64,000 nucleotides of DNA. Origin: Thermodesulfobacteriota bacterium (GTDB lineage: Bacteria; Desulfobacterota; Binatia; Bin18). Of the stretch, positions 1 through 64,000 are shown one piece after another. Position 1 is the first letter of the stretch. Every line of letters starts with the position of its first letter. The translations under genes and the position numbers were made by a program. The notes beneath the pieces are model-generated. The model worked only from the letters and a program-made list of their open reading frames with translations, did no database searches and was not told the DNA's origin. The stretch lies in contig OZ219926.1 of NCBI GenBank assembly GCA_964291405.2, positions 896,001 through 960,000 of the forward strand, written 5' to 3'.

Positions 1-421
1 ATGTGTCACGCGGGAGCGTATCGTTCACCACAACCGGCGGGGGCGGGTTGCCGAGGCGGGCCTCAATATCATCATAACGGAGAACACGGTTGACCTCGGC
101 CACGTACAGCGCACCGTCACGAAAGGCCACACCACTCGGCATGAATAAGCCCTCGGCAAGCGTATGCACGGCATCCGCCCGCTGATCCTGATCCTGATCG
201 ACAACCGCATAGACCTTTCCCGCACGCTGGGTGCCGACAAAGACTGTCCCCCGATCCCCTAAGGCGAGCGCGCGCGCATTTGGGACACGGGGCGCATATA
301 CGGCAATCTGAAAGCCGGGAGGCAAAGAAATCCGAGCAAGCGGAGAAGACTGCGCCCGGACAGCACTTGCTCCACCCACGATCAAGAGACCAATCAGAAT
401 ACACACCCGGCCGAAAACCAT
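1..421 (-). CDS. PQQ-dependent sugar (sorbosone) dehydrogenase family protein, N-terminal part; runs off the window
   Basis: Not in the ORF track. Manual translation from ATG at 421 gives MVFGRVCILIGLLIVGGASAVRAQSSPLARISLPPGFQIAVYAPRVPNARALALGDRGTVFVGT...PSGVAFRDGALYVAEVNRVLRY, i.e. a signal peptide plus the LPPGFxI beta-propeller start typical of this family. Confidence 0.8.
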   Translation of the reverse strand, partial: MVFGRVCILIGLLIVGGASAVRAQSSPLARISLPPGFQIAVYAPRVPNARALALGDRGTVFVGTQRAGKVYAVVDQDQDQRADAVHTLAEGLFMPSGVAFRDGALYVAEVNRVLRYDDIEARLGNPPPPVVVNDTLPRDT

Positions 422-534
422 CTTCAGATTCCTACCCGCCCTTCACGTAGTGTTCAACAGGGACAGGGTGCTTCCCTCTCGCTTGAGCGACCCTGGTCCG
501 ATATGCTGCCGTCACTCATCTTTCTACAATCACC

Positions 535-1863
535 TTGCTCAAACCATCTTTTCTCATACCATCAAGGACACCCACATTGTCGCACGCCTCTTCGCCAAAC
601 ACAGCACCCTCCCCCTCGACTCCCCCTGACGCCTCTCAGGGCCTTCCCCCGTCTTCCGACCAATCGCACACACCGGTCCTTCTGCCAGCACCCTACTTCT
701 GGTTTCTGGCCGGAACCGGTAGCTGGTTCATGGCCATTGGGATGCAAAGCGTTCTTTTTTCCTGGTTGGTGGTCGGCGTTCTCAAGGCCGAGGCGGAGTG
801 GGTCGGGATCACCCAAAGTGCGATGATGATTCCGGCAGTCCTTTTGGCCCTGCCCGGTGGAACCATTGCCGACCGCTACGACCAACGGCGTATGCTGATG
901 ATCCTGCACCTGATTGCGAGCGGTATTTCTGCCGGCCTTTTCCTGGCCGTTGCCAACGCCTGGTTGTCCATTCCGCTTCTCATCGCCTATGCCATTGGGA
1001 TGGGCACGGTGCAGGCATTTGTCATGCCCGCCCGTGACGCGCAACTCTCTCAGGTCGCGGGCTCCAATATGCTGCGCTCGGTGACCGGGATGACCATGAC
1101 GCAGTGGGGCATGCAGATACTCGGCTCTCTCCTGGCAGGGACGGCACGCTGGATCGGGACGGTGCCGGCCTTGGGCCTGCACAGTCTTGTGCTACTGGCC
1201 GGTATTCCGCCGTTACAGCAGCTGTCCAGCCCGAAGAAACGCCAGTCACAGGGCAGTCTGCATCTCTCGGACGTAATTGAAGGGGTACGAGAGGTCCGAC
1301 AGTCCCCGGCACTCTCGGCCACGCTGCTGCTCGCAGTTGCGGTCGGCATTTTCTTTATTGGCCCATTCCTGGTGGTCCTGCCCCTTTTAATCCGGGACTT
1401 CTACCACGGCGGAGTGGACCAACTGGCCCTCCTCAATATGACCTTTCCGCTGGGAACAATTCTTGGCTCCCTGGGCATGCTCTGGGCGGGCGGAATTCGA
1501 CATAAGGGTGAAGCCCAAATCGTGTCCCTCCTCTTCGGCGCGGGCTGCCTCTTTATGGTTTCGTTCGGCTTGCCCTTTTGGGGTACTATGCTGGCCGTTT
1601 GTGCCTGGGGAGTCAGCGCCGCCCTCTTTATCAACGCCGGCCGGACGGTGTATCAGGAGCAGGCCAGCGTCGCGAATCGCGCCCGCGTGCTGTCTATCTA
1701 TACCATCGGTTTTATGGGAGCCGCCGGCATACTCGGGGCTCCCCTCTCCGGGGTCCTGGTCGACGCTATCGGCCCTCTGACGACCTGCGTCGTTATGAGC
1801 AGCGCCATGGTCGTCGTGGTTGGGTTCGTTTTTCTCCGGACAGCAATCCGGCAGGTCGCATAG
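535..1863 (+). CDS. MFS transporter
   Basis: About 12 hydrophobic helices; MFS motif A GTIADRYDQRR. Start uncertain. Confidence 0.9.
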   Translation: MLKPSFLIPSRTPTLSHASSPNTAPSPSTPPDASQGLPPSSDQSHTPVLLPAPYFWFLAGTGSWFMAIGMQSVLFSWLVVGVLKAEAEWVGITQSAMMIPAVLLALPGGTIADRYDQRRMLMILHLIASGISAGLFLAVANAWLSIPLLIAYAIGMGTVQAFVMPARDAQLSQVAGSNMLRSVTGMTMTQWGMQILGSLLAGTARWIGTVPALGLHSLVLLAGIPPLQQLSSPKKRQSQGSLHLSDVIEGVREVRQSPALSATLLLAVAVGIFFIGPFLVVLPLLIRDFYHGGVDQLALLNMTFPLGTILGSLGMLWAGGIRHKGEAQIVSLLFGAGCLFMVSFGLPFWGTMLAVCAWGVSAALFINAGRTVYQEQASVANRARVLSIYTIGFMGAAGILGAPLSGVLVDAIGPLTTCVVMSSAMVVVVGFVFLRTAIRQVA

Positions 1864-1885
1864 GGAGGCGACCCGACAGCGTCGC

Positions 1886-2056
1886 CTAGAGCAAATTACG
1901 ATTCCGTGTAGCCGCCCGTCATTCCTGCGCAAGCAGGAATCCAGCCCAGCCCCTCGGCCTCTGGATGCCGGATCAAAGCCTGCCCCGGACATGATCCGGG
2001 GTCCGGCATGACGAAGACGGAATAATATGGCTACAACTTATCGTAAACCGCGCTAG
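1886..2056. mobile_element. MITE-like element copy 1 (CTAG-ended) with REP-like palindromic core
   Basis: Ends CTAGAGCAAATTACGAT ... ATCGTAAACCGCGCTAG; core GTCATTCCTGCGCAAGCAGGAATCCAG...CCGGCATGAC; arms homologous to 10943-11141 and 33885-34281. Confidence 0.75.
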
Positions 2057-3366
2057 CGTCCCATTTCCATCAGGGCGTTGGTCGTATGCGAATCCGGGTC
2101 CGCTCCTCTGACTCCGGCTTCGTTGAAATAGGGCTCCCCTTCCCATTCTGACGGGCTTTGTTCGGTCGAGGGAATTTCACCCACCGTGGCCAGCATTTTC
2201 TGAAAATCAACCATCACGAAGTTGGGGACAAACAGTTGTTCTTCCTGGTAGTTATAGCGCGCCCCGGAGAGCGGGTTGGACGGATAGCCGGGGTGTGGTT
2301 TCTTTGTCACAAAGGCACAGTGGACGAGCCCCTTTTGGAGTTCTCCATTCGTATCGTACATCTCGGCGATCCCGACACCGAAGGTTTCCTGGTCAACGTA
2401 CAGCACGCGTTTTGAATAGGCGTACTTTCTGGGAAAGTTAAGCGGCGTGGCCTCCACCACCCACACCCGCCGCTTTTCCCAGCTCACGCACGGCAACGCC
2501 GCCAGGAGGCCCTGGCCCGTGTCCCGCCGGCCGCACCATTCAGCCGGGTCCCCATAGCGACCGCTGTGCAGCACCCCAAGAACGTCTTTTTCCGCCAGGA
2601 GCTTGAAATCCCAGCTTCCGATTTTCGCATTAAAGCCGTAAAACGAGTCAAGATCATAATCCGAGCCCCAAATACTGGCGCTGCGGTCCGCCACACTAAT
2701 CCGCCGCACGCGGCGCAGTTGCGGCGAGTAGACGTAGGTGTCATCTGCCGCACTCGCCGGGATATAGCGAAATTCGAGCACGGCCAGTCCCTTATGGCGG
2801 TTGGGCAACACCAGCGGCCCCCACATATGACTATGCCGCACCGCAGGATTGTGAGGGATGATGGGCTTCGGGTCCGCGTACAGGCGCCCCGTCCACATCA
2901 CCCGCCGCCACGAATTCTCAAAGGACTGGTCCACATTACCCTGGCTGTTGACGAGATGGGCGACATAGCTCGCCCCGATATTGTCGATGCTATAGGGCGG
3001 CTGGGCATGGTTCCACATGATCTTGTATCCGGCCAGATGGTCCTGGGCATCAATGACGGGAAACGGCGCCCCGGCAATATAGTTTGCGATTTCCCGTCCA
3101 TCGGCAGAGATGACAACCTGCCCCGCGTATCGTTCCGTTGCTTCCTGATACGCTCGGGGCCAGGTGTAGGGACGCGGCTCGCCGATCCACATCGTCATGC
3201 CCTGCTCCAGCATCCAGCGCGTGGACGGGGTGAGCAGGTCGGCGGCCTGGGCCATATTGGCCGCGGTAATAGTGTCACCCGGACTGACATCCGCCCGGCC
3301 AGACGGCACTGCCCCGAACACCAGGACAGTGAGACTCAGCAGCGTGCACCCTAGCTTGCTCTGCAT
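2053..3366 (-). CDS. DUF1329 domain secreted protein (lipoprotein-sorting-like fold)
   Basis: Signal peptide MQSKLG...GRA-DV with RBS before ATG 3366; motifs GAPFP, KIMWN, YSPQLRRVRR, YSKRVLYVD. Confidence 0.85.
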   Translation of the reverse strand: MQSKLGCTLLSLTVLVFGAVPSGRADVSPGDTITAANMAQAADLLTPSTRWMLEQGMTMWIGEPRPYTWPRAYQEATERYAGQVVISADGREIANYIAGAPFPVIDAQDHLAGYKIMWNHAQPPYSIDNIGASYVAHLVNSQGNVDQSFENSWRRVMWTGRLYADPKPIIPHNPAVRHSHMWGPLVLPNRHKGLAVLEFRYIPASAADDTYVYSPQLRRVRRISVADRSASIWGSDYDLDSFYGFNAKIGSWDFKLLAEKDVLGVLHSGRYGDPAEWCGRRDTGQGLLAALPCVSWEKRRVWVVEATPLNFPRKYAYSKRVLYVDQETFGVGIAEMYDTNGELQKGLVHCAFVTKKPHPGYPSNPLSGARYNYQEEQLFVPNFVMVDFQKMLATVGEIPSTEQSPSEWEGEPYFNEAGVRGADPDSHTTNALMEMGR

Positions 3367-3538
3367 ACGCTTCCCTTCCTTTTGCAACATGTATAGTCCC
3401 GGCCAGCCCCCAGCATAGCCCGTCAACGCACTCGCCTAAAGGACCACCTGCAATCGCGTCCGGCCCGACCGGACTTGCATCTTCGTTTGAGAGGGCTATT
3501 GTTCTCCCCAGTCTTTACACCGAAGAAAGGAGAGCAGT

Positions 3539-4168
3539 ATGAAACTTTACGATTGCCAAATGGCCCCCAACCCCCGTCGGGTGCGTGTTTTTCTGGCAGA
3601 AAAAGGGGTCGATATTCCGAAGACCGAGGTCAGTATTATCGAAGGAGAGAATCTCAAGCCGGAATACCTGGCGGTGAATCCGCGCGGCCTGCTGCCCACG
3701 CTTGAACTCGACGACGGGAACCGTATTGACGAGACCATCGCGATTTGTCGCTATATCGAGGAGACGCAGCCGGAGCCGAACCTCATGGGCCGGGACGCCC
3801 TGGAGAAGGCCCAGATCGAGTCGTGGCAACGCCATATGGAATTCGACGGCCTCAATCCTACGGGCGAGATGTTCCGCAACTCGTTTGACCCCTTTAAGAA
3901 CCGGGGCTTGCCCGGTCTGGAGAACGTCCAGGCTATTCCCGAACTGGCCGTCCGGGGGAAGGCCGGCGTGGAGCGTTTTTATGAGCGGCTGGAACAACGC
4001 CTCAGCCAGAGCACCTATATTGCCGGGGAGCGGTACACCGTTGCCGATATCACCGCGCTGTGTGTGGTCGATTTTGCCAGTTTCGCCAAGATGGGCATTC
4101 CCGAGGCCAATACCAACACCAAGCGCTGGCACGCGGACGTTTCCTCACGACCGAGCGCCAAGGCGTAA
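3539..4168 (+). CDS. glutathione S-transferase family protein
   Basis: APNPRRVRVFLAEKG, NPRGLLPTL, ETIAICRYIE, YIAGERYTVADI; AGGAG RBS. Confidence 0.95.
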   Translation: MKLYDCQMAPNPRRVRVFLAEKGVDIPKTEVSIIEGENLKPEYLAVNPRGLLPTLELDDGNRIDETIAICRYIEETQPEPNLMGRDALEKAQIESWQRHMEFDGLNPTGEMFRNSFDPFKNRGLPGLENVQAIPELAVRGKAGVERFYERLEQRLSQSTYIAGERYTVADITALCVVDFASFAKMGIPEANTNTKRWHADVSSRPSAKA

Positions 4169-4276
4169 CCGTTCTCCTATTTTTCCTCCCTCTCCCTCTG
4201 GGAGAGGGCTGGGGCTTCCCTACTCTCAAAGCCAACTCCTTGCCCTCCTCCCCGCTGGTGGGTATGGTGAACCACC

Positions 4277-4519
4277 ATGAGTGTTGAATTGATCAGCGTC
4301 CTGATAGCCGTCCTTGCGGTCGGAGCAACCCTGGCCGGTTTGATGCTGAGCGGGCAACGGGCCATCCGTGCCGAACCCGCCACCCAGCGTAAGGAATTCA
4401 GCGAACGGTTCACCGCCCTGGAGCAGCAAATCGCCGAACTACGTGAGCGCATGGCCCATCTCGGAGGGCTACTGGACGGCCTGCGCGAGGCCATCGCCAT
4501 CCGACAGGGAGCCGCGTAA
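4277..4519 (+). CDS. small membrane-anchored coiled-coil protein
   Basis: N-terminal TM helix then heptads ending LRERMAHLGGLLDGLREAI; TTGCCC-17-TATGGT promoter-like motif just upstream. Confidence 0.7.
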   Translation: MSVELISVLIAVLAVGATLAGLMLSGQRAIRAEPATQRKEFSERFTALEQQIAELRERMAHLGGLLDGLREAIAIRQGAA

Positions 4520-4524
4520 CGGCA

Positions 4525-4656
4525 TCTTTCCCAAGACATTCTTTTGACCAAGCGGCGGTGCCCACAGCCACCGCCGCTCACACAGGCATCCCACTCCGCA
4601 AACGTCACTTCATACACCACCACCGCAAATAGCTCCGCAATGGTGACCCGGAACAC
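4525..4656 (-). pseudogene. fragment of a formylglycine-generating enzyme (SUMF1/FGE-sulfatase) domain gene
   Basis: Translates RVTIAELFAVVVYEVTFAEWDACVSGGGCG..R.V..MSW, matching the FGE-domain segment F(A/Y)VGxYEVT..EW....C...RPV..VSW; rest of the domain absent. Confidence 0.7.
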
Positions 4657-4661
4657 CTCCC

Positions 4662-5144
4662 CTACCTCACCCCTCCCCCTTCCGCCAGTGGCCTCTCTTG
4701 CAGATAACCTTCCAGACCGATGAACAGTTCCTGCATATGGGCGGCGTGCCTGCGGGGGACCCCGGCCAGTCTGTACACCAGACCGTAGAGCGGATTCTTG
4801 GGCACGATCCGCATCTCAAAGGAGAGCAGGGTATATTCCTGTTGCGGAGCAAATCTCCAGACCCCCCACCCGGTGTGAAAGCCCTGAAAATAGGCGACCC
4901 GAATCTGCTCCACAGGGCTCACGGCAGTAATTTCCCAGCCCGTCCATATGCCGGGTACGGGGGTAAACGCGAGGCGGTCGCCGATCCGTTCGCGGCCCTG
5001 GTCAGGCAACTGAGAGGGCTGGAACCGGGGATGAAACTTCCTGGGCCACCACAGCGGATAGTCTTCAAAGGCGAGGATAGCCTCGTACACGCGGGCTCCG
5101 GAGCAGGGGATCAACCGGCTTTCAGAGGTGTGGATGATGGTCAC
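4662..5144 (-). CDS. SRPBCC/polyketide cyclase family protein
   Basis: VYEAILAFEDYPLWWP and GxGxWRF motifs. The ORF-track extension to 5228 reads through a palindromic repeat, so GTG 5144 is preferred. Confidence 0.7.
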   Translation of the reverse strand: MTIIHTSESRLIPCSGARVYEAILAFEDYPLWWPRKFHPRFQPSQLPDQGRERIGDRLAFTPVPGIWTGWEITAVSPVEQIRVAYFQGFHTGWGVWRFAPQQEYTLLSFEMRIVPKNPLYGLVYRLAGVPRRHAAHMQELFIGLEGYLQERPLAEGGGVR

Positions 5145-5174
5145 GGACGAGAAACCTGAGCCGCCCTGAGTGCA

Positions 5175-5256
5175 CTTCGACTTCGCCCCTCTGGGGCTAC
5201 GCTCAGCCCGAACGGTCCTTCCGTTCACCCTGAGCGTAGCGCAAGCGAAGTCGAAG
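5175..5256. repeat. REP-like long palindrome (CTTCGACTTCGC...GCTCAG / CTGAGC...GCGAAGTCGAAG)
   Basis: Inverted repeat seen directly; related copies near 34128-34209 and 45159-45190. Confidence 0.85.
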
Positions 5257-5309
5257 GGGACCGGGGTGGGTTTGGAACGGTAGTCAGTGGGAATCCGCCC
5301 CGTTTCGAC

Positions 5310-5705
5310 TTAACCCGCCGACCAGTTCTCCATGGAAAAGTTTTCGGGCAGCGGGGCAAACATCACCCGCGCCGATCCCCCGAGCGTACGCGTTTTATGG
5401 CCTTGGCCGGTGACGTCGGCAGCGATAAACGCTTCGCCGGTGCTCCACTGCCGGACCTGATTATCCGTGGTGGTGACTTCCAACGTCCCGGACAGGACAA
5501 CGACGACCTGGCGCGTTGGCGCCTGGTGCCAATCCTGATTCAGCCCTTCGGGCAGGTCGACAAAACACACTCCCGGCGAGGTATAGGTGTTGGATAAGAG
5601 CAGGGTGTGCCCTTCGGCATCTTGTCGCTCGTTCGTGATCGGGATATCAATCTCCTCGAACTGCGACCCGCCAGTCGCGGTTGCTACGAAACGGGTGATT
5701 TTCAT
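5310..5705 (-). CDS. cupin domain protein
   Basis: WHQAPTRQVVVVLSG..E and D.TG.GH cupin motifs. Confidence 0.85.
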   Translation of the reverse strand: MKITRFVATATGGSQFEEIDIPITNERQDAEGHTLLLSNTYTSPGVCFVDLPEGLNQDWHQAPTRQVVVVLSGTLEVTTTDNQVRQWSTGEAFIAADVTGQGHKTRTLGGSARVMFAPLPENFSMENWSAG

Positions 5706-5792
5706 ATGTCCTCCAATGAGTAAACCTACCTCTCAACAGACATAGAGATATTGGTACGTTTATTCATTCTGTTCTTGTGCAGAGCCTTTCAC

Positions 5793-7355
5793 ATGACTCA
5801 GACAACGGCAACAGACACTCCCGCAGCAGAGGCTCCACCGCCGCCGACCTTTAGCAGACGCCGGGTGATTGGCCTGTTTACCGGAATAGTCCTGCTCCTG
5901 CTGTTTCTCTTGACCGGCCCACCGGCGGATATGAGCGTGGCCGCCTGGCACACCGCAGGTGTGGTTGCCCTGATGGGAGCGTGGTGGGTCACCGAGGCCA
6001 CCCATATTACGGTCACCGGCCTCGTCCCGCTCGTCCTGTTTCCGTTGCTCGATATCTTGAGCGCGCATGAGGTCTCAACCGCGTATGCCGACCACATCGT
6101 CTTTTTATTCTTCGGCGCCTTTTTTCTGGCCATCGCCATGGAGAAATGGCAGCTCCACCGCCGGGTCGCGCTGCTGATCCTGTCCGGTATAGGCCGCTCG
6201 CCCCAGTTGCTCATTCTCGGCTTTCTCAGTACCACCGCCCTGCTCTCCATGTGGGTGTCCAATACCGCCTCAACCATTATCATGCTGCCCATAGCCCTGG
6301 CGGTGCTGCATCATGCCGCAAGCCAGGGCTATGACACCACCCAGGGCTTTGGCATTGCCCTGATGCTCGGCCTGGCCTATAGCGCCTCGATCGGGGGGGT
6401 GAGTACTCCTGTCGGCACCCCGCCCAACGTCGTGTTCATGGGCGCGTTTACCAGACTCTTTCCGGACGCACCGGATATCGGTTTCTTCCAATGGATGCTG
6501 TTTGGCGTGCCGACCGCGGCTCTCATGGTCGTCAGCGTCTGGTTCTATCTGGTCTATATCTATTTCCGGGTGCCGAGTACCGGCTGGCAGGATAACCAGA
6601 CCTTTTTAGCCCAACAGCTCAAGGACCTCGGTCCCATACGCGGTGGAGAACGGCGGGTGTTGCTGTTATCGCTGACCACTGCGCTGCTCTGGATCTTCAG
6701 GAAGGATATTGATTTCGGGGCGCTGTCCTTACCCGGCTGGGCCAGCCTGTTTCCCCACCCGCACCACATCCAGGATTCGACCGTCGCCATACTGGCCGCC
6801 ATCCTGCTGTTTCTTGTCCCGTCCGGACAAAAAAAGGGCGAGTTCCTGCTGACCTGGGATGACACCGCCAAAATTCCGTGGGGGATTCTGGTCCTGCTCG
6901 GCGGCAGTCTCGCCCTGGCCGAGGGCGTGGGACATTCCGGCCTGGCGAACTGGGCCGGCTCCCAACTGTCCTTTCTGCGGGATGTTTCCCCTTTTGTCGC
7001 CATCTTCTCCGTCTGCGCCCTGATGGTCTGGCTGACCGAGTTTACCAGCAATACGGCCACGACAACCCTGGTCATGCCCGTGCTCGCCGCCACCGCGACC
7101 GGCTTGGAGGTTGACCCGTTGTTGCTCATGATCCCCGCCACCTTTGCGGCCTCCTTTGCCTTTATGCTGCCGACCGCCACCGCACCGAACGCCATTATTT
7201 TTGCCAGCGGCCATGTCACCCTGCCGCAAATGTTTGGGGCCGGTTTCGGACTCAATATCCTGAGTATCCTTATTCTGACCGGACTTTTATATGTGATTGG
7301 GGTACCGGCGTTCGGGATCGGGCTGGACAGCCTGCCGGATTGGGTACCGCGGTAG
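5793..7355 (+). CDS. SLC13/DASS family sodium-coupled dicarboxylate/sulfate symporter
   Basis: SMWVSNTA, TPVGTPPN, TEFTSNTAT and FMLPTATAPNAI signatures. Confidence 0.93.
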   Translation: MTQTTATDTPAAEAPPPPTFSRRRVIGLFTGIVLLLLFLLTGPPADMSVAAWHTAGVVALMGAWWVTEATHITVTGLVPLVLFPLLDILSAHEVSTAYADHIVFLFFGAFFLAIAMEKWQLHRRVALLILSGIGRSPQLLILGFLSTTALLSMWVSNTASTIIMLPIALAVLHHAASQGYDTTQGFGIALMLGLAYSASIGGVSTPVGTPPNVVFMGAFTRLFPDAPDIGFFQWMLFGVPTAALMVVSVWFYLVYIYFRVPSTGWQDNQTFLAQQLKDLGPIRGGERRVLLLSLTTALLWIFRKDIDFGALSLPGWASLFPHPHHIQDSTVAILAAILLFLVPSGQKKGEFLLTWDDTAKIPWGILVLLGGSLALAEGVGHSGLANWAGSQLSFLRDVSPFVAIFSVCALMVWLTEFTSNTATTTLVMPVLAATATGLEVDPLLLMIPATFAASFAFMLPTATAPNAIIFASGHVTLPQMFGAGFGLNILSILILTGLLYVIGVPAFGIGLDSLPDWVPR

Positions 7356-7361
7356 AGGCCG

Positions 7362-8069
7362 ATGACGAGTCACACACGCATATCTCAGCTCGACTGGCCG
7401 GCCATAGAAGAGTCGCTGTGGATACAGGGCTATGCCACCACGCCTCCGATGCTCACACTCCAGGAATGCACGACACTCGTTCGTCTGTATGCGAAGACCG
7501 CACGATTCCGCAAGCGGGTCAATATGGCTCAGCATCGATTCGGCGTCGGCGAGTACCAGTACTTTGCGGACCCGCTACCGCAGCTCGTCACTCGCCTCAG
7601 AGCGCAGGCCTACCCTCCTCTGGCCCGGATTGCAAATCGCTGGATGGCCGCTCTCAAACAGCCCGAGGCCTTTCCTCCAACGCTGGCGCGTTTCTTACGC
7701 CTCTGCCAGGAACAAGGCCAGGTCAAACCGACCCCCCTGCTCCTGTATTATGAACAGGGCGGCTACAACTGTTTACATCAGGACCTGTATGGGCCCATCG
7801 CCTTTCCCTTGCAAATGACGTTCTGTCTGAGCTGTCCACAGACCGACTATACGGGTGGGGAATTTCTGCTGGTTGAACAACGCCCCCGGGCACAGTCGCG
7901 CGGTATTGCGCTTACCCTGCAGCAAGGGCAAGGTATTATCTTTGCCACGCGCTATCGTCCGGTGCGCGGCACACGCGGCTATTATCGTCTGACCGTCCGG
8001 CATGGCATCAGCACCGTCACCTCCGGTCAGCGCTATACCCTGGGTATTATTTTCCATAATGCCCAATAA
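7362..8069 (+). CDS. 2OG-Fe(II) oxygenase (DUF2086-type)
   Basis: YNCLHQDLYG (HxD), RHG (distal His), RYTLGIIFH. Confidence 0.9.
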   Translation: MTSHTRISQLDWPAIEESLWIQGYATTPPMLTLQECTTLVRLYAKTARFRKRVNMAQHRFGVGEYQYFADPLPQLVTRLRAQAYPPLARIANRWMAALKQPEAFPPTLARFLRLCQEQGQVKPTPLLLYYEQGGYNCLHQDLYGPIAFPLQMTFCLSCPQTDYTGGEFLLVEQRPRAQSRGIALTLQQGQGIIFATRYRPVRGTRGYYRLTVRHGISTVTSGQRYTLGIIFHNAQ

Positions 8070-8077
8070 AGGCTGGT

Positions 8078-10936
8078 ATGATTCTCGTTCTCTTCTTTCT
8101 GTCCGGTTTTACCGCCCTGCTGTACGAAGTGGTCTGGGAACGTCTCCTGCACGTCGTGTTCGGGCTGTCGACCTATGCCGTCACCGTGGTTACTGCGGCC
8201 TTCATGTTGGGTCTTGCCCTGGGCTATATGGCCGGCCAAAGCCGCCGCTTGTCCCGCTATCACCCCTTTGTCGTGTATGGCCTGGCAGAAGGATTGATCG
8301 GTGTTTTCGCCCTGATTTTTCCCTTTCTGCTGAAAATGATCGACGTGGTCTATGTAGCCTCCGGCGGCAGTTTTGCGCTGCAAATCGTTCTCACCCTACT
8401 CGCCCTGTCGCTGCCCGCAACACTGATGGGCCTCACCCTGCCCACCCTGGCCCGGCAGCTCGCTCAGGAAGGACGCACCGGACGCCGGATCGGGCTCTTA
8501 TACGCGATCAACACCACCGGTTCCGTGCTCGGAGCGTTTTTCGCCGGGGTCTTTTTTATTCGGACCTATGGCGTGTTTCAGACCACGCTGATCGCAACCG
8601 CGATCAATGCGGCAATCTGTCTGGTTGCCCTGATCCAACCCCGTCGGCCCGTCAAACAGGCGGACCACTCTGCAGAACAGACCGAACGTACGGGGCAGAC
8701 ATCCTCGCTCCCCGTCAGGTTGCTCTTTTTTCCGTTTATCACCGGCTTTACGGGCCTCGCGCTCCAGATCATCTGGGTGCGGACCCTGATCTGTGTGGTG
8801 TCGAACAACACCTATTCCTTCTCGGTTGTTCTGGCCGACATCCTCATGGGGTTAGCCCTGGGAGCGTGGCTCTATGCCGCGTGCGGGCCGTCACGCGCAA
8901 GCCAGCCGACCAAGGCGCTGGTGTTTCTGCTCGTTCAGGCTATTGGGGCGAGCGCAATTCTCGTTTCGTTAGGGATATTCAACCAGCTCCACGACGTCAC
9001 CCTGGACCTCAGTCGCTGGGTTGGCGGCAATCACTGGTTCGGCCTGGGTCTGGTCCGTTTTGCCGCGGCCGCGGTTGTGACTCTTATTCCAGCGACCGCT
9101 TCGGGCTTTGTTGTTCCTCTCCTCGTTGATCTTTTTCGCGACCAGACCCGGCGCTCCCCGCACAGCGCTGCCGGTGTTGTCTTTGCCGCCAACACCTTCG
9201 GCAGTCTGAGCGGTGCGCTCAGCGGTGGCCTGATCCTGATTCCACTGCTGGGACTGAGTCATGGCATGGTCTTTTTGGCTCTGCTGTCTGTCGGCGTCGG
9301 CCTCCTCCTGCTTCTGCTGACCCGTCCCTCTGGTGCGCTCAGGCTCACCTGGGGTGGCCTCGTCACGGCAGCGACCCTGGTGGTCGCCGTGCTCGTCCCC
9401 AAAGAACTGACGCTCATGAAGTGGTACGACCGCTTTGAGAATATCGAAGGGGAACTGCTGTTCTATCGGGAGGGCGTGTCCGGGACGTTGGCCGTTTTCC
9501 AGGTCGGTGAGATCAAAGAACTCTTTATCAACTGCATCGAGGAGGTGCCGACCCATCGGGATGCCGTCGCTACCTTTAAGATGCTGGGCCACCTGCCCCT
9601 GCTGCTCCAGCCCGACCCCAAACAGGTCCTGGTCAACGCGGTCGGCGGAGGAGTCACCTTAGGAGCGGCGACCAAACATGACGTGACTGTCGAGGCGGTA
9701 GACATTGTTCCCGATGTCCGCGCGGCCATGCATTTTTTTGGAGTCGAAAACGGCAATGTCGTTGAACGCACAAACTGGACGCTGATTGCCGATGATGGGC
9801 GAAATTATCTGAAAGTATCGCCCCATCGCTACGACGCGATTACCGCGGACGCCACCCATCCGGCCGCGGCAGAGTCCTGGATGCTGTATACGCTGGAGTA
9901 TTACCAACAGGTTTATGACAAACTGAATGACACCGGCGTCTATGTCCAGTGGCTGCCTTTGCACAATATGGCACCGACCGATTATTTGTCGGTACTGTCC
10001 ACCTTTCGGCGCGTGTTCCGCGAAGAGACCTTACTCCTGTTCACGAGCCGCTACACCCTGCTGGTCGGAGCCAAACAGCCCCTTGCTCTCTCTCCCGCCG
10101 TCCTGGACCAGCGTCTCAGTCAACTCAGCGCGGAGGTCCGTGCCGACCTGGAAGAGATCGGCATTACCCGCGGGCAGGATATTCTCAAGTCTATTATTTT
10201 TGATGGGCCACGCATCGATGCGCTGGTCGGAGATGACTATCCGCTCCTGACCGACGATCATACCTCGGTCGAGTTTGCCGAACTCAATCGGCTGGGCATT
10301 GCCGGCACGATGCCCTTTATCCTGGCCCGGCTTCTGCCCCATATTCAGCCGGACCGGTTGGCCGAACAGTATGGTGTCGAACCGACCGTCATGCTCGCCC
10401 GGGCCCTCTTCATGCGCTCCAAAGCGGTAGGCACGGATGAGCCGCTCGAACGTTCGTACGCAGCCCTCAGCGAGGTTGACCAGGCCGCTCGCCTGACCCC
10501 GGACGATAAGGATATTGCCTATTACCGCGAGATTACTACGCGGGAATTTCTGGACCTGCTGGTCGCCCGCTATGCGGAGTTGCTCAACTCCCCGAATCCG
10601 GGAACCCTTCTCCCCAAGGCCAGGCTGGCCGCCCACCTGCGACCGGACAATCCGTTTGTTCAGGAGTTGCTCGGTGTAACCTTGCTGAAATTAGAGCGGT
10701 ACGAAGAAGCGCTCGCCCCGCTCGAAGCAGCCGTAAAGGTGAGGCCGGGCGATTTCAACTATTTGTCGAATCTGGCGTTTGCCTATGAGCAGGTCGGACA
10801 CTATGCGGATGCGCTGCGTATGCTTCAACAGGCCAAGGAGGCGAACCCCAACGCGGCGCAAGTCCTGGACCAGGCCAGCACCCGCGTGGAACACAAGATG
10901 CGGACCACGGACGAAGCAGCAGGAGCCACCGAGTAG
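8078..10936 (+). CDS. fused MFS-like membrane domain / spermidine-synthase-like methyltransferase with C-terminal TPR
   Basis: SGFTALLYEVVW and LYAINTTG repeats, DDGRNYL, YDAITAD, QWLPLH; TPR-like helices at the C-terminus. Confidence 0.9.
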   Translation: MILVLFFLSGFTALLYEVVWERLLHVVFGLSTYAVTVVTAAFMLGLALGYMAGQSRRLSRYHPFVVYGLAEGLIGVFALIFPFLLKMIDVVYVASGGSFALQIVLTLLALSLPATLMGLTLPTLARQLAQEGRTGRRIGLLYAINTTGSVLGAFFAGVFFIRTYGVFQTTLIATAINAAICLVALIQPRRPVKQADHSAEQTERTGQTSSLPVRLLFFPFITGFTGLALQIIWVRTLICVVSNNTYSFSVVLADILMGLALGAWLYAACGPSRASQPTKALVFLLVQAIGASAILVSLGIFNQLHDVTLDLSRWVGGNHWFGLGLVRFAAAAVVTLIPATASGFVVPLLVDLFRDQTRRSPHSAAGVVFAANTFGSLSGALSGGLILIPLLGLSHGMVFLALLSVGVGLLLLLLTRPSGALRLTWGGLVTAATLVVAVLVPKELTLMKWYDRFENIEGELLFYREGVSGTLAVFQVGEIKELFINCIEEVPTHRDAVATFKMLGHLPLLLQPDPKQVLVNAVGGGVTLGAATKHDVTVEAVDIVPDVRAAMHFFGVENGNVVERTNWTLIADDGRNYLKVSPHRYDAITADATHPAAAESWMLYTLEYYQQVYDKLNDTGVYVQWLPLHNMAPTDYLSVLSTFRRVFREETLLLFTSRYTLLVGAKQPLALSPAVLDQRLSQLSAEVRADLEEIGITRGQDILKSIIFDGPRIDALVGDDYPLLTDDHTSVEFAELNRLGIAGTMPFILARLLPHIQPDRLAEQYGVEPTVMLARALFMRSKAVGTDEPLERSYAALSEVDQAARLTPDDKDIAYYREITTREFLDLLVARYAELLNSPNPGTLLPKARLAAHLRPDNPFVQELLGVTLLKLERYEEALAPLEAAVKVRPGDFNYLSNLAFAYEQVGHYADALRMLQQAKEANPNAAQVLDQASTRVEHKMRTTDEAAGATE

Positions 10937-10942
10937 GCACTG

Positions 10943-11141
10943 CTAGAGCGTTTCACGATACGTTGTCGTCATGCCAGTACGCGCTCGTCGGGAAGAACAC
11001 TGGCCTGCACCAAACGGCCTGGGAGGGGATGGGGGCGGCTCCCCTCCTGGGAGAGCCGCCAAGATGGCCGCTTGCGGGCTGGAAGCCCGCACTCCTCAAG
11101 GAGAAGAGAGACGCGCTCCTCAGCATCGTGATTTGCTCTAG
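10943..11141. mobile_element. MITE-like element copy 2
   Basis: Imperfect 17-bp terminal inverted repeat CTAGAGCGTTTCACGAT ... ATCGTGATTTGCTCTAG; core carries the GCGGGCTGGAAGCCCGC palindrome. Confidence 0.8.
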
Positions 11142-12283
11142 GCCGAGCGGCGTTCGGCGATCAGTTGGTCAATTTCGTCCTTGAGGCGGTCCAGCACAAC
11201 GTCGTAGCCGAAGTGACCGAGCTTGACACTCTTCTTCTTGAGATTCACGGTTGTCGGCCCACACCACAGCCCCAGGTCCGCATCGTCGGTTTCTCCGGGA
11301 CCGTTGACCCGACAGCCCATGACGGCAATGGTGATGTCATGCTGCTTGGCGTAGGCGGACATGGTCTTGACCTCCTGCGCGAGCTCGACGAATTTCTCAT
11401 TTTCAACCCGCGAGCAGCTTGGACAGGAGATGATGTTCAGACCCTTTCCGAAGTCGGGGACTGAGATGAAACGGCCGTTTTGCGTGTCGTTGAGAATGGA
11501 GAAACCGGCGCTGACTTCCTCGTGTTTGCGCTCGTTGGGCAGGGTCAGGGACACACGAATCGTGTCGCCCACACCATTGGCCAACAGCTTTTCAAAAGCA
11601 ATCCGGCTCTTGATCACACCGTCCGGTGGCAAGCCGGCTTCGGTCACACCCAGATGGAGAGGCACATCCGGGCGCGTCTGGGAAAACCGGGTATTGGCCT
11701 CGACGACCTTGGCCGGGTCGGAATCCTTGAGCGACACAACGAAGCGCTCGTATTGCAGATCTTCCATGAGCTGGCAGTGATACAGGGTCGATTGAACCAG
11801 GGCTTCCATCTGATCGCCGGGATATTTTTCAAGGAAGGCGGGGGCTACCGAACCGCAGTTGACGCCAATCCGCATGGCGACATCATGCTCTCGGGCGACA
11901 TCAACCAGCCAGGCGACCTTTTCCGGAATGGTTTTCCGCTTTTCAATATGGTGCAGATGGCCGGGATTGTAGCGGATTTTGTCAACATGGGGTGCGACCT
12001 GGTTCGCGACCTTGTAGTTCTCCTGGAGATCGACGGAGAGGGTTGCCGTGGTTTGGGCCCGGATCTCTTTGAGGGCCGCGGCCTCTTTGGGATTGTCCAC
12101 CGCAATACGGACAATCCCCGCTCCGGCCTCTTCGAGTTGATGCACCTGAGCGACGGTAGCATCAATATCCGTTGTTTTGGTCGCGCACATGCTCTGCACA
12201 ACGATGGGTGCGCCCGCCCCAACCCGGACTTTGCCAACCTGGACTGCACGTGTGGGTTTTCTTTTCGGCATGCTTTCAACCAC
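11138..12283 (-). CDS. ispG: 4-hydroxy-3-methylbut-2-en-1-yl diphosphate synthase
   Basis: [57 protein letters not shown]. Confidence 0.97.
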
Positions 12284-12292
12284 TTCTGAGGT

Positions 12293-12463
12293 CTAGTGTT
12301 TCACCGGCATTTGGACAATGGGGGCATTGGGGTGCTGTTCGGCGTGTTCCTCCAGCCGCTGCTGGACCTCGGCGATCCATTGCCGGGCCTTTTCCTCGTC
12401 GATTTCCCCAGCGTCTCTCTTGCGGGCGACCTCATCCACAAACCGCTCGAAAAATGTTTTCAT
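12293..12463 (-). CDS. small hypothetical protein, 56 aa, upstream of ispG
   Basis: Manual translation MKTFFERFVDEVARKRDAGEIDEEKARQWIAEVQQRLEEHAEQHPNAPIVQMPVKH*; fills the gap co-directionally with ispG and has GC-rich third codon positions. Confidence 0.7.
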   Translation of the reverse strand: MKTFFERFVDEVARKRDAGEIDEEKARQWIAEVQQRLEEHAEQHPNAPIVQMPVKH

Positions 12464-12558
12464 ACGCCACTCTATTCCGCCCCTCGCCTATCACGAAATC
12501 GGCGAATGAGCTAGGCGGCCCGCTTCCGCCCGTTTGTGTCAGATGATACCGTCTCCAC

Positions 12559-13434
12559 ATGGGGGCCCAGATCGTCAAAGGCAAGGTCATCGCCCAGTCA
12601 GTGTATGCGGAACTTGGAGCGGAAATCTCCGAGTTGATCCAGAGCACCGGACGAAGACCCGTGCTGGTCAGTATTTATATCGGCTCGAACCCGGCCATCG
12701 AGGTCTATATCCGATCGATGAATCGGATTGCCCGAGGGTTGGGGATTGAGTATCGCTGGTACCATCTCCCGGACAATGCCCAAGAGGCCGAGGTGCTGCG
12801 CCGGTTGGAGCAGTTGAACCAGGACCCCGAAGTCACCGGCGTGATTATTCAGCTCCCCCTGCCTGAACATGTACGCCGCTCAGTCCTGGTCAACCATATT
12901 GCCCCACAAAAAGATGTGGACGGCACCCATCCGGAAAATGTCGGGGCCGCCGTCACCGGAGAGATGCGCATTGGCTCCTGTACCGCCCTGGCCGTCATGC
13001 GCCTTTTGGACGCAACCGGAATCGACATGGAAGGCAAAGAGGCGGTTATTGTCGGACACAGCGATCTGGTAGGGAAACCGCTCAGCCTGATGCTGGTCGA
13101 CCGCTTAGCCACCGTGACCATCTGCCATATCGCGACCGCTCAGCGGGGGCTGTTAGCCGAGCATGTTCGTCGGGCAGAGGTCCTCATTGTGGCAGTCGGC
13201 TCTCCCGGGCTGATCAAGGGCGACTGGGTCCGCCCCGGGGCAGCCGTGATCGACGTTGGTATCAATCAGGTGGGCTCACGTCTCGTTGGCGATGTGGAAT
13301 TTGACGCGGCCAAGGAACGCGCCGCATTTATCACGCCGGTTCCAGGCGGCGTCGGACCGGTGACGGTGTCCATGCTCATGAACAACACCGTCAACGCCTT
13401 CCGTACCCAGGTGGGACATCTGTCCGAAGGCTGA
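12559..13434 (+). CDS. folD: bifunctional methylenetetrahydrofolate dehydrogenase/cyclohydrolase
   Basis: GVIIQLPLP, KDVDG, VIDVGIN, ITPVPGGVGPVT. Confidence 0.96.
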   Translation: MGAQIVKGKVIAQSVYAELGAEISELIQSTGRRPVLVSIYIGSNPAIEVYIRSMNRIARGLGIEYRWYHLPDNAQEAEVLRRLEQLNQDPEVTGVIIQLPLPEHVRRSVLVNHIAPQKDVDGTHPENVGAAVTGEMRIGSCTALAVMRLLDATGIDMEGKEAVIVGHSDLVGKPLSLMLVDRLATVTICHIATAQRGLLAEHVRRAEVLIVAVGSPGLIKGDWVRPGAAVIDVGINQVGSRLVGDVEFDAAKERAAFITPVPGGVGPVTVSMLMNNTVNAFRTQVGHLSEG

Positions 13435-13563
13435 GCACCCGGTCGATGAGGCCAACCCCCAAGATTTCATCATGCCGCCGACTGCCGATGCGATCAGGAG
13501 AGAGCGAACGCCGTCCTCATAGATGACCGGCAGCAACGCGCCGCGGTACATCTCAGGACGGGT

Positions 13564-14325
13564 TTACGGTCCCAACGGTTCTTCTTCGAGCGTCACCGTA
13601 ATCTGGAGGGGCCGGTTCTTTCGCAGGACTGAAAAGGCCACCTGGTCTCCGGGGCTGTAGCGCTGCATGGCTTCGGTAAAGTCCTGAGCGGTCCGAACCG
13701 GAGTGTTCTCAACCGCGACAATAAGGTCGCCGACAGGATGGCGCTCCCTGGTGATATGATCGTGAGCGGCAACGAGTGGCATGACAAACGGACCGGCCGG
13801 TGACATGGCCAGCGCAATGATAGCGGCCTTCTTCACTAAATCATTCCGGTTGTGCCGCGTTGGCGTATTCACGCCTTCGAAACCGGAACGATGCGCCGGA
13901 CTGCCCTCAATGACGCTTAAGACCCGGACGCCCTCCGGTCCCTCCTCGGCTGTGGCATACAGGACGCCGAGATAGGTGCGTTTGGACTCAACCGCTGACG
14001 GGTCGGGCCATTCAGACAGCTGACTGTCCGTTGCGGCAGAGGACCAGTCTTCGTGCGGATGCAATTCTCTGAAATCAGACGCTGGGAGTTCGGCCGGGGC
14101 GGCCGGTTGGCTCAGGCCACTCCGGACAGGAATCTCCAGCACTTGCGGGGCGCCGACCTCCTGGGCATGCTGGTCCGTATCAGCCGGAGCGTTCTGCGCC
14201 TGGGTGAGACGAGGCGCGGTCCAGAGACCGGCGGTCAGGACACCGGCCATAACAACTGGAAACCAGAGGACACGCGCCTGCATTATCGGGCCTCCTTTTT
14301 GCCGTCCGCGCTCTTGGCTGCCCAT
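13564..14325 (-). CDS. secreted PDZ domain protein
   Basis: Signal peptide; YLGV..., GSPAHRSG, GDLIVAVEN PDZ motifs interrupted by a hydrophobic insert. Start may be the internal MQARV. Confidence 0.75.
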   Translation of the reverse strand: MGSQERGRQKGGPIMQARVLWFPVVMAGVLTAGLWTAPRLTQAQNAPADTDQHAQEVGAPQVLEIPVRSGLSQPAAPAELPASDFRELHPHEDWSSAATDSQLSEWPDPSAVESKRTYLGVLYATAEEGPEGVRVLSVIEGSPAHRSGFEGVNTPTRHNRNDLVKKAAIIALAMSPAGPFVMPLVAAHDHITRERHPVGDLIVAVENTPVRTAQDFTEAMQRYSPGDQVAFSVLRKNRPLQITVTLEEEPLGP

Positions 14326-14363
14326 TATTCATCCCTCGCTCTCAAAGCGCAAGCAGGCGCGTA

Positions 14364-14918
14364 TTACCGGGCCGATTTGAGCTTGGCCAGCTCAGCCTCC
14401 AGCTCACTGACCGGAAGGACCTCTCCGGGGTTCTGCATGACGCGGACAAAACGCACCACCCCGTCCGTATCAATCAGCACATAGGCTCTCTGGCTGAGCC
14501 GCTTTTCCCGGTCCAGCCAGCCGACATAGTTTTCAACCACCTCGGGGGCGTCAAACGCACTCAACAGCGGATAGCTGAGGGCCAGTTGTTCGCGAAATAT
14601 GCGCTGGGAAGCCGTGTGGTTCGTACTGATTCCCAGGACCACCGCGTCGAGTTGCTTTTCCTGCCGAGCATCCTGCCCGTTTGCTAACTGAAGGGTTCAG
14701 CCTGGGGTAAAGTCCAAAATATAAAACAACAGCAGAACATTCCGTTTTCCCGTAAAATCCGAGAGACAGACCGTCTCACCATCCTGTGCGGGCAAACAGA
14801 AGGCAGGCGCAGGACTCCCGACTTCAACCGCGGCACCGACGGGACGACCCCACAGCAGCAGACCGGCGATGAAGACTACGCACCAATTCCAGTTCAATTT
14901 GTTCATACCTATTCTCAT
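14364..14918 (-). CDS. AhpC/TSA (peroxiredoxin/BCP-like) selenoprotein; TGA at 14697-14699 read as Sec
   Basis: ORFs 14697..14918 and 14364..14642 are in one frame, separated only by a TGA at the peroxidatic position (FTPG-U-TLQL); GIS and RAYVLID.DG.VR motifs follow downstream. Confidence 0.88.
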
Positions 14919-14929
14919 CCGTCATACGC

Positions 14930-15394
14930 CTAGCGTACGGCATACACGTCGTAGCGCACTTCGCCCCGTTCCAGATACGCCTCTCCGACCCCAACACACA
15001 GGCAACGATTCATCCATACATAGTCGGGGTGAGCGGTCTGACACCAGGGGTTCGTCCGAATCGGCGCCCCGCTGGGCGGAAGCTCGCCATCCAAAAATTT
15101 CTGATAGCCGTCCGCACCCAAATCCAACACGCCATTATAGGTCACATAAATCAATGCCCCATCATGGGCCTCAACGGTCGCCCGCACGTCGAGATACGCC
15201 ACCCCATCGGGCCGGACAGTCAGCCAGTCCGCGCCAACCGGACGCAGCTTGCCTTGCAGTTTGGGACCTTCGACTTCGCCGCCCGTGACGTATACATTGA
15301 CCCGAGCACCGCCGGGCACCGGCCCTATTGTTTCAGGCGGCATTTCCAGGGTAGCGGTATAGGAAAAGAGGTGCTCCATAGTATACTCGAACAT
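14930..15394 (-). CDS. DUF3237 domain protein
   Basis: TGGEVEGPKLQG, GADW, LDVR.T...DGA.IYV.Y.G, Y.W.N motifs. Confidence 0.9.
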   Translation of the reverse strand: MFEYTMEHLFSYTATLEMPPETIGPVPGGARVNVYVTGGEVEGPKLQGKLRPVGADWLTVRPDGVAYLDVRATVEAHDGALIYVTYNGVLDLGADGYQKFLDGELPPSGAPIRTNPWCQTAHPDYVWMNRCLCVGVGEAYLERGEVRYDVYAVR

Positions 15395-15486
15395 GTCATC
15401 TCCTTTTTACGGCGGTAGCCGATGAACAAGAGAAGACCTACCCCGTCCCCCCCAAGGCGTCAAGACAAAGGAAAAGGAGTCAGCCT

Positions 15487-15708
15487 ATGGCGAAAGCCCA
15501 ACACTGTCTGATGTGTGCCGACGAGCTCTATCGGATGAGCAACTATGGAGAGCCGGCGGACGGCAACTGGCCACCCATGGTTGAGGACGAAAAATACGGG
15601 ACGCTGATTATCTGTCCCGCGTGCGAGGCGGAGCACCTCACCTTTATGGATGACACCCCCGGTCATCCACCGGTGCGGCGTATTCGGATGCTCAAGCCCC
15701 GCGAATAG
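15487..15708 (+). CDS. small zinc-ribbon protein
   Basis: CLMC and CPAC pairs; AAGGAG RBS. Confidence 0.7.
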   Translation: MAKAQHCLMCADELYRMSNYGEPADGNWPPMVEDEKYGTLIICPACEAEHLTFMDDTPGHPPVRRIRMLKPRE

Positions 15709-15710
15709 AC

Positions 15711-17105
15711 TCAGTGCCCGGCGGACGCCCGCGCCTGTATGGCCTGGTATTCGGGCTCAAAGAAAAATTGGGGTTCCCCGCCGGCGGGTTTGAGGTGGTC
15801 GAGCCAGGTTGCGTCGGGGTCGAACTTGGCAAAGAACGGTCGCTGGACCCAATCGGCATTCCGCCCCTGGATAAAGCGCAGGACAAAGACTTTTTCGCCG
15901 TTTACTTCAGTGATGCCCTGCACCTCGACCTTGCCCGGTCCCGCGCTCATGGACGGGCCACGGGCGGTCCGCGCCAGGCCGGAGACCTGGGAAATGGCCT
16001 CACGGTAAATCTCCCAGGCACGAGCCAGCGGCACCTCAAAATAACACCGCGCCCCGGTATCGCGCTCAACGAACATATAGTACGGAATGATGCCCAAGCG
16101 GACCTGTGTCCGCCACAACCGGGTCCACACCGCGGCGTCATCGTTGATATGGGCCAGGAGCGGCCCCTGACCACGGATAACAACGCCGGTCGAGCGCAGA
16201 CGCCGGACCGCCTCACGGACCTCCGGCTGTTCCAATTCTCTCCAGTGGTTATAGTGCGCCATGAACGCCACATGCTTGCCGGCCGCGACGAGCTGCTCAC
16301 ACAGACGCATGAGATCGTCGGCATCCGCATCGCTCGTAAAGCGGAAGGGCCAGTAGGTCAGCGCTTTTGTGCCGATCCGAATGGTCTGGACGTGCTCGAA
16401 CTCCGGTTGGAGCAAGGGACGCAGGTATTCGGCCAAATGGTGGGTCTTCATGACCATCGGGTCTCCGCCGGTCATGAGCAGATCACTCACCTGCGGCTGT
16501 GAGGCCAGATAGCTATGCAGTTGACCGGCGTCGTTTGAATTAAAACGCAGCTCTTGAATGCCCACGAACTGCGCCCAGCGAAAACAGAAGGTGCAATAGG
16601 TATGGCACGTCTGGCCTTGGCTCGGGAAAAAGAGGACGGTTTCGCGATACTTATGCTGCATGCCGGGCAGAGATTCGCCGTCCAGGTGCGGGACGTTCAT
16701 CTGCTGTTGGCCGGCGGGATGCGGGTTCAGCCGAATACGGATCTCGTCCGCTGCGGCTTTGACCGCGATGCGATCCGCCCCTTTCCTGAGCAGATCAGCC
16801 ATGCGCTCAAAGTCTTCCGGCTGCAACATGCCCGGCTGCGGAAAAGTCAACTGGAACATGGGGTCATCGGGGATATTGTCCCAATCAATGAGATGCTCGA
16901 TGACGTACGGATTGATGCGAAAGGGCAGGACAGTGGCGACAACCCGCATCTGAAAACGTTGCTCATCGGATAAGCGTTGCAGTTGCGGAATCTGGTCGAG
17001 GTGGCGCTCATTGTACACCTTGAAGCGTGGAGCGGAGGATTCGGGCGTGACGGCAATAGAGGAGCCGTTTGCAATATCCAGGCGGTGGGCCGTTTCGTCC
17101 AGCAT
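15711..17105 (-). CDS. KamA-family radical SAM aminomutase-like protein
   Basis: HKYRETVL, CHTYCTFCFR (CxxxCxxC), TGGDPM, RIGTK, PYYMF; GGAGG RBS before ATG 17105. Confidence 0.92.
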   Translation of the reverse strand: MLDETAHRLDIANGSSIAVTPESSAPRFKVYNERHLDQIPQLQRLSDEQRFQMRVVATVLPFRINPYVIEHLIDWDNIPDDPMFQLTFPQPGMLQPEDFERMADLLRKGADRIAVKAAADEIRIRLNPHPAGQQQMNVPHLDGESLPGMQHKYRETVLFFPSQGQTCHTYCTFCFRWAQFVGIQELRFNSNDAGQLHSYLASQPQVSDLLMTGGDPMVMKTHHLAEYLRPLLQPEFEHVQTIRIGTKALTYWPFRFTSDADADDLMRLCEQLVAAGKHVAFMAHYNHWRELEQPEVREAVRRLRSTGVVIRGQGPLLAHINDDAAVWTRLWRTQVRLGIIPYYMFVERDTGARCYFEVPLARAWEIYREAISQVSGLARTARGPSMSAGPGKVEVQGITEVNGEKVFVLRFIQGRNADWVQRPFFAKFDPDATWLDHLKPAGGEPQFFFEPEYQAIQARASAGH

Positions 17106-17136
17106 AGAGATACCTCCTCCGAGGAGTCTCCTCTTT

Positions 17137-17204
17137 CCCACTCACACCGCTTCGTACCCACTCACACCGCTTCATATCCACTTACCAACACATACCGCTT
17201 CATA
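17137..17204. repeat. three roughly 20-bp direct repeats in the KamA leader
   Basis: CCCACTCACACCGCTTCGTA, CCCACTCACACCGCTTCATA, then after 8 bp CCAACACATACCGCTTCATA. Confidence 0.85.
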
Positions 17205-17258
17205 CACTGCGAGCCTGAGAAAAGAGGGCAGCTCTCCCTCACTGGAGAGCGAAGGGAG

Positions 17259-17287
17259 ACTGTAGAAAGAAATAGGCGAAAAGTCAA
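17259..17287 (-). promoter_or_regulatory. sigma70-type promoter for the KamA gene
   Basis: Minus strand TTGACT-17 bp-TACAGT with an AT-rich region upstream. Confidence 0.65.
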
Positions 17288-17403
17288 ATAAAAAGGCTAT
17301 TTACGAGAACGGAGTTTTATTCCAGACCAAAGAAGGGGATGCGTCCTTCTGCCCTCTCCTTGGTCTGAAGACGCTGCCGCCTGGTGAGCGTGAGAGGCGG
17401 AAT

Positions 17404-20025
17404 TTACGCCACCTCAGCCACCGGTGCGGTCGTGAAGGTGAGGGCGTGGTGGTCGTAGTCGACGATCACGTGAGCATTCTCAGCCACCTCGCCGGCGATG
17501 ATTTTCCGGCCAAGATTGGTCTCTATCTCTTTCTGGAGGAGACGCTTGAGCGGCCGCGCCCCGTAGGTCGGGTCATAGCCGGTCTGGGCAAAATATTCCT
17601 TAGCACTTTCCGTCAGTTCGAGCGTGATTTGCCGCTCGGCCAGCCGCTCCCGCAAGTGTCCGAGCTGAATCTCGACGATCTGTTTGAGGTGGTCTCGGCT
17701 CAGACTGTGGAAGACCACGATCTCGTCAACCCGATTCAGAAATTCCGGCCGGAATTCGTTTCGCAGGGCATCCAGCACATCCCCCTTCATGCGCTCATAC
17801 GCCTCGGCGTCATCACCGCCCCGATAGCCCAGGATCAACTGGCTGCCGACGTTCGAGGTCATAATGATAACAGTGTTCTTAAAGTCAACCGTCCGTCCGT
17901 GCCCATCGGTTAACCGTCCGTCGTCCAAAATCTGGAGTAAGGCATTGAAGACGTCGGGATGGGCTTTTTCGATCTCATCAAACAGAATGACGGAATAGGG
18001 TTTCCGCCGGACCGCTTCGGTCAGTTGCCCGCCTTCGTCATAGCCCACATACCCCGGAGGCGCACCAATGAGACGCGCAACCGTATGCTTCTCCATATAT
18101 TCCGACATATCGAGCCGGACCATATTCGTCTCATCGTCAAACAAAAACTCGGCCAGCGCACGGGCCAGTTCGGTTTTTCCCACGCCGGTCGGTCCCAGAA
18201 AGATGAACGACCCAATCGGTCGGTGCGGGTCCTTGAGTCCCGAGCGGGCCCGAATCACCGCGTCGGCCACCGCCTGGACGGCCTCTTCCTGACCGATCAG
18301 CCGGTGATGTAACAGCTCGCCGAGCTGCAATAATTTTTCCCGTTCGCCTTCGAGCAGCTTTGCAACGGGAATGCTCGTCCAGCGCGAGATAATGGCGGCG
18401 ATATCGTCTTCGTCAACCTCCTCCTTGAGGAGGCGACTCGGACCCTGTTCGCTCTGGAGCTTGGCTTCCCCATCCGCCAAGTCGCGCTCAAGCTGGGCCA
18501 ACTTGCCGTATTTCAGTTCGGCGACCCGGTTGAGGTCGTAGTCGCGCTCGGCCTTTTCAATGGCGCGCCGGGTCTGCTCAATTTCCTCTTTGAGACTGCG
18601 GAGCTGACCAATGCTGTTCTTCTCCATCTCCCACCGGGCGGTGAGCGCCCCGGCCTCAGCCTGGCAATCCGCCAGGTCCTTTTCCAGCTTCTCCAGCCGG
18701 AGCCGCGAGGCCTGGTCGGTCTCCTTGCGCAGGGCCTCGCGCTCAATTTCAAGCTGCAAGACCCGCCTGGACACCTCGTCCAGTTCGGTCGGCATGGAGT
18801 CGATTTCGGTGCGGAGCCGGGCCGCGGCTTCGTCCATCAGATCGATGGCCTTATCCGGCAGGAAGCGATCACTGATGTAGCGGTGCGACAAGACCGCCGC
18901 GGTCACCAGCGCCGCGTCCTTGATGCGAACCCCGTGGTGGATTTCGTAGCGTTCGCGCAGTCCCCGCAGAATGGAGATCGTGTCTTCCACGGACGGCTGG
19001 TCAACCGTGACCGGCTGAAAGCGCCGCTCCAGCGCCCGGTCCTTTTCCACATATTGACGATACTCGTCCAGCGTGGTCGCCCCGATGCAGTGCAGCTCGC
19101 CACGGGCCAGCATCGGTTTCAGCAGATTGGACGCGTCCATGGCGCCCTCCGACGCTCCCGCGCCGACCACCGTATGCAACTCGTCTATAAACAGAATAAC
19201 CTCGCCCTCGGACTCCTGGACCTCTTTGAGTACGGCTTTGAGCCGCTCCTCAAACTCACCCCGAAATTTTGCACCGGCAACCAGCGCGCCCATATCCAGG
19301 ACGATCACGCGGCGATTCTTCAGACTTTCCGGCACATCGCCGCTGACAATGCGCTGCGCCAGCCCTTCCACAATGGCGGTCTTGCCAACACCCGGGTCAC
19401 CGATCAGCACCGGATTGTTCTTGGTGCGGCGAGAGAGCACCTGCACGATCCGGCGAATTTCATCATCCCGGCCAATAACCGGGTCGAGCTTGCCCAAGCT
19501 GGCCGCCCGCGTCAGGTCCCGGCCATAACGTTCCAGGGCCTGGTAGGTGCCCTCCGGATTTTGATTGGTCACACGCTGGTGGCCGCGCACTTTCTGGAGC
19601 GCCGCAAGCAGACGCTCTCGACTCAGGCCGTGGTCGCGCAGCAAACGACCCGTCGCGCCCTCGTCTTCCAGCATGGCCAGCAGCAGATGCTCAACGCTGA
19701 CGTAGTCGTCTTTCAGTTCCTTGGCTTCATCGTCAGCGCGGGTGAGCAACTGGGACAGGCGCTGGGTGACGTAGACGTGGTCCGGGCCACTGGCCGGACC
19801 GGAAACCTGCGGAACGCGATTCAGAAACTTTTCAAGCTCAGCGGTCAGCGCATCAAGGGGCACCCCGGCCTGGTTGATAAGAGCCGGAACGATTCCGTCG
19901 GGAGATTCCGTTAATGCGGCCAACACATGCTCAACATCAACTCCCTGGTGATTTCGTCGGGTTGCCAGCGCCTGGGCCTGGCGTAGAGCTTCTTGCGATT
20001 TTTCAGTCAAGCGATTGAGATCCAC
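17404..20025 (-). CDS. clpB: ATP-dependent chaperone ClpB
   Basis: Clp N-domain, two Walker A motifs ([16 protein letters not shown]) and a long coiled-coil M-domain. Confidence 0.98.
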
Positions 20026-20094
20026 GTAGCCCTCCTTCCTCCCGGCCGTTCGGGCTCGGTCGTTTTTAACTGGCTGTGACTCTTGACTGTAAAA

Positions 20095-20122
20095 AAGGTA
20101 AGGCTGATTTGGGGCGTGTCAA
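20095..20122 (-). promoter_or_regulatory. putative sigma70 promoter for clpB
   Basis: Minus strand TTGACA-16 bp-TACCTT. Confidence 0.45.
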
Positions 20123-20130
20123 GGAGAAAA

Positions 20131-20210
20131 GGAGTGCGGGCTTCCAGCCCGCATGGCGGCCAGGATGGCCGCCCTCCCAGGAGAGGAGGCCGCAGGACCG
20201 GGGTGAGGGA
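20131..20210. repeat. REP-like palindrome (GCGGGCTTCCAGCCCGC / GCGGCCAGGATGGCCGC)
   Basis: Reverse complement of the core found in MITE copies 2 and 3, here without MITE ends. Confidence 0.85.
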
Positions 20211-20256
20211 GAAATACAAGCTGGGACACGGCCCGGACGGCGTATGCCCGGCGCGT

Positions 20257-21645
20257 TTACCCGACGGCTCTTTCTTTTCGATCCATCAGATCCACGACCT
20301 TGGGCGACTGTGTCTCCGCCACCCAGCTCGTCATACGCTGCACGGCTTCGATCATATCGCCACACCAGCGCTCGATAAAATCGGCCGGGAGATCGTGGTC
20401 GAGCGGGATTGCCTCACTCGCGGTGAGAGCCCGCGCCCCGTCAAAGCCGACATAGGCAATCCGGGCGGTGAGTTCCTCCCGCGGGCGCTGAAATGCCGAC
20501 CCGGGCAGGACGGCAACACCCGTATCGCGCAGGAGCGCCTCACACAAAGAGTCACTATCCATGACACCACGCTGCGCCAGCCGCTCGGCAAAAGGTGAAA
20601 AATCCGGGAAGAGATAAAAAGCGCCAACCGGCGCATGCACCCGGACACCGGCCGCCTGAAGAATCTGCGTACAGCGTTGGCCCAGGTCCGACAGAATGCG
20701 ACGGACGTGCGAGAGATAGCGTTCGATCCCGATGCTGGCCTGAAACGCCCTGGTGGCCGCATATTGAATCGGGGAGCTGACCGACGTATAGGTCTCGCTG
20801 GCCACGGCCGCCATCGCTTCCATCAGCCAGAGCAAGTCCGGCGGAAAGGTAAACGTCCCGAGTCGCCAGCCGCCGGCGCCACACCATTTGGACAGCCCGG
20901 AACTGATGATTGTTCCTTCCGGATAGAAGCGGGCGACAGACACGTGCGCTCCCTGGTGATGGAGTTGACCATAAATTTCATCCGACAGCAGAATCACCCC
21001 GAACCGCCGCGCGACCGCGGCCAACTCTTCGAGTTCGTGCGCCGTATAGCTGCCCCCCTCAGGGTTGCCAGGATAATTCAACACCAGAATACGCGGCCGG
21101 TCCGGATCGGCTTTGCAGATGGCTTCCAGGCGCTGGGGGGAGACGCGCCAGTTCTCTTCGAATGTCGTCGGGATCAGATTGACGGTGCGACCAATGATGC
21201 GAGCCTGCGGGATATAGGACACCCAGGCTGGAGACGGCACGAGCAATTCGCCGTAAAAGGTCAGCTGCAAGAGGAACAGGAGTTCCTTTGAGCCGGGCCC
21301 GACCAGGACGCCCTCGGGGCGGGCCTGCACGCGGTCTTTCTGGCGATGAAACTCCGCCACGGCTTCCCGCAGGGCGGGCAGACCGGCGACGGGCAGGTAA
21401 TCGTCTTCGTGGGCGTGCAGCCGGAGCGCGTTCACCACCTCAGACGGAATGGGAAACGGCGATTGACCCAGCCCGAGTTTATAGACGCGGCGCCCTTCGC
21501 GGCGGAGCACGTTGCTCCGCTCGTTGATCGCTAAGGTTGCGGACTGTCCAAGCCCTCTCACGTTGAGATTGAGGCTGCCACATCGGTGATGACCCTGAGT
21601 CTCCACTGCATCCACCTCCCCCACCATCCCCCGGCGTTGTCTCAC
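20257..21645 (-). CDS. PLP-dependent aminotransferase class I/II
   Basis: LGLGQSP, NYPGNPEG, SDEIY, SGLSKWCGAGGWRLG (PLP lysine). Start uncertain. Confidence 0.93.
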   Translation of the reverse strand: MRQRRGMVGEVDAVETQGHHRCGSLNLNVRGLGQSATLAINERSNVLRREGRRVYKLGLGQSPFPIPSEVVNALRLHAHEDDYLPVAGLPALREAVAEFHRQKDRVQARPEGVLVGPGSKELLFLLQLTFYGELLVPSPAWVSYIPQARIIGRTVNLIPTTFEENWRVSPQRLEAICKADPDRPRILVLNYPGNPEGGSYTAHELEELAAVARRFGVILLSDEIYGQLHHQGAHVSVARFYPEGTIISSGLSKWCGAGGWRLGTFTFPPDLLWLMEAMAAVASETYTSVSSPIQYAATRAFQASIGIERYLSHVRRILSDLGQRCTQILQAAGVRVHAPVGAFYLFPDFSPFAERLAQRGVMDSDSLCEALLRDTGVAVLPGSAFQRPREELTARIAYVGFDGARALTASEAIPLDHDLPADFIERWCGDMIEAVQRMTSWVAETQSPKVVDLMDRKERAVG

Positions 21646-21893
21646 GGTCGATGCGCCTTGCGTGCGCTCCTACCAGAATACCGTATGTCTGGGAGAGATA
21701 CAAATATGAGCGAATTTTGGTAGTGGCTGATGTATTATACGGTGGGCTTGTTCGACTTCCGCCTTCGTAGCAAGGTGGGATCGTGCACCTCGAATTTCAA
21801 CCGGTAATTCCCTGACATCGGTCATGTCACTGCGAAGGCTGTTCAACTCGGTGGTGACGATGTTTCGGAAATATTGTTAGGTACTCAAACCCG

Positions 21894-22409
21894 ATGCGGA
21901 CCTATTTCGAGTTTACCAGCGCCACCCCCGTGCTCGTCACGACCCTCATCATCACGGTGACGCTGCTCGGCTGGGTGTTTCCCGCCGTGCCCATTGATGG
22001 CGAGTCCTTGGACGTCAAACCCGGCTATACCTACGAGGAAGCCCTGTCGGCCCTCGAAGGCTATGGCGCAGAAGGCCGCTGGGTGTATGCCTGGGCCAGC
22101 CTGACGCTCGATACGGTGCTGCCCATAGTCTATGTGAGTTTCTTCGCGGGCCTCGTGTATCGACTCCGACCGAAAGCATCCCTGTGGTGGCTGGCGTACC
22201 TGCCGGTCGCGGTCGGCGTGGTTGATGTGGGCGAAAATATCCAAATCGTGCTTATGCTCATGCAGTATCCCGACATCTCCGCCGCACAGGTCGCGAGCGC
22301 CTCATTCTTCACGCTGTCAAAACACGCCGGGTTCATCCTGTGCGTGGCGCTCGCTGTCATCCTGATGGCGAACACGATACGCGAGCGTCTGTACCAGGAC
22401 CGGGGATAG
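21894..22409 (+). CDS. hypothetical membrane protein
   Basis: Four hydrophobic segments; LD.x.P..Y and D..EN motifs. Confidence 0.7.
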   Translation: MRTYFEFTSATPVLVTTLIITVTLLGWVFPAVPIDGESLDVKPGYTYEEALSALEGYGAEGRWVYAWASLTLDTVLPIVYVSFFAGLVYRLRPKASLWWLAYLPVAVGVVDVGENIQIVLMLMQYPDISAAQVASASFFTLSKHAGFILCVALAVILMANTIRERLYQDRG

Positions 22410-22552
22410 AACGCCTCTTACAGCGCACAGCCTAAGCCCCAAACCCCGCCAAAACTCCGCGAAAGTCGGCCAGGAAAGGGGAAACTCGGCCAGTACCCGA
22501 ATTTCGGCCGGGAATCGGAACAAAACGTAGCGATGAGGAAACGCTGAACCCA

Positions 22553-25500
22553 TCAATATTTCTTCTGCCATAAAATATGGGCCTCGCTGGCCCCCCCCGA
22601 ACTGGAGGACGTATCGATCTGCCAGTGCGGGCTGAGCTGATATTCCAGAGAGACTTTCCGCTCACCCTTCTTCGTCAGGTCATGAGCGACGGATACCTGT
22701 AACCCCTTGGGCAAAGAGAAACCAAAGCCGACCGTCCCGCCGGCGATATCCAGATTCGAGAGTTTGAGGCCGGCCCCAAGCCTCTCCAGCCCAAGCGCTT
22801 GCGAGACCGACTCCCCGATCTTGGTCGCGGCGTAACCGCTCGTGATCGCCAACGCCTGTTTCTCAAGGTCAAGCTTTTCGCCTTGATCCAGCGCGCTGGC
22901 CGGCTTCCCAAACAGGAGAACGGCCAGGATATCGGCATGCTCCAATTCCGGCTGGCTGCGTAAGACGAGGCTGGGTTCGTCTGCGGTTCCCCGGACCACG
23001 GCTTCAACGGCATGGTCAGGTGCCTGGTATTGCGCCACAATGTCCAGACTCGGGTTGATCTTTCTCCCCCCGGTAAACTGGACTTTACCCCCGTCCAGGG
23101 TGAAACGCCGCCCCTGGAAACCCGCCCAGCCTTGAACGACTTTGATATCCCCGACCAGGCGGGGCTCCGCCCCACGTTCTTTCGTCACCGTGACCATACC
23201 AGTCAGATCAACTGCGGCGCTCGCGTGTTCGATCCGGGTATTTCGGTGGACTCGGACAGTCAGATCCATGGTCGCATGACGGGCGGCCCTGCCCTCGGCC
23301 CTTTGTTCTCTGACTGCGGCGTGCTCGGCCACAGAGCGAGCGGTCTCACCGACCGGGATAATGCGAATGGTTTCGTCCCGATTGACCGGCCTGCTATCGA
23401 GAAAGGCCAGGTCCGGGCGCAGGGTGGCCCGCAGAACTTCCACCGTACCGCTCAGATGTGGTGCAGCGAGGGCTCCGGATATGTTGACGGCCGCACCGAC
23501 ATCAGCCTGATACTGCCTGGTATGAATAGCCGGCCATTGGTGAGCGGTCAGGGTCACATCGATGCCCTCTGGCGTGTAGTTGCGTAAGCTGATTTCTCCC
23601 TGGCCTGTCAGCCTGCCTTTTCCGGAGACAGCAGAGATTTCCTCAATGCGAATCGCCTCAGGGTGAGCGGCCAGCGTCAGCGTTGCATCGGAGATCGTCG
23701 TTCCGAGTGGAGCGACCGTCACCTGACCATTGCGGAGCGTGATTGTTCCTTGCGGGAACAGGTCCGTCAGCGGTCCACGTAGGGCCATATCAACATGCAG
23801 TTCCCCAGCAATATCGCTGGCCTCTTTGCCACTCAGAGCGTTCAGAAAATCCAGGTTTAATCCGCTGGAGCGCGCACGGGCGTCGAGGTCCCCCAGGATT
23901 CCGGCTGTGAGCCCATCGTACCAATGCAGGGCAAGCGGCAGCGTCCCGGAGACCTGCAAGGCATGCTGCTCATCCTGCGCAAAGGTCAGGTCGAGCGCGG
24001 CCTGCCTGTCCCGATAGGTAAACGAAGACGACAGCCCTTGATATGGCTGTTCAACGATGCGTAACGGATCGATCGCCAGGTTTCCCTCGATAATCGGGGT
24101 CTCAGCAGTCCCGGAGAGCCGAATATGCGTAGACAGCGCGCCGGCAACGGTCGGCATATCCGGTACGAGCGGGCGCAGCTCGGCTACGGCAAACTCCTCG
24201 ACCCATACCTGAAAATCCTGCGCGCCGTGCGTTGAGGCGTGCCCGTCCAAGGCAATACGTTGATCCCCGTTCCTCAGTTGCAGGGCCTCGACCGCTATGG
24301 CCCCAGGCTGCTGTGTAACCGTAGCAGGTTCTCCCAATTCCCAGACGCCGCCGGGCAGTGTCAGTGCAAGCGCGCTCACGGACGCGCTCAACCGGTCGGG
24401 CTGCCGGACAATCTGCGTATCCAGATAATGGTTCCGAGACGTACTATCCGTCGCGTGAACCGTCAGCTGTCCCCCAAGAGCCTCTGTATGCGTCAACTTC
24501 AGTTGGACAGCAACAGATTGCAGTTCAACTCCGGCATGCAGTCCGGACAGTTCAACCGTTATCCTTCCCGTCGGCCACAGTTCGCCTCCGGTCAGATGAT
24601 ACTCGATCCTTCCTTGGGTGAGCGTCCCCCCTTGCAGCGCAACAGAGCGTGTCTGCCCGGTGCCAGAGGCGGCGAGTTTGGTCAGATTGCCCTCAGCTTC
24701 ACCCATCAGCGTGAGCTGACCGGTCCCCTTTTGGCCGGCCAGAGCCAGCCATGGGGCCAAGTCGGAGACGTTGAGCTGATACGACAGTTTCCCCATCTCC
24801 GCTAACGTCGTCCCCAGTTCCCCCCGCATCGCCAGACTGGCATTCCAGGCTTTGAGATGAACATCAGCAATATCCACCCTGCCATCGGCCACCGAGGCAT
24901 CAAGACGTCCACTCCGTATCGATATTGGGCCAAGACGCGAAGGAGCGAGCGTAAACAAGGCCCGGACATCCATGCCGGACGGGTCTGTCCCTCTGCCCCG
25001 CACCGTACCGGACAGGTTGAGGTCGCTCGTCATGACCGGGTGGGGATCGGCTTTTCCCCGCGTTCCGTTTCCTGCTCCCACACCCGGAACCATTTTTTGC
25101 AAGTCAAGGTGGTCAACCGCAAGCGTGAACGTGTACGCAAGCTCGTCCGCAAGCCGGATTTCAGCCTTCCAGTCTGCCCGACCCGACCTTGCGGCAATCG
25201 TCCCTGCGATCTCGCCTACTTGCTGCTTGACGCTACCGGTCAGCCCCACTTCGCCGACCCGCCACTCCCCAATACGAAAGTCCCGACCTTGAGCCACAGC
25301 ATTGCCGGTCAGGCCGACCAGGCCGGTCCCCCGCCCCGCCAATTCCAGGTTCCCCTCAAAGATACCGCCCAGGGCTTCGCTGCCTCGCAGCTTTGTGAGG
25401 TCAAAGCGGGAGAAAGCCACCGTGCCGGCGTACGCAGGTTCGCTCTGACTCAGGTCGGTCCACACCTGCCCCTTGAGTTCCGCGTCCGCGACTGCCAGCC

Positions 25501-26425
25501 GGATATCGGTGTGCAGGTCGGCGAGTTCGCCCGCAACGCGGACTTCTCCAGATACCGCCTCGTGGACCGGCCAGCCGGGAACAAGCGCAGCCAGGTCAGC
25601 CGCAGCCAGCTTTTGAATGGAAAGTGTTCCGTCCAGTGTCAACGTGTCCAGGTCCGCGACCTGACCGGTAAACCGCATCCGGGACTGCGCGGAAGTGAGA
25701 TCAATATGAGGGATGTCAATGGAGAGATGTTCCAGGTCTCCGTGGACTGCCGCCGAAGCGGCGAGGCTCAGCCGTGGGGCCGGAGCCGCGGCAATACTGG
25801 TCGTCAATCTATTGCATACGACATGCAATTGATCGCCCTCTAGTGCAGCCCTGGCCTCAAGGGTCATCTCGTGCAAACGATACGGAGCACGGTCGGCAGG
25901 AGCGACCTCGACCGCCCCGTTGTGGATAGTGGCGGCACCGAGAACAAGACCCAGACCGATTCCCGGCGAGGGGTTTGCACCCCGGTCTGTGTTCGGCACG
26001 AGGGCTTGAACCAGATCCCAATTGCCCGCCTCGTCTTGGGCCAGTCGAACGACAGGCTCATACACGTCAACCTGCGTCAGGCTCACCTGACCGTTGAGCA
26101 GCGGACGGAGCGCATACCGGACGGTCAACCGAGGAATATGCACGACATCCTTTTTGTCATACCGAACGATCAAATCGGTGAGTTGCAGACCCCGCCACAC
26201 CGACCCGCCCAGACCGCCCAAGCTGACCTCTCCGGGCAGGGCGGTGTTCAGGGTCGAGACGATATGGCCGTGCAGGAATTTCTGGAACTGCGCAGTCCGC
26301 AGGAAAAGGAGCGCCCCAATAACGAAAACAGCGCCCAGGCCTCCGACAATCAGCAACGTCCGCCACACGTACCGCACCCGTTCCCCCCTTAAAACGATTG
26401 TCCGATGCCAAAATGAACGCGCCAC
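22553..26425 (-). CDS. tamB: translocation/assembly module TamB-like protein
   Basis: 1290 aa, N-terminal anchor, AsmA-like beta-rich body, C-terminal DUF490-like region; overlaps the Omp85 gene. Confidence 0.85.
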   Translation of the reverse strand: MARSFWHRTIVLRGERVRYVWRTLLIVGGLGAVFVIGALLFLRTAQFQKFLHGHIVSTLNTALPGEVSLGGLGGSVWRGLQLTDLIVRYDKKDVVHIPRLTVRYALRPLLNGQVSLTQVDVYEPVVRLAQDEAGNWDLVQALVPNTDRGANPSPGIGLGLVLGAATIHNGAVEVAPADRAPYRLHEMTLEARAALEGDQLHVVCNRLTTSIAAAPAPRLSLAASAAVHGDLEHLSIDIPHIDLTSAQSRMRFTGQVADLDTLTLDGTLSIQKLAAADLAALVPGWPVHEAVSGEVRVAGELADLHTDIRLAVADAELKGQVWTDLSQSEPAYAGTVAFSRFDLTKLRGSEALGGIFEGNLELAGRGTGLVGLTGNAVAQGRDFRIGEWRVGEVGLTGSVKQQVGEIAGTIAARSGRADWKAEIRLADELAYTFTLAVDHLDLQKMVPGVGAGNGTRGKADPHPVMTSDLNLSGTVRGRGTDPSGMDVRALFTLAPSRLGPISIRSGRLDASVADGRVDIADVHLKAWNASLAMRGELGTTLAEMGKLSYQLNVSDLAPWLALAGQKGTGQLTLMGEAEGNLTKLAASGTGQTRSVALQGGTLTQGRIEYHLTGGELWPTGRITVELSGLHAGVELQSVAVQLKLTHTEALGGQLTVHATDSTSRNHYLDTQIVRQPDRLSASVSALALTLPGGVWELGEPATVTQQPGAIAVEALQLRNGDQRIALDGHASTHGAQDFQVWVEEFAVAELRPLVPDMPTVAGALSTHIRLSGTAETPIIEGNLAIDPLRIVEQPYQGLSSSFTYRDRQAALDLTFAQDEQHALQVSGTLPLALHWYDGLTAGILGDLDARARSSGLNLDFLNALSGKEASDIAGELHVDMALRGPLTDLFPQGTITLRNGQVTVAPLGTTISDATLTLAAHPEAIRIEEISAVSGKGRLTGQGEISLRNYTPEGIDVTLTAHQWPAIHTRQYQADVGAAVNISGALAAPHLSGTVEVLRATLRPDLAFLDSRPVNRDETIRIIPVGETARSVAEHAAVREQRAEGRAARHATMDLTVRVHRNTRIEHASAAVDLTGMVTVTKERGAEPRLVGDIKVVQGWAGFQGRRFTLDGGKVQFTGGRKINPSLDIVAQYQAPDHAVEAVVRGTADEPSLVLRSQPELEHADILAVLLFGKPASALDQGEKLDLEKQALAITSGYAATKIGESVSQALGLERLGAGLKLSNLDIAGGTVGFGFSLPKGLQVSVAHDLTKKGERKVSLEYQLSPHWQIDTSSSSGGASEAHILWQKKY

Positions 26426-28257
26426 GGCTCATCATCGTCCGCAGGATCAATGGGGAAACCCACATCGAACCGCAACGGCCCGATACGCGTGGCGTAGCTC
26501 AGCCCAAAGCCGGGCGCAAATTGAAGATCATCAACCGGAATATCGTAGCTCTCAAGCGAGAGCTGACCAAAATCGAGGAAGACCGCCCCGGCCAGTTCAC
26601 GCCATAACGGCCGGCGCAGTTCGACCGACCCTTCGATCGCGCTGAGTCCTCCGAGCGGGTCGTCCGCATCGTTCAGGGCACCAAGTTTACGTCGGCCATA
26701 GCCTCGCACCCCTCCATCGCCGCCGGCATAAAAACGCTCCGACAGGGGAATGTTGCGCGGTGAGCCGAAAAAGTCGCTCAGGCCCATTTTCAGGCGAGTG
26801 GCAAGGACAACCCCCCATCCGAGACGCTGGTAGTGCTTTGCCTCAGCCGTCAGGCTAAAGAACCGATAATCCCCGCCCCAGACCGTCCCGGCTTGATTGG
26901 CAACCACGGACAGCATTCCGCCCTGGGCCGGATTCAGGAGGTCTTCGGTCGTATCCCAGACCAACCCAAGCGTCGGACCGGACAGTACGCCCTCGCGCCG
27001 CAGGCCCTCCAGAGCCCGGATAGTGGAACTGCCGACCTCGTTGAATTTCAGAAACTCGACCCGATAGTCAACAAAACCGGAGACGGTCGGAGAGAAGTGG
27101 CGCTCGATACGCGGACGCAGACGGGAATAATTGAGGAGATAGGTGTCTTCGTCTTCCTGTCCCTGCTTGGCGTCAATGAGCAGCACGGTATCATGGGCCA
27201 GAAAGTAGGGCTGCACGAAGGTGGCTCCAATAGAGCGCTGGATGGCTGACAAACGCAGTTCCGCGGACAGCCGGCGACCGCCCCCCAACCAATTCCGGTG
27301 CTGCCAGGCCGCCAGACCGATAAACTCCTCGTCCGTACTATAGCCGGCCCCAAGCCGAATACTGCGCGGCTCTTTCTCGGCCACACGGATGCGGATAGGA
27401 ACCTGACGCGGTTTCTCGCCCTCCTGCTGGAATTCCATCTGGACCGAGTGAAACAGGTCCAGATTCAGCAGATTCTGGCGCGACCGCTCAATAGCTGCCA
27501 GAGAAAACGGCTCGCCGGACGCATAGGTCAATTCTCTGAGCACGAGGTGCGGATCGACCGTCTGCGTGCCGGCAATATCGGTTGTCCCGAATATGGTCGG
27601 CGGTCCCGGCGAGATGGAGTACGTAACCCGCGCCTGCCGGGTATTCAGGTCAACCTCGGCCTTCCGCTCGATTTCAACCCAGGAATGACCATGCTGAAGA
27701 AAAATCTGGCGGAGGGCCTGATCGGTCTGCACGTAGGCTGACTCAGTGAAGAGTGCCCCGGACTCAAGCGGGAGACGCTCGGGAAGCGCCACACCGGTCC
27801 GGGCTTTTGCTCTGACATCGACGCTCAGCGCTCCAACCGTAACAGGCTCGTTTTCTTGAATCCGCACCGCCAGGGAAACGCTCCCCGTCGCGTCATCGGT
27901 GTACAGGTCATACGTCACCTGAGTCTGATAATAGCCCTGAGTTTCATAATAGTGTCGAACCCGTTCGAGATCTTGTTCAAACGTGACAGGGTCAAAGAGC
28001 GGCTGCTGTTTCCACGGCATATACCAGGGTCGGACTGTGGTTTGCAGCTCAGCCAGCAGGGTTTCGGTATCGAACTGCTCATTGCCGGAAAGCACAATCG
28101 ACTCGACCCGCCATGCACGTTCCGGGTCGAGTTGTTCGAGCGAGCGGGCGAAAACGACCGCCCCTCCCCAGCCCAGCAGCCAGACGAAACACAAAAGGAA
28201 GATGCCGGACACGGACCAGCACCCCTTTTTATCTCGCGGCTTTGTCATATGAGGCAC
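26389..28257 (-). CDS. tamA: Omp85 family outer membrane protein (TamA-like)
   Basis: POTRA-like N-terminus, RFYAGG..GVRGY lid motif, GPLRFD, C-terminal GQSF. Confidence 0.88.
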   Translation of the reverse strand: MPHMTKPRDKKGCWSVSGIFLLCFVWLLGWGGAVVFARSLEQLDPERAWRVESIVLSGNEQFDTETLLAELQTTVRPWYMPWKQQPLFDPVTFEQDLERVRHYYETQGYYQTQVTYDLYTDDATGSVSLAVRIQENEPVTVGALSVDVRAKARTGVALPERLPLESGALFTESAYVQTDQALRQIFLQHGHSWVEIERKAEVDLNTRQARVTYSISPGPPTIFGTTDIAGTQTVDPHLVLRELTYASGEPFSLAAIERSRQNLLNLDLFHSVQMEFQQEGEKPRQVPIRIRVAEKEPRSIRLGAGYSTDEEFIGLAAWQHRNWLGGGRRLSAELRLSAIQRSIGATFVQPYFLAHDTVLLIDAKQGQEDEDTYLLNYSRLRPRIERHFSPTVSGFVDYRVEFLKFNEVGSSTIRALEGLRREGVLSGPTLGLVWDTTEDLLNPAQGGMLSVVANQAGTVWGGDYRFFSLTAEAKHYQRLGWGVVLATRLKMGLSDFFGSPRNIPLSERFYAGGDGGVRGYGRRKLGALNDADDPLGGLSAIEGSVELRRPLWRELAGAVFLDFGQLSLESYDIPVDDLQFAPGFGLSYATRIGPLRFDVGFPIDPADDDEPWRVHFGIGQSF

Positions 28258-28290
28258 CAGAAAACATGAAGAAAAGAACTGTCGGGGTCG

Positions 28291-29595
28291 TTAATGTCCC
28301 GAGGGATCGTCGGTGGCCAGAGAGCGGAGCGTAATGCCGTCAAGGGCCTGCTCGACCGCCCGATTCCGCCGGTCAAGCAGAGCCGAGATGGCATCTCCGC
28401 CATCAATGGCAGCCGGCTCATCACCAGGCGCGCGCAGGATAGCCAGCACGCTCGCGACCGCAATCTGCTCGGGCGGACGGCCAGGGACTATACCCTCCGG
28501 CTCAACGGTCTGCAAGAGCACGCCTTTTGCCAGCAGCATATCAATCAGCGGCTCCAGCGCAGAGAACTGAACGCGCATATTTTTGGCAAGAGCGGCAACC
28601 GACCACGGCGCTTGTTCGGCGAGATAGCGCCGCGTGATTACAACCAGGGCGGTCAGCGCGAGGCGTTCCTGCGACAGCGGGGTTTTGCCATTCAGTTCGG
28701 CTCGGTAGGAACTCGGATATTGATGAAAACAGGCGACTTCGGCACCCACCAGAATAATCAGCCAACTGGCATACACCCAGATAAAAAAGAAAACCAGGAT
28801 GGCAAAGCCCGAATAGATGGCCGCATAGCGTGCGGAGCCGGCAATAAAGGCGGCAAAGCCGACCCCGGCCAACTGCCACAAAACAGCCGCGACCACCCCG
28901 CCCAGCAGTGCCGAGCCAAAGCGCACCGCAGTATTGGGAACAAAGACGTACAAAAACGTGAAGGCAATACAGAGAAAGGCGAACGGCATCAGTTGCGTCG
29001 CCACAATAATGAGCGGGCCGAGCAACTCGTTCGCAATCAGATACTGCACCACGGTGTGACTCTGGGCCGAGGCAATGACGGTCAATGCCGTAAAGACCAG
29101 AACCGGACCAACCAGGACCACGCTCAGATAGTCACTGCATTTCTTGCCCCAGGTACGAGAGTGACGGGCCTGCCAGATATGGTTGAACGAGTCTTCAATT
29201 TTGCTGATCAGCGAGACAACGGTGTAGAACAGGGCCGCCACTCCGACCGCGCCCAGCACACCGACGCGCAAATTGCTCACAAACTCCAAGACATGCCGGG
29301 TAATTTCAGCGCCCTGCTCACCCAGCGGCTCCAGGGCCTGGGCCAGTGACGGCTCAATGAGATTGTGTACTCCGAATGCCTTGAGCACGGCAAACATGAC
29401 CGCCAGGAGCGGCACCAGGGCCAAAAGAGTCACATAGGTCAGCCCCATGGCCCGCAGGCTGAGCGCATCGTCCTGAACTTTTTTGCGGACAACGGAAAAA
29501 AAGGCAGAGCCCTGTGGTAGCCACTGTGTGAGAGATATCCACAGGTGTTGGAGAGCGAAATTCTGTGCCTTTTTGACGCGACACTCCTGGTCCAT
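28291..29595 (-). CDS. YihY/BrkB family membrane protein with C-terminal winged-helix domain
   Basis: LTYVTLLALVP, IEDSFNHIW, VPNT, IYSGFA, ILVGAE motifs. Confidence 0.9.
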   Translation of the reverse strand: MDQECRVKKAQNFALQHLWISLTQWLPQGSAFFSVVRKKVQDDALSLRAMGLTYVTLLALVPLLAVMFAVLKAFGVHNLIEPSLAQALEPLGEQGAEITRHVLEFVSNLRVGVLGAVGVAALFYTVVSLISKIEDSFNHIWQARHSRTWGKKCSDYLSVVLVGPVLVFTALTVIASAQSHTVVQYLIANELLGPLIIVATQLMPFAFLCIAFTFLYVFVPNTAVRFGSALLGGVVAAVLWQLAGVGFAAFIAGSARYAAIYSGFAILVFFFIWVYASWLIILVGAEVACFHQYPSSYRAELNGKTPLSQERLALTALVVITRRYLAEQAPWSVAALAKNMRVQFSALEPLIDMLLAKGVLLQTVEPEGIVPGRPPEQIAVASVLAILRAPGDEPAAIDGGDAISALLDRRNRAVEQALDGITLRSLATDDPSGH

Positions 29596-29627
29596 GCAGC
29601 AGTCTATCCTAATGCGTTTTTCAGTAG

Positions 29628-29720
29628 ATGGCAGTACCGGTGACTGAACATCTCCTGTTTGGTTTTGTCAGTGTTATTGTCCTGGGGGCAGGGGCGCAGT
29701 GGTTGGGCTGGCATCATCTG
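29628..29720 (+). pseudogene. N-terminal remnant of a CPA1 Na+/H+ antiporter
   Basis: VTEHLLFGFVSVIVLGAGAQWLGW resembles the antiporter N-terminus (LGIxAQWLAW); it runs directly into the 3' end of the opposite-strand gene. Confidence 0.55.
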
Positions 29721-30883
29721 ACAGGGAGGGTCAGGGTCGGCCCCTGGGATTTGGTCTGTCCGGCTTGCAGGTCAAAGAGTTGGCGCAGCAGCATAAAGGT
29801 CGATTTGGATTCCAGGTCAGTGTCTTCAATATAAAACCAATGGCCTCGGTAGTAGGTCGCGATATACGCGTTATCAGGCCGTTCGACCTGGGTCCTGACT
29901 TTGAACCGACGGCCGGCGGGTGTATCCGTCCAATCGAATGCCTCACCGGTTTTCGACGTAGTGACGGTCACCAGTCCCTCTGACTGATGCTGCTCCGGGG
30001 TTTCCACAGTCTGGGAGAGGTAATACAGCAGGCCGGAGATGGAGCGGGTACGGACCGTCCACTGTGTCTTTTTTACCGCAAGGAAATCCGTACTCAGATC
30101 AAAGTCCTTAACCTTCCGGTCGAGCTGGAGCAGCGCATAGATGCGATCGATGTCAGCTTGGTATTCCGCATCATCCGCGACCAAGCGCACGAGAATACCG
30201 GGGGAGCCTTGCTGGTGCGTGGTGCCGATTTCGATGAGCCGGCTCCTTTGTAAACGGTGCAGCGATTCAAGCAGGCGGTTGAATTCTTCATAGTCCGGCT
30301 CCAACTGCGGGGTTGGCCCGGAGGCGTTGGGAGCGTTGTACAGGTTGTTGACCCTTTCAAGACACAGGCCGAAGACCCGGTCGATATTCCAGCCGGACTG
30401 GGTCAACACGAGAATAGCTTCGAGTTGGAGGGGGCTGAGGATGCTCTTTAACAGGTTTTCCCCCTGTAACGGAGTGTAGGAGATGGTCGGATTATCGGCA
30501 TAGCCAACCCCGACGCCGGGGCTCAGGGAGTCCCGGGTGCCGAAATTCAGCGCGGCATCTACCCCGGCACTGGCCTGTAGGGATAAACTCGTGGTGACGC
30601 TCCCGATTTCCAGAAAAAACGTGACATCCCGATAGCGCATCCGCACCAGATTCTGGAGCATCTGCTCATTGATGGAAGCGATAATGGCTTCGTTATAAGC
30701 GGGGTGCGTGCGTTCAATGGCCTGCGGCCCGAAGGTCGCCAGACAGCCGGACGCCAAGGCGGTCAGTGCCACGACCAAGAACAGGACAGGGAGCCGGTGT
30801 AGCGGAATCCTTGGAGATGACACGGGACGAAACGACCTCCATGGGAGCATTAGCAGCGAGTCACCATATACCAATCCCCTCAC
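29714..30883 (-). CDS. conserved hypothetical lipoprotein
   Basis: Lipobox LASGC; YNEAI...QMLQNLVRMRY, PTISYTPLQGE and YRGHWFYI.D.D..SK motifs. True start probably downstream of 30883. Confidence 0.8.
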   Translation of the reverse strand: MRGLVYGDSLLMLPWRSFRPVSSPRIPLHRLPVLFLVVALTALASGCLATFGPQAIERTHPAYNEAIIASINEQMLQNLVRMRYRDVTFFLEIGSVTTSLSLQASAGVDAALNFGTRDSLSPGVGVGYADNPTISYTPLQGENLLKSILSPLQLEAILVLTQSGWNIDRVFGLCLERVNNLYNAPNASGPTPQLEPDYEEFNRLLESLHRLQRSRLIEIGTTHQQGSPGILVRLVADDAEYQADIDRIYALLQLDRKVKDFDLSTDFLAVKKTQWTVRTRSISGLLYYLSQTVETPEQHQSEGLVTVTTSKTGEAFDWTDTPAGRRFKVRTQVERPDNAYIATYYRGHWFYIEDTDLESKSTFMLLRQLFDLQAGQTKSQGPTLTLPVR

Positions 30884-31024
30884 GGGACCAATCGGCCTCC
30901 CTCCCGCTGGCGCTGGTACACTGCGAAGCCAACTGGTACAGTTCGACCCGCCAAGGGCTGCACTGTGAACTTCAAAGTGGGGTCATTGCCCGAGTACCCC
31001 ATTTTTCACCCGAGGAGGAGGCCG

Positions 31025-31963
31025 ATGAAGATTCTGGTTGCTTATGACGGTTCGAGTTGCGCCGACGCCGCCTTAAACGACCTCCGCCGAGCAGGACTCC
31101 CGGCCGAGGTGCAGGCGAGAATTCTCTCGGTCGCCGATGTCTGGGTCGCCCCAAGGCCAGACGAAGAAGTGCGTCTCCAGCCAGCCATGACAGTACGAGA
31201 AGAGCGGATTATTGCGGCTCGGAATCAGGCTTACGAAAAGGCCATGCACGCGGTTGAGGAGGCTCGGGCGCTTGCAGGCCGGGCTTGCAGACGGGTGCAA
31301 GCGTCCTCTCCGAGCTGGGAAGTTTCCGCCGAAGCCAGTGCCGATTCCCCGGCCTGGGCAGTGCTCAAAGAGGCGAATGACTGGAAGCCGGACCTGATTG
31401 TTCTTGGGTCGCACGGTCGTTCTCCTCTCAACCGTCTCATGCTGGGCAGTGTCTCTCAGAAAGTCGTTACGGAAGCACGGTGTTCCGTACGAGTGTCACG
31501 CGGTCACAATAAGCAAGCCGACGCTCCTCTACGCCTTGTTCTTGGCGTCGATGGCTCCCCTGGGGCGGACGCCGCAGTGCGGACACTGACCCAACGGTCC
31601 TGGCCTGCGGACACGAGGGTCTATGTCGTTGCGGTCATGAACCCTGTTTTGGCCGCAGCCATACTCTGGCGCGAAACGGATGAACAAACACAAGACGCCC
31701 CAGAACGGGTCCAAGCCTTGGTTGAAGCGGTGGTCGAGCAGTTACGGGGTGCCGGGCTCGCCGCCTCTCCCCATATCCTCAGCGGCAACCCGAAGCAGGT
31801 TCTTGTAGAAGCAACTGAGCGTTGGGATGCAGACTGCATTTTTGTCGGGGCACGGGGGCTACGCGGAATCGGGAGACTCTTTCTCGGCAGCGTGTCAGCC
31901 ACGGTCTCCTCGCGGTCACACTGTTCGGTTGAGGTAGTACGTACAGACAGCGAAAATGAGTAA
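31025..31963 (+). CDS. tandem universal stress protein
   Basis: KILVAYDGS and LVLGVDGS; two G(S/A)xG...LGSVS motifs; GAGGAGG RBS. Confidence 0.93.
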   Translation: MKILVAYDGSSCADAALNDLRRAGLPAEVQARILSVADVWVAPRPDEEVRLQPAMTVREERIIAARNQAYEKAMHAVEEARALAGRACRRVQASSPSWEVSAEASADSPAWAVLKEANDWKPDLIVLGSHGRSPLNRLMLGSVSQKVVTEARCSVRVSRGHNKQADAPLRLVLGVDGSPGADAAVRTLTQRSWPADTRVYVVAVMNPVLAAAILWRETDEQTQDAPERVQALVEAVVEQLRGAGLAASPHILSGNPKQVLVEATERWDADCIFVGARGLRGIGRLFLGSVSATVSSRSHCSVEVVRTDSENE

Positions 31964-32010
31964 TCTGCTACTCTCGTGGGAGAAGCATCCATTTCTGCTA
32001 CACTGCGCGT

Positions 32011-33660
32011 ATGCCTGAAGTTGCATATCTCAAAGACCTGGTCATTGTGTTTGGGGTGGCGGTGGCGGTCGTCACCCTCCTGAAGCGCGCTCACTTTCCC
32101 TCGATTGCCGGGTTCATTCTGACCGGGGCGCTCGTCGGGCCGACCGGCCTCGGGCTCATCAACGACGCCCATCATGTCGAGGTCCTGGCCGAGGTGGGCG
32201 TCGTACTCCTGCTCTTCGGGATCGGGCTGGAACTCTCCCTCGACCGTCTCCAGCGTCTGTGGAAAGTCATCCTGCTGGGCGGGGGTCTGCAGATCGCCCT
32301 CACGGTTGCGTGCACGGCAGTGTTAGCCATGTGGTTCGGACTGTCGCCCGGCCCCGCGCTCTTCCTGGGTTGTGTCGTCGCGGTCTCCAGCACGGCCATC
32401 GTCCTGCGGGCGCTTTCCACGAGCGGCGAACTCGAAGCGCCGCACGGCCGCCTGGCGGTCGGCATTCTCGTCTTCCAGGACCTGTGTGTGGTGCCGATGA
32501 TGTTGGCCGTGCCCTACATGGCTGGAGAAGGAGGCGCCATCGGGGACATTGGCGTGACGGTCGGCACGGCCCTCATGGTCCTCGTGGGGGTGTTGCTCGC
32601 CGCGCGCCGTGTCGTCCCGCGCTTGCTCGCGTTCGTGGCCCGGACCCGCGAGCGCGAACTCTTCATTCTGAGCGTCTTTCTCGTGTGCTTCGGCACGGCC
32701 TGGGCGTTATCGGTGGCGGGCATCTCGCTGGCCCTCGGGGCGTTTCTGGCCGGCCTGGTTGTCGCGGGCAGCGAGTTCCGGCACCAAGCGATGTCAGAGG
32801 TGATCCCGGCCCGCGAGGTCCTGGCCAGCCTGTTCTTCGTGTCGGTCGGCATGCTGCTGAATGTGGCGGACATCGGGGCGCACCTGATAGCGACCGTCGG
32901 GCTCCTGTGCGTCATCCTGGTCGGCAAGTTCGCGATTATTCTCGGCACCGCGCTGCTCCTCCGCCTGCCCTTGCGGGTGGGTATCCTATCCGCCGCCACC
33001 CTGTGCCAGATCGGAGAATTCTCCTTCGTGCTCTTGAACGCCGCGTCTGGAACCGACCTCCTCCCCGCCCCGCTTGCCCACAATCTGCTGATGGCCATTG
33101 TTCTCTCCATGCTGCTGACACCGATGGCCATTGCATTTGGCCCACGCCTCGTCGGCGGGGCGGCGTATGTGCCCTGGCTGAACCAACTCTTGGGGGCAGA
33201 GCCGCCCGGCATCGATCTGCCCGAGCCGCCCAGCGGCCATGTCATCGTGGCCGGCTATGGCCTGACGGGTCAACGCGTCTGTCGGGCTGTGCGGGGGATG
33301 GGGTTGACCTATGTCGCGGTTGACCGGAACCCGGACAAGGTCCGCGCGGCCCACGCCGCCGGCGACCGGGCCGTCCTTGGAGACGTTGCGCAACAGGAGG
33401 TGCTGGAGGAGTTGGGCTGCCGGCAGGCCCGTCTGGTGGTCGTGAATATCAACGACACGCAGGCCGCCGAATCCGCCGTCCGTACGGTGCGGGCGACCGC
33501 CCCGCACGTCGCGGTGATCGCCCGAGCCCCGTACGAGATGGACAAGGACATGCTGCAATCCGCCGGGGCGGCCGAGGTCATTACGGCCGAAGCCACGGCG
33601 AGCGAGGCGATCGTGACAACCTGTCTGGCGGCTCTGCGCACGACGCAGCCACCGGCCTAA
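32011..33660 (+). CDS. CPA2 cation:proton antiporter with TrkA-N domain (KefC-like)
   Basis: LAEVGVVLLLFGIGLE, SSTAIV, FQDL, QIGEFSFV; C-terminal VIVAGYG Rossmann motif. Confidence 0.93.
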   Translation: MPEVAYLKDLVIVFGVAVAVVTLLKRAHFPSIAGFILTGALVGPTGLGLINDAHHVEVLAEVGVVLLLFGIGLELSLDRLQRLWKVILLGGGLQIALTVACTAVLAMWFGLSPGPALFLGCVVAVSSTAIVLRALSTSGELEAPHGRLAVGILVFQDLCVVPMMLAVPYMAGEGGAIGDIGVTVGTALMVLVGVLLAARRVVPRLLAFVARTRERELFILSVFLVCFGTAWALSVAGISLALGAFLAGLVVAGSEFRHQAMSEVIPAREVLASLFFVSVGMLLNVADIGAHLIATVGLLCVILVGKFAIILGTALLLRLPLRVGILSAATLCQIGEFSFVLLNAASGTDLLPAPLAHNLLMAIVLSMLLTPMAIAFGPRLVGGAAYVPWLNQLLGAEPPGIDLPEPPSGHVIVAGYGLTGQRVCRAVRGMGLTYVAVDRNPDKVRAAHAAGDRAVLGDVAQQEVLEELGCRQARLVVVNINDTQAAESAVRTVRATAPHVAVIARAPYEMDKDMLQSAGAAEVITAEATASEAIVTTCLAALRTTQPPA

Positions 33661-33799
33661 GCATACCAGACACACCCGCCCGTATCCGAGCCAGAGATGG
33701 CCCAGCCACACGGTGAGCCGTGCATAGCTCATGTGATCGTCGCGCAGCCGAGACGGCACACCTTGATCTTAAGGTCACCGGCGTCTGGATTGGTGTGAA

Positions 33800-33859
33800 C
33801 ACCCCTTGCGGTTTCGACCGCAGGGTGCGGGGCCTCTTCGGAGGCCCTTGCTTTTTCTT
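33800..33859 (+). terminator. two TTCG-capped hairpins followed by a T tract
   Basis: TGCGGT-TTCG-ACCGCA, then GGGCCTC-TTCG-GAGGCCC-TTGCTTTTTCTT. Confidence 0.7.
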
Positions 33860-33884
33860 GGGCGGGCGAGGGCAATACGTTTAC

Positions 33885-34281
33885 CTAGAGCGTTTCATGA
33901 TAGATTGTAGTCGTGCCAGTCCGCTCTCGTCGGGAAGGACAGTGGCCTGCACCAAGCAGCCTGGGAGAGCGGCCATCCTGGCCGCCTGCGGGCTGGAAGC
34001 CCGCACTCCTCAAGGAGAAGAGAGACGCGCTCCACCGCAGCGTTCTTTGCTCCAGAGCAAAATCACGATGCTGTGTAGCCGCCCGTCATTCTTGTGCAAG
34101 CATCTAGGTTCTCCGCCGCCGGATAGGCCCTTCGACTTCGCTCCACTACGCTCAGGGCGAACGTGAGGCCGTTTGTGCTGAGCGTAGCCCGGAAGGGCGG
34201 AGTCGAAGCAGGGATACCGGATCACGTCCGGCATGACGAGAACGTCATGGCATGACTACAGCCTATCGTGAAACGATCGAG
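33885..34281. mobile_element. two MITE-like copies (3 and 4) joined tail to tail
   Basis: Copy 3 (33885-34055) starts CTAGAGCGTTTCATGAT; copy 4 (34052-34281, reversed) ends ATCGTGAAACGATCGAG and contains a nested CTTCGACTTCGC palindrome. Confidence 0.75.
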
Positions 34282-34368
34282 CGTTCTTCTGCCACCGCCG
34301 CAATGGCGCGTCCCACTTGTGTTCCGCAGAGTTTTCGCCTACCCGAGTGAGACAAGAAGGAGGAAGCT

Positions 34369-35016
34369 ATGGAAGAGCACATCACCTTTCCGGTTGGCGA
34401 GGGCGAGAATGCCATCACCCTAGAAGGGCTCCTTTCGACCTCACACCAGGCTCCCGCGCTTGGGGCGGTGCTGTGTCATCCCCATCCGCTCTATGGGGGC
34501 GAAATGCATAACAACGTGGTGTCAGCGTTAGCCCACGCCTTCCAAAAGGAGGATATCGCCACGCTGCGATTCAACTTCCGTGGGGTTGGACGCAGTGAAG
34601 GCGCCCACGCCGAAGGCGTGGCCGAGTGCGAGGATGTGAAAGCGGCGGTCACCGCTCTCCTGGACCGGCAGTCCGTCTCGACCGTCGTGGTTGCCGGCTA
34701 CTCGTTTGGCTCAATGGTGGGGCTGCAAGCCGGAGCGCAAGACGACCGCGTCCACCGCCTGATTGGCGTGGCTTTCCCGCTTGGATTCCGTGACCCGGCC
34801 TTTCTTGTCAGCGTGACCAAACCGATCCTGCTCATCAGCGGCGACCGGGACACCTACTCCCCCATCCCCGCCCTGACCGAGCTGGTTGCAAAAATGTCCG
34901 CCCCAAAGCAGCTCGAAACCATTAGCGGCGCGGACCATTTCTTTATGGCCAGAGAGGGCGAAGTCGCCCAAGCCGCGGTCTCGTTTCTCCGGCAGACCGG
35001 GGAACCGGTCGGATGA
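34369..35016 (+). CDS. alpha/beta hydrolase
   Basis: CHPHPLYGG.M.N.VV, RFNFRGVG.S.G, GYSFG, G..D and ADHFF. Confidence 0.93.
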   Translation: MEEHITFPVGEGENAITLEGLLSTSHQAPALGAVLCHPHPLYGGEMHNNVVSALAHAFQKEDIATLRFNFRGVGRSEGAHAEGVAECEDVKAAVTALLDRQSVSTVVVAGYSFGSMVGLQAGAQDDRVHRLIGVAFPLGFRDPAFLVSVTKPILLISGDRDTYSPIPALTELVAKMSAPKQLETISGADHFFMAREGEVAQAAVSFLRQTGEPVG

Positions 35017-35139
35017 CGCTCCGCCAATCCGATCTACGTGTCTGATTTTTCAGGCGAGATCTCCTCGCCTGCATCACCCTGGGCAAGGCGCATCCGTACC
35101 TGGGTTGCCCTGCCGCCTTGCTCCTCAACAACCTCGGCA

Positions 35140-35263
35140 ATAGCGTTTCGGAGCCGGCTTGGGTGGCATCGGGAAAGGCGGTGGCGACCATGCCGTTTTC
35201 GGCCGCCGCCGCTTTTTGGTCTGCGGTCGGGGCGAAACGGCCCTCAGAGGTTGAGATCTTCAC
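35140..35263 (-). pseudogene. N-terminal remnant of gamma-glutamyltransferase
   Basis: AAAENGMVATAFPDATQAGSETL matches the GGT N-terminal motif GMVA....A...G...L; truncated. Confidence 0.6.
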
Positions 35264-35550
35264 GTCTGGAAGCCCTCTGCGGCAAGGCGAATGGTCATCG
35301 CCAAGACGGCGGCCCGGTCGATTAAGCTGTCGCGCAGAATATACCCGTTGGGGGTCTGCGTCGCACCGCCAATCGGGCCAAAGCCGTCCAAGGCCGGAAT
35401 CCGGTCCGGGACGTGACAAATATCAGACGAAGTATCCCGGTGCAGACGACGACGCAGCGCCCGCAGAGCGGCCAGCATGACCGCCAGGCCGTCCTTACTC
35501 TCGGCAACGCCCGAGCCATAGAACCGGCCGCGCTCCTCACGAAAGGAATG
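35260..35550 (-). pseudogene. M20 family peptidase with a large internal deletion
   Basis: REERGRFYGSGVAESKDGLAVMLAALRAL (N-terminal motif) is fused in frame to TSSDI..V...IPALDGFGPIGG...TPN.YI..DSL.DRA (C-terminal motif). Confidence 0.65.
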
Positions 35551-35612
35551 GCAGTGTCGTCTTTCCCGTCCCTGCTTCGCGAGGCAGCGAGCAAACCACC
35601 ATCCGGCCTGTC

Positions 35613-35897
35613 TCAGCTGTCGGCCGGAACCAGGCCCACGGTCAGCCGTGTGCCGGTTGCTTCGGCGTAGCGGCGGAGGGTCGCAAAGGACGGCGACACC
35701 CGGCCACCTTCCAGCCGCGCGACAGCGGACTGGGTCGTGCCGAGCCGTCGGGCAAGCTCCGCCTGCGTCAATTTCGCTGCCGTGCGGGCGCGGACCAGCG
35801 CCTCGATGAGCGCATACTCCTCGTCGATGCGCGCATATTCCTCCCGGAACTCGGCATCCTCCATGAGGCGCGCCTTCAGATCCTTCAGCTTTGTCAT
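35613..35897 (-). CDS. XRE-family HTH antitoxin (HigA-like)
   Basis: MTKLKDLK...LTQAELARRLGTTQSAVARLEGG...PSFATLRRYAEA. Confidence 0.9.
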   Translation of the reverse strand: MTKLKDLKARLMEDAEFREEYARIDEEYALIEALVRARTAAKLTQAELARRLGTTQSAVARLEGGRVSPSFATLRRYAEATGTRLTVGLVPADS

Positions 35898-36064
35898 GTC
35901 ATCACCTGCCTCATCCGTTCCCTGGCGGTCGCGAGCGCACGGCGCGGTGTCTGGCGCGACTTCTTCTCGAAGACGTGCAACACCACCACCCGCCGGCCCG
36001 CCGCCGTCACGTAGATCCCCCGGGCGATACCGCCTTCTGCCCGTACCCGAAGTTCCCAGAGCTT
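35894..36064 (-). pseudogene. truncated RelE/HigB (Gp49-like) toxin
   Basis: KLWELRVRAEGGIARGIYVTAAGRRVVVLHVFEKKSRQTPRRALATARERMRQVMT*; in-frame TGA immediately upstream and no start codon. Confidence 0.8.
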
Positions 36065-36074
36065 TCATTATTCT

Positions 36075-37112
36075 TCAATAATACGTTTTTCTCACCGCCT
36101 CAAACGGCTGCTCCGCGTCCTCGGCCAGGGCGGTGATGGCGTCCAGCGTCCGCCGCAGGTCGTGATCGTGCTGCTCGTACACCCGCTCGAAGACGCGCAA
36201 ATCTTTGAGATAGGTCAAATAATGCAGGATGACCGCGTTATTGAGCTGTACGGAGGCAAAGTCCGAGGTTTGCGCAACACTCCCGGGCAGTTGGCGGAAT
36301 TCTTCCTGGAGCTGAGTGAATGCGTCTTTTCGCCGCGTCAACTTCTCCGCTTCACTGAACGGAGAGGTGTATAACTTCGTCAGCCGCTGACGGGACTGTT
36401 CGAGAAAATGTGAAACGGCCAACTCCTTTTCCCATGTGGCTCGCAGGTGTCGGGTCAGGGTGTGGGTCTCCCCGTGCGCTTTGACAAAAAAGGCGATAGC
36501 GCCACGATACCCGGCAAAATTGGCGAGCGATTCGTTAAAGGCCGTCTGTCCGGACAGGTAAAACGTATTATGAAACAGCTCGTGCAGCACAATATTGGCC
36601 AGGGTGACCCCATCATATCCCAACAGTTGAGGCAGGAGGGGGTCGGCAAACCAGCCCAGGGTGCTAAAGGCTGCCGCGGTCCGAATATAGGTGTCAAACC
36701 CCTGGGTCTCTAAATGTCGAGCCTCTGCGTCGGCTTGCGCGCTGTCAAAATACCCCTTGTAGGAGACCCGGCCGACAATGGGAAACCACCAGGTATAGGC
36801 TTCCAAACGCGTCCGGTGTGCTGCGGTGACCACGTAAATGGTCGGCGGCGAGGGGAGTTCGGACACGCTGCCATAACTCCCCCCAACCCGAAAGCCGAGG
36901 TCCTGCTCGGCAAAGGTCCGCACACGCAAGACAAGCCGGAGTTTTTCCTGGGTGGACAGGTCGAGCCGACCGGGCTGCCGCAAGATATCGGCAATCGGTC
37001 TGCGGTACCACAGAATCTTTGCCTCTTCATAGCCGGCCCGCAGAATGTACAACGGGGTACAGGCCGGCAGCACGCACAGGCAAGTCAATAGAACCCAAGG
37101 CCGCACGCGCAT
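36075..37112 (-). CDS. putative zinc aminopeptidase lipoprotein (DUF2265-like)
   Basis: Lipobox LPAC, WWFPIVG.V.YKGYF, AFSTLGWFADP, HELFH...FNESLANF. Confidence 0.88.
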   Translation of the reverse strand: MRVRPWVLLTCLCVLPACTPLYILRAGYEEAKILWYRRPIADILRQPGRLDLSTQEKLRLVLRVRTFAEQDLGFRVGGSYGSVSELPSPPTIYVVTAAHRTRLEAYTWWFPIVGRVSYKGYFDSAQADAEARHLETQGFDTYIRTAAAFSTLGWFADPLLPQLLGYDGVTLANIVLHELFHNTFYLSGQTAFNESLANFAGYRGAIAFFVKAHGETHTLTRHLRATWEKELAVSHFLEQSRQRLTKLYTSPFSEAEKLTRRKDAFTQLQEEFRQLPGSVAQTSDFASVQLNNAVILHYLTYLKDLRVFERVYEQHDHDLRRTLDAITALAEDAEQPFEAVRKTYY

Positions 37113-37122
37113 AGCCGCCTCG

Positions 37123-38940
37123 TTACACGTCTTCCAGAACGAGTCCGTCCGTGCGGGCTTGGGAGATGCCGGCGGCGTGGGCGTACTGCAGTTGGTATAA
37201 GCGCCAGTAAATGCCGCGCTGCGCCATCAATGCCTGATGAGTGCCAACTTCCCGCAGCCTGCCCTTGTGCAGAACGATGATGCGGTCGGCATTCTGGATG
37301 GTTGAGAAGCGATGCGCAATCACCAGCGTTGTCCGGTTCTGCATCAGCTTGGTCAGCGCATCCTGAATGAGCACCTCAGCCTCCGGATCAACGCTTGAGG
37401 TGGCTTCATCCAGGACCAGGATGGCCGGGTCGTAGGCCAAGGCACGGGCGAACGACAAGAGCTGACGCTGACCGGCCGACAGGTTGGCGCCCCGCTCGTG
37501 CAGGTGTTCGTAGTAGCCGCCCGGCAGTTCACGAATGAAGCGCTCCGCATTCACATGCTGCGCGGCGTGCTGCAAGTCGTCCAGCGTCAGGTCGGTCCGA
37601 CCCAAACTCAGATTGGTGGCCACATCGCCAACAAACAGGAAGACGTCCTGTAACACCACGCCAATCCGGCGGCGCAGGGTGTGCAGGTCCCACTCGCGAA
37701 TATCGACGCCATCCACCAGGATGTGGCCCCGCTGGATATCATAAAAGCGGTTGAGCAGCTTACTGATGGTGGTCTTGCCCGCGCCGGTCGCGCCGACCAG
37801 GGCAATACTCTCACCAGGGGCGACCGAAAAGGACACGTCCCGCAGCACCCATTCCTCCTCGTTGTACGCAAACCAGACGTGGTCAAATTCTATCCGGCCC
37901 GTCACCGTGTGCGGCCGATGTGCCTCAGACGGAGAGGTGATCGTGACCGGCGTATCCAGCAGTTGAAACACCCGCTCGACCGCGGTCATGGCCGTCTGCA
38001 TGGTGGTGTATTTTGTACTGAATTCCCGAATGGGCACAAAGAACTTCTGCAAATACTCGATAAAAGCCACCAGCGTCCCCAGGGCGACCAAACCCTGGCC
38101 AACCTGGCCCGCGCCATACCACAGCATGAGCGCAATAGAGATGACACTCAGCGCCTCAACGATGGAGAACAGACTGGCCTCGTAAATATTGGATAAGTGG
38201 TTGGCGTCGCGGTGGGCGCGATTGCGCTGCTCAAACTCGGCAAACATTTTTCGTTCCTGGGCAAACACCTGCACGACCATAATCCCGGACAAGGTTTCCT
38301 GCAGAAAGGCGTTGATCCGCGCCAGGCGTTCCCGGATGGTCCGATAGGTCACGCGCGTCCGGGTCCGAAAAAAATTCAGGATGAGCAACAACGGGGGCAG
38401 GAGAGCCAGCGTCACCACGGCCAGGTGAAAATCGATCGACAGCATAATCACGACAATGCCCACCAGGGTCAGGATGTCCATGAAGATGGTCAGGGTCCCG
38501 GCGGAGAACGCCTCGTTAATGGCATCGACATCGGTGGTCAGACGGGTGACCAGACGACCGACCGGCGTGCGCTCAAAAAAGCTCGACGGTAGTTCCTGCA
38601 CGTGGGTGAACAGGTCACGCCGCAAATCGGCCAGGCAGCGCTGGGCGACCAGCATCGTCGCCTGAAACTGAATGTAAAAGAATAAAAACTCACCGAGCAG
38701 GGCAGCGGCAAACAGCAGGCCAATGCGCGTCAGCCCCGCAGCGTCCCCCTGCTCGATATACCAATCCACGCCCAACTTGAGCAGATACGGCTGGGCCAGG
38801 AGACAGGCGGAGGTCAGCGGCAGACACACCAGCGCCACGATAAATGTCGCGCGGTACGGCCGGATATAAACCCACAGACGACGCAGGAGCGCCAAGTCGT
38901 AGGTTTTGCCGAGGGCGGCTTCGTATTGCCCCTGGTTCAC
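37123..38940 (-). CDS. ABC exporter, permease plus ATPase (MdlB-like half)
   Basis: TM domain; GATGAGKT, LSAGQRQ, LDEATS. Confidence 0.93.
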   Translation of the reverse strand: MNQGQYEAALGKTYDLALLRRLWVYIRPYRATFIVALVCLPLTSACLLAQPYLLKLGVDWYIEQGDAAGLTRIGLLFAAALLGEFLFFYIQFQATMLVAQRCLADLRRDLFTHVQELPSSFFERTPVGRLVTRLTTDVDAINEAFSAGTLTIFMDILTLVGIVVIMLSIDFHLAVVTLALLPPLLLILNFFRTRTRVTYRTIRERLARINAFLQETLSGIMVVQVFAQERKMFAEFEQRNRAHRDANHLSNIYEASLFSIVEALSVISIALMLWYGAGQVGQGLVALGTLVAFIEYLQKFFVPIREFSTKYTTMQTAMTAVERVFQLLDTPVTITSPSEAHRPHTVTGRIEFDHVWFAYNEEEWVLRDVSFSVAPGESIALVGATGAGKTTISKLLNRFYDIQRGHILVDGVDIREWDLHTLRRRIGVVLQDVFLFVGDVATNLSLGRTDLTLDDLQHAAQHVNAERFIRELPGGYYEHLHERGANLSAGQRQLLSFARALAYDPAILVLDEATSSVDPEAEVLIQDALTKLMQNRTTLVIAHRFSTIQNADRIIVLHKGRLREVGTHQALMAQRGIYWRLYQLQYAHAAGISQARTDGLVLEDV

Positions 38941-40724
38941 AGTTCCGCCAACTCCTCTTCGAGCGCCTGATCCTGAAAGAGTTCCGTATACATGCTCCCC
39001 TGCTCGACCAACTCGGCGTGCGTTCCCATCTCGACGATCCGTCCCGCATCCAGGACAACGATGAGGTCAGCGTCCCGTATGGCCGACACCCGGTGGGAAA
39101 TGATGAGCACCGTCTTTTCCGTGGTGCTCGTCCGGAGCGCCTGGAGAATCTTCCGCTCCGTTGTCACATCAACGCTGGACAGCGCGCAGTCCAGGACGAG
39201 GATGGGCGTGTCGGACAGCAAGGCCCGAGACAGCGTCAGGCGCTGCTTTTGCCCGCCCGACAGCGTCATACCCCGCTCACCAATGACGGTCTCATAGCCC
39301 TTGGGAAAATCCTCAATCTCGCCGTCCACACTGGCCAGGGCGGCCGTCCGGCGCACATCGTCACCGTCCACCTCCGGCTGGGAAAAGGCAATATTGTCTT
39401 CAATGCGAGCCGAAAAGAGAAACGGGTCCTGGGGCACGAAGCCGATACAGCGCCGGAGCTCGGCCAGGGAGAAGAGCCGAATATCCCGCCCATCAATGGT
39501 GATGGCGCCGCGTGAGACGTCGAACAAACGTGGCAGCAGGTTGACGAGCGTACTCTTGCCCGCGCCCATACGACCGACAATGCCAACGGTTTTTCCGGCC
39601 GGGACCGTGAACGTAACATCGTGCAGTACGGTTCGTCCGTCAGGCGCGTGGCCATTGCCCACGCTACTGTCCGGCCTGCGGTCATCAAGCGGATAGGCAA
39701 AATCCACGTGTCGAAACCCAATCTCGCCGCGTATCGTTGGCGCGCCCCGACTCGCGCCGTTCTCCTGACCGTCAACGATGTCGGGCCGGGTTTGCCAGAT
39801 CACCTCCAGCCGTTGCATGGCCGCCTTGCCACGCTGATAGAGAGAGATCAGCCAGCCCATGGCCATGGTCGGCCAGGCCAGCAGGTGGAGATAGCCCATA
39901 AACGCCACCAGGTCGCCCAAACTGAGCTGACCGGCAATGACCTGTGAGCCGCCATACCACAGCACGACCAGCAGCCCGGTTCCGGATATGCCCTTCATGA
40001 GCGGCGGAAACAGGCCGCGCAGGCGAGCCAGGGCAATATTCTCGGTCCTGAAGCGCTCATTCAGCGTGCCAAATACGCCGTTCTGCCAGGCCTCACGCAC
40101 ATAAGCGCGCACGACGGGCATACCGCTGACGCTCTCCTGGACGCGGCTCGACAGGTCGGCCAGACCGGCCTGCACGTTGAGCGTGCGCTCCATGAGCTGG
40201 CGACTCATCGCTCTGACCACCAGAAACATGAAGGGATACGGAGCGATCGCCAACAGGGTCAGGATCGGGTCCATGGCCAGCATGGCCGCCATGGCATACA
40301 CGTAATACAGCGGGGTGTTGAGGATATTGATAATGCCCAAGCCGAGCAGCAGACGCACCGCGGTCACGTCATTGACCAGGCGCGACATCAGGTCGCCTAT
40401 GGGCTGGCGCTGGTAATAGCTCAAGGACAGAGTCTGCAAATGGGCAAACAGCTCGTTGCGGAGTTGGTACTCGATATCCCGCCCGGCGTTGAAGATCAGA
40501 AAGCGCGAAAAGGAGCGGACAAGCCCCTGGAGCAGGGCAATCCCGATAATCAGCAGCACCGTAGACACGATCTCGTCGACCGGCCGGCCATGCTCGATCC
40601 CCTCGACCGCCTGCTTGAGCAGCCACGGGATGGACATCGCCAGGGTCGCCGTCGTCACCAGACAGGCGATGCCACGCATATACCGATAGCGGTATTGATA
40701 AATATAGCCCCACAGACGTTGCAT
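38937..40724 (-). CDS. ABC exporter, permease plus ATPase (MdlA-like half, degenerate Walker B)
   Basis: GRMGAGKS, LSGGQKQR, LVLDCALSSVD; overlaps its partner gene. Confidence 0.93.
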   Translation of the reverse strand: MQRLWGYIYQYRYRYMRGIACLVTTATLAMSIPWLLKQAVEGIEHGRPVDEIVSTVLLIIGIALLQGLVRSFSRFLIFNAGRDIEYQLRNELFAHLQTLSLSYYQRQPIGDLMSRLVNDVTAVRLLLGLGIINILNTPLYYVYAMAAMLAMDPILTLLAIAPYPFMFLVVRAMSRQLMERTLNVQAGLADLSSRVQESVSGMPVVRAYVREAWQNGVFGTLNERFRTENIALARLRGLFPPLMKGISGTGLLVVLWYGGSQVIAGQLSLGDLVAFMGYLHLLAWPTMAMGWLISLYQRGKAAMQRLEVIWQTRPDIVDGQENGASRGAPTIRGEIGFRHVDFAYPLDDRRPDSSVGNGHAPDGRTVLHDVTFTVPAGKTVGIVGRMGAGKSTLVNLLPRLFDVSRGAITIDGRDIRLFSLAELRRCIGFVPQDPFLFSARIEDNIAFSQPEVDGDDVRRTAALASVDGEIEDFPKGYETVIGERGMTLSGGQKQRLTLSRALLSDTPILVLDCALSSVDVTTERKILQALRTSTTEKTVLIISHRVSAIRDADLIVVLDAGRIVEMGTHAELVEQGSMYTELFQDQALEEELAEL

Positions 40725-40733
40725 GCGTTCCGC

Positions 40734-42008
40734 TCAGCTTCTCGGAGCTGCTGTCGCTGACACGGCCCTTGAGTCCCTCTCCTCAACACCGCTTGCGACC
40801 CGCATCATCAGCCCCACCGTGGCCCACCACACCAGCCCGACTTCCGCATCCCCCCAGTTATACTGGGTCAGGCCGCCAATCAGAAAACCGACCAGGCCGA
40901 GCCAGCAGCCCAGGGTCAGGCTTCTCAGCGGCTCGGTCCGTTGTCTCACATAGGCACGCCAGCCCGTCATGATAATCGAGCCGACCAGGAAGAGAAAGGC
41001 CGCCAGACCGAGCAGGCCGGCATCCACCCACATCTGGAGGAAATTATTGTGCGCATGGGCATCGGTGTCGGCCCGAGGATAGCGCTGATAAAAAGCCTCC
41101 CGAAACTGCTTATAGTTCCCAAACCCCCAGCCGGTCAGGGGTCGCTCTTTGATCATATCGATATTGGCCAACCAGATCTGACTGCGCCCGATATTGGCCT
41201 CAAAGTCAAAGATCGAGAGCCCCCGTTCGCGCACCCCCTGTCCGGCACCGACAAAGAGCAGACCACACACCGCCACCCCCCCAACCACGGCCAGCACGGC
41301 GCGACGGCCCTGTACCAGCCCATACACCACCAGCACCACGCCATAGGCGACCCAGACGCCACGCGTGAGGGAGAAGAACAGGGCAAGCAGCATAAGCGCC
41401 CACCCCCCGACCAGCAGGAGGCGCTGCGCTTTTAGGAGCCCAGGGGACAATCCCCAGGCGGTGATCAGGCACAGCGGAAAGAGCAGGGCATGAGCATAGG
41501 TCATCCCGGACGGATGCAGCCCCTTTACCCGGTAGCCCTCCTGGCGGCCGAACCAGAACGGGTCGAGGTTGGACTCCTTGCCGACCAGGGTTTTGGCCAG
41601 ATCAAGCCCGGTAAAGTGCTGCACAATGCTGTAGGCCGCAACCGCTCCGGCTACCCAGAGCGCCACGGTCAACACTGTTTCTACTTCCCGCCCGTTGCGG
41701 ACGAGTACAAAGACCGCCAGACAGCCGCCCATGAGCCACATTTTCCGATAGCCGATGAAGGACTGAAGCGGGTCGGGGCTCAGAACGGTTGAGACCAGAA
41801 GCGCACCGAAAAAAAAGAGGAAGGGTTGCCACAGCGGCACGCGGGGCAGAGAGCGGGTCCGCCACAGCGTATAGCCGAGAAAGGCCAGCAGACAGCCCAG
41901 CGCGGTTTGCTGAAAGGCGATGGGTAAATTCCAGGTTGCAAAGAACAGCACGAGCAGGCCGGCCCGCAGAGTGTCGTCCCACCGCTGAGGTTGTATCAGG
42001 GCCGGCAC
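40734..42008 (-). CDS. O-antigen ligase (WaaL/Wzy_C) family protein
   Basis: Polytopic membrane protein; SLTRG, GWGFGNY, HAHNNFLQ. Confidence 0.9.
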   Translation of the reverse strand: MPALIQPQRWDDTLRAGLLVLFFATWNLPIAFQQTALGCLLAFLGYTLWRTRSLPRVPLWQPFLFFFGALLVSTVLSPDPLQSFIGYRKMWLMGGCLAVFVLVRNGREVETVLTVALWVAGAVAAYSIVQHFTGLDLAKTLVGKESNLDPFWFGRQEGYRVKGLHPSGMTYAHALLFPLCLITAWGLSPGLLKAQRLLLVGGWALMLLALFFSLTRGVWVAYGVVLVVYGLVQGRRAVLAVVGGVAVCGLLFVGAGQGVRERGLSIFDFEANIGRSQIWLANIDMIKERPLTGWGFGNYKQFREAFYQRYPRADTDAHAHNNFLQMWVDAGLLGLAAFLFLVGSIIMTGWRAYVRQRTEPLRSLTLGCWLGLVGFLIGGLTQYNWGDAEVGLVWWATVGLMMRVASGVEERDSRAVSATAAPRS

Positions 42009-42018
42009 AATCCGAATC

Positions 42019-43461
42019 CTATACGCCTCGCCGGGTCAGGATGACCTTGACCGTCTCCGTCAAGACGCGGACATCCAGCCACAGCGAATAATTATAGATA
42101 TAGGCCAGGTCGTATTTCAGCTTGTACTCGGGCGTCGTGTGGTATTCGCCATTGACCTGGGCCAGGCCGGTCAGGCCCGGCTTGACCTGCAAGCGTTCCG
42201 CATAACCGGGAACCGTCTGTTGAAACCCGGCCACAAACTCGGGCCGCTCCGGGCGGGGACCAACCAGACTCATGGACCCGTTGAGGACATTGAAAAGCTG
42301 CGGGATTTCGTCAATCCGGCTGGCCCGCAACAGGCGACCGACCGGCGTCACCCGGCTGTCGTCCGAGCGCGCCAGCACCGGCCCGGTCCGGGCCTCGGCC
42401 TCATGGACCATGGTGCGCAGTTTATACAGGGTGAACTCTTTTCCATGCCGCCCCACCCGACGCTGCCGGTACAGCATCGGTCCTGACGATGAGAGTTTGA
42501 CCAGGCAGGCGGCCACACCCACCAACGGCAAACACAGGACCAGCAGGACGCCGGCAATCAGACGATCGCTGATACTTTTCACCATAAAGGCCAGCTCTTC
42601 ACGCGGATTCTTCAGCACCTCGACCAGGGGCACATCGTGCAGGCGCAGGGACGAAACCCGTCCCACCAGAATGTCGTACACGGAGGGCACCACCAGGACG
42701 CGCGGCCGTTCAGCCGCCAGGTGACCGGTCGGCAGATTCAACAGCCGGTCAACAAACGTATCCTTCCAACTGGCGGACGACAGGAGAATGACCTCATCGA
42801 TCTCGACCTGTTCGAGGACCTGGGGCAGACTGTCCAGCCTGCCCAGCCACGGGATACCAACCTCTTCTTGTGTCTGACAGGCGGATTCCTCCAACCCGAT
42901 TGCGCCAACAACATCGAGGCCGGGAGACGGGCGGAGGTCCGTCAGACTGGAGAGAAACATCCGCACATCCCGCACCAGACCGATCAGGAGGACGCGCACC
43001 GGGCTGGCGTGTCCGAGGCGATGGTCCGCCCAGAGTCGTACGCCAACAATGCCAAGGGTGTTAAACACCCAAAAGACCACCAGCACGGAGCGCGGGAAGG
43101 AGAGGTCACCGCGAAAGAAATACCAGGCCGCGGTGGCCAGCAGTTGGATGCCGAGGGCCATCGCTACCCGCGTCACCAACCGGATACGCTGGTGCAGGGA
43201 ATGCTGATCGTACAAGCCGAAGAAATAGAGCAGTACCACCTGCGTTCCCAGGAGAAAAAACAGAGGATGGGCAACCTCGGTGAGACGCGAGGCCGGCAGG
43301 AAATCCGCGGTCAGGGGAAAAGGCAGATAGACGCGCAGGGAAAAGGCGCTCCCATACGCAATGCCGGCCCACACCAGGTCGGCCAGCACCAGCAGCAGAA
43401 CGATCTGATCATCTCTTCGGGGAGATCGTCCTTGCGTTCCGGACGGGGGTACGGGTTTCAC
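42019..43461 (-). CDS. polyprenyl glycosylphosphotransferase (WcaJ/WbaP-like initiating sugar transferase)
   Basis: YKLRTM, RIDEIPQLFNVL.G.MSLVGPRPE, KPGLTGLAQV. GTG 43461 overlaps the upstream stop codon. Confidence 0.93.
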   Translation of the reverse strand: MKPVPPSGTQGRSPRRDDQIVLLLVLADLVWAGIAYGSAFSLRVYLPFPLTADFLPASRLTEVAHPLFFLLGTQVVLLYFFGLYDQHSLHQRIRLVTRVAMALGIQLLATAAWYFFRGDLSFPRSVLVVFWVFNTLGIVGVRLWADHRLGHASPVRVLLIGLVRDVRMFLSSLTDLRPSPGLDVVGAIGLEESACQTQEEVGIPWLGRLDSLPQVLEQVEIDEVILLSSASWKDTFVDRLLNLPTGHLAAERPRVLVVPSVYDILVGRVSSLRLHDVPLVEVLKNPREELAFMVKSISDRLIAGVLLVLCLPLVGVAACLVKLSSSGPMLYRQRRVGRHGKEFTLYKLRTMVHEAEARTGPVLARSDDSRVTPVGRLLRASRIDEIPQLFNVLNGSMSLVGPRPERPEFVAGFQQTVPGYAERLQVKPGLTGLAQVNGEYHTTPEYKLKYDLAYIYNYSLWLDVRVLTETVKVILTRRGV

Positions 43462-44278
43462 AGTGTATCGCTCTCCCTCGGGGCGTTTGGAAATCGCGCG
43501 TACAGCGCCCGACGAGAGACTATATACCGATGCTTCCAAAAGTAGTAGGCAAGGCCACGCAGATGTTTCCAGCCCAGGCGCGAGAACGCGGAGCGGGCAA
43601 TACGTTGCTCGGCGTGCGTCACTACCGCGGCCGGCTGGTAGACTACCTGCCAGCCGGCTTGGTGCATGCGCAGACACAGATCAATATCTTCCGGACCGTA
43701 AAAAATCCGTTCGTCCAGCAGGCCGACCTCATCCAGCGCCCGCCGGCGTATGAGTTGGCAGGCGCCAATCATATAGTCCACCGGCCGTAGCGTATCGTGC
43801 GCCCAGTCCGCCAACTCGGCCTGCCGGGCCGCGCGGCGCGTGAGCGCGGACGGAAAACGACGTCCGAGTTTGTCCAGGAGGGTCGGAAACAAACGGCACG
43901 ACAGACACAGCTGCCCCTCGGCATCTACGAGTTTCGGCCCGCACAGGCCAACCTCCGGCCTGGAGTCAAGCAGTTGAACGAGTTGGTCCAAGGCGGTGGG
44001 ATGCACAATCGTATCGTCATCCAGGATGAGGATGTATTCTCCCTGCACGCATACCGGATACCCTGATTCCGCGCGGGCGCAACCCCGCGGTTTTTTCGAT
44101 TCGCAATAATACGGACGTAGGGAAAGCGCCTTCTCAACACCGACACCGTCCGATCCCGTGAGCCGTTATCAACCACAATCACCTCATAGCTGACCGTCAA
44201 ACCGGCGGGTAACGAGTCCAGACAGGCTTCAATCGTAGACGCGGAATTCCAGACCAGGATGATAATCGAGACCTTCAT
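43458..44278 (-). pseudogene. GT2 glycosyltransferase split by a frameshift near 44048
   Basis: MKVSIIILVWNS...GVAPARNQGIRYA in one frame; QGEYILILDDD...GACQL..FYGPEDIDLC in another. Confidence 0.8.
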
Positions 44279-45351
44279 TGTTGAGCCCCAGACTGTCCAA
44301 ACGGTCGAGACGAGGCTGGGGTCGATGCCTGAGCCGCTACGGACCAGCGTTTAGTCGACACAAAGGGCCGGTATAAACTGTAGAAACCGGCCCGTTTGAG
44401 GCGTCTCCAGGCCCACAGCCTGGCCAGACCACGAATGCCCAGGGCCAACAGGATCAGCCCATACTCACGTATCCGCATAGTGCGGAAGAACTCGGCCCAG
44501 GGATACGCCGCGACCGGACCGTTTGCGAGCAGGTGCGCGTGCTGGCGGCGAATCTGCATTTTGCCGCCCTCGGCCCGTACCCGCTCGGCAAAATAATCCC
44601 GCCACGTCTGTGGCAGAACAAAAAACACCTGAGCCTGCATCACTTTACGCACACGCTGTTTTCCGACCGCAACCGTCAGCCAGGCATCTTCCAGCAGCAA
44701 GTCTTCCGGCATGGGCTCGCTCAGCACATTTTTGCGTATCAGGAAGAGGCGGCCGCCGGCATTGCCGAAGTTAAATCGATACGGCAGTGCGCCCATACGA
44801 CTCCAGATACCCGTCTTTGGCTCCAGCATCGGGACTTCACGCGCGGCAACCAGCCCCAACTGCGGCTCCGTCCGCATACGCGCGTATAAACGAGCAATGG
44901 CCTGCGTATCAATGCGGACATCGGCATCACAGAACAGGAGCAGGTCGCCGCACGCCCATTGCCACAAGGCATTCATGGCTCGGGGTTTCCCCCGCCAGTC
45001 TGCCAGCAGCACGCGACACGTCAATGCTCCCTGCCCCTCAGCCCCCGGAGAAGACGGATACGGTGTATGCGTTTGCGCCTGCTCTGCGGAGGAGAGCGTA
45101 ATCTCCCGGAGCGATATGGCGTGACGCGTACAAAAATCCCGGACCGCCAGCAGTGGCGGGCAGGCCCTTCGACTCGGCTCAGGACAGGGCCGGTCCGGGC
45201 CGACCCCGTTAATACAGACGAGCAGTTCCCGGACACAGCCGGACGGAAGCCGGGGAGACAGACTGGCCACCAACAGGCTCTCCAGCGTGCTGCCCAGGTC
45301 CGGTTCATCCGCCCGGCACGGAATAGTCAGCGAGAGTGTTTCGTCAGTCAT
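44275..45351 (-). CDS. GT2-like glycosyltransferase
   Basis: IPC..DE, GKPRAMN, FCDADV, GRLF, EDAWL; contains an in-frame palindrome insertion. Confidence 0.8.
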   Translation of the reverse strand: MTDETLSLTIPCRADEPDLGSTLESLLVASLSPRLPSGCVRELLVCINGVGPDRPCPEPSRRACPPLLAVRDFCTRHAISLREITLSSAEQAQTHTPYPSSPGAEGQGALTCRVLLADWRGKPRAMNALWQWACGDLLLFCDADVRIDTQAIARLYARMRTEPQLGLVAAREVPMLEPKTGIWSRMGALPYRFNFGNAGGRLFLIRKNVLSEPMPEDLLLEDAWLTVAVGKQRVRKVMQAQVFFVLPQTWRDYFAERVRAEGGKMQIRRQHAHLLANGPVAAYPWAEFFRTMRIREYGLILLALGIRGLARLWAWRRLKRAGFYSLYRPFVSTKRWSVAAQASTPASSRPFGQSGAQQ

Positions 45352-45526
45352 CGCAAGAAAGAAGGATCGACCATGTTGGGTACAGCGTTGCGGTTAATGT
45401 AACATATCGGTCAACCAGAACCGGTGGCTCCGACGCCTATCAATTTTTCTCGTCACCGACGTGTCGTTTCGCTCTCGTCATGTCGGACGTAAGCCGGCAT
45501 CAATGACGGTGGGAAGGCGCCGCCGC

Positions 45527-45940
45527 TTAGTGCAGCACTTCGAATGCGAGCCGGCGACCGCGTCCGTATCGGAAGACGGAAAAATCGTTGTCGAATGAGA
45601 TAACACGCGAGATGCCGAGCCGTTCCATGAGCGCAAAGGAGGTGCGATCAACGAGGGAGAAATCCTGGTCGGGGAAGCGTTCGCCGATTGCCCACGCGGC
45701 TTCGAGGTCTGCACTGGTCGTCTGTTCAATGCGTGCGACACCGCTGCGCAGCCCACCCCAAAAGGTTTCCGCCACACTGGCCGAGATGAAATGGTGGATG
45801 AGACGCCACGTCTCAATCAGTACATGGTCACTCGTGATCAGCCGTTCGTCCGTTGTCAGAAGTCGCTTGGCACGAACGTTCTGGCGGTCGCCACGGTCAG
45901 CCGCAGCATACCAGGCCGAGCTGTCCACAAAGATACTCAT
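45527..45940 (-). CDS. vapC: PIN-domain toxin (VapC family)
   Basis: IFVDSSAW, E, SLVDRTSF..M, SFDNDF. Confidence 0.9.
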   Translation of the reverse strand: MSIFVDSSAWYAAADRGDRQNVRAKRLLTTDERLITSDHVLIETWRLIHHFISASVAETFWGGLRSGVARIEQTTSADLEAAWAIGERFPDQDFSLVDRTSFALMERLGISRVISFDNDFSVFRYGRGRRLAFEVLH

Positions 45941-46197
45941 GGCGCATCGGAACGGCGCCGCTTCCCGGCGCCAACCGCCTCTCCGATCATCCGCGCTTTC
46001 TCTGATGCGATATCGGTCCCTTCCGAGGTGCCGAGGTCGAAGACGATGGACCGGTCAACGCGGCGGGGGGATTCGGCCAAGTCCTGATTCACGAGTTGGC
46101 GTATGTACTCGGCAAGAGAAATGTTCAGAGCGGCTGCACGCACACGAACTCGTGTATGCAGCTCCGAACTGAGGGAGATCTGGGTACGAATCATCAT
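45937..46197 (-). CDS. ribbon-helix-helix antitoxin (VapB-like)
   Basis: MIRTQISL...SLAEYIRQLV; ATGA overlap with the PIN gene. Confidence 0.8.
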   Translation of the reverse strand: MMIRTQISLSSELHTRVRVRAAALNISLAEYIRQLVNQDLAESPRRVDRSIVFDLGTSEGTDIASEKARMIGEAVGAGKRRRSDAP

Positions 46198-46244
46198 TGT
46201 GGCGCCACCATACAGGCATCCGAACAGGGTTTCAAGCGATAGGA

Positions 46245-46396
46245 TAGGGTCCCGAATCTGAAGTTCGTGGCATAAGTAGTGCTCGACCCGGTGACAGAAT
46301 CGTTTGACGGCCGCGAGGATATCGGCGGCGGACTTCGTCCATATGAAGGGTTTCGGGTCGGCGTTGCAGGCGTCGCTGAACGCGCGGATGATCGCC
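46245..46396 (-). mobile_element. IS630-family remnant (transposase C-terminus and right end)
   Basis: AIIRAF...NADPKPFIWTKSAADILAAVKRFC is a typical IS630 transposase C-terminus; the end reads GAACTTCAGATTCGGGACCCTA. Confidence 0.8.
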
Positions 46397-46449
46397 CTCC
46401 CAGGCAGCGCGGGGGCCGGGAGGGCAGAGGCGTGGGGGAGAGCGGCCCA

Positions 46450-47805
46450 TCAGTGCAAAAGACGCCGATAGTGTTGCTCAAGCAGGGCGACGTCTGCGCT
46501 AATCGATCTGACCGCCGGGAATGCTCGTGAGAGCCGGGCGACCAAATCCGGTTCGGTAATAAAACGCATCATCTTTTGACGCAGGTCATCAATATTACGC
46601 GGCTGAAACAGGAGTCCGTTTACGCCGTCCCTTACCCACTCGCGCATGCCGCCAAAGTCGGCGGTGATCACAGGAGTGTGGGCCAGAAAGGCCTCCCGAA
46701 TCACCAGTGGAGCATTTTCATACCAGATTGAAGGCACGACGACGACATCCACCTCAGCCAGAATGCGACTGAGCTCATGCTGTTCGTAACGACCCATACA
46801 CCGGATACGGGGCGAGCTGGCCAACTGGGAGCGGAAACGTTTCTCGTCCGGATAGGGCGCATAGGCCGCCTCCCCGCCATAGATACGCAGTTCCGCCCGG
46901 GGCAGGGTCTGAAAGGCTTCGACCAGCAGATGGACGCCCTTCACCGGGTCAACAACACCGATATAGCCGAAAATAAGGGGCCGCTTGTCTCCGTTTTTCT
47001 GAGGAATAAGAGCTCTCGGAGCGGGCTGAATGGCGTCGGTCTGCAAGCCACACTCGTGAAACAGAACCTTCTCTTCCGGCAGCCCAAAAGCCACAAACTG
47101 CTCGCGCAGGAAGCGCGACGGCGCCAAAAACAGCGAAACCGACTCACACAGCGCCCGAATATGGGCCATCCGGGCCTGAATCTGTTGCCGAGCCGCGAGC
47201 GAGACGGACTGGGAACCGGCCCGTTTACCATACCAACGCCGCGCCTGCTCTCTGAGCCAGGATTGTTGACCCAGGAGCGGTTTCAGCCAGCGATAGAGGG
47301 TTGACATCTTTGGATCGAGCAAATGGTGGAAACACCGGGCGCAGCCGGCGTCGGTCTGGCCGGGACAGACCGACAAGTCGGGTTTCAGAAACCGGCCGCG
47401 CTGGCAGACGAGCCAGTAGTCATGCAGCGTCATCACCACCGGAATCCGGCGCTGGGCCGCTTCTCGCACGCACGTTGTGGACAGGTAGACCAGATGCTGA
47501 AAATGGACAATGTCGGGCTGGAAACGATCCAACACCTCGCCAAAGCGGGTAGCAATGGCGTCGTTTTGATAACTGTCCACAAAGCTCGTGCTCTGCCGCA
47601 GGGTATTATTGATACGCGTGATCTCAACCTGGTCGGCCGTCGTTGTTTCCACCTCGTACTCAGGCTGCCTTGTGTTTTCACGCCGCGCAAAAACCGAGAC
47701 GGTATGACCCTGGCCCGCCAGCTCTTGGGCAAGAGCGGCGGCGTAGGTTTCGGTCCCTCCCAGATATTCCGGCGGTAAACCGTTGACGACCTGGACAATA
47801 CGCAT
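46450..47805 (-). CDS. GT4 family glycosyltransferase
   Basis: PP...GG.E, TLHDYW..C, KGV..L, PSIWYENAPLVIREA. Confidence 0.93.
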   Translation of the reverse strand: MRIVQVVNGLPPEYLGGTETYAAALAQELAGQGHTVSVFARRENTRQPEYEVETTTADQVEITRINNTLRQSTSFVDSYQNDAIATRFGEVLDRFQPDIVHFQHLVYLSTTCVREAAQRRIPVVMTLHDYWLVCQRGRFLKPDLSVCPGQTDAGCARCFHHLLDPKMSTLYRWLKPLLGQQSWLREQARRWYGKRAGSQSVSLAARQQIQARMAHIRALCESVSLFLAPSRFLREQFVAFGLPEEKVLFHECGLQTDAIQPAPRALIPQKNGDKRPLIFGYIGVVDPVKGVHLLVEAFQTLPRAELRIYGGEAAYAPYPDEKRFRSQLASSPRIRCMGRYEQHELSRILAEVDVVVVPSIWYENAPLVIREAFLAHTPVITADFGGMREWVRDGVNGLLFQPRNIDDLRQKMMRFITEPDLVARLSRAFPAVRSISADVALLEQHYRRLLH

Positions 47806-47995
47806 TTTCTACAGACTCTTTCAGCCGTCTCTTTCCATCCAAAGAGAGCCTTTCTTCCATGTACCTATACTCACTCTTTGAGGAAAGAGCCCTCTTGCCC
47901 TTGCCATTGAGAAAACAACGAGGATCAGTTATTACGAGTATGTTACATGTATATGAAAGCTATATGAATCGTGTGACATAGGGAGGGAACAACAC

Positions 47996-48262
47996 GTGCG
48001 CCGACTTGGATATCTTATCCTCATTGTCTTTTTCCTTAGTCTGACAGCCCCTTCTGTGGCCTTTGCCTATCTTGACCCGGGCAGTGGTAGCATGCTGCTC
48101 CAGCTCGTCCTTGGCGGACTGGCCGGCCTGGCAGTGATCGCTAAGCTCTACTGGCATCGACTGCTCGCCCTCTTTGGTACGCATTCCCAACAGGAGGAAA
48201 ACGATTCGGAAATGGATTCGACCTCCCTCACGACCTCAGATTCATCTGATACCCCACAGTAG
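47996..48262 (+). CDS. small signal-peptide plus TM protein with YLDPG motif
   Basis: GGAGG RBS and GTG start; signal peptide ending AFA, then YLDPGSGS, one TM helix and an acidic tail. Confidence 0.8.
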   Translation: MRRLGYLILIVFFLSLTAPSVAFAYLDPGSGSMLLQLVLGGLAGLAVIAKLYWHRLLALFGTHSQQEENDSEMDSTSLTTSDSSDTPQ

Positions 48263-48326
48263 ATTCGAAGAGAGCGGACAAGAGCAGCCCCGTCTTTCCT
48301 TTTCGCCTGTCCAGACTCATATCAGC

Positions 48327-49748
48327 ATGGTTGTCCCCCATTTCGAGCCGGGTTCATTCCGTGACCGCACCAGCCGGGTCTTTTACCAGGACGGAACGGT
48401 TCTGCGCGGCATTAATGCACCTGCCGTCCAGGAGTGGGAAGTCCTCAAGACCAAGCCGTTTTTCCAACAATTCATGGCCGAAGGGAAAATTGTCCGAACC
48501 GATCAGGTCACACCCATAGACGTCTCACCCTCGCCCCATACCGGGCAATGGAGTGAGCACTGGTCCATTGTTCTCAAACACCAAACCATTCCGTTTATTT
48601 CTTATCCCTACGAGTGGCCCTTCAGCATGCTCCAGGACGCCGCCCGGCTGACCCTCGAACTCCAGGCCGCGGCCCTGAATGCCGACATGACGCTCAAAGA
48701 CGCCACCCCTTTCAACGTCCAGTGGTCCGGCAGCCAGCCGGTCTTTATTGATATTCCCTCGTTCGAGCGTCTACGGCCCGGCGACCCGTGGGTCGGTTAT
48801 CGCCAGTTCTGTCAGTTGTTTCTCTATCCACTCTTTCTGCAAGCCTACAAAGATATACCCTTTCAGCCCTGGCTGCGCGGCAATCTGGAAGGCATTGAGC
48901 CAGCCCAGTGCGCCCAACTCATGTCGTTCAGAGATATGTTCAGACCGGGCGTGCTGTCGCACGTCGTTCTCCAGGCCAAAGCCCAAGCCTCGTACGCCCA
49001 GACAGAGCGTAATCTCAAGAAAGATTTACGTCAGGCCGGTTTCCATAAGGCACTCATCCAGGCCAATGTCGGTCGTCTTCAAAAACAGCTAGCCCAATTG
49101 ACCTGGAAGCAGTCGCGGTCAACCTGGTCAGATTACACCGAAGCCCTCCCCTACACGGAAAGTGAACAACACCAGAAGGCCGATTTTGTGCAACGCATCA
49201 CCCACTCTCAACGCTGGCATCTGGTCTGGGACCTGGGCTGCAATACCGGGACGTTTTCGCGCATTACCGCAGAAAACGCTGAATACGTGCTGGCAATGGA
49301 CATCGACACTCTGGTGATCGAGCGACTCTATTGCGCTCTCAAGCAAGAACAATCGAGTAATATTCTGCCCCTTATCGGCAATGTGGCCGATCCTGCTCCA
49401 AATCTTGGCTGGCGTGGGCTGGAACGGAAGGCGCTGGTTGAACGTGGCAAGCCCGACCTGACCTTATGTCTGGCCTTGCTCCACCATGTGGTTATCGGTG
49501 CGCATATTCCGCTCAGAGAGTTCATCACCTGGCTGGCGAGTCTCGACACGGCCCTAGTGATTGAGTTCGTTACCCGGGACGACCCCATGGTCCAGACCCT
49601 GCTGCGGCATAAGGCCGATCACTATACGGACTATGACCTGGGGTATTTCGAGCGCTGTCTGGCTGATGCGTTTGAGATTGACCAGCAAGAGCCGCTCGAA
49701 TCAGGCACACGCATACTCTACTACGCGCGGAGCAAACGCCAAGTGTGA
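48327..49748 (+). CDS. NoeA-like protein: kinase-like N-domain plus class I SAM methyltransferase
   Basis: PGSFRD, ISYPYEW, LKDATPFN and FID in the N-half; WDLGCNTG and LALLHH in the C-half. Confidence 0.82.
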   Translation: MVVPHFEPGSFRDRTSRVFYQDGTVLRGINAPAVQEWEVLKTKPFFQQFMAEGKIVRTDQVTPIDVSPSPHTGQWSEHWSIVLKHQTIPFISYPYEWPFSMLQDAARLTLELQAAALNADMTLKDATPFNVQWSGSQPVFIDIPSFERLRPGDPWVGYRQFCQLFLYPLFLQAYKDIPFQPWLRGNLEGIEPAQCAQLMSFRDMFRPGVLSHVVLQAKAQASYAQTERNLKKDLRQAGFHKALIQANVGRLQKQLAQLTWKQSRSTWSDYTEALPYTESEQHQKADFVQRITHSQRWHLVWDLGCNTGTFSRITAENAEYVLAMDIDTLVIERLYCALKQEQSSNILPLIGNVADPAPNLGWRGLERKALVERGKPDLTLCLALLHHVVIGAHIPLREFITWLASLDTALVIEFVTRDDPMVQTLLRHKADHYTDYDLGYFERCLADAFEIDQQEPLESGTRILYYARSKRQV

Positions 49749-49760
49749 GACGACAGGGAT

Positions 49761-51959
49761 ATGGGTCTCACACCTCAAGCTCTCCCCCCTCATAGGACGA
49801 AAGCGGACTTTCTTTTTCCCGGCCTGCACCTCCTTGTCCTGTGGAACTTTGCGGTCGCCCAGCCACTCTTTGATCTCTTCTCCCGCACCGCGGAATTCTT
49901 TGTCCTGCGTCAGTCGCCAGCGCTTGACATCGTCCTGTTCACCATCCTCCTGAGTGTTGTTGTTCCGGCTCTGGGCATACTTGTTGTCTGGGGAATCCGC
50001 GTCGTTGGTGCCTGGCTGAGCACAGGGCTGCATGTGCTCCTGGTCGGGGGATTATCTGCTATGCTCGCTCTCCAGGCATTGCAGATGCTCCAGACACTTC
50101 CCCATATTTCGGGCGTCGTCCTGATGCTCGGAGCTGGCGGGGTCGGGCTGCTCGCGAGCGTCGGCTATCATATGCTGCCTCTGGTCCGAACATTCTGTAC
50201 GCTCCTCTCACCCGGCATCGTGCTCTTCCCGACTCTCTTTCTCTTCTTCTCTCCGATCTCAACGCTGCTGTTCTCGTCACCCGTTGATATTGCCCAGGTG
50301 AAGATCAACGACCCGCCACCCATCGTGCTGGTGATCTTTGATGAGTTTTCATCAATCTCCCTCATGAATGAAAACCGTCAGATAGATGCTGAGCGCTATC
50401 CGAATTTTGCCGCACTTGCAGAAGACGCAACCTGGTTCCGTAATGCCTCGACCATGAGCAGTTGGACTCCCGCGGCGGTCCCGGCCATTTTAACGGGCAG
50501 CTATCCGATTCCGAATCGGCTCCCAACCGCATCCGGATATCCGCGTAATATCTTCACCCTGCTCGGCGGGACCTATGCCGTCCAGGCCCACGGCACTATT
50601 ACGGAATTATGCCCGCATGCATTATGCAACCAGCTCCGAGAGCCCTGGAGTGTCCGTATGCGGACACTCTTTTCTGATGTCGGCATCGTCTATCTGCACA
50701 TTCTCCTGCCGGAAGATCAGAAATCCGCTCTGCCTTCGCTCCAGGCCCGCTGGAGAGATTTTGCCGGCGTCCCTGCCCTGTTATCCCCGGCTGAGGAGCG
50801 TCAGATTCCCGCTGACGTATGGAAATCTCTCCAAGATTCGATTCTGGCACAGTTGGACCTACGCCTGGACCGGCCCCAGATATTTCACAGTTTTCTCCAC
50901 ACCATTCGACCGACACACCAACCGACACTGTACTATCTGCATATTCTTTTGCCCCACGTTCCTTATGAGTATCTTCGGGCAGGCCAAACCTACAGTGTAG
51001 ATGGTGGCCATCCCGGAATCACGAAAGAAATTTGGAGCGGTGATGTATGGGCCACTACTCAGAGCTATCAGCGTTATTTACTCCAAGTAGAATTTGTAGA
51101 CACTCTCGTAGGGCAGTTAATCGCTCACCTGAAATCGGCGCGACTATACGAAAAATCGCTGATTGTCATTACGGCCGATCACGGAGTCAGCTTTCGTCCG
51201 CACGACAACAGGCGACTTGTCACAAAAACGAATTTTGCCGACATTATGGCTGTCCCCCTCTTTGTCAAGGCACCTTTTCAGCAGCAGGGCGAAGTTCTTG
51301 ATCGCAATATGGAAACCATCGATATCCTGCCGACCATAGCGGATATCCTGGAAATCAAGCTGCCCTGGCCAGTTGACGGTGGCTCGGCATTTTCGCCCGA
51401 ACCACGAGCAGGAACCGAGAAAGCGTCTTCTCTTTCTACCCAAATCGCCCTGGATCGATTCAACACTGCGGTCCGGGAAGCGGTCAGCAAACAGGCCGAC
51501 CTATTCCCACCCGCTAACCCGGTCGTGCCCCACGCTTCACCTCTGGCTCTCGTCGGACAACCTATCCAGGATATGTCTCTGAGTGAGGATGCCCAATTTG
51601 CAATCACGATCGATCAATTAAAACATTTTGCTCAGATCGATCCGGAGGCCCAGTTTCTCCCTGCCCACATCACCGGCACGCTCCACTCGGAAGAATTCAG
51701 ATTCATCGCCCTGGCGTTGAATGGAACCGTGCGGGCTATCACACAGCCCTGGTCCTTTGCCGTCAAAGAAAAACACGGACGGTGGTCGGCATTGCTTGAC
51801 CCGCAATTTTTTCGGGCGGGCAAAAATACGATTGAAGCCTTTGGAGTGAGAACACCGAACGACCAGGCAACCCTCATCCGTGCAGCAGGGTCACCTCAGC
51901 ACCTGTCTGTATTCCAGCCACGAGTTGAAGAGCACAACGACTTGCAAAAAGAGGAATAA
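49761..51959 (+). CDS. membrane-anchored alkaline-phosphatase-superfamily (sulfatase-like/LTA-synthase-like) transferase
   Basis: About 5 N-terminal TM helices; FDE, WTPAAVPAILTG, LPHVPY, ITADHG, VPLFVK, IDILPTI. Confidence 0.85.
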   Translation: MGLTPQALPPHRTKADFLFPGLHLLVLWNFAVAQPLFDLFSRTAEFFVLRQSPALDIVLFTILLSVVVPALGILVVWGIRVVGAWLSTGLHVLLVGGLSAMLALQALQMLQTLPHISGVVLMLGAGGVGLLASVGYHMLPLVRTFCTLLSPGIVLFPTLFLFFSPISTLLFSSPVDIAQVKINDPPPIVLVIFDEFSSISLMNENRQIDAERYPNFAALAEDATWFRNASTMSSWTPAAVPAILTGSYPIPNRLPTASGYPRNIFTLLGGTYAVQAHGTITELCPHALCNQLREPWSVRMRTLFSDVGIVYLHILLPEDQKSALPSLQARWRDFAGVPALLSPAEERQIPADVWKSLQDSILAQLDLRLDRPQIFHSFLHTIRPTHQPTLYYLHILLPHVPYEYLRAGQTYSVDGGHPGITKEIWSGDVWATTQSYQRYLLQVEFVDTLVGQLIAHLKSARLYEKSLIVITADHGVSFRPHDNRRLVTKTNFADIMAVPLFVKAPFQQQGEVLDRNMETIDILPTIADILEIKLPWPVDGGSAFSPEPRAGTEKASSLSTQIALDRFNTAVREAVSKQADLFPPANPVVPHASPLALVGQPIQDMSLSEDAQFAITIDQLKHFAQIDPEAQFLPAHITGTLHSEEFRFIALALNGTVRAITQPWSFAVKEKHGRWSALLDPQFFRAGKNTIEAFGVRTPNDQATLIRAAGSPQHLSVFQPRVEEHNDLQKEE

Positions 51960-52056
51960 TCATCAGCGCCTACCAGGAAACGAGACAGCTTGACCACCAC
52001 GTTGAAATCGAGAAAACAGATGCTTATCCAGGTGGGAAGCCGGAGCAGATTTTCCT

Positions 52057-53796
52057 CTACATCTTTGTCTCTTTCCCCAGGAATCCCTGAAAAAAATCGG
52101 ACAGTTGTCTGAAGGTCGAAGCGTCCAGACGGCCGGACCAGTCGGACGTGTAGAGCGAAAAATTACTGTGATTGTCATCGTTCGTCTCATTCCCTACGGA
52201 CTCTCTCAGGGTGTAAATCAGGAACGCTTCGATATGATTTGCATGGAGAAATGTTGCCGGAACCTGCTCGAAAAAGGCTTCCCACTTGTCTTCCCAGACA
52301 AGGGCCCCTACCCCGTCCGGTATCCCGGACGCACGGTCATAGATAAAAATTTTCCAATGTCTGGGAATCGACGCGTTGGCTTTGCCCAGTTTTTTCGTCG
52401 GAATCCCAAACTCCGTCACCCACACGGCCTTGCCCGATAAGCCGTAGCTCTTCTCCCAGTCAGGCTCGGCAACCAGGGCGGCCAACTCACGAATGAAGTC
52501 AAAGCGTTTGAAATAGTCCCGAGCGAATGCACGGGGATTCAGAGCGGGCCAATCCTTTCGCGACTGCGCATCAACAAACGTCATATCGTGGATGTCATGC
52601 CGGGGCCAATGATAGGGGTGGATGGCAATTTTATCGACGTATCGAAAGGTCTCCGGATTGGCTCGGAACATCCGCATGAACCAGTCGATATTCACGTGGG
52701 TGACCGCAGCGGATACGATGACCATATCCGCCCCGCCCCGTGAGATTTCATCCTTTGCAGCGAATGAAACATGCTCGTGCAGCTGGGCGAAAAACGTGAC
52801 ATAGACCTCAAGTTTCGATCCCCAGCGAAAATCTTTCAGAGAGGTTTCGCTGGCGGACACGGGGAGCGGTTGTTCCCGATAAAACCCGTCCTTCCGCACG
52901 CACCCCTTCCCCGGCAAGTCGTTTTCCGGGACCTGAGAGAGATGCAGTTGTGTAATATATTTATCACACGGATACGCGTCCGGATTGAGCGCCTTTTCGA
53001 TCTTCAGTTCGTCCGGCAGCCACATATAATCGGGCTCATTGATCATCTCAATCGCCGCAACAACCGGGAACGGGGCCGGCACCCCGTCTCGTGCATAGCC
53101 CTGCCCGTAGCGCTGCACCAGCTTACGGACAAAGCGGATATGCGTCTCCTGGTAGAGCCCCCGGACCTCCTCCCCCTCGGGTGCTTCAATGATCTCCGCC
53201 GGCGGGAAGGAAGTCAAAACTATGGTCACCAGGACGGCCGGATGTGTACTCGCCGGGTCGGCTGCCAACTCGGTATTGTATTTCTGGATGCCGGCCAGGA
53301 GGGCGTCCCACTGTTGCCACTGCAAAGGCTGGCCGGTGACGTCCTGATCCTTTTCCATTCCGGCCAAGCTGGCCCGTAAAAACGTCGCAATTTTCTCTAT
53401 GGTCGCAGCAACCGTGTCCGTGTCAATCTGATAGAGCGGCTTGCGGGTAGACGCAGTGACCGACGGCAGTCCTGAGCCGAGCACCGTCCACATATAGATC
53501 GGTACACGCACCATATTCCCGTGCAGCCCGGACGTATGCTGCGCCATCAGGTAGCCCTGCTTTTCAAGATAGGCCAACCGTTCGGCCTCATTCGCAAAGA
53601 CTTCCGCTACCTGCCAATCCGGTCCCATAACAGAGAACCCGGCGTATCGCGGAGTACCGGGGCCAATCGGAGTGCCGGGGCCAACCGGAACAGGCGTCTC
53701 GGAGTGGCATCCAGACACCCCAACCAGAATCAGGAAAAAGAAGGCCCACAATCGGGCATAAAAACGCCAAGCGGTTCTCATACAGACCCCTAACAT
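52057..53796 (-). CDS. GH-A clan glycoside hydrolase-like lipoprotein
   Basis: GAGGAGG RBS before ATG 53796; lipobox VSGC; EMINEPD (acid/base), IAIHPY and VWVTEFG (nucleophile). Confidence 0.72.
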   Translation of the reverse strand: MLGVCMRTAWRFYARLWAFFFLILVGVSGCHSETPVPVGPGTPIGPGTPRYAGFSVMGPDWQVAEVFANEAERLAYLEKQGYLMAQHTSGLHGNMVRVPIYMWTVLGSGLPSVTASTRKPLYQIDTDTVAATIEKIATFLRASLAGMEKDQDVTGQPLQWQQWDALLAGIQKYNTELAADPASTHPAVLVTIVLTSFPPAEIIEAPEGEEVRGLYQETHIRFVRKLVQRYGQGYARDGVPAPFPVVAAIEMINEPDYMWLPDELKIEKALNPDAYPCDKYITQLHLSQVPENDLPGKGCVRKDGFYREQPLPVSASETSLKDFRWGSKLEVYVTFFAQLHEHVSFAAKDEISRGGADMVIVSAAVTHVNIDWFMRMFRANPETFRYVDKIAIHPYHWPRHDIHDMTFVDAQSRKDWPALNPRAFARDYFKRFDFIRELAALVAEPDWEKSYGLSGKAVWVTEFGIPTKKLGKANASIPRHWKIFIYDRASGIPDGVGALVWEDKWEAFFEQVPATFLHANHIEAFLIYTLRESVGNETNDDNHSNFSLYTSDWSGRLDASTFRQLSDFFQGFLGKETKM

Positions 53797-53965
53797 GCTC
53801 CCAGCCTCCTCACCAGTTTTTTTACCGAACCGACAGCCGCACCGTATGCGCATTGCCGTTCCAGCTCGGCGCTCCGGCTTCCTAACAAGCCGAGCATTTT
53901 TTCCTACTGCATTTTCCAAAAACACTCTATACTGTATACATCGAATAATAAGGAGCACGAAGGGT

Positions 53966-54247
53966 ATGACCGTTAAGCCGGAAGATATCCGATTAAGTCC
54001 AAGGCAAAAGCGTCTGGTGGCTGAGCAGGCAAACAGCAACGGAAAACCGTGGCAGAGCATCTTGCAGGAAGCCCTTGACTCCAGTGGGGTCACAGACCGG
54101 GAAGGTCTGGATTCGGAGTTCATGGACTGGTGTACCGAACAGATGCGCGGGAAGAAGATGATCTCTCTTGACGAGGCGCACCGTATTCTCTCCAAGTGCT
54201 CCGGGTCACTGGCTCAAGATATCATTGATGACCGTAGCGGTCGCTAA
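53966..54247 (+). CDS. putative antitoxin
   Basis: 93 aa ending GSLAQDIIDDR, directly upstream of a PIN gene. Confidence 0.75.
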   Translation: MTVKPEDIRLSPRQKRLVAEQANSNGKPWQSILQEALDSSGVTDREGLDSEFMDWCTEQMRGKKMISLDEAHRILSKCSGSLAQDIIDDRSGR

Positions 54248-54712
54248 ATGAGTCGCTACTTTTTCGATTCCAGCGCGTTGGTCAAGCGATATTGCCCCGA
54301 GGCTGGTACTGACGAAGTAAACCGTCTCTTTGCCGATTCAGACGCGACCCACTACATCTCCCGACTTGCGGTAGTTGAAGTACAACGAGCGCTTGCCAGG
54401 CGGGTACGTACCGGCGAAATCCGAGAGCCGGAGTTGGACCACCTCCGCAACCTTTTCTATAACGATATCGGACAGCGGCTGTTGCAAGTGCGACGCTTCC
54501 GAGATTTTCACTATCACCATGCCGTACGCTTGGTCAGAAAATATGCCGCTCCCCAAAAGACCCCCTTGCTGGGCACGCTTGATGCCCTCCACCTTGTCTC
54601 AGCCTTGGACCTCCGCAGCAATAACGCTGTCGATGTGTTCGTCTCTGCGGATAAAAACTTATGTGAGGCGGCTGAGGCTGAAGGCTTAAGCGTCAGAAAT
54701 CCCACTCTCTGA
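54248..54712 (+). CDS. vapC: PIN-domain toxin (VapC family)
   Basis: YFFDSSALVKRY, E, LGTLDALHL, FVSADKNL. Confidence 0.9.
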   Translation: MSRYFFDSSALVKRYCPEAGTDEVNRLFADSDATHYISRLAVVEVQRALARRVRTGEIREPELDHLRNLFYNDIGQRLLQVRRFRDFHYHHAVRLVRKYAAPQKTPLLGTLDALHLVSALDLRSNNAVDVFVSADKNLCEAAEAEGLSVRNPTL

Positions 54713-54765
54713 GTTGATCCGCGCAATTTCAACATCCTCAACCGGAGTCGTTTCCAAGACGACAA

Positions 54766-55242
54766 TCAAGAAAATTCCGTCGAACACTCCCGGTTATCAA
54801 CAAACGGCAACAGCTTCCCTTTCTTATTACGATTGCGTGCCGCCGCTTCGCAAGCCGCCTTCCAGGCCCAATCGGCAAACATCCGCTTCGGCGGTAAGAT
54901 GATCCAACCGTCATCCTCATCGCCAACGGCGGTGAATTCACCGGCGGCGACACAGAGCGCCGTGAGCGCACAAGCAAAAGCCGCCCGATCATCGTGGTTC
55001 GTAATCTCACTCGGTGCGTACGCCCACCGCCAGTCGTTAGGCAAAAGCTCAAGGAACCAATCGAGACGCTGATGATTCGCCAAATGAACGAAATATCTAT
55101 CCGATTTCTGTTTAGGCCGTTGTAATGCCTTCGGACGGTCAACCATCACCCCGAGAAACGTTGTGGGAAAGGCTTCGACGATCGCGTGCTCATCTCTGCA
55201 CACCTGATGACTCGCCTTGCTTACACAGCAAAAATTTTTCAC
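54766..55242 (-). pseudogene. C-terminal part of a DUF429-like (RNase H-fold) protein
   Basis: IVEAFP, NHDDRAAFACALTA and G.IILP motifs; no credible N-terminus. Confidence 0.55.
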
Positions 55243-55614
55243 AAGTAGAGCAGGTCAGAGCGGAGGGGCATCGGGAAGAAGAGCTCGCAATAAAACCGGC
55301 GGATACCACGGAAGCAACCATCACGATTCAAAAAGTGAAGGGCACGCCAAAGTATAATGTGACCCCGGTTGAGGACCAACAACTGGTTGTGCTCGATATG
55401 GCTGCATAGTCCTCCCATTTCCTGCTTGACTTATGGCGACCTCGGGACGTGCTCGTATGAGCAAAATACGGCGCATGCTGAACAAGTGTGCGTCCGGCTA
55501 TTCTATTGAGAAAAAGAAACATAGGCAGTGGGTCCGGTACAACGGGAAAACCTATAAAACGCAACGTACACTCACCTTGGCCAACCCGGCGTTTCGCCCG
55601 ATGTTCATCGCGTC

Positions 55615-56304
55615 CTACGATCGAACAGACAGCCGCACCGTATGCGCATTGCCGTTCCAGCTCGGCGCTCCAGCTTCATAACGGAACCCGGCCACTTCAC
55701 ACATGGCTCTGAGGGCCTCAGCCGTCGGCAGCCACCACCAGGGGCCGAAATCCTCAAAGCTCCACTCCGCCACCTCCTGCGTGATGCCGAACGCCCCATC
55801 GCCGACAACGCCCTGCCAATACGCTTGGACAATCTCACGCTCGCGGCCGTGTAAAGCCGGAATACACAGCATGGCCGCGGCGGGCAGCTCAAGAACCCCT
55901 TTTGCTCCTTCAATCCGAGTCGCGGTGATCGCCGAGGTAAGGACGAGAGCCTCGCGGGTTACCTTGCGTAAGGCGCGTAAAAACTGCATCGGCTCGGGCA
56001 TGTGATACAGCACCCCGGAGCAGTGCACGACATCGAACTGCGGGCAGGGGTCCGCCTCGGCCAAGGTCAGAATGTCCGTGCTCATACACTCAACCCCTGG
56101 CAGCCGGAGCGTGCGCCGCCGTTCATCAAATAACGCCCACAGCTCGCTGTCGGGCGGTGAGACATCAATCATGGTCAGCACGCGCGCGCCGTGCGCATGG
56201 GCAACCGAGACCTTCTCATTGACCGTCCCCCACAGCCCACCAACATCGGCAAACGATTTGCCGGCCACAACCTGACTAATATACGTATCCCGCACATCTC
56301 TCAT
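55615..56304 (-). CDS. class I SAM-dependent methyltransferase
   Basis: FADVGG, FDVVHCSGVLYH.P.P...L, WWWLP. Confidence 0.85.
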   Translation of the reverse strand: MRDVRDTYISQVVAGKSFADVGGLWGTVNEKVSVAHAHGARVLTMIDVSPPDSELWALFDERRRTLRLPGVECMSTDILTLAEADPCPQFDVVHCSGVLYHMPEPMQFLRALRKVTREALVLTSAITATRIEGAKGVLELPAAAMLCIPALHGREREIVQAYWQGVVGDGAFGITQEVAEWSFEDFGPWWWLPTAEALRAMCEVAGFRYEAGAPSWNGNAHTVRLSVRS

Positions 56305-58631
56305 GGAGTGCCCTCACGCAGCAAGCGCCGTTTGAGACGATTTTTCAGGGATAACAGCCACGGCCGGTTGGTCTTGAGCAGGGCGGTATAGAGCGGCAAG
56401 AACATCCGACGGACCGAAAAATACAACACCGTCCGCCAGGAGTGGCCATACGCGGCAACGAGATGGGCCGGTATCAAGCTCGTTCCGGCATCCACCCTTT
56501 GTTCAGCTCCCTGCTCCCGTTCTTGCCAGAGCCAGTCCGTCACGGTTGTGATCCGCAGATATTCTACGGCTTGCGTTGCACAGGCGCGCCCGAGGCCAAC
56601 TCCGGGCAGCGGTGCGGTTGCCGCTGCCCGTTCCTGTCGCGCGGCTTCGTAGGCCGCCAGAACAGTGTCGGTCATCTGCTCCAGCCGGAAGTGATCCTGA
56701 ATACGTTGACGCCCCTGTTGGCCCATGCTCTTCCGTTGCCCCGGCTCGTCCAGGAGTTGAGCCAGGACGGTGGCGTACTGCCGGGCTTCGTCTTCTTCCG
56801 ATCCCCGGCCAATCAATACCCCACATTCAGGCGTGACCAGCTCACGCTGCCCGCTCACATCTGCTCCGACAACCGGCACCCCGCAGGCCATAGCTTCGTA
56901 GACTGAGAGCGCTATGCCTTCCCATTCGGAGGGGAGAAAAAAGATGTCCGCGGCAGCAAGAAGGTCCCGAATATCATCATTGGGTAGTGCGCCGAGCAAG
57001 CGAACCTGTCGCTCCAACCTGTTCTTATGGATAAAGGTTTTGAGCCAGTCAAAATCCGGTCCATCGCCGGCAACCATAAGCACGAAATCAGCGTTGGTTT
57101 GGGTGAGGCGGAGTGCTGTCTGCGCCAGGACTTTCGGTTGTTTTTGCGCACATATACGCCCGACAAATACAATCAGCGGCGTTGAGGCGGCAATATCGTA
57201 GTGCTGACGGGCACGATGACCCCGCTCAGCGTCGGGCTGCCACGAGTCGGCGTCGATATTCGTATGACATACCTGGATAGTGGCCGGGTCGGCGCCCCGC
57301 CCTACCATCCAGCCTTTCAGATGTTCCGACGAAACCAAGCTGCGATCAAGCGTTTCCTGGTAGATAACCGACATCTGCGGATAACCGCCATTCTTCCACG
57401 ATTCCTCCTCAATATGACAAAAATCGAGCAAAGGCAGCTTTGGACAATGTGCCCGCAGGTAGGGCAGGATATGATACCCGAACTCGCTATGCGAGGTGAG
57501 CACCGCATCGATCTCTCTGCTCTGTATCAGATAGCGCAGAAAACGCGGATAATCCGCGGGCCGCAGAAAACGGTGCAAAATAAAAATATCGGGCGTAAAG
57601 TCGGCAAACTGGGCCAGCCAGGGATGATCGCTACTGAGCGTCGTCACGATGGTCACTTCCCAGCCGCGCCGGACGAGTTGACCGAGCAGGTCCAGGTTGA
57701 ACTTGTCCGACCCACCCATGGCCAGCCACGGCACGATCAGTAGCAGCCGTGGCTTTTCCTTGTGGAGTCGATTCTCCCACGGGAGCGTATCACAGACGGT
57801 TTCATACGGTGCGAGCGGCGCTGCCTGGGGCGTGGGAAACTCCTCCCAGAGACGCGGGTAGCGCTGGCGCAATTTTTTCCGAAAGGCGGCCTCGCGCTTC
57901 CCGCCATCCCAGTTATCCCAGCGGTCCCCGTGGTTCTTGCGGCGGCGGTACCAGTCGAGATACTCCGGTAGCGTCGTGCCCCAATGGCCCTCGCTGGCGC
58001 AGTGCAGCCAGAAGTCCCAGTCTTCCAGCCCGCCCCGGATCGTTTCGTCATAGCCGCCGACGGCGGTATGCACGCTGCGCCGCACCGCGCTGGTGATATC
58101 CACAAGATTCTGTTCAAGAAAAACACCACCGTTGTGGAAGCCCTGCTCCCACAGGTACTCGTTGGCATCGAAGCCAACCGAGTAGCCCTTCACAAACGCG
58201 AATTCGGGATAGGACTCCAACAGCCAGATCCATTTTTCTATGGCGGTCGGCTCCAGCATATTATCCGTATCGAGCTGGACGATATACTCTGCACGCGCGG
58301 CCCGATACGCCGTATTCCGTCCGGCGCTGGGCCCCTGGTTGACCTCATGGTCAATCACCCGAATCCTTGTATCTGTGTTACGGTAGGAATCGAGAATAGC
58401 CAGCGCTTCCGGGTCGGTCGAGCCGTCGTTGACGATAATCCACTCCCACTGCTGGAAAGACTGCCGCAGGACGGACCGCGCCGTGTCATGAAAAATCGCG
58501 CCGGTATTGTAATACGGCGTCACGATGGTCACGACCGGCGGAGCGGCCGGATCGACCGGACGATACCCATAGACCGGACGCCGGTCCGAGGCCGGGGTGT
58601 TCGCGTAATCGGGACTGTTGGGATCAATCAT
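56301..58631 (-). CDS. bifunctional GT2-GT4 glycosyltransferase
   Basis: N-half TPYYN, NDGSTD, LDTDN, EDWDFW; C-half GGSDKF, VGR...QK.P, PSEWEG...YEAMACG. Confidence 0.92.
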   Translation of the reverse strand: MIDPNSPDYANTPASDRRPVYGYRPVDPAAPPVVTIVTPYYNTGAIFHDTARSVLRQSFQQWEWIIVNDGSTDPEALAILDSYRNTDTRIRVIDHEVNQGPSAGRNTAYRAARAEYIVQLDTDNMLEPTAIEKWIWLLESYPEFAFVKGYSVGFDANEYLWEQGFHNGGVFLEQNLVDITSAVRRSVHTAVGGYDETIRGGLEDWDFWLHCASEGHWGTTLPEYLDWYRRRKNHGDRWDNWDGGKREAAFRKKLRQRYPRLWEEFPTPQAAPLAPYETVCDTLPWENRLHKEKPRLLLIVPWLAMGGSDKFNLDLLGQLVRRGWEVTIVTTLSSDHPWLAQFADFTPDIFILHRFLRPADYPRFLRYLIQSREIDAVLTSHSEFGYHILPYLRAHCPKLPLLDFCHIEEESWKNGGYPQMSVIYQETLDRSLVSSEHLKGWMVGRGADPATIQVCHTNIDADSWQPDAERGHRARQHYDIAASTPLIVFVGRICAQKQPKVLAQTALRLTQTNADFVLMVAGDGPDFDWLKTFIHKNRLERQVRLLGALPNDDIRDLLAAADIFFLPSEWEGIALSVYEAMACGVPVVGADVSGQRELVTPECGVLIGRGSEEDEARQYATVLAQLLDEPGQRKSMGQQGRQRIQDHFRLEQMTDTVLAAYEAARQERAAATAPLPGVGLGRACATQAVEYLRITTVTDWLWQEREQGAEQRVDAGTSLIPAHLVAAYGHSWRTVLYFSVRRMFLPLYTALLKTNRPWLLSLKNRLKRRLLREGTP

Positions 58632-61374
58632 TGTTTCTACTTTGGCCGGCTACTTTGGCCGGAAATCCCTGGACCGGCTTGACCAGTTTCATCCGGGTGC
58701 CCAAGCGGCCCCACACACTCTCTTGCCAGTAGCGTGTCTGTGCCTGCCAGTGGGCGATCTGTTCCTCGTGCTGCCGAGCAATTTTCTCCCAGTTACTCCG
58801 CTGCTCCTCCAGCCACGCCTTCCCCTGCTCCAACTCGCCCATCCATGCCTGTTGCTCCTGTAATACTCGCCCACGTTCCTCGGCTAACGCCTGCCAATTC
58901 TTCCTCTGTTCTTCTTGCCACGCCTTCCCCTGCTCCAACTCGTCCATCCATGCCTGTTGCGTAGCCCGCTGCTCTTCCAGCCACGTTTTGCCTGTTTCGA
59001 GCTCTTTTATCCAACCCCTGAGTTCTTGAATCAAATCGTTCTGGGTCTCGGCAACACTCCGCCAATTGGCCTGTTGGGCTTCTTGCCACGCCTTCCCCTG
59101 CTCCAACTCACCTATCCACGCCTGTTGCGCAGCCTGTTGTTCTTCTTGCCACGTTTTGCCTGTTTCGAGCTCTTTTATCCAACCCCTGAGTTCTTGAATC
59201 AAATCGTTCTGGGTCTCGACAACACTCCGCCAATTGGCCTGCTGAGCTTCTTGCCAGGCTTTGCCACGTTCCAATTCACTAATCCAGCGGCGGAGCTTGG
59301 TCAGCGTGCTGAAGGCTTCACCCAGCACGCGGCCTTCGGACTGCGAGCCCCGGTCTTGAGAGAGTGAGAGTGCACGACGACCGGCTTCAGTGATTTCCTC
59401 TACACCACGCTCAAACTGGTAGGCGTGCGAGGCGTTACCGCCGTGCCAGCGGTAGCGGACCAGGGGACGGGCCAGAAAGCCAACCCGATAGGTGAGGCAT
59501 AGCCTGAGCCACATGGCATAGTCACAGGCAAAGCCCAGGTCCGGGTCAAACCCACCCTGTTCGAGCAGGACACGGCGCCGAGCCAGCACGGTCGGCGCAC
59601 ACACCCGGTTGCCGTTGAGGAGCAAGGTCCGAAAATACTCCGGCCCACCCCAGACCGTGTCTTCAGTCGCGTCCTCAATCCAGTCGGCAAACGAGCTTGG
59701 CGCCGACTCGTCAACCAGCGTTTCCACCCCGGAATGGACAAAACCGACGGTTTCGTCCGTGCTCAACAGTTGGACCTTGCGTTCCAGATTGTCGGGCAGC
59801 ATCACATCGTCCTGGTGAAAGACGCACACGAACTCTCCACCGGCGAGTTCAAGACAGCGGTTCCAATTGGCCGGAATACCCAGCCGCTCCGGGTTGCGGT
59901 GTATCTGTATTCTCGGGTCAGAGAACGACTTGACGATATCGAGCGTGGCGTCGGTTGAATGATCATCAACAACCAGGAGTTCAAAGTCCTCATAGGTCTG
60001 GTTCAAAATGCTGTGCAGCGCCTCTTCAATATAATCCGCGCCGTTATACGTGGGCAGGCACACGCTGACCGCACGGGTCGGTGTCAGCCTCTCCGCTTCC
60101 GTTGAGAGAGCATCAGGACGCGGGCCTTCTTCCGACGGCTTGTCCCCCCGCACGGCCTCATATACGGCTTCCATATCCTGGGCGTACACCTGCGGGTCTC
60201 GCATTGGCGTCGCGGCCGGCGTGAGCTGTTCCCGCAGCCGGGTGTCGGTCTGCAGCCGCTCCAGGCAACGCCGCAGGTCGCCTGCGTTCTCGGGTTCAAA
60301 CAACAGACCGTTCACTCCATCCTGAATGACTTCAGGTAATGCCCCACGCCTGGTGGCAATGACCGGCAGACCGGCCTGAAGCGCCTCTCGGGTGACCAGC
60401 GAAAAGGTTTCCTCACAGAGGCTGGGTACAACCAGCACGTCGTGCTGAGTCAGAATGGCGTTCAACTGATCGTGCGTATAGGTGCCACAAAAACGAATGG
60501 GGAGACCGACCGCATCCGCCTCCAGTTGGTCAGCATAGGCAGACCAGGCCGCGGCCCGTTCACCATACAGGGAGACGGTAAGGCTAGCAGCCGGCATGCC
60601 GCGCACGGCTTGTAGAATCAGCTGTGGGCCTTTGTGTGGCACGAGCGCACCAATATATAACACCCGCAGCCGCCCGTCCTTGCGGTCGTCTTGGCGTCTC
60701 TGCTGGATGGGTATGACGCCAGGGGCAAGTATCTGGAGACGAGGCTCCAGAAATGGGAACAGGTGAGACATGCGGTCAGCCAGAAACCGGGACGGCACAA
60801 TAACCCGTTGCGGGATGCGGAGGAGTTGCTCAAAATACCGAAAACGCCGGCGGACCTCCTCCGCAGTTGTCTCCGTATGTAAGCAAGCGACGCAGCGCTC
60901 GCCCCGGTCCGGCCCCGGACACAGCCGGCTGTGGTTGTCCACGAGATGGATGCGGGCACAGGCGAAAAAGAAATCGTGCAGGCTAAGGACGACCGGATAA
61001 CCCAGCAGGGCCGAGGACTGGAGCACACTCCCGGACAGATGGATGACGTGCTGAACGTGCACGACATCGGGACGAGAGTCGGTCAGGACCTGGTGAAATG
61101 CCTCGTCGAGAAATGGATGGTCATACTCCAGGCGAAAATGTGAGGCGTGGCTGAGATTGTTGACAACCCGCACAACGCGCACCCCAGAGTGTCCATCCGT
61201 ATCAGAGGGGTCTTGTTGCACTGAGAATTCCGCGGCAGCGGCATCGGTTGTCCGGGCGAAGACCGTCACCTGATGACCTCGCTGGGCGAGCGTCTGAGCC
61301 AGAGTTGCGGTGACGAATTCCACCCCTCCCCACTTTCGGGGCGGGTAGCCGTGCACGATCTGGAGAATGCGCAT
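58624..61374 (-). CDS. GT4-GT2 glycosyltransferase with C-terminal Trp-rich coiled-coil repeats
   Basis: GT4 motifs (SLHDF, PSLCEETFSLVTREA), GT2 motifs (PTYNG, DDHSTD, HQDD), then six W..ELE.GK.W repeats. Confidence 0.92.
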   Translation of the reverse strand: MRILQIVHGYPPRKWGGVEFVTATLAQTLAQRGHQVTVFARTTDAAAAEFSVQQDPSDTDGHSGVRVVRVVNNLSHASHFRLEYDHPFLDEAFHQVLTDSRPDVVHVQHVIHLSGSVLQSSALLGYPVVLSLHDFFFACARIHLVDNHSRLCPGPDRGERCVACLHTETTAEEVRRRFRYFEQLLRIPQRVIVPSRFLADRMSHLFPFLEPRLQILAPGVIPIQQRRQDDRKDGRLRVLYIGALVPHKGPQLILQAVRGMPAASLTVSLYGERAAAWSAYADQLEADAVGLPIRFCGTYTHDQLNAILTQHDVLVVPSLCEETFSLVTREALQAGLPVIATRRGALPEVIQDGVNGLLFEPENAGDLRRCLERLQTDTRLREQLTPAATPMRDPQVYAQDMEAVYEAVRGDKPSEEGPRPDALSTEAERLTPTRAVSVCLPTYNGADYIEEALHSILNQTYEDFELLVVDDHSTDATLDIVKSFSDPRIQIHRNPERLGIPANWNRCLELAGGEFVCVFHQDDVMLPDNLERKVQLLSTDETVGFVHSGVETLVDESAPSSFADWIEDATEDTVWGGPEYFRTLLLNGNRVCAPTVLARRRVLLEQGGFDPDLGFACDYAMWLRLCLTYRVGFLARPLVRYRWHGGNASHAYQFERGVEEITEAGRRALSLSQDRGSQSEGRVLGEAFSTLTKLRRWISELERGKAWQEAQQANWRSVVETQNDLIQELRGWIKELETGKTWQEEQQAAQQAWIGELEQGKAWQEAQQANWRSVAETQNDLIQELRGWIKELETGKTWLEEQRATQQAWMDELEQGKAWQEEQRKNWQALAEERGRVLQEQQAWMGELEQGKAWLEEQRSNWEKIARQHEEQIAHWQAQTRYWQESVWGRLGTRMKLVKPVQGFPAKVAGQSRNND
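58760..59295 (-). repeat. coding tandem repeats of 21 and 35 codons including a 168-bp duplication
   Basis: Blocks starting at 58981 and 59149 are almost identical over about 100 bp. Confidence 0.9.
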
Positions 61375-61381
61375 AGACCGT

Positions 61382-62347
61382 TTATTTCTGCTTTATGCTC
61401 TCCTGTAAAGAAATCCGGCGCACCAGAGAGGGAGCCAAGGCATGCTTTCGTTCGCCGAGCCAGGTACCGCATAATGCCGCAAGATGCCAGGCCAGGGCTA
61501 GTCCCCCCCAACGCAGCCCGACGCGCAGCCGTCCCTGGTTTGTGAGCCAGCGCCAGAACGACAAGTCCCGGCGGGCGGCGCGCCAGGTCAGGGGCAGCGT
61601 GCGTCCCAGGGACAGACGAGAAGCAGCATCAATATCGCTCAGCGCGCGCGCATGATCGAAATGCCGCCTGAAATTGGGCCAGGGGCCATAACCGTGGGAA
61701 TGAGACACCAGCGAGTCGGCCCGATAGGCGGTTTTATACCCGGCCTCAAGCACTCGCCTGGCCCACAGTTGGTCCTCGGCGAATTCCACCTCGGGAAAAG
61801 GGAATTGCTGCCATACGCTGCGACGCAGGACCGAACTGACGTTAGAGAAAAAATAGCAAGAGGCCGGATTGCTGGCATAATCAGGGGTGTCACTACTGTT
61901 CAGACACGATTCCGCCCGGCCCGACAGCTCATCCTCAACAATGCGCCGCCACTCCATGGGGTGACAGTGCGGGCGGGGGAGATGGCGGCTATACGCCCCG
62001 GCAATCAACGGGTCGGCCTGGAGGGGCGCCAGCAGCGCGTCCAGCCAGTCGGCATTGGCCGGGGTCGCATCCTGGGTCAGGAACACCAGATACTCGCCCC
62101 GCGCGTAGCTTGCGGCCAGATTGCGGGTTTTGCCGTGGCCGAAATCCTGGGGTGGAATCCGTATGACGCGCACCGCGTGAGACGCAAGAATGGCCAGGGT
62201 TCGGTCGCGCGAACCGGAATCCACCGCGAGGATCTCGTCGAGTTGAAAGCGGCCCCGTTGTTGACCGATACGGTCCAGCACTTCGGCCAGATAGCGCTCG
62301 CCGTTTTTTGTGACCAGGAGAACGGATACGGTCGGACGGTCGGTCAT
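61382..62347 (-). CDS. GT2 glycosyltransferase (rhamnosyltransferase-like)
   Basis: DSGSRD, FGHGKTRN, FLTQDA, FSNV, FAEDQ.W, V.HSH.Y. Confidence 0.9.
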   Translation of the reverse strand: MTDRPTVSVLLVTKNGERYLAEVLDRIGQQRGRFQLDEILAVDSGSRDRTLAILASHAVRVIRIPPQDFGHGKTRNLAASYARGEYLVFLTQDATPANADWLDALLAPLQADPLIAGAYSRHLPRPHCHPMEWRRIVEDELSGRAESCLNSSDTPDYASNPASCYFFSNVSSVLRRSVWQQFPFPEVEFAEDQLWARRVLEAGYKTAYRADSLVSHSHGYGPWPNFRRHFDHARALSDIDAASRLSLGRTLPLTWRAARRDLSFWRWLTNQGRLRVGLRWGGLALAWHLAALCGTWLGERKHALAPSLVRRISLQESIKQK

Positions 62348-62364
62348 AACGTCTGGAAAATAGC

Positions 62365-62430
62365 TGCGCCCGCTCCCCTACATCCCCTCTCGGGAGGGGT
62401 GGCCCGCAGGGCCGGGGTGGGTTCCCCAGC
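62365..62430. repeat. REP-like palindrome (CCCCTCTCGGGAGGGG...GGCCCGCAGGGCCGGGGTGG)
   Basis: Short GC-rich hairpins between genes; related sequences near 4185-4215 and 20180-20210. Confidence 0.6.
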
Positions 62431-62432
62431 CG

Positions 62433-63266
62433 TCAGGCGTTTGTCTTACGACACACAATCGCGGCATTGTCGGGCCGTGCCCACATGCTGTTGATGGCCT
62501 CATTGGCTCCCTCTGCCCAGACGGCCATTGCTTTTTGCTGCGCTTCCATATGCCGCCGGAGGCGGGCTTCCAGAGCCGGCAGGTCCGCAGCGGGCGCGAG
62601 TCGCAACCGGCGCAGGAGTTGAAAATACACGGCCCGGAGCTTTTCTTTCAGCCACCCTCTGGGCCGTGGAGTCTGGTCCCTGCCCGCCTCCACGGCCTGC
62701 GGCAGCACGAGCGGCGACAGCAAATGGGGCACGTCCTCCCGGTTGGTGTGTATCACCTCAAGGCCGGCGTGCCGACAAATCGCCTCAAGCAACTCGGGAT
62801 GATAGAAACGGACGTGCTCGGGGTCGCGCCAGAAGCCCAACAGCTGCATGCGGATGGATTCGGGGTTGGGTACGACAATCACCACGGTGCCCGCGGCCCT
62901 GACGCGAGGCGCGAGGAGTTCAAAAAACCGCAGTACCTGCTCAAAGGGCAGATGCTCCAGAAAATGCGAGCAAAAGACCCCGTCATAGGTCTCGGTCGTC
63001 CGCTCCAGAAAGGCGAAAACATCCTGCTCGACAATATCCCAGCCGTGCTGTTTCACCCAGGCCACAACCGTGGGATTGCGTTCAACCCCGAGCGCGGGAA
63101 TGCCCTGTTCGGCCAACAGCTCCAGAAAAATGCCCGAGCCGCAGGCCAGGTCCAGAACCTTGTGACAGCCCCGAAAATGGGCCACATAGCCACTCTGCAT
63201 CTCCCGGTTCCACTGCCGGTCGCGCAGCGTGAATTCATAGTGAGAGTAGTCGAAGCGGTCAGCCAT
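62433..63266 (-). CDS. class I SAM methyltransferase (glycan-capping type)
   Basis: VLDLACGSG.F, SHFLEHL, VPNP and FW.DP.H motifs, followed by an amphipathic/coiled tail. Confidence 0.85.
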   Translation of the reverse strand: MADRFDYSHYEFTLRDRQWNREMQSGYVAHFRGCHKVLDLACGSGIFLELLAEQGIPALGVERNPTVVAWVKQHGWDIVEQDVFAFLERTTETYDGVFCSHFLEHLPFEQVLRFFELLAPRVRAAGTVVIVVPNPESIRMQLLGFWRDPEHVRFYHPELLEAICRHAGLEVIHTNREDVPHLLSPLVLPQAVEAGRDQTPRPRGWLKEKLRAVYFQLLRRLRLAPAADLPALEARLRRHMEAQQKAMAVWAEGANEAINSMWARPDNAAIVCRKTNA

Positions 63267-63293
63267 TTTTTCACGCGCCGGGCGGGTTGGGTT

Positions 63294-63746
63294 TCAGAAG
63301 GGACCGTGGGCCGCCACTTCATCTATCATGGCCCGTTGTTCGTGTTCGGGCAGCGTCACAAACCAGCGCACCATCAGGTATTGGTGTCGGGTGTGAACAT
63401 AGCCGATACGCCGGGCAATCGCCACGGAGACCGGATTATTGAGGTAGGCAAACAGGGCTTTTTTCGGGGCGGGGTCGACGAAGGCGATACGCGACAGGGC
63501 CTCACCCAGGCCCCGGTTCCGGTAGCGGGGATCGACACACAGCCCCCCCACCAGACCGTACGGGCCGCACTCCGTGACATGGTAATAGCCGACGGCCTCG
63601 AACCGGGCCGGCCCTATTTTCGCAAAAGCCACATAATGGGTCGGGTCATGCGGCGGGCTCTGGTTAAACGTCTGCCGAAAGAGGTCGGTGACAAAGACCG
63701 CCGCATTATCCACCCTCACAATCGAGATATCGCCCTGCTGTGCCAT
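63294..63746 (-). CDS. GNAT family N-acetyltransferase
   Basis: LCVDPRYRNRGLG acetyl-CoA motif; N..S......GY; GGAG RBS. Confidence 0.85.
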   Translation of the reverse strand: MAQQGDISIVRVDNAAVFVTDLFRQTFNQSPPHDPTHYVAFAKIGPARFEAVGYYHVTECGPYGLVGGLCVDPRYRNRGLGEALSRIAFVDPAPKKALFAYLNNPVSVAIARRIGYVHTRHQYLMVRWFVTLPEHEQRAMIDEVAAHGPF

Positions 63747-63799
63747 GGCTCCCTACTCATACAAAAGATCCCCTCCTCGGAGAGGTGATAGGCGTTGTG

Positions 63800-63970
63800 T
63801 CGTGAGCCTCCCGGGGCCGGGCCGGCGGCCCCCGCCTCGGGCCGCTTGCCCGCACGCTGCCTGGGAGAGCGGCCATCTTGGCCGCTTGCGGGCCGCTTGC
63901 CCGCACTCCTGGCCCCCTGCCGCGGACAGGAACTGCGCAGGGGGGCGGGGGGCCGCCGGGCCGGAGTGGG
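63800..63970. repeat. cluster of REP-like palindromes
   Basis: CCTGGGAGAGCGGCCATCTTGGCCGC core as in MITE copy 3; GGGCCGCTTGCCCGCAC occurs twice. Confidence 0.7.
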
Positions 63971-64000
63971 TTCCTGTTCGCATCACACGTCCGCAGCGGT

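Follow-up and report, generated by a model that had tools for sequence, protein, structure and literature searches.

A predicted noeA-noeB-type cassette with a conserved YLDPG microprotein in a surface-glycan locus of a Thermodesulfobacteriota bacterium

The window, a stretch of 64,000 nucleotides from a Thermodesulfobacteriota bacterium of the class Binatia, carries a three-gene cassette at 47996-51959, for which gene positions and plus orientation were confirmed. The following features are relevant here.

40734..47805, minus strand: left flank with one O-antigen-ligase-like and one sugar-phosphate transferase-like gene, GT2 genes and, in divergent orientation to the cassette, a GT4 gene (family matches)
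47982..47986, plus strand: Shine-Dalgarno-like GGAGG, 9 bases 5' of the GTG of gene 1 (sequence)
47996..48262, plus strand: gene 1, YLDPG microprotein, 88 aa, GTG start (translation, hydropathy, relatives)
48327..49748, plus strand: gene 2, NoeA homologue, 473 aa, ATG start (homology, conserved residues, AlphaFold2 model)
49761..51959, plus strand: gene 3, NoeB-type membrane enzyme, 732 aa (PF00884, hydropathy, residue conservation)
55615..63266, minus strand: right flank with methyltransferases and GT2/GT4 glycosyltransferases (family matches, Binatia comparison)

Each cassette gene is present in one copy in the genome. An earlier note on this DNA had placed them in an otherwise minus-strand locus; they do lie on the plus strand, but so does a PIN toxin-antitoxin-like pair at 53795-54712. 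The motifs that it quoted are all present (AFA/YLDPGSGS in gene 1, LKDATPFN, FID and DLGCNTG in gene 2, WTPAAVP in gene 3). The left flank is kept in most Binatia relatives, and its glycan genes are probably the source of the acceptor.

Gene 1 encodes a signal-peptide-like part (residues 1-24), Tyr25 (codon 48068-48070), Asp27 and a membrane helix (33-51), followed by a basic amphipathic stretch and a variable acidic tail; a hydropathy scan gives hydrophobic segments at 6-24 and 33-51. As read from the sequence, AFA/YLDPGSGS would be cleaved after AFA, and the tyrosine is predicted to lie outside the membrane. The signal peptide claimed earlier is predicted for this protein but is no family trait, being absent, as judged by eye, from 53 of 79 relatives, some of which start Met-Tyr, so that a family-wide need for a cleaved, free N-terminal tyrosine is ruled out. 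Most Binatia relatives have a start with a Shine-Dalgarno-like site 24 codons before the tyrosine. We found 310 relatives of the microprotein. Among 203 distinct profile hits the aspartate is present in all and the tyrosine in 201, a count partly favoured by the profile that selected these hits; one relative found independently of the profile (L229) has His in place of Tyr. Two Ser/Thr positions are kept in 186 and 185 of the 203 and are thus not invariant, which rules out Ser as the key residue, and conservation excludes a chance open reading frame. The helix has a small-residue face and the basic amphipathic stretch is conserved, features that suggest packing and anchoring. Two hits (G291 and G421) were rejected because they sit inside unrelated open reading frames. 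Gene 1 has no match among Pfam or NCBIfam families, its matches in the ESM Atlas are unnamed hypothetical clusters only (0.91-0.92), and the motif YLDPG is not mentioned in the literature searched, subscription journals being outside its coverage.

The listed reading frame of gene 2 begins with TTG at 48174; close relatives align from ATG 48327, and we therefore place the start there. The protein matches NoeA of S. meliloti at 33% over 97% of the length (E 3e-65). In the N-terminal kinase-like domain R27, D125, N130 and D142 are invariant in 97 sequences; following the assignment in PMC9758233 they are the equivalents of K72, D166, N171 and D184 of PKA. H386 and H387 in the C-terminal class I SAM methyltransferase domain (about 264-472) are likewise invariant in the 97 sequences. 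Hydrophobic content is limited to one internal stretch, leaving the protein with no membrane anchor of its own. An alignment-based AlphaFold2 model reaches a pLDDT of 94.9. In fold searches with the full model the listed matches cover the methyltransferase domain only, and neither WbdD (Z 15.7) nor other phosphate methyltransferases (Z 17.5 and 16.6) rise above unrelated methyltransferases. When the profile of the 97 NoeA sequences is compared with solved structures, the phosphate methyltransferase WbdD is the top match (E 4e-6; next unrelated entry 1.1e-3), an observation that is new here. H386 and H387 align with the histidines of LSVFHH in WbdD, by offset count H132 and H133, which are reported to bind phosphate and to be essential (PMC3482155). 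A second, weak stretch (4.3 bits) aligns the DxxxxN and D motifs of NoeA with the WbdD kinase loop, and R462 (at least 90%) and Y270 (invariant), both outside the printed alignment, are position-based candidates for Arg203 and Tyr16 of WbdD. The fused SAM methyltransferase proposed earlier is borne out as a domain similar to the WbdD one, in which even the His pair that binds phosphate has its counterpart, and since WbdD is the best structure match and the pair is kept, methyl-phosphate is the predicted product. With WbdD from E. coli O9a gene 2 shares the aligned His-His phosphate site and, as predicted, the combination of kinase and SAM methyltransferase and the methyl-phosphate product class. 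However, WbdD is built as methyltransferase, kinase and coiled coil, while in gene 2 the kinase-like domain precedes the methyltransferase, coiled coil and C-terminal extension are lacking, and NoeA has two partners, the microprotein and the outward-facing transferase.

Gene 3 (PF00884, E 1.2e-22) encodes at least four membrane helices, an alkaline-phosphatase-superfamily domain and a C-terminal accessory region, with four hydrophobic segments at 57-171, N-terminal to the catalytic domain, in the hydropathy scan. Its active-site residues would be D194, T236 (codon 50466-50468), H394, H399, D473 and H474. Metal ligands and the Thr/Ser nucleophile are conserved. In 90 membrane-type relatives the nucleophile position is held by Thr in 83, Ser in six, a gap in one and Cys in none, and the C/S-x-P-x-R motif is absent (here T-P-A-A-V-P), in agreement with the earlier claim of a threonine enzyme with N-terminal membrane helices that is not a formylglycine sulfatase. 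Scores for curated families fall far under the cut-offs (LtaS 31.6 of 970 bits, EptA 11.4 of 561). For NoeB the published HHpred match is EptA (PMC9758233, supplement 6). Among Binatia relatives NoeA is 81-92% identical while gene 3 falls into two ranges of identity, 42-46% and 70-81%, and this divergence leads us to place acceptor choice in gene 3. EptA/MCR, LtaS and OpgB likewise combine a membrane domain with a Thr-nucleophile alkaline-phosphatase-superfamily domain with DHG; to our knowledge none of them needs a microprotein or a dedicated loader.

The three genes travel together. In genomes, 79 of 80 loci anchored on gene 2 have the microprotein gene beside it, and 75 of the 80 contain a tblastn match to gene 3, one of them a 50-residue fragment only. 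Anchoring on the microprotein in metagenomes gives an adjoining NoeA in 66 of 80 loci; eight of the remaining 14 end within about 310 bases. Partners not linked to the cassette are mostly found at another place of the same genome, and in 11 of the 14 genomes in which gene 3 is not adjacent a close full-length copy lies elsewhere. Such co-occurrence argues against a chance arrangement; the three genes likely form one pathway. The description of the mini-protein as an obligatory partner is almost accurate, given the 79 of 80 loci and the invariant tyrosine.

Similar genes have long been known from S. meliloti. In its nod-box n5 operon nodL-noeA-noeB (Ardourel et al., 1995, via PMC9758233, PMC4053727 and PMC9048898), noeA and noeB have been known as host-range genes since 1995, with no reaction assigned to them, and these sources view their products as possible cytoplasmic modifiers of Nod factors. 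Such a role would fit poorly with the predicted outward-facing domain of NoeB. A gene of 71 codons with AHA/YLDPGTGS lies between nodL and noeA (hhalign 98.4% with gene 1), and the microprotein gene occurs on as many plasmid records as noeA (Sinorhizobium 57, Rhizobium 3, Ensifer 1). S. meliloti NoeB matches a broad gene-3 profile (E 5e-56), but gene 3 belongs to a remote subfamily, at 18% over the core that aligns, and has a C-terminal extension, and its cassette lacks nodL and sits in a surface-glycan locus instead of behind a nod box. In 2022 the kinase-methyltransferase family and two neighbours (Lani_1193/1194/1195) were described by computation (PMC9758233). According to that source the NoeA/Lani_1194 family is found in more than a thousand species and has Arg for the catalytic Lys, and among 816 neighbourhoods its two neighbours are present in 65% and 38%; Lani_1195/NoeB has a predicted alkaline-phosphatase fold, the neighbours are called likely effectors, and for Lani_1193 neither role nor motif is given. 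From its size and place we infer that Lani_1193 is the YLDPG microprotein. Gene 2 agrees with NoeA/Lani_1194 in full-length homology, in the R-D-N-D set, in the small gene upstream and in the alkaline-phosphatase-fold gene nearby. As judged from these sequences the cassette is a copy of the noeA-noeB system with its overlooked microprotein and, because the family and both neighbours had been described, no mere analogue. The earlier interpretation is partly supported: the co-occurrence, the non-sulfatase gene 3, the NoeA-like gene 2 and the partner role of the mini-protein stand, but it understated the prior work (PMC9758233).

Microproteins serving NoeA-free systems, and fusions of them, are new here. 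Among 23 long hits the motif is fused to a TagF-like protein in eight, a phosphodiesterase in five and a NoeB-like enzyme in one, that is, to a cytoplasmic domain in eight cases and to outward alkaline-phosphatase-superfamily partners in six; a fusion to NoeA is not among them. The fused enzymes have 426-741 residues, and the phosphodiesterase-type partners have at most one membrane segment. P0133 was rejected as a true fusion, since it has an internal start and is probably a read-through, and plasmids gave no match to the TagF fusion. Also new are two TagF-type operons (genomes G343 and G177) in which genes for a cytidylyltransferase-choline kinase, microprotein-TagF and YidC-AlkP follow one another, so that a YidC-like domain resides on the outward enzyme; no NoeA was found in these two genomes. 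The YidC-AlkP fusion constitutes a family of 60 full-length proteins with Thr (57) or Ser (3) as nucleophile. Some NoeA-free loci carry genes for APS kinase or sulfotransferase. Among the cassettes examined there is no recurring flippase or enzyme of a lipid carrier. Judged by titles and abstract starts, with subscription journals outside coverage, literature searches on the YidC-type fusion and on methyl phosphate together with a microprotein gave no paper on this system. In view of the NoeA-free systems and fusions, microprotein and outward transferase appear as the constant parts and the cytoplasmic loader as exchangeable.

We tentatively favour an explanation, held with somewhat less than even confidence, in which NoeA, acting from the cytoplasm, would add first a phosphate and then a methyl group to the invariant tyrosine. 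The charged peptide would pass to the outer face of the membrane, where the NoeB-type enzyme would transfer methyl-phosphate via its threonine to a surface glycan, probably the product of the flanking locus. In the genome studied here the general Sec/YidC machinery would serve for translocation; in the TagF-type variant the dedicated YidC-like domain would do so. As to the product, methyl-phosphate on an envelope glycan is rather probable; that the tyrosine carries the phosphoryl group covalently is conceivable, though slightly doubtful. Speaking for such a carrier are the invariance of Tyr and Asp next to the variable Ser/Thr positions, the attachment of the motif to both inner and outward enzymes, the YidC-AlkP partner in operons without NoeA and the lack of a recurring flippase. 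A parallel is provided by DltX/DltB/DltD and PatA/PatB, where an invariant outer Tyr, borne by a membrane microprotein or by a fused motif, operates between loading and unloading enzymes and the Tyr of DltX is a proven acyl shuttle (PMC12148441). The tyrosine is N-terminal here, however, the group would be phosphoryl instead of acyl, and no homology is seen; neither a DltX-type C-terminal FXYXXF motif in gene 1 nor MBOAT/SGNH partners were found. In one variant the YidC-like domain may, by analogy, stand in place of the MBOAT channel. The tyrosine would end outside while the NoeA and TagF-like domains are cytoplasmic, and a carrier must therefore be used once or re-enter the cell. We know of no precedent for either, and single use is hard to accept for a motif on such large enzymes. 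Further difficulties are the single YidC in the window's genome as well as in G108, G012 and G689, the missing fusion to NoeA, the relative with His, and the hit-selecting profile, which partly favours Tyr. The substrate of WbdD is a sugar, and LtaS and EptA use lipid donors. The kinase step is weakened by fold matches confined to the methyltransferase domain and by the absence of a kinase family from the Pfam matches of the 97 NoeA sequences, of which 25 of 33 families were listed, and methyl-phosphate by the unexceptional WbdD fold score.

The main rival, which we consider somewhat unlikely, leads to the same end product: NoeA would make a lipid-linked methyl-phosphodiester (e.g. on diacylglycerol or polyprenol) for the NoeB-type enzyme, and the microprotein would have a structural role, holding the cytoplasmic enzyme at the membrane and docking on the outward one via YLD. 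In its favour are the fusions to inner and outer enzymes, as expected of a bridge that outlasts the reaction, the helix face and basic stretch, the EptA/LtaS layout of the NoeB-type enzyme and the missing anchor of NoeA, but the YidC-like domain of the TagF-type variant and the phosphodiesterase-type partners would be left unexplained, and no lipid-handling gene recurs. It is improbable that NoeA caps a lipid-linked glycan in the cytoplasm, with the outward enzyme moving or trimming the cap and the microprotein being only an anchor or regulator. WbdD, the closest solved relative, works like that, the cassette lies inside a glycosyltransferase locus and microprotein and NoeA often occur without gene 3 nearby; against it stand the divergence placing acceptor choice in gene 3, the full-length gene 3 copies elsewhere and the location of the microprotein's conserved part in the outer motif. 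Least credible of all is that gene 3 is a sulfatase or phosphodiesterase linked for regulation or recycling rather than transfer. Among solved structures its sequence comes closest to phosphonate monoester hydrolases and sulfatases, and APS kinase or sulfotransferase genes accompany some NoeA-free loci, yet these matches span only the shared C-terminal core, Cys and C/S-x-P-x-R are absent from the 90 relatives, and glycan sulfation can need sulfatase-like proteins (PMC11980604).

Returning to the tyrosine carrier, a wider possibility, to be regarded with considerable reserve, is that the YLDPG microprotein serves a modular surface decoration with noeA/noeB as one case. Exchangeable loaders would charge the tyrosine (NoeA with methyl-phosphate, TagF-like proteins with phosphocholine or phosphonate, perhaps a sulfotransferase with sulfate), a protein insertase, in one variant a dedicated YidC-like domain, would move the peptide, so that no lipid carrier is needed, and unloading onto glycans would fall to an alkaline-phosphatase-superfamily enzyme.

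For noeA and noeB, a methyl-phosphodiester can now be named as candidate product, and the microprotein gene is a fourth gene of the nodL-noeA-noeB operon of S. meliloti, a tractable non-pathogen. If the carrier model is true, tyrosine shuttling would be extended from acyl to phosphoryl groups and a YidC-like domain would serve surface chemistry instead of protein biogenesis. Should the adaptor model alone be true, a widespread unnamed subunit would still be defined and three unstudied gene sets would be linked.

Reading the window sequence bore out the three genes described in the earlier note, together with all motifs quoted for them:

47996-48262 (+): gene 1, YLDPG microprotein, 88 aa
48327-49748 (+): gene 2, NoeA homologue, 473 aa, with 48327 as the most likely start
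49761-51959 (+): gene 3, NoeB-type membrane enzyme with alkaline-phosphatase-superfamily (AlkP) domain, 732 aa

Each occurs once in the 4.95-Mb genome. The closest named relatives of gene 2 stem from Candidatus Binatia (81-92% identity), where the cassette again belongs to this glycan locus and is oriented divergently to a GT4 gene. The window cassette is a new copy of a known gene set. None of the three queries found a match in G110, a 100% complete genome of the same genus. The glycan locus also harbors a gene for a PIN domain (PF01850) preceded by a small gene (53795-54712, +), and a 712-codon ORF without Pfam or NCBIfam match (52057-54195, -) has an 82% relative at the same place in the Binatia locus L018. 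Two further ORFs, at 45527-45940 (-) and 35613-36068 (-), resemble by eye another PIN gene and an HTH antitoxin gene. In L018 (7865-8828), the N-terminal half of gene 2 is missing and no more than a 50-residue piece of gene 3 remains, next to an intact microprotein gene. In another Binatia relative (L003:441-2549, -) the left flank is swapped for genes that by eye begin like the export-gate protein FlhA/SctV.

By sequence, gene 2 is a NoeA (33% over 97% with annotated S. meliloti noeA), a family previously described as kinase plus methyltransferase (PMC9758233). Across 97 aligned NoeA sequences there is no variation at R27, D125, N130, D142, H386 or H387, nor in the GxNxG motif. The best solved-structure matches of the NoeA profile were four WbdD sequences (E 4e-6 to 1.1e-4; next match 1.1e-3), and H386/H387 align with LSVFHH of WbdD. 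If the 13-residue offset between the entries is taken into account, these histidines are H132/H133 of WbdD, the pair at the phosphate site on which methylation depends (PMC3482155). A second stretch of the profile aligned to the WbdD kinase loop with a score of only 4.3 bits. With the confident AlphaFold2 model (pLDDT 94.9), the matches listed in both fold searches were to the methyltransferase domain only, including the 7SK methylphosphate capping enzyme (Z 17.5), BCDIN3D (16.6), DhpI (16.2) and WbdD (15.7), whose scores tie with those of unrelated methyltransferases; the kinase fold is therefore based on motifs and the published model.

Gene 1 represents a genuine family without a name. Its proposed co-occurrence with gene 2 held: the microprotein adjoins gene 2 in 79 of 80 loci and, in a reverse test on metagenome loci anchored on the microprotein, NoeA was beside it in 66 of 80. 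Of the other 14, eight end within about 310 bases and six have at least 500 bases without NoeA. Matches occur in 27 of 401 genomes of the window's phylum and in 66 of 301 from the phylum of G401, one per set being false on reading and 38 of the latter 66 having been read. Tyr is present in 201 of 203 sequences (two gaps) and Asp in all 203, an invariance partly favoured by profile-based selection; Ser/Thr positions are not invariant. One relative has His for Tyr (L229:6012 region), and versions in L231, L237 and L086 apparently start Met-Tyr without a leader. By eye, 26 of 79 microproteins carry a signal peptide of about 24 residues and 53 start 2-8 codons before Tyr, nearly all of these from Actinomycetota by title. 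Because basic residues follow the helix, the motif is predicted to face outside in both forms.

In S. meliloti, the microprotein gene lies between nodL and noeA (L081:4748-4963, pSymA; also H42, strain 1021) as fourth gene of the nodL-noeA-noeB operon, annotated as hypothetical or unlisted. Supplement 6 of PMC9758233 gives only NodL, NoeA and NoeB for this operon. Genetic work made noeA and noeB known as host-range genes, with a hypothesised part in Nod-factor modification (PMC9048898, PMC4053727). Searches of the literature outside subscription journals turned up no description of the motif, of the fusions or of the chemistry.

Split cassettes remain together at genome level. Among 14 genomes in which gene 3 is not adjacent, 11 encode a close full-length gene 3 elsewhere, and none was found in six comparison genomes. 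Ten genomes were picked because their microprotein match lacked NoeA as a neighbour; NoeA was found in eight of them, split in one, and the two misses are G108 and the false match G421. As kin are not independent, these counts are tallies, not statistics.

Judged from gene context, the microprotein also functions without NoeA. Its 27 non-self matches in the window's phylum comprise 15 beside NoeA, nine of PF01663 type, two with a NoeB-like gene only and one false match. In the nine, a phosphodiesterase-type protein comes directly after the microprotein or is fused to it; no NoeA turned up in seven of these genomes (90-99% complete), and three loci contain APS kinase or sulfotransferase. Such arrangements are seen in L221:9-2192, L173, L210, L211, L213, L215, L216, L220 and L223, where most of the phosphodiesterase-type proteins have an RRxFLK-like N-terminus and some adjoin APS kinase or sulfotransferase genes. 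In L145:1331-5581 and L105, an opposite-strand PF00685 sulfotransferase gene follows the microprotein gene without adjacent NoeA, and L145 and L122 have it near a close gene-3 relative, likewise without adjacent NoeA; L145, L105 and L122 are one lineage.

Profile comparison identifies gene 3 as a NoeB-type enzyme: S. meliloti NoeB matches the broad gene-3 profile with E 5e-56, direct similarity being low. It matches PF00884 and lacks the sulfatase signature, as the earlier note had stated. In a broad alignment of neighbours with 90 membrane-type sequences, the T236 position is Thr in 83, Ser in six and a gap in one, and D194 (84), H394 (85), H399 (88), D473 (86) and H474 (83) are kept. In the 14 loci titled Binatia that have gene 3 immediately downstream (L001-L011, L013, L014, L016), gene 3 identity is 42-46% in ten and 70-81% in four, with gene 2 constant at 81-92% in L001-L011 and L016. 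Gene 3 alone appears exchanged, which suggests that it chooses the acceptor. Around their single NoeA, Solirubrobacterales-type loci (L019-L024, L027) hold two or three paralogues of gene 3 as well as several true Cys sulfatases.

A search for the motif in long proteins (7998 candidates scored) gave 23 matches: eight TagF-like fusions, five PF01663, one NoeB-like, one DUF4118-like region, one probable read-through and seven long or mis-called microproteins; no microprotein-NoeA fusion was among them. The microprotein-linked TagF-like subfamily occurs in three of 401 genomes of the window's phylum, always together with the microprotein, unfused in G108 beside NoeB-like and phosphonate genes and fused in G343 and G177. 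The latter two share an operon:

L264:7435-12790 and L265:7150-12719: cytidylyltransferase-choline kinase, microprotein-TagF fusion, YidC-AlkP fusion

The 846-residue product of the last gene joins a YidC domain (PF02096, 66.6 bits) to an AlkP domain, and of its 66 relatives, 60 are full-length and keep both the Thr or Ser and the DH. At the position of the Arg that is conserved in YidC, the commonest residues are Phe, Ser and Ala. G343 encodes a normal YidC in addition, the window's genome a normal YidC only. The operon is a candidate phosphocholine decoration system. Unfused TagF-like genes of the same subfamily lie near the microprotein in L169:3356-11028 and L244:2695-7677; L169 also has PEP mutase, TPP enzyme and iron alcohol dehydrogenase genes, probably a phosphonate route.

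Two elements are constant, a Tyr-x-Asp peptide placed outside on a helix and an AlkP-superfamily enzyme facing outward. What varies is the cytoplasmic enzyme, which transfers a phosphoryl group to a hydroxyl. These elements would be most simply connected if that hydroxyl belonged to the Tyr of the microprotein: aryl phosphodiesters are good donors, one variant has a protein insertase in place of a flippase, and Tyr shuttles have a precedent. They have been proven for acyl groups (PMC12148441). We consider it a real possibility, if somewhat short of probable, that Tyr is acceptor and carrier of the phosphoryl group. The difficulty is topology, since the peptide must be exported after loading or re-enter, and single use of the carrier in the fusion proteins is unlikely. 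A microprotein acting as structural subunit, with a lipid as donor, is free of this difficulty but leaves the YidC domain unexplained, and we rate it somewhat lower than the Tyr carrier. The Tyr carrier and the structural subunit alike predict methyl-phosphate on an envelope glycan, which is probably the product. In a haloarchaeon, glycan sulfation needs sulfatase-like proteins (PMC11980604), so that sulfatase-type folds can work in synthesis. With the new comparative evidence, both the product of this gene set and what its microprotein does can be put to a direct test.
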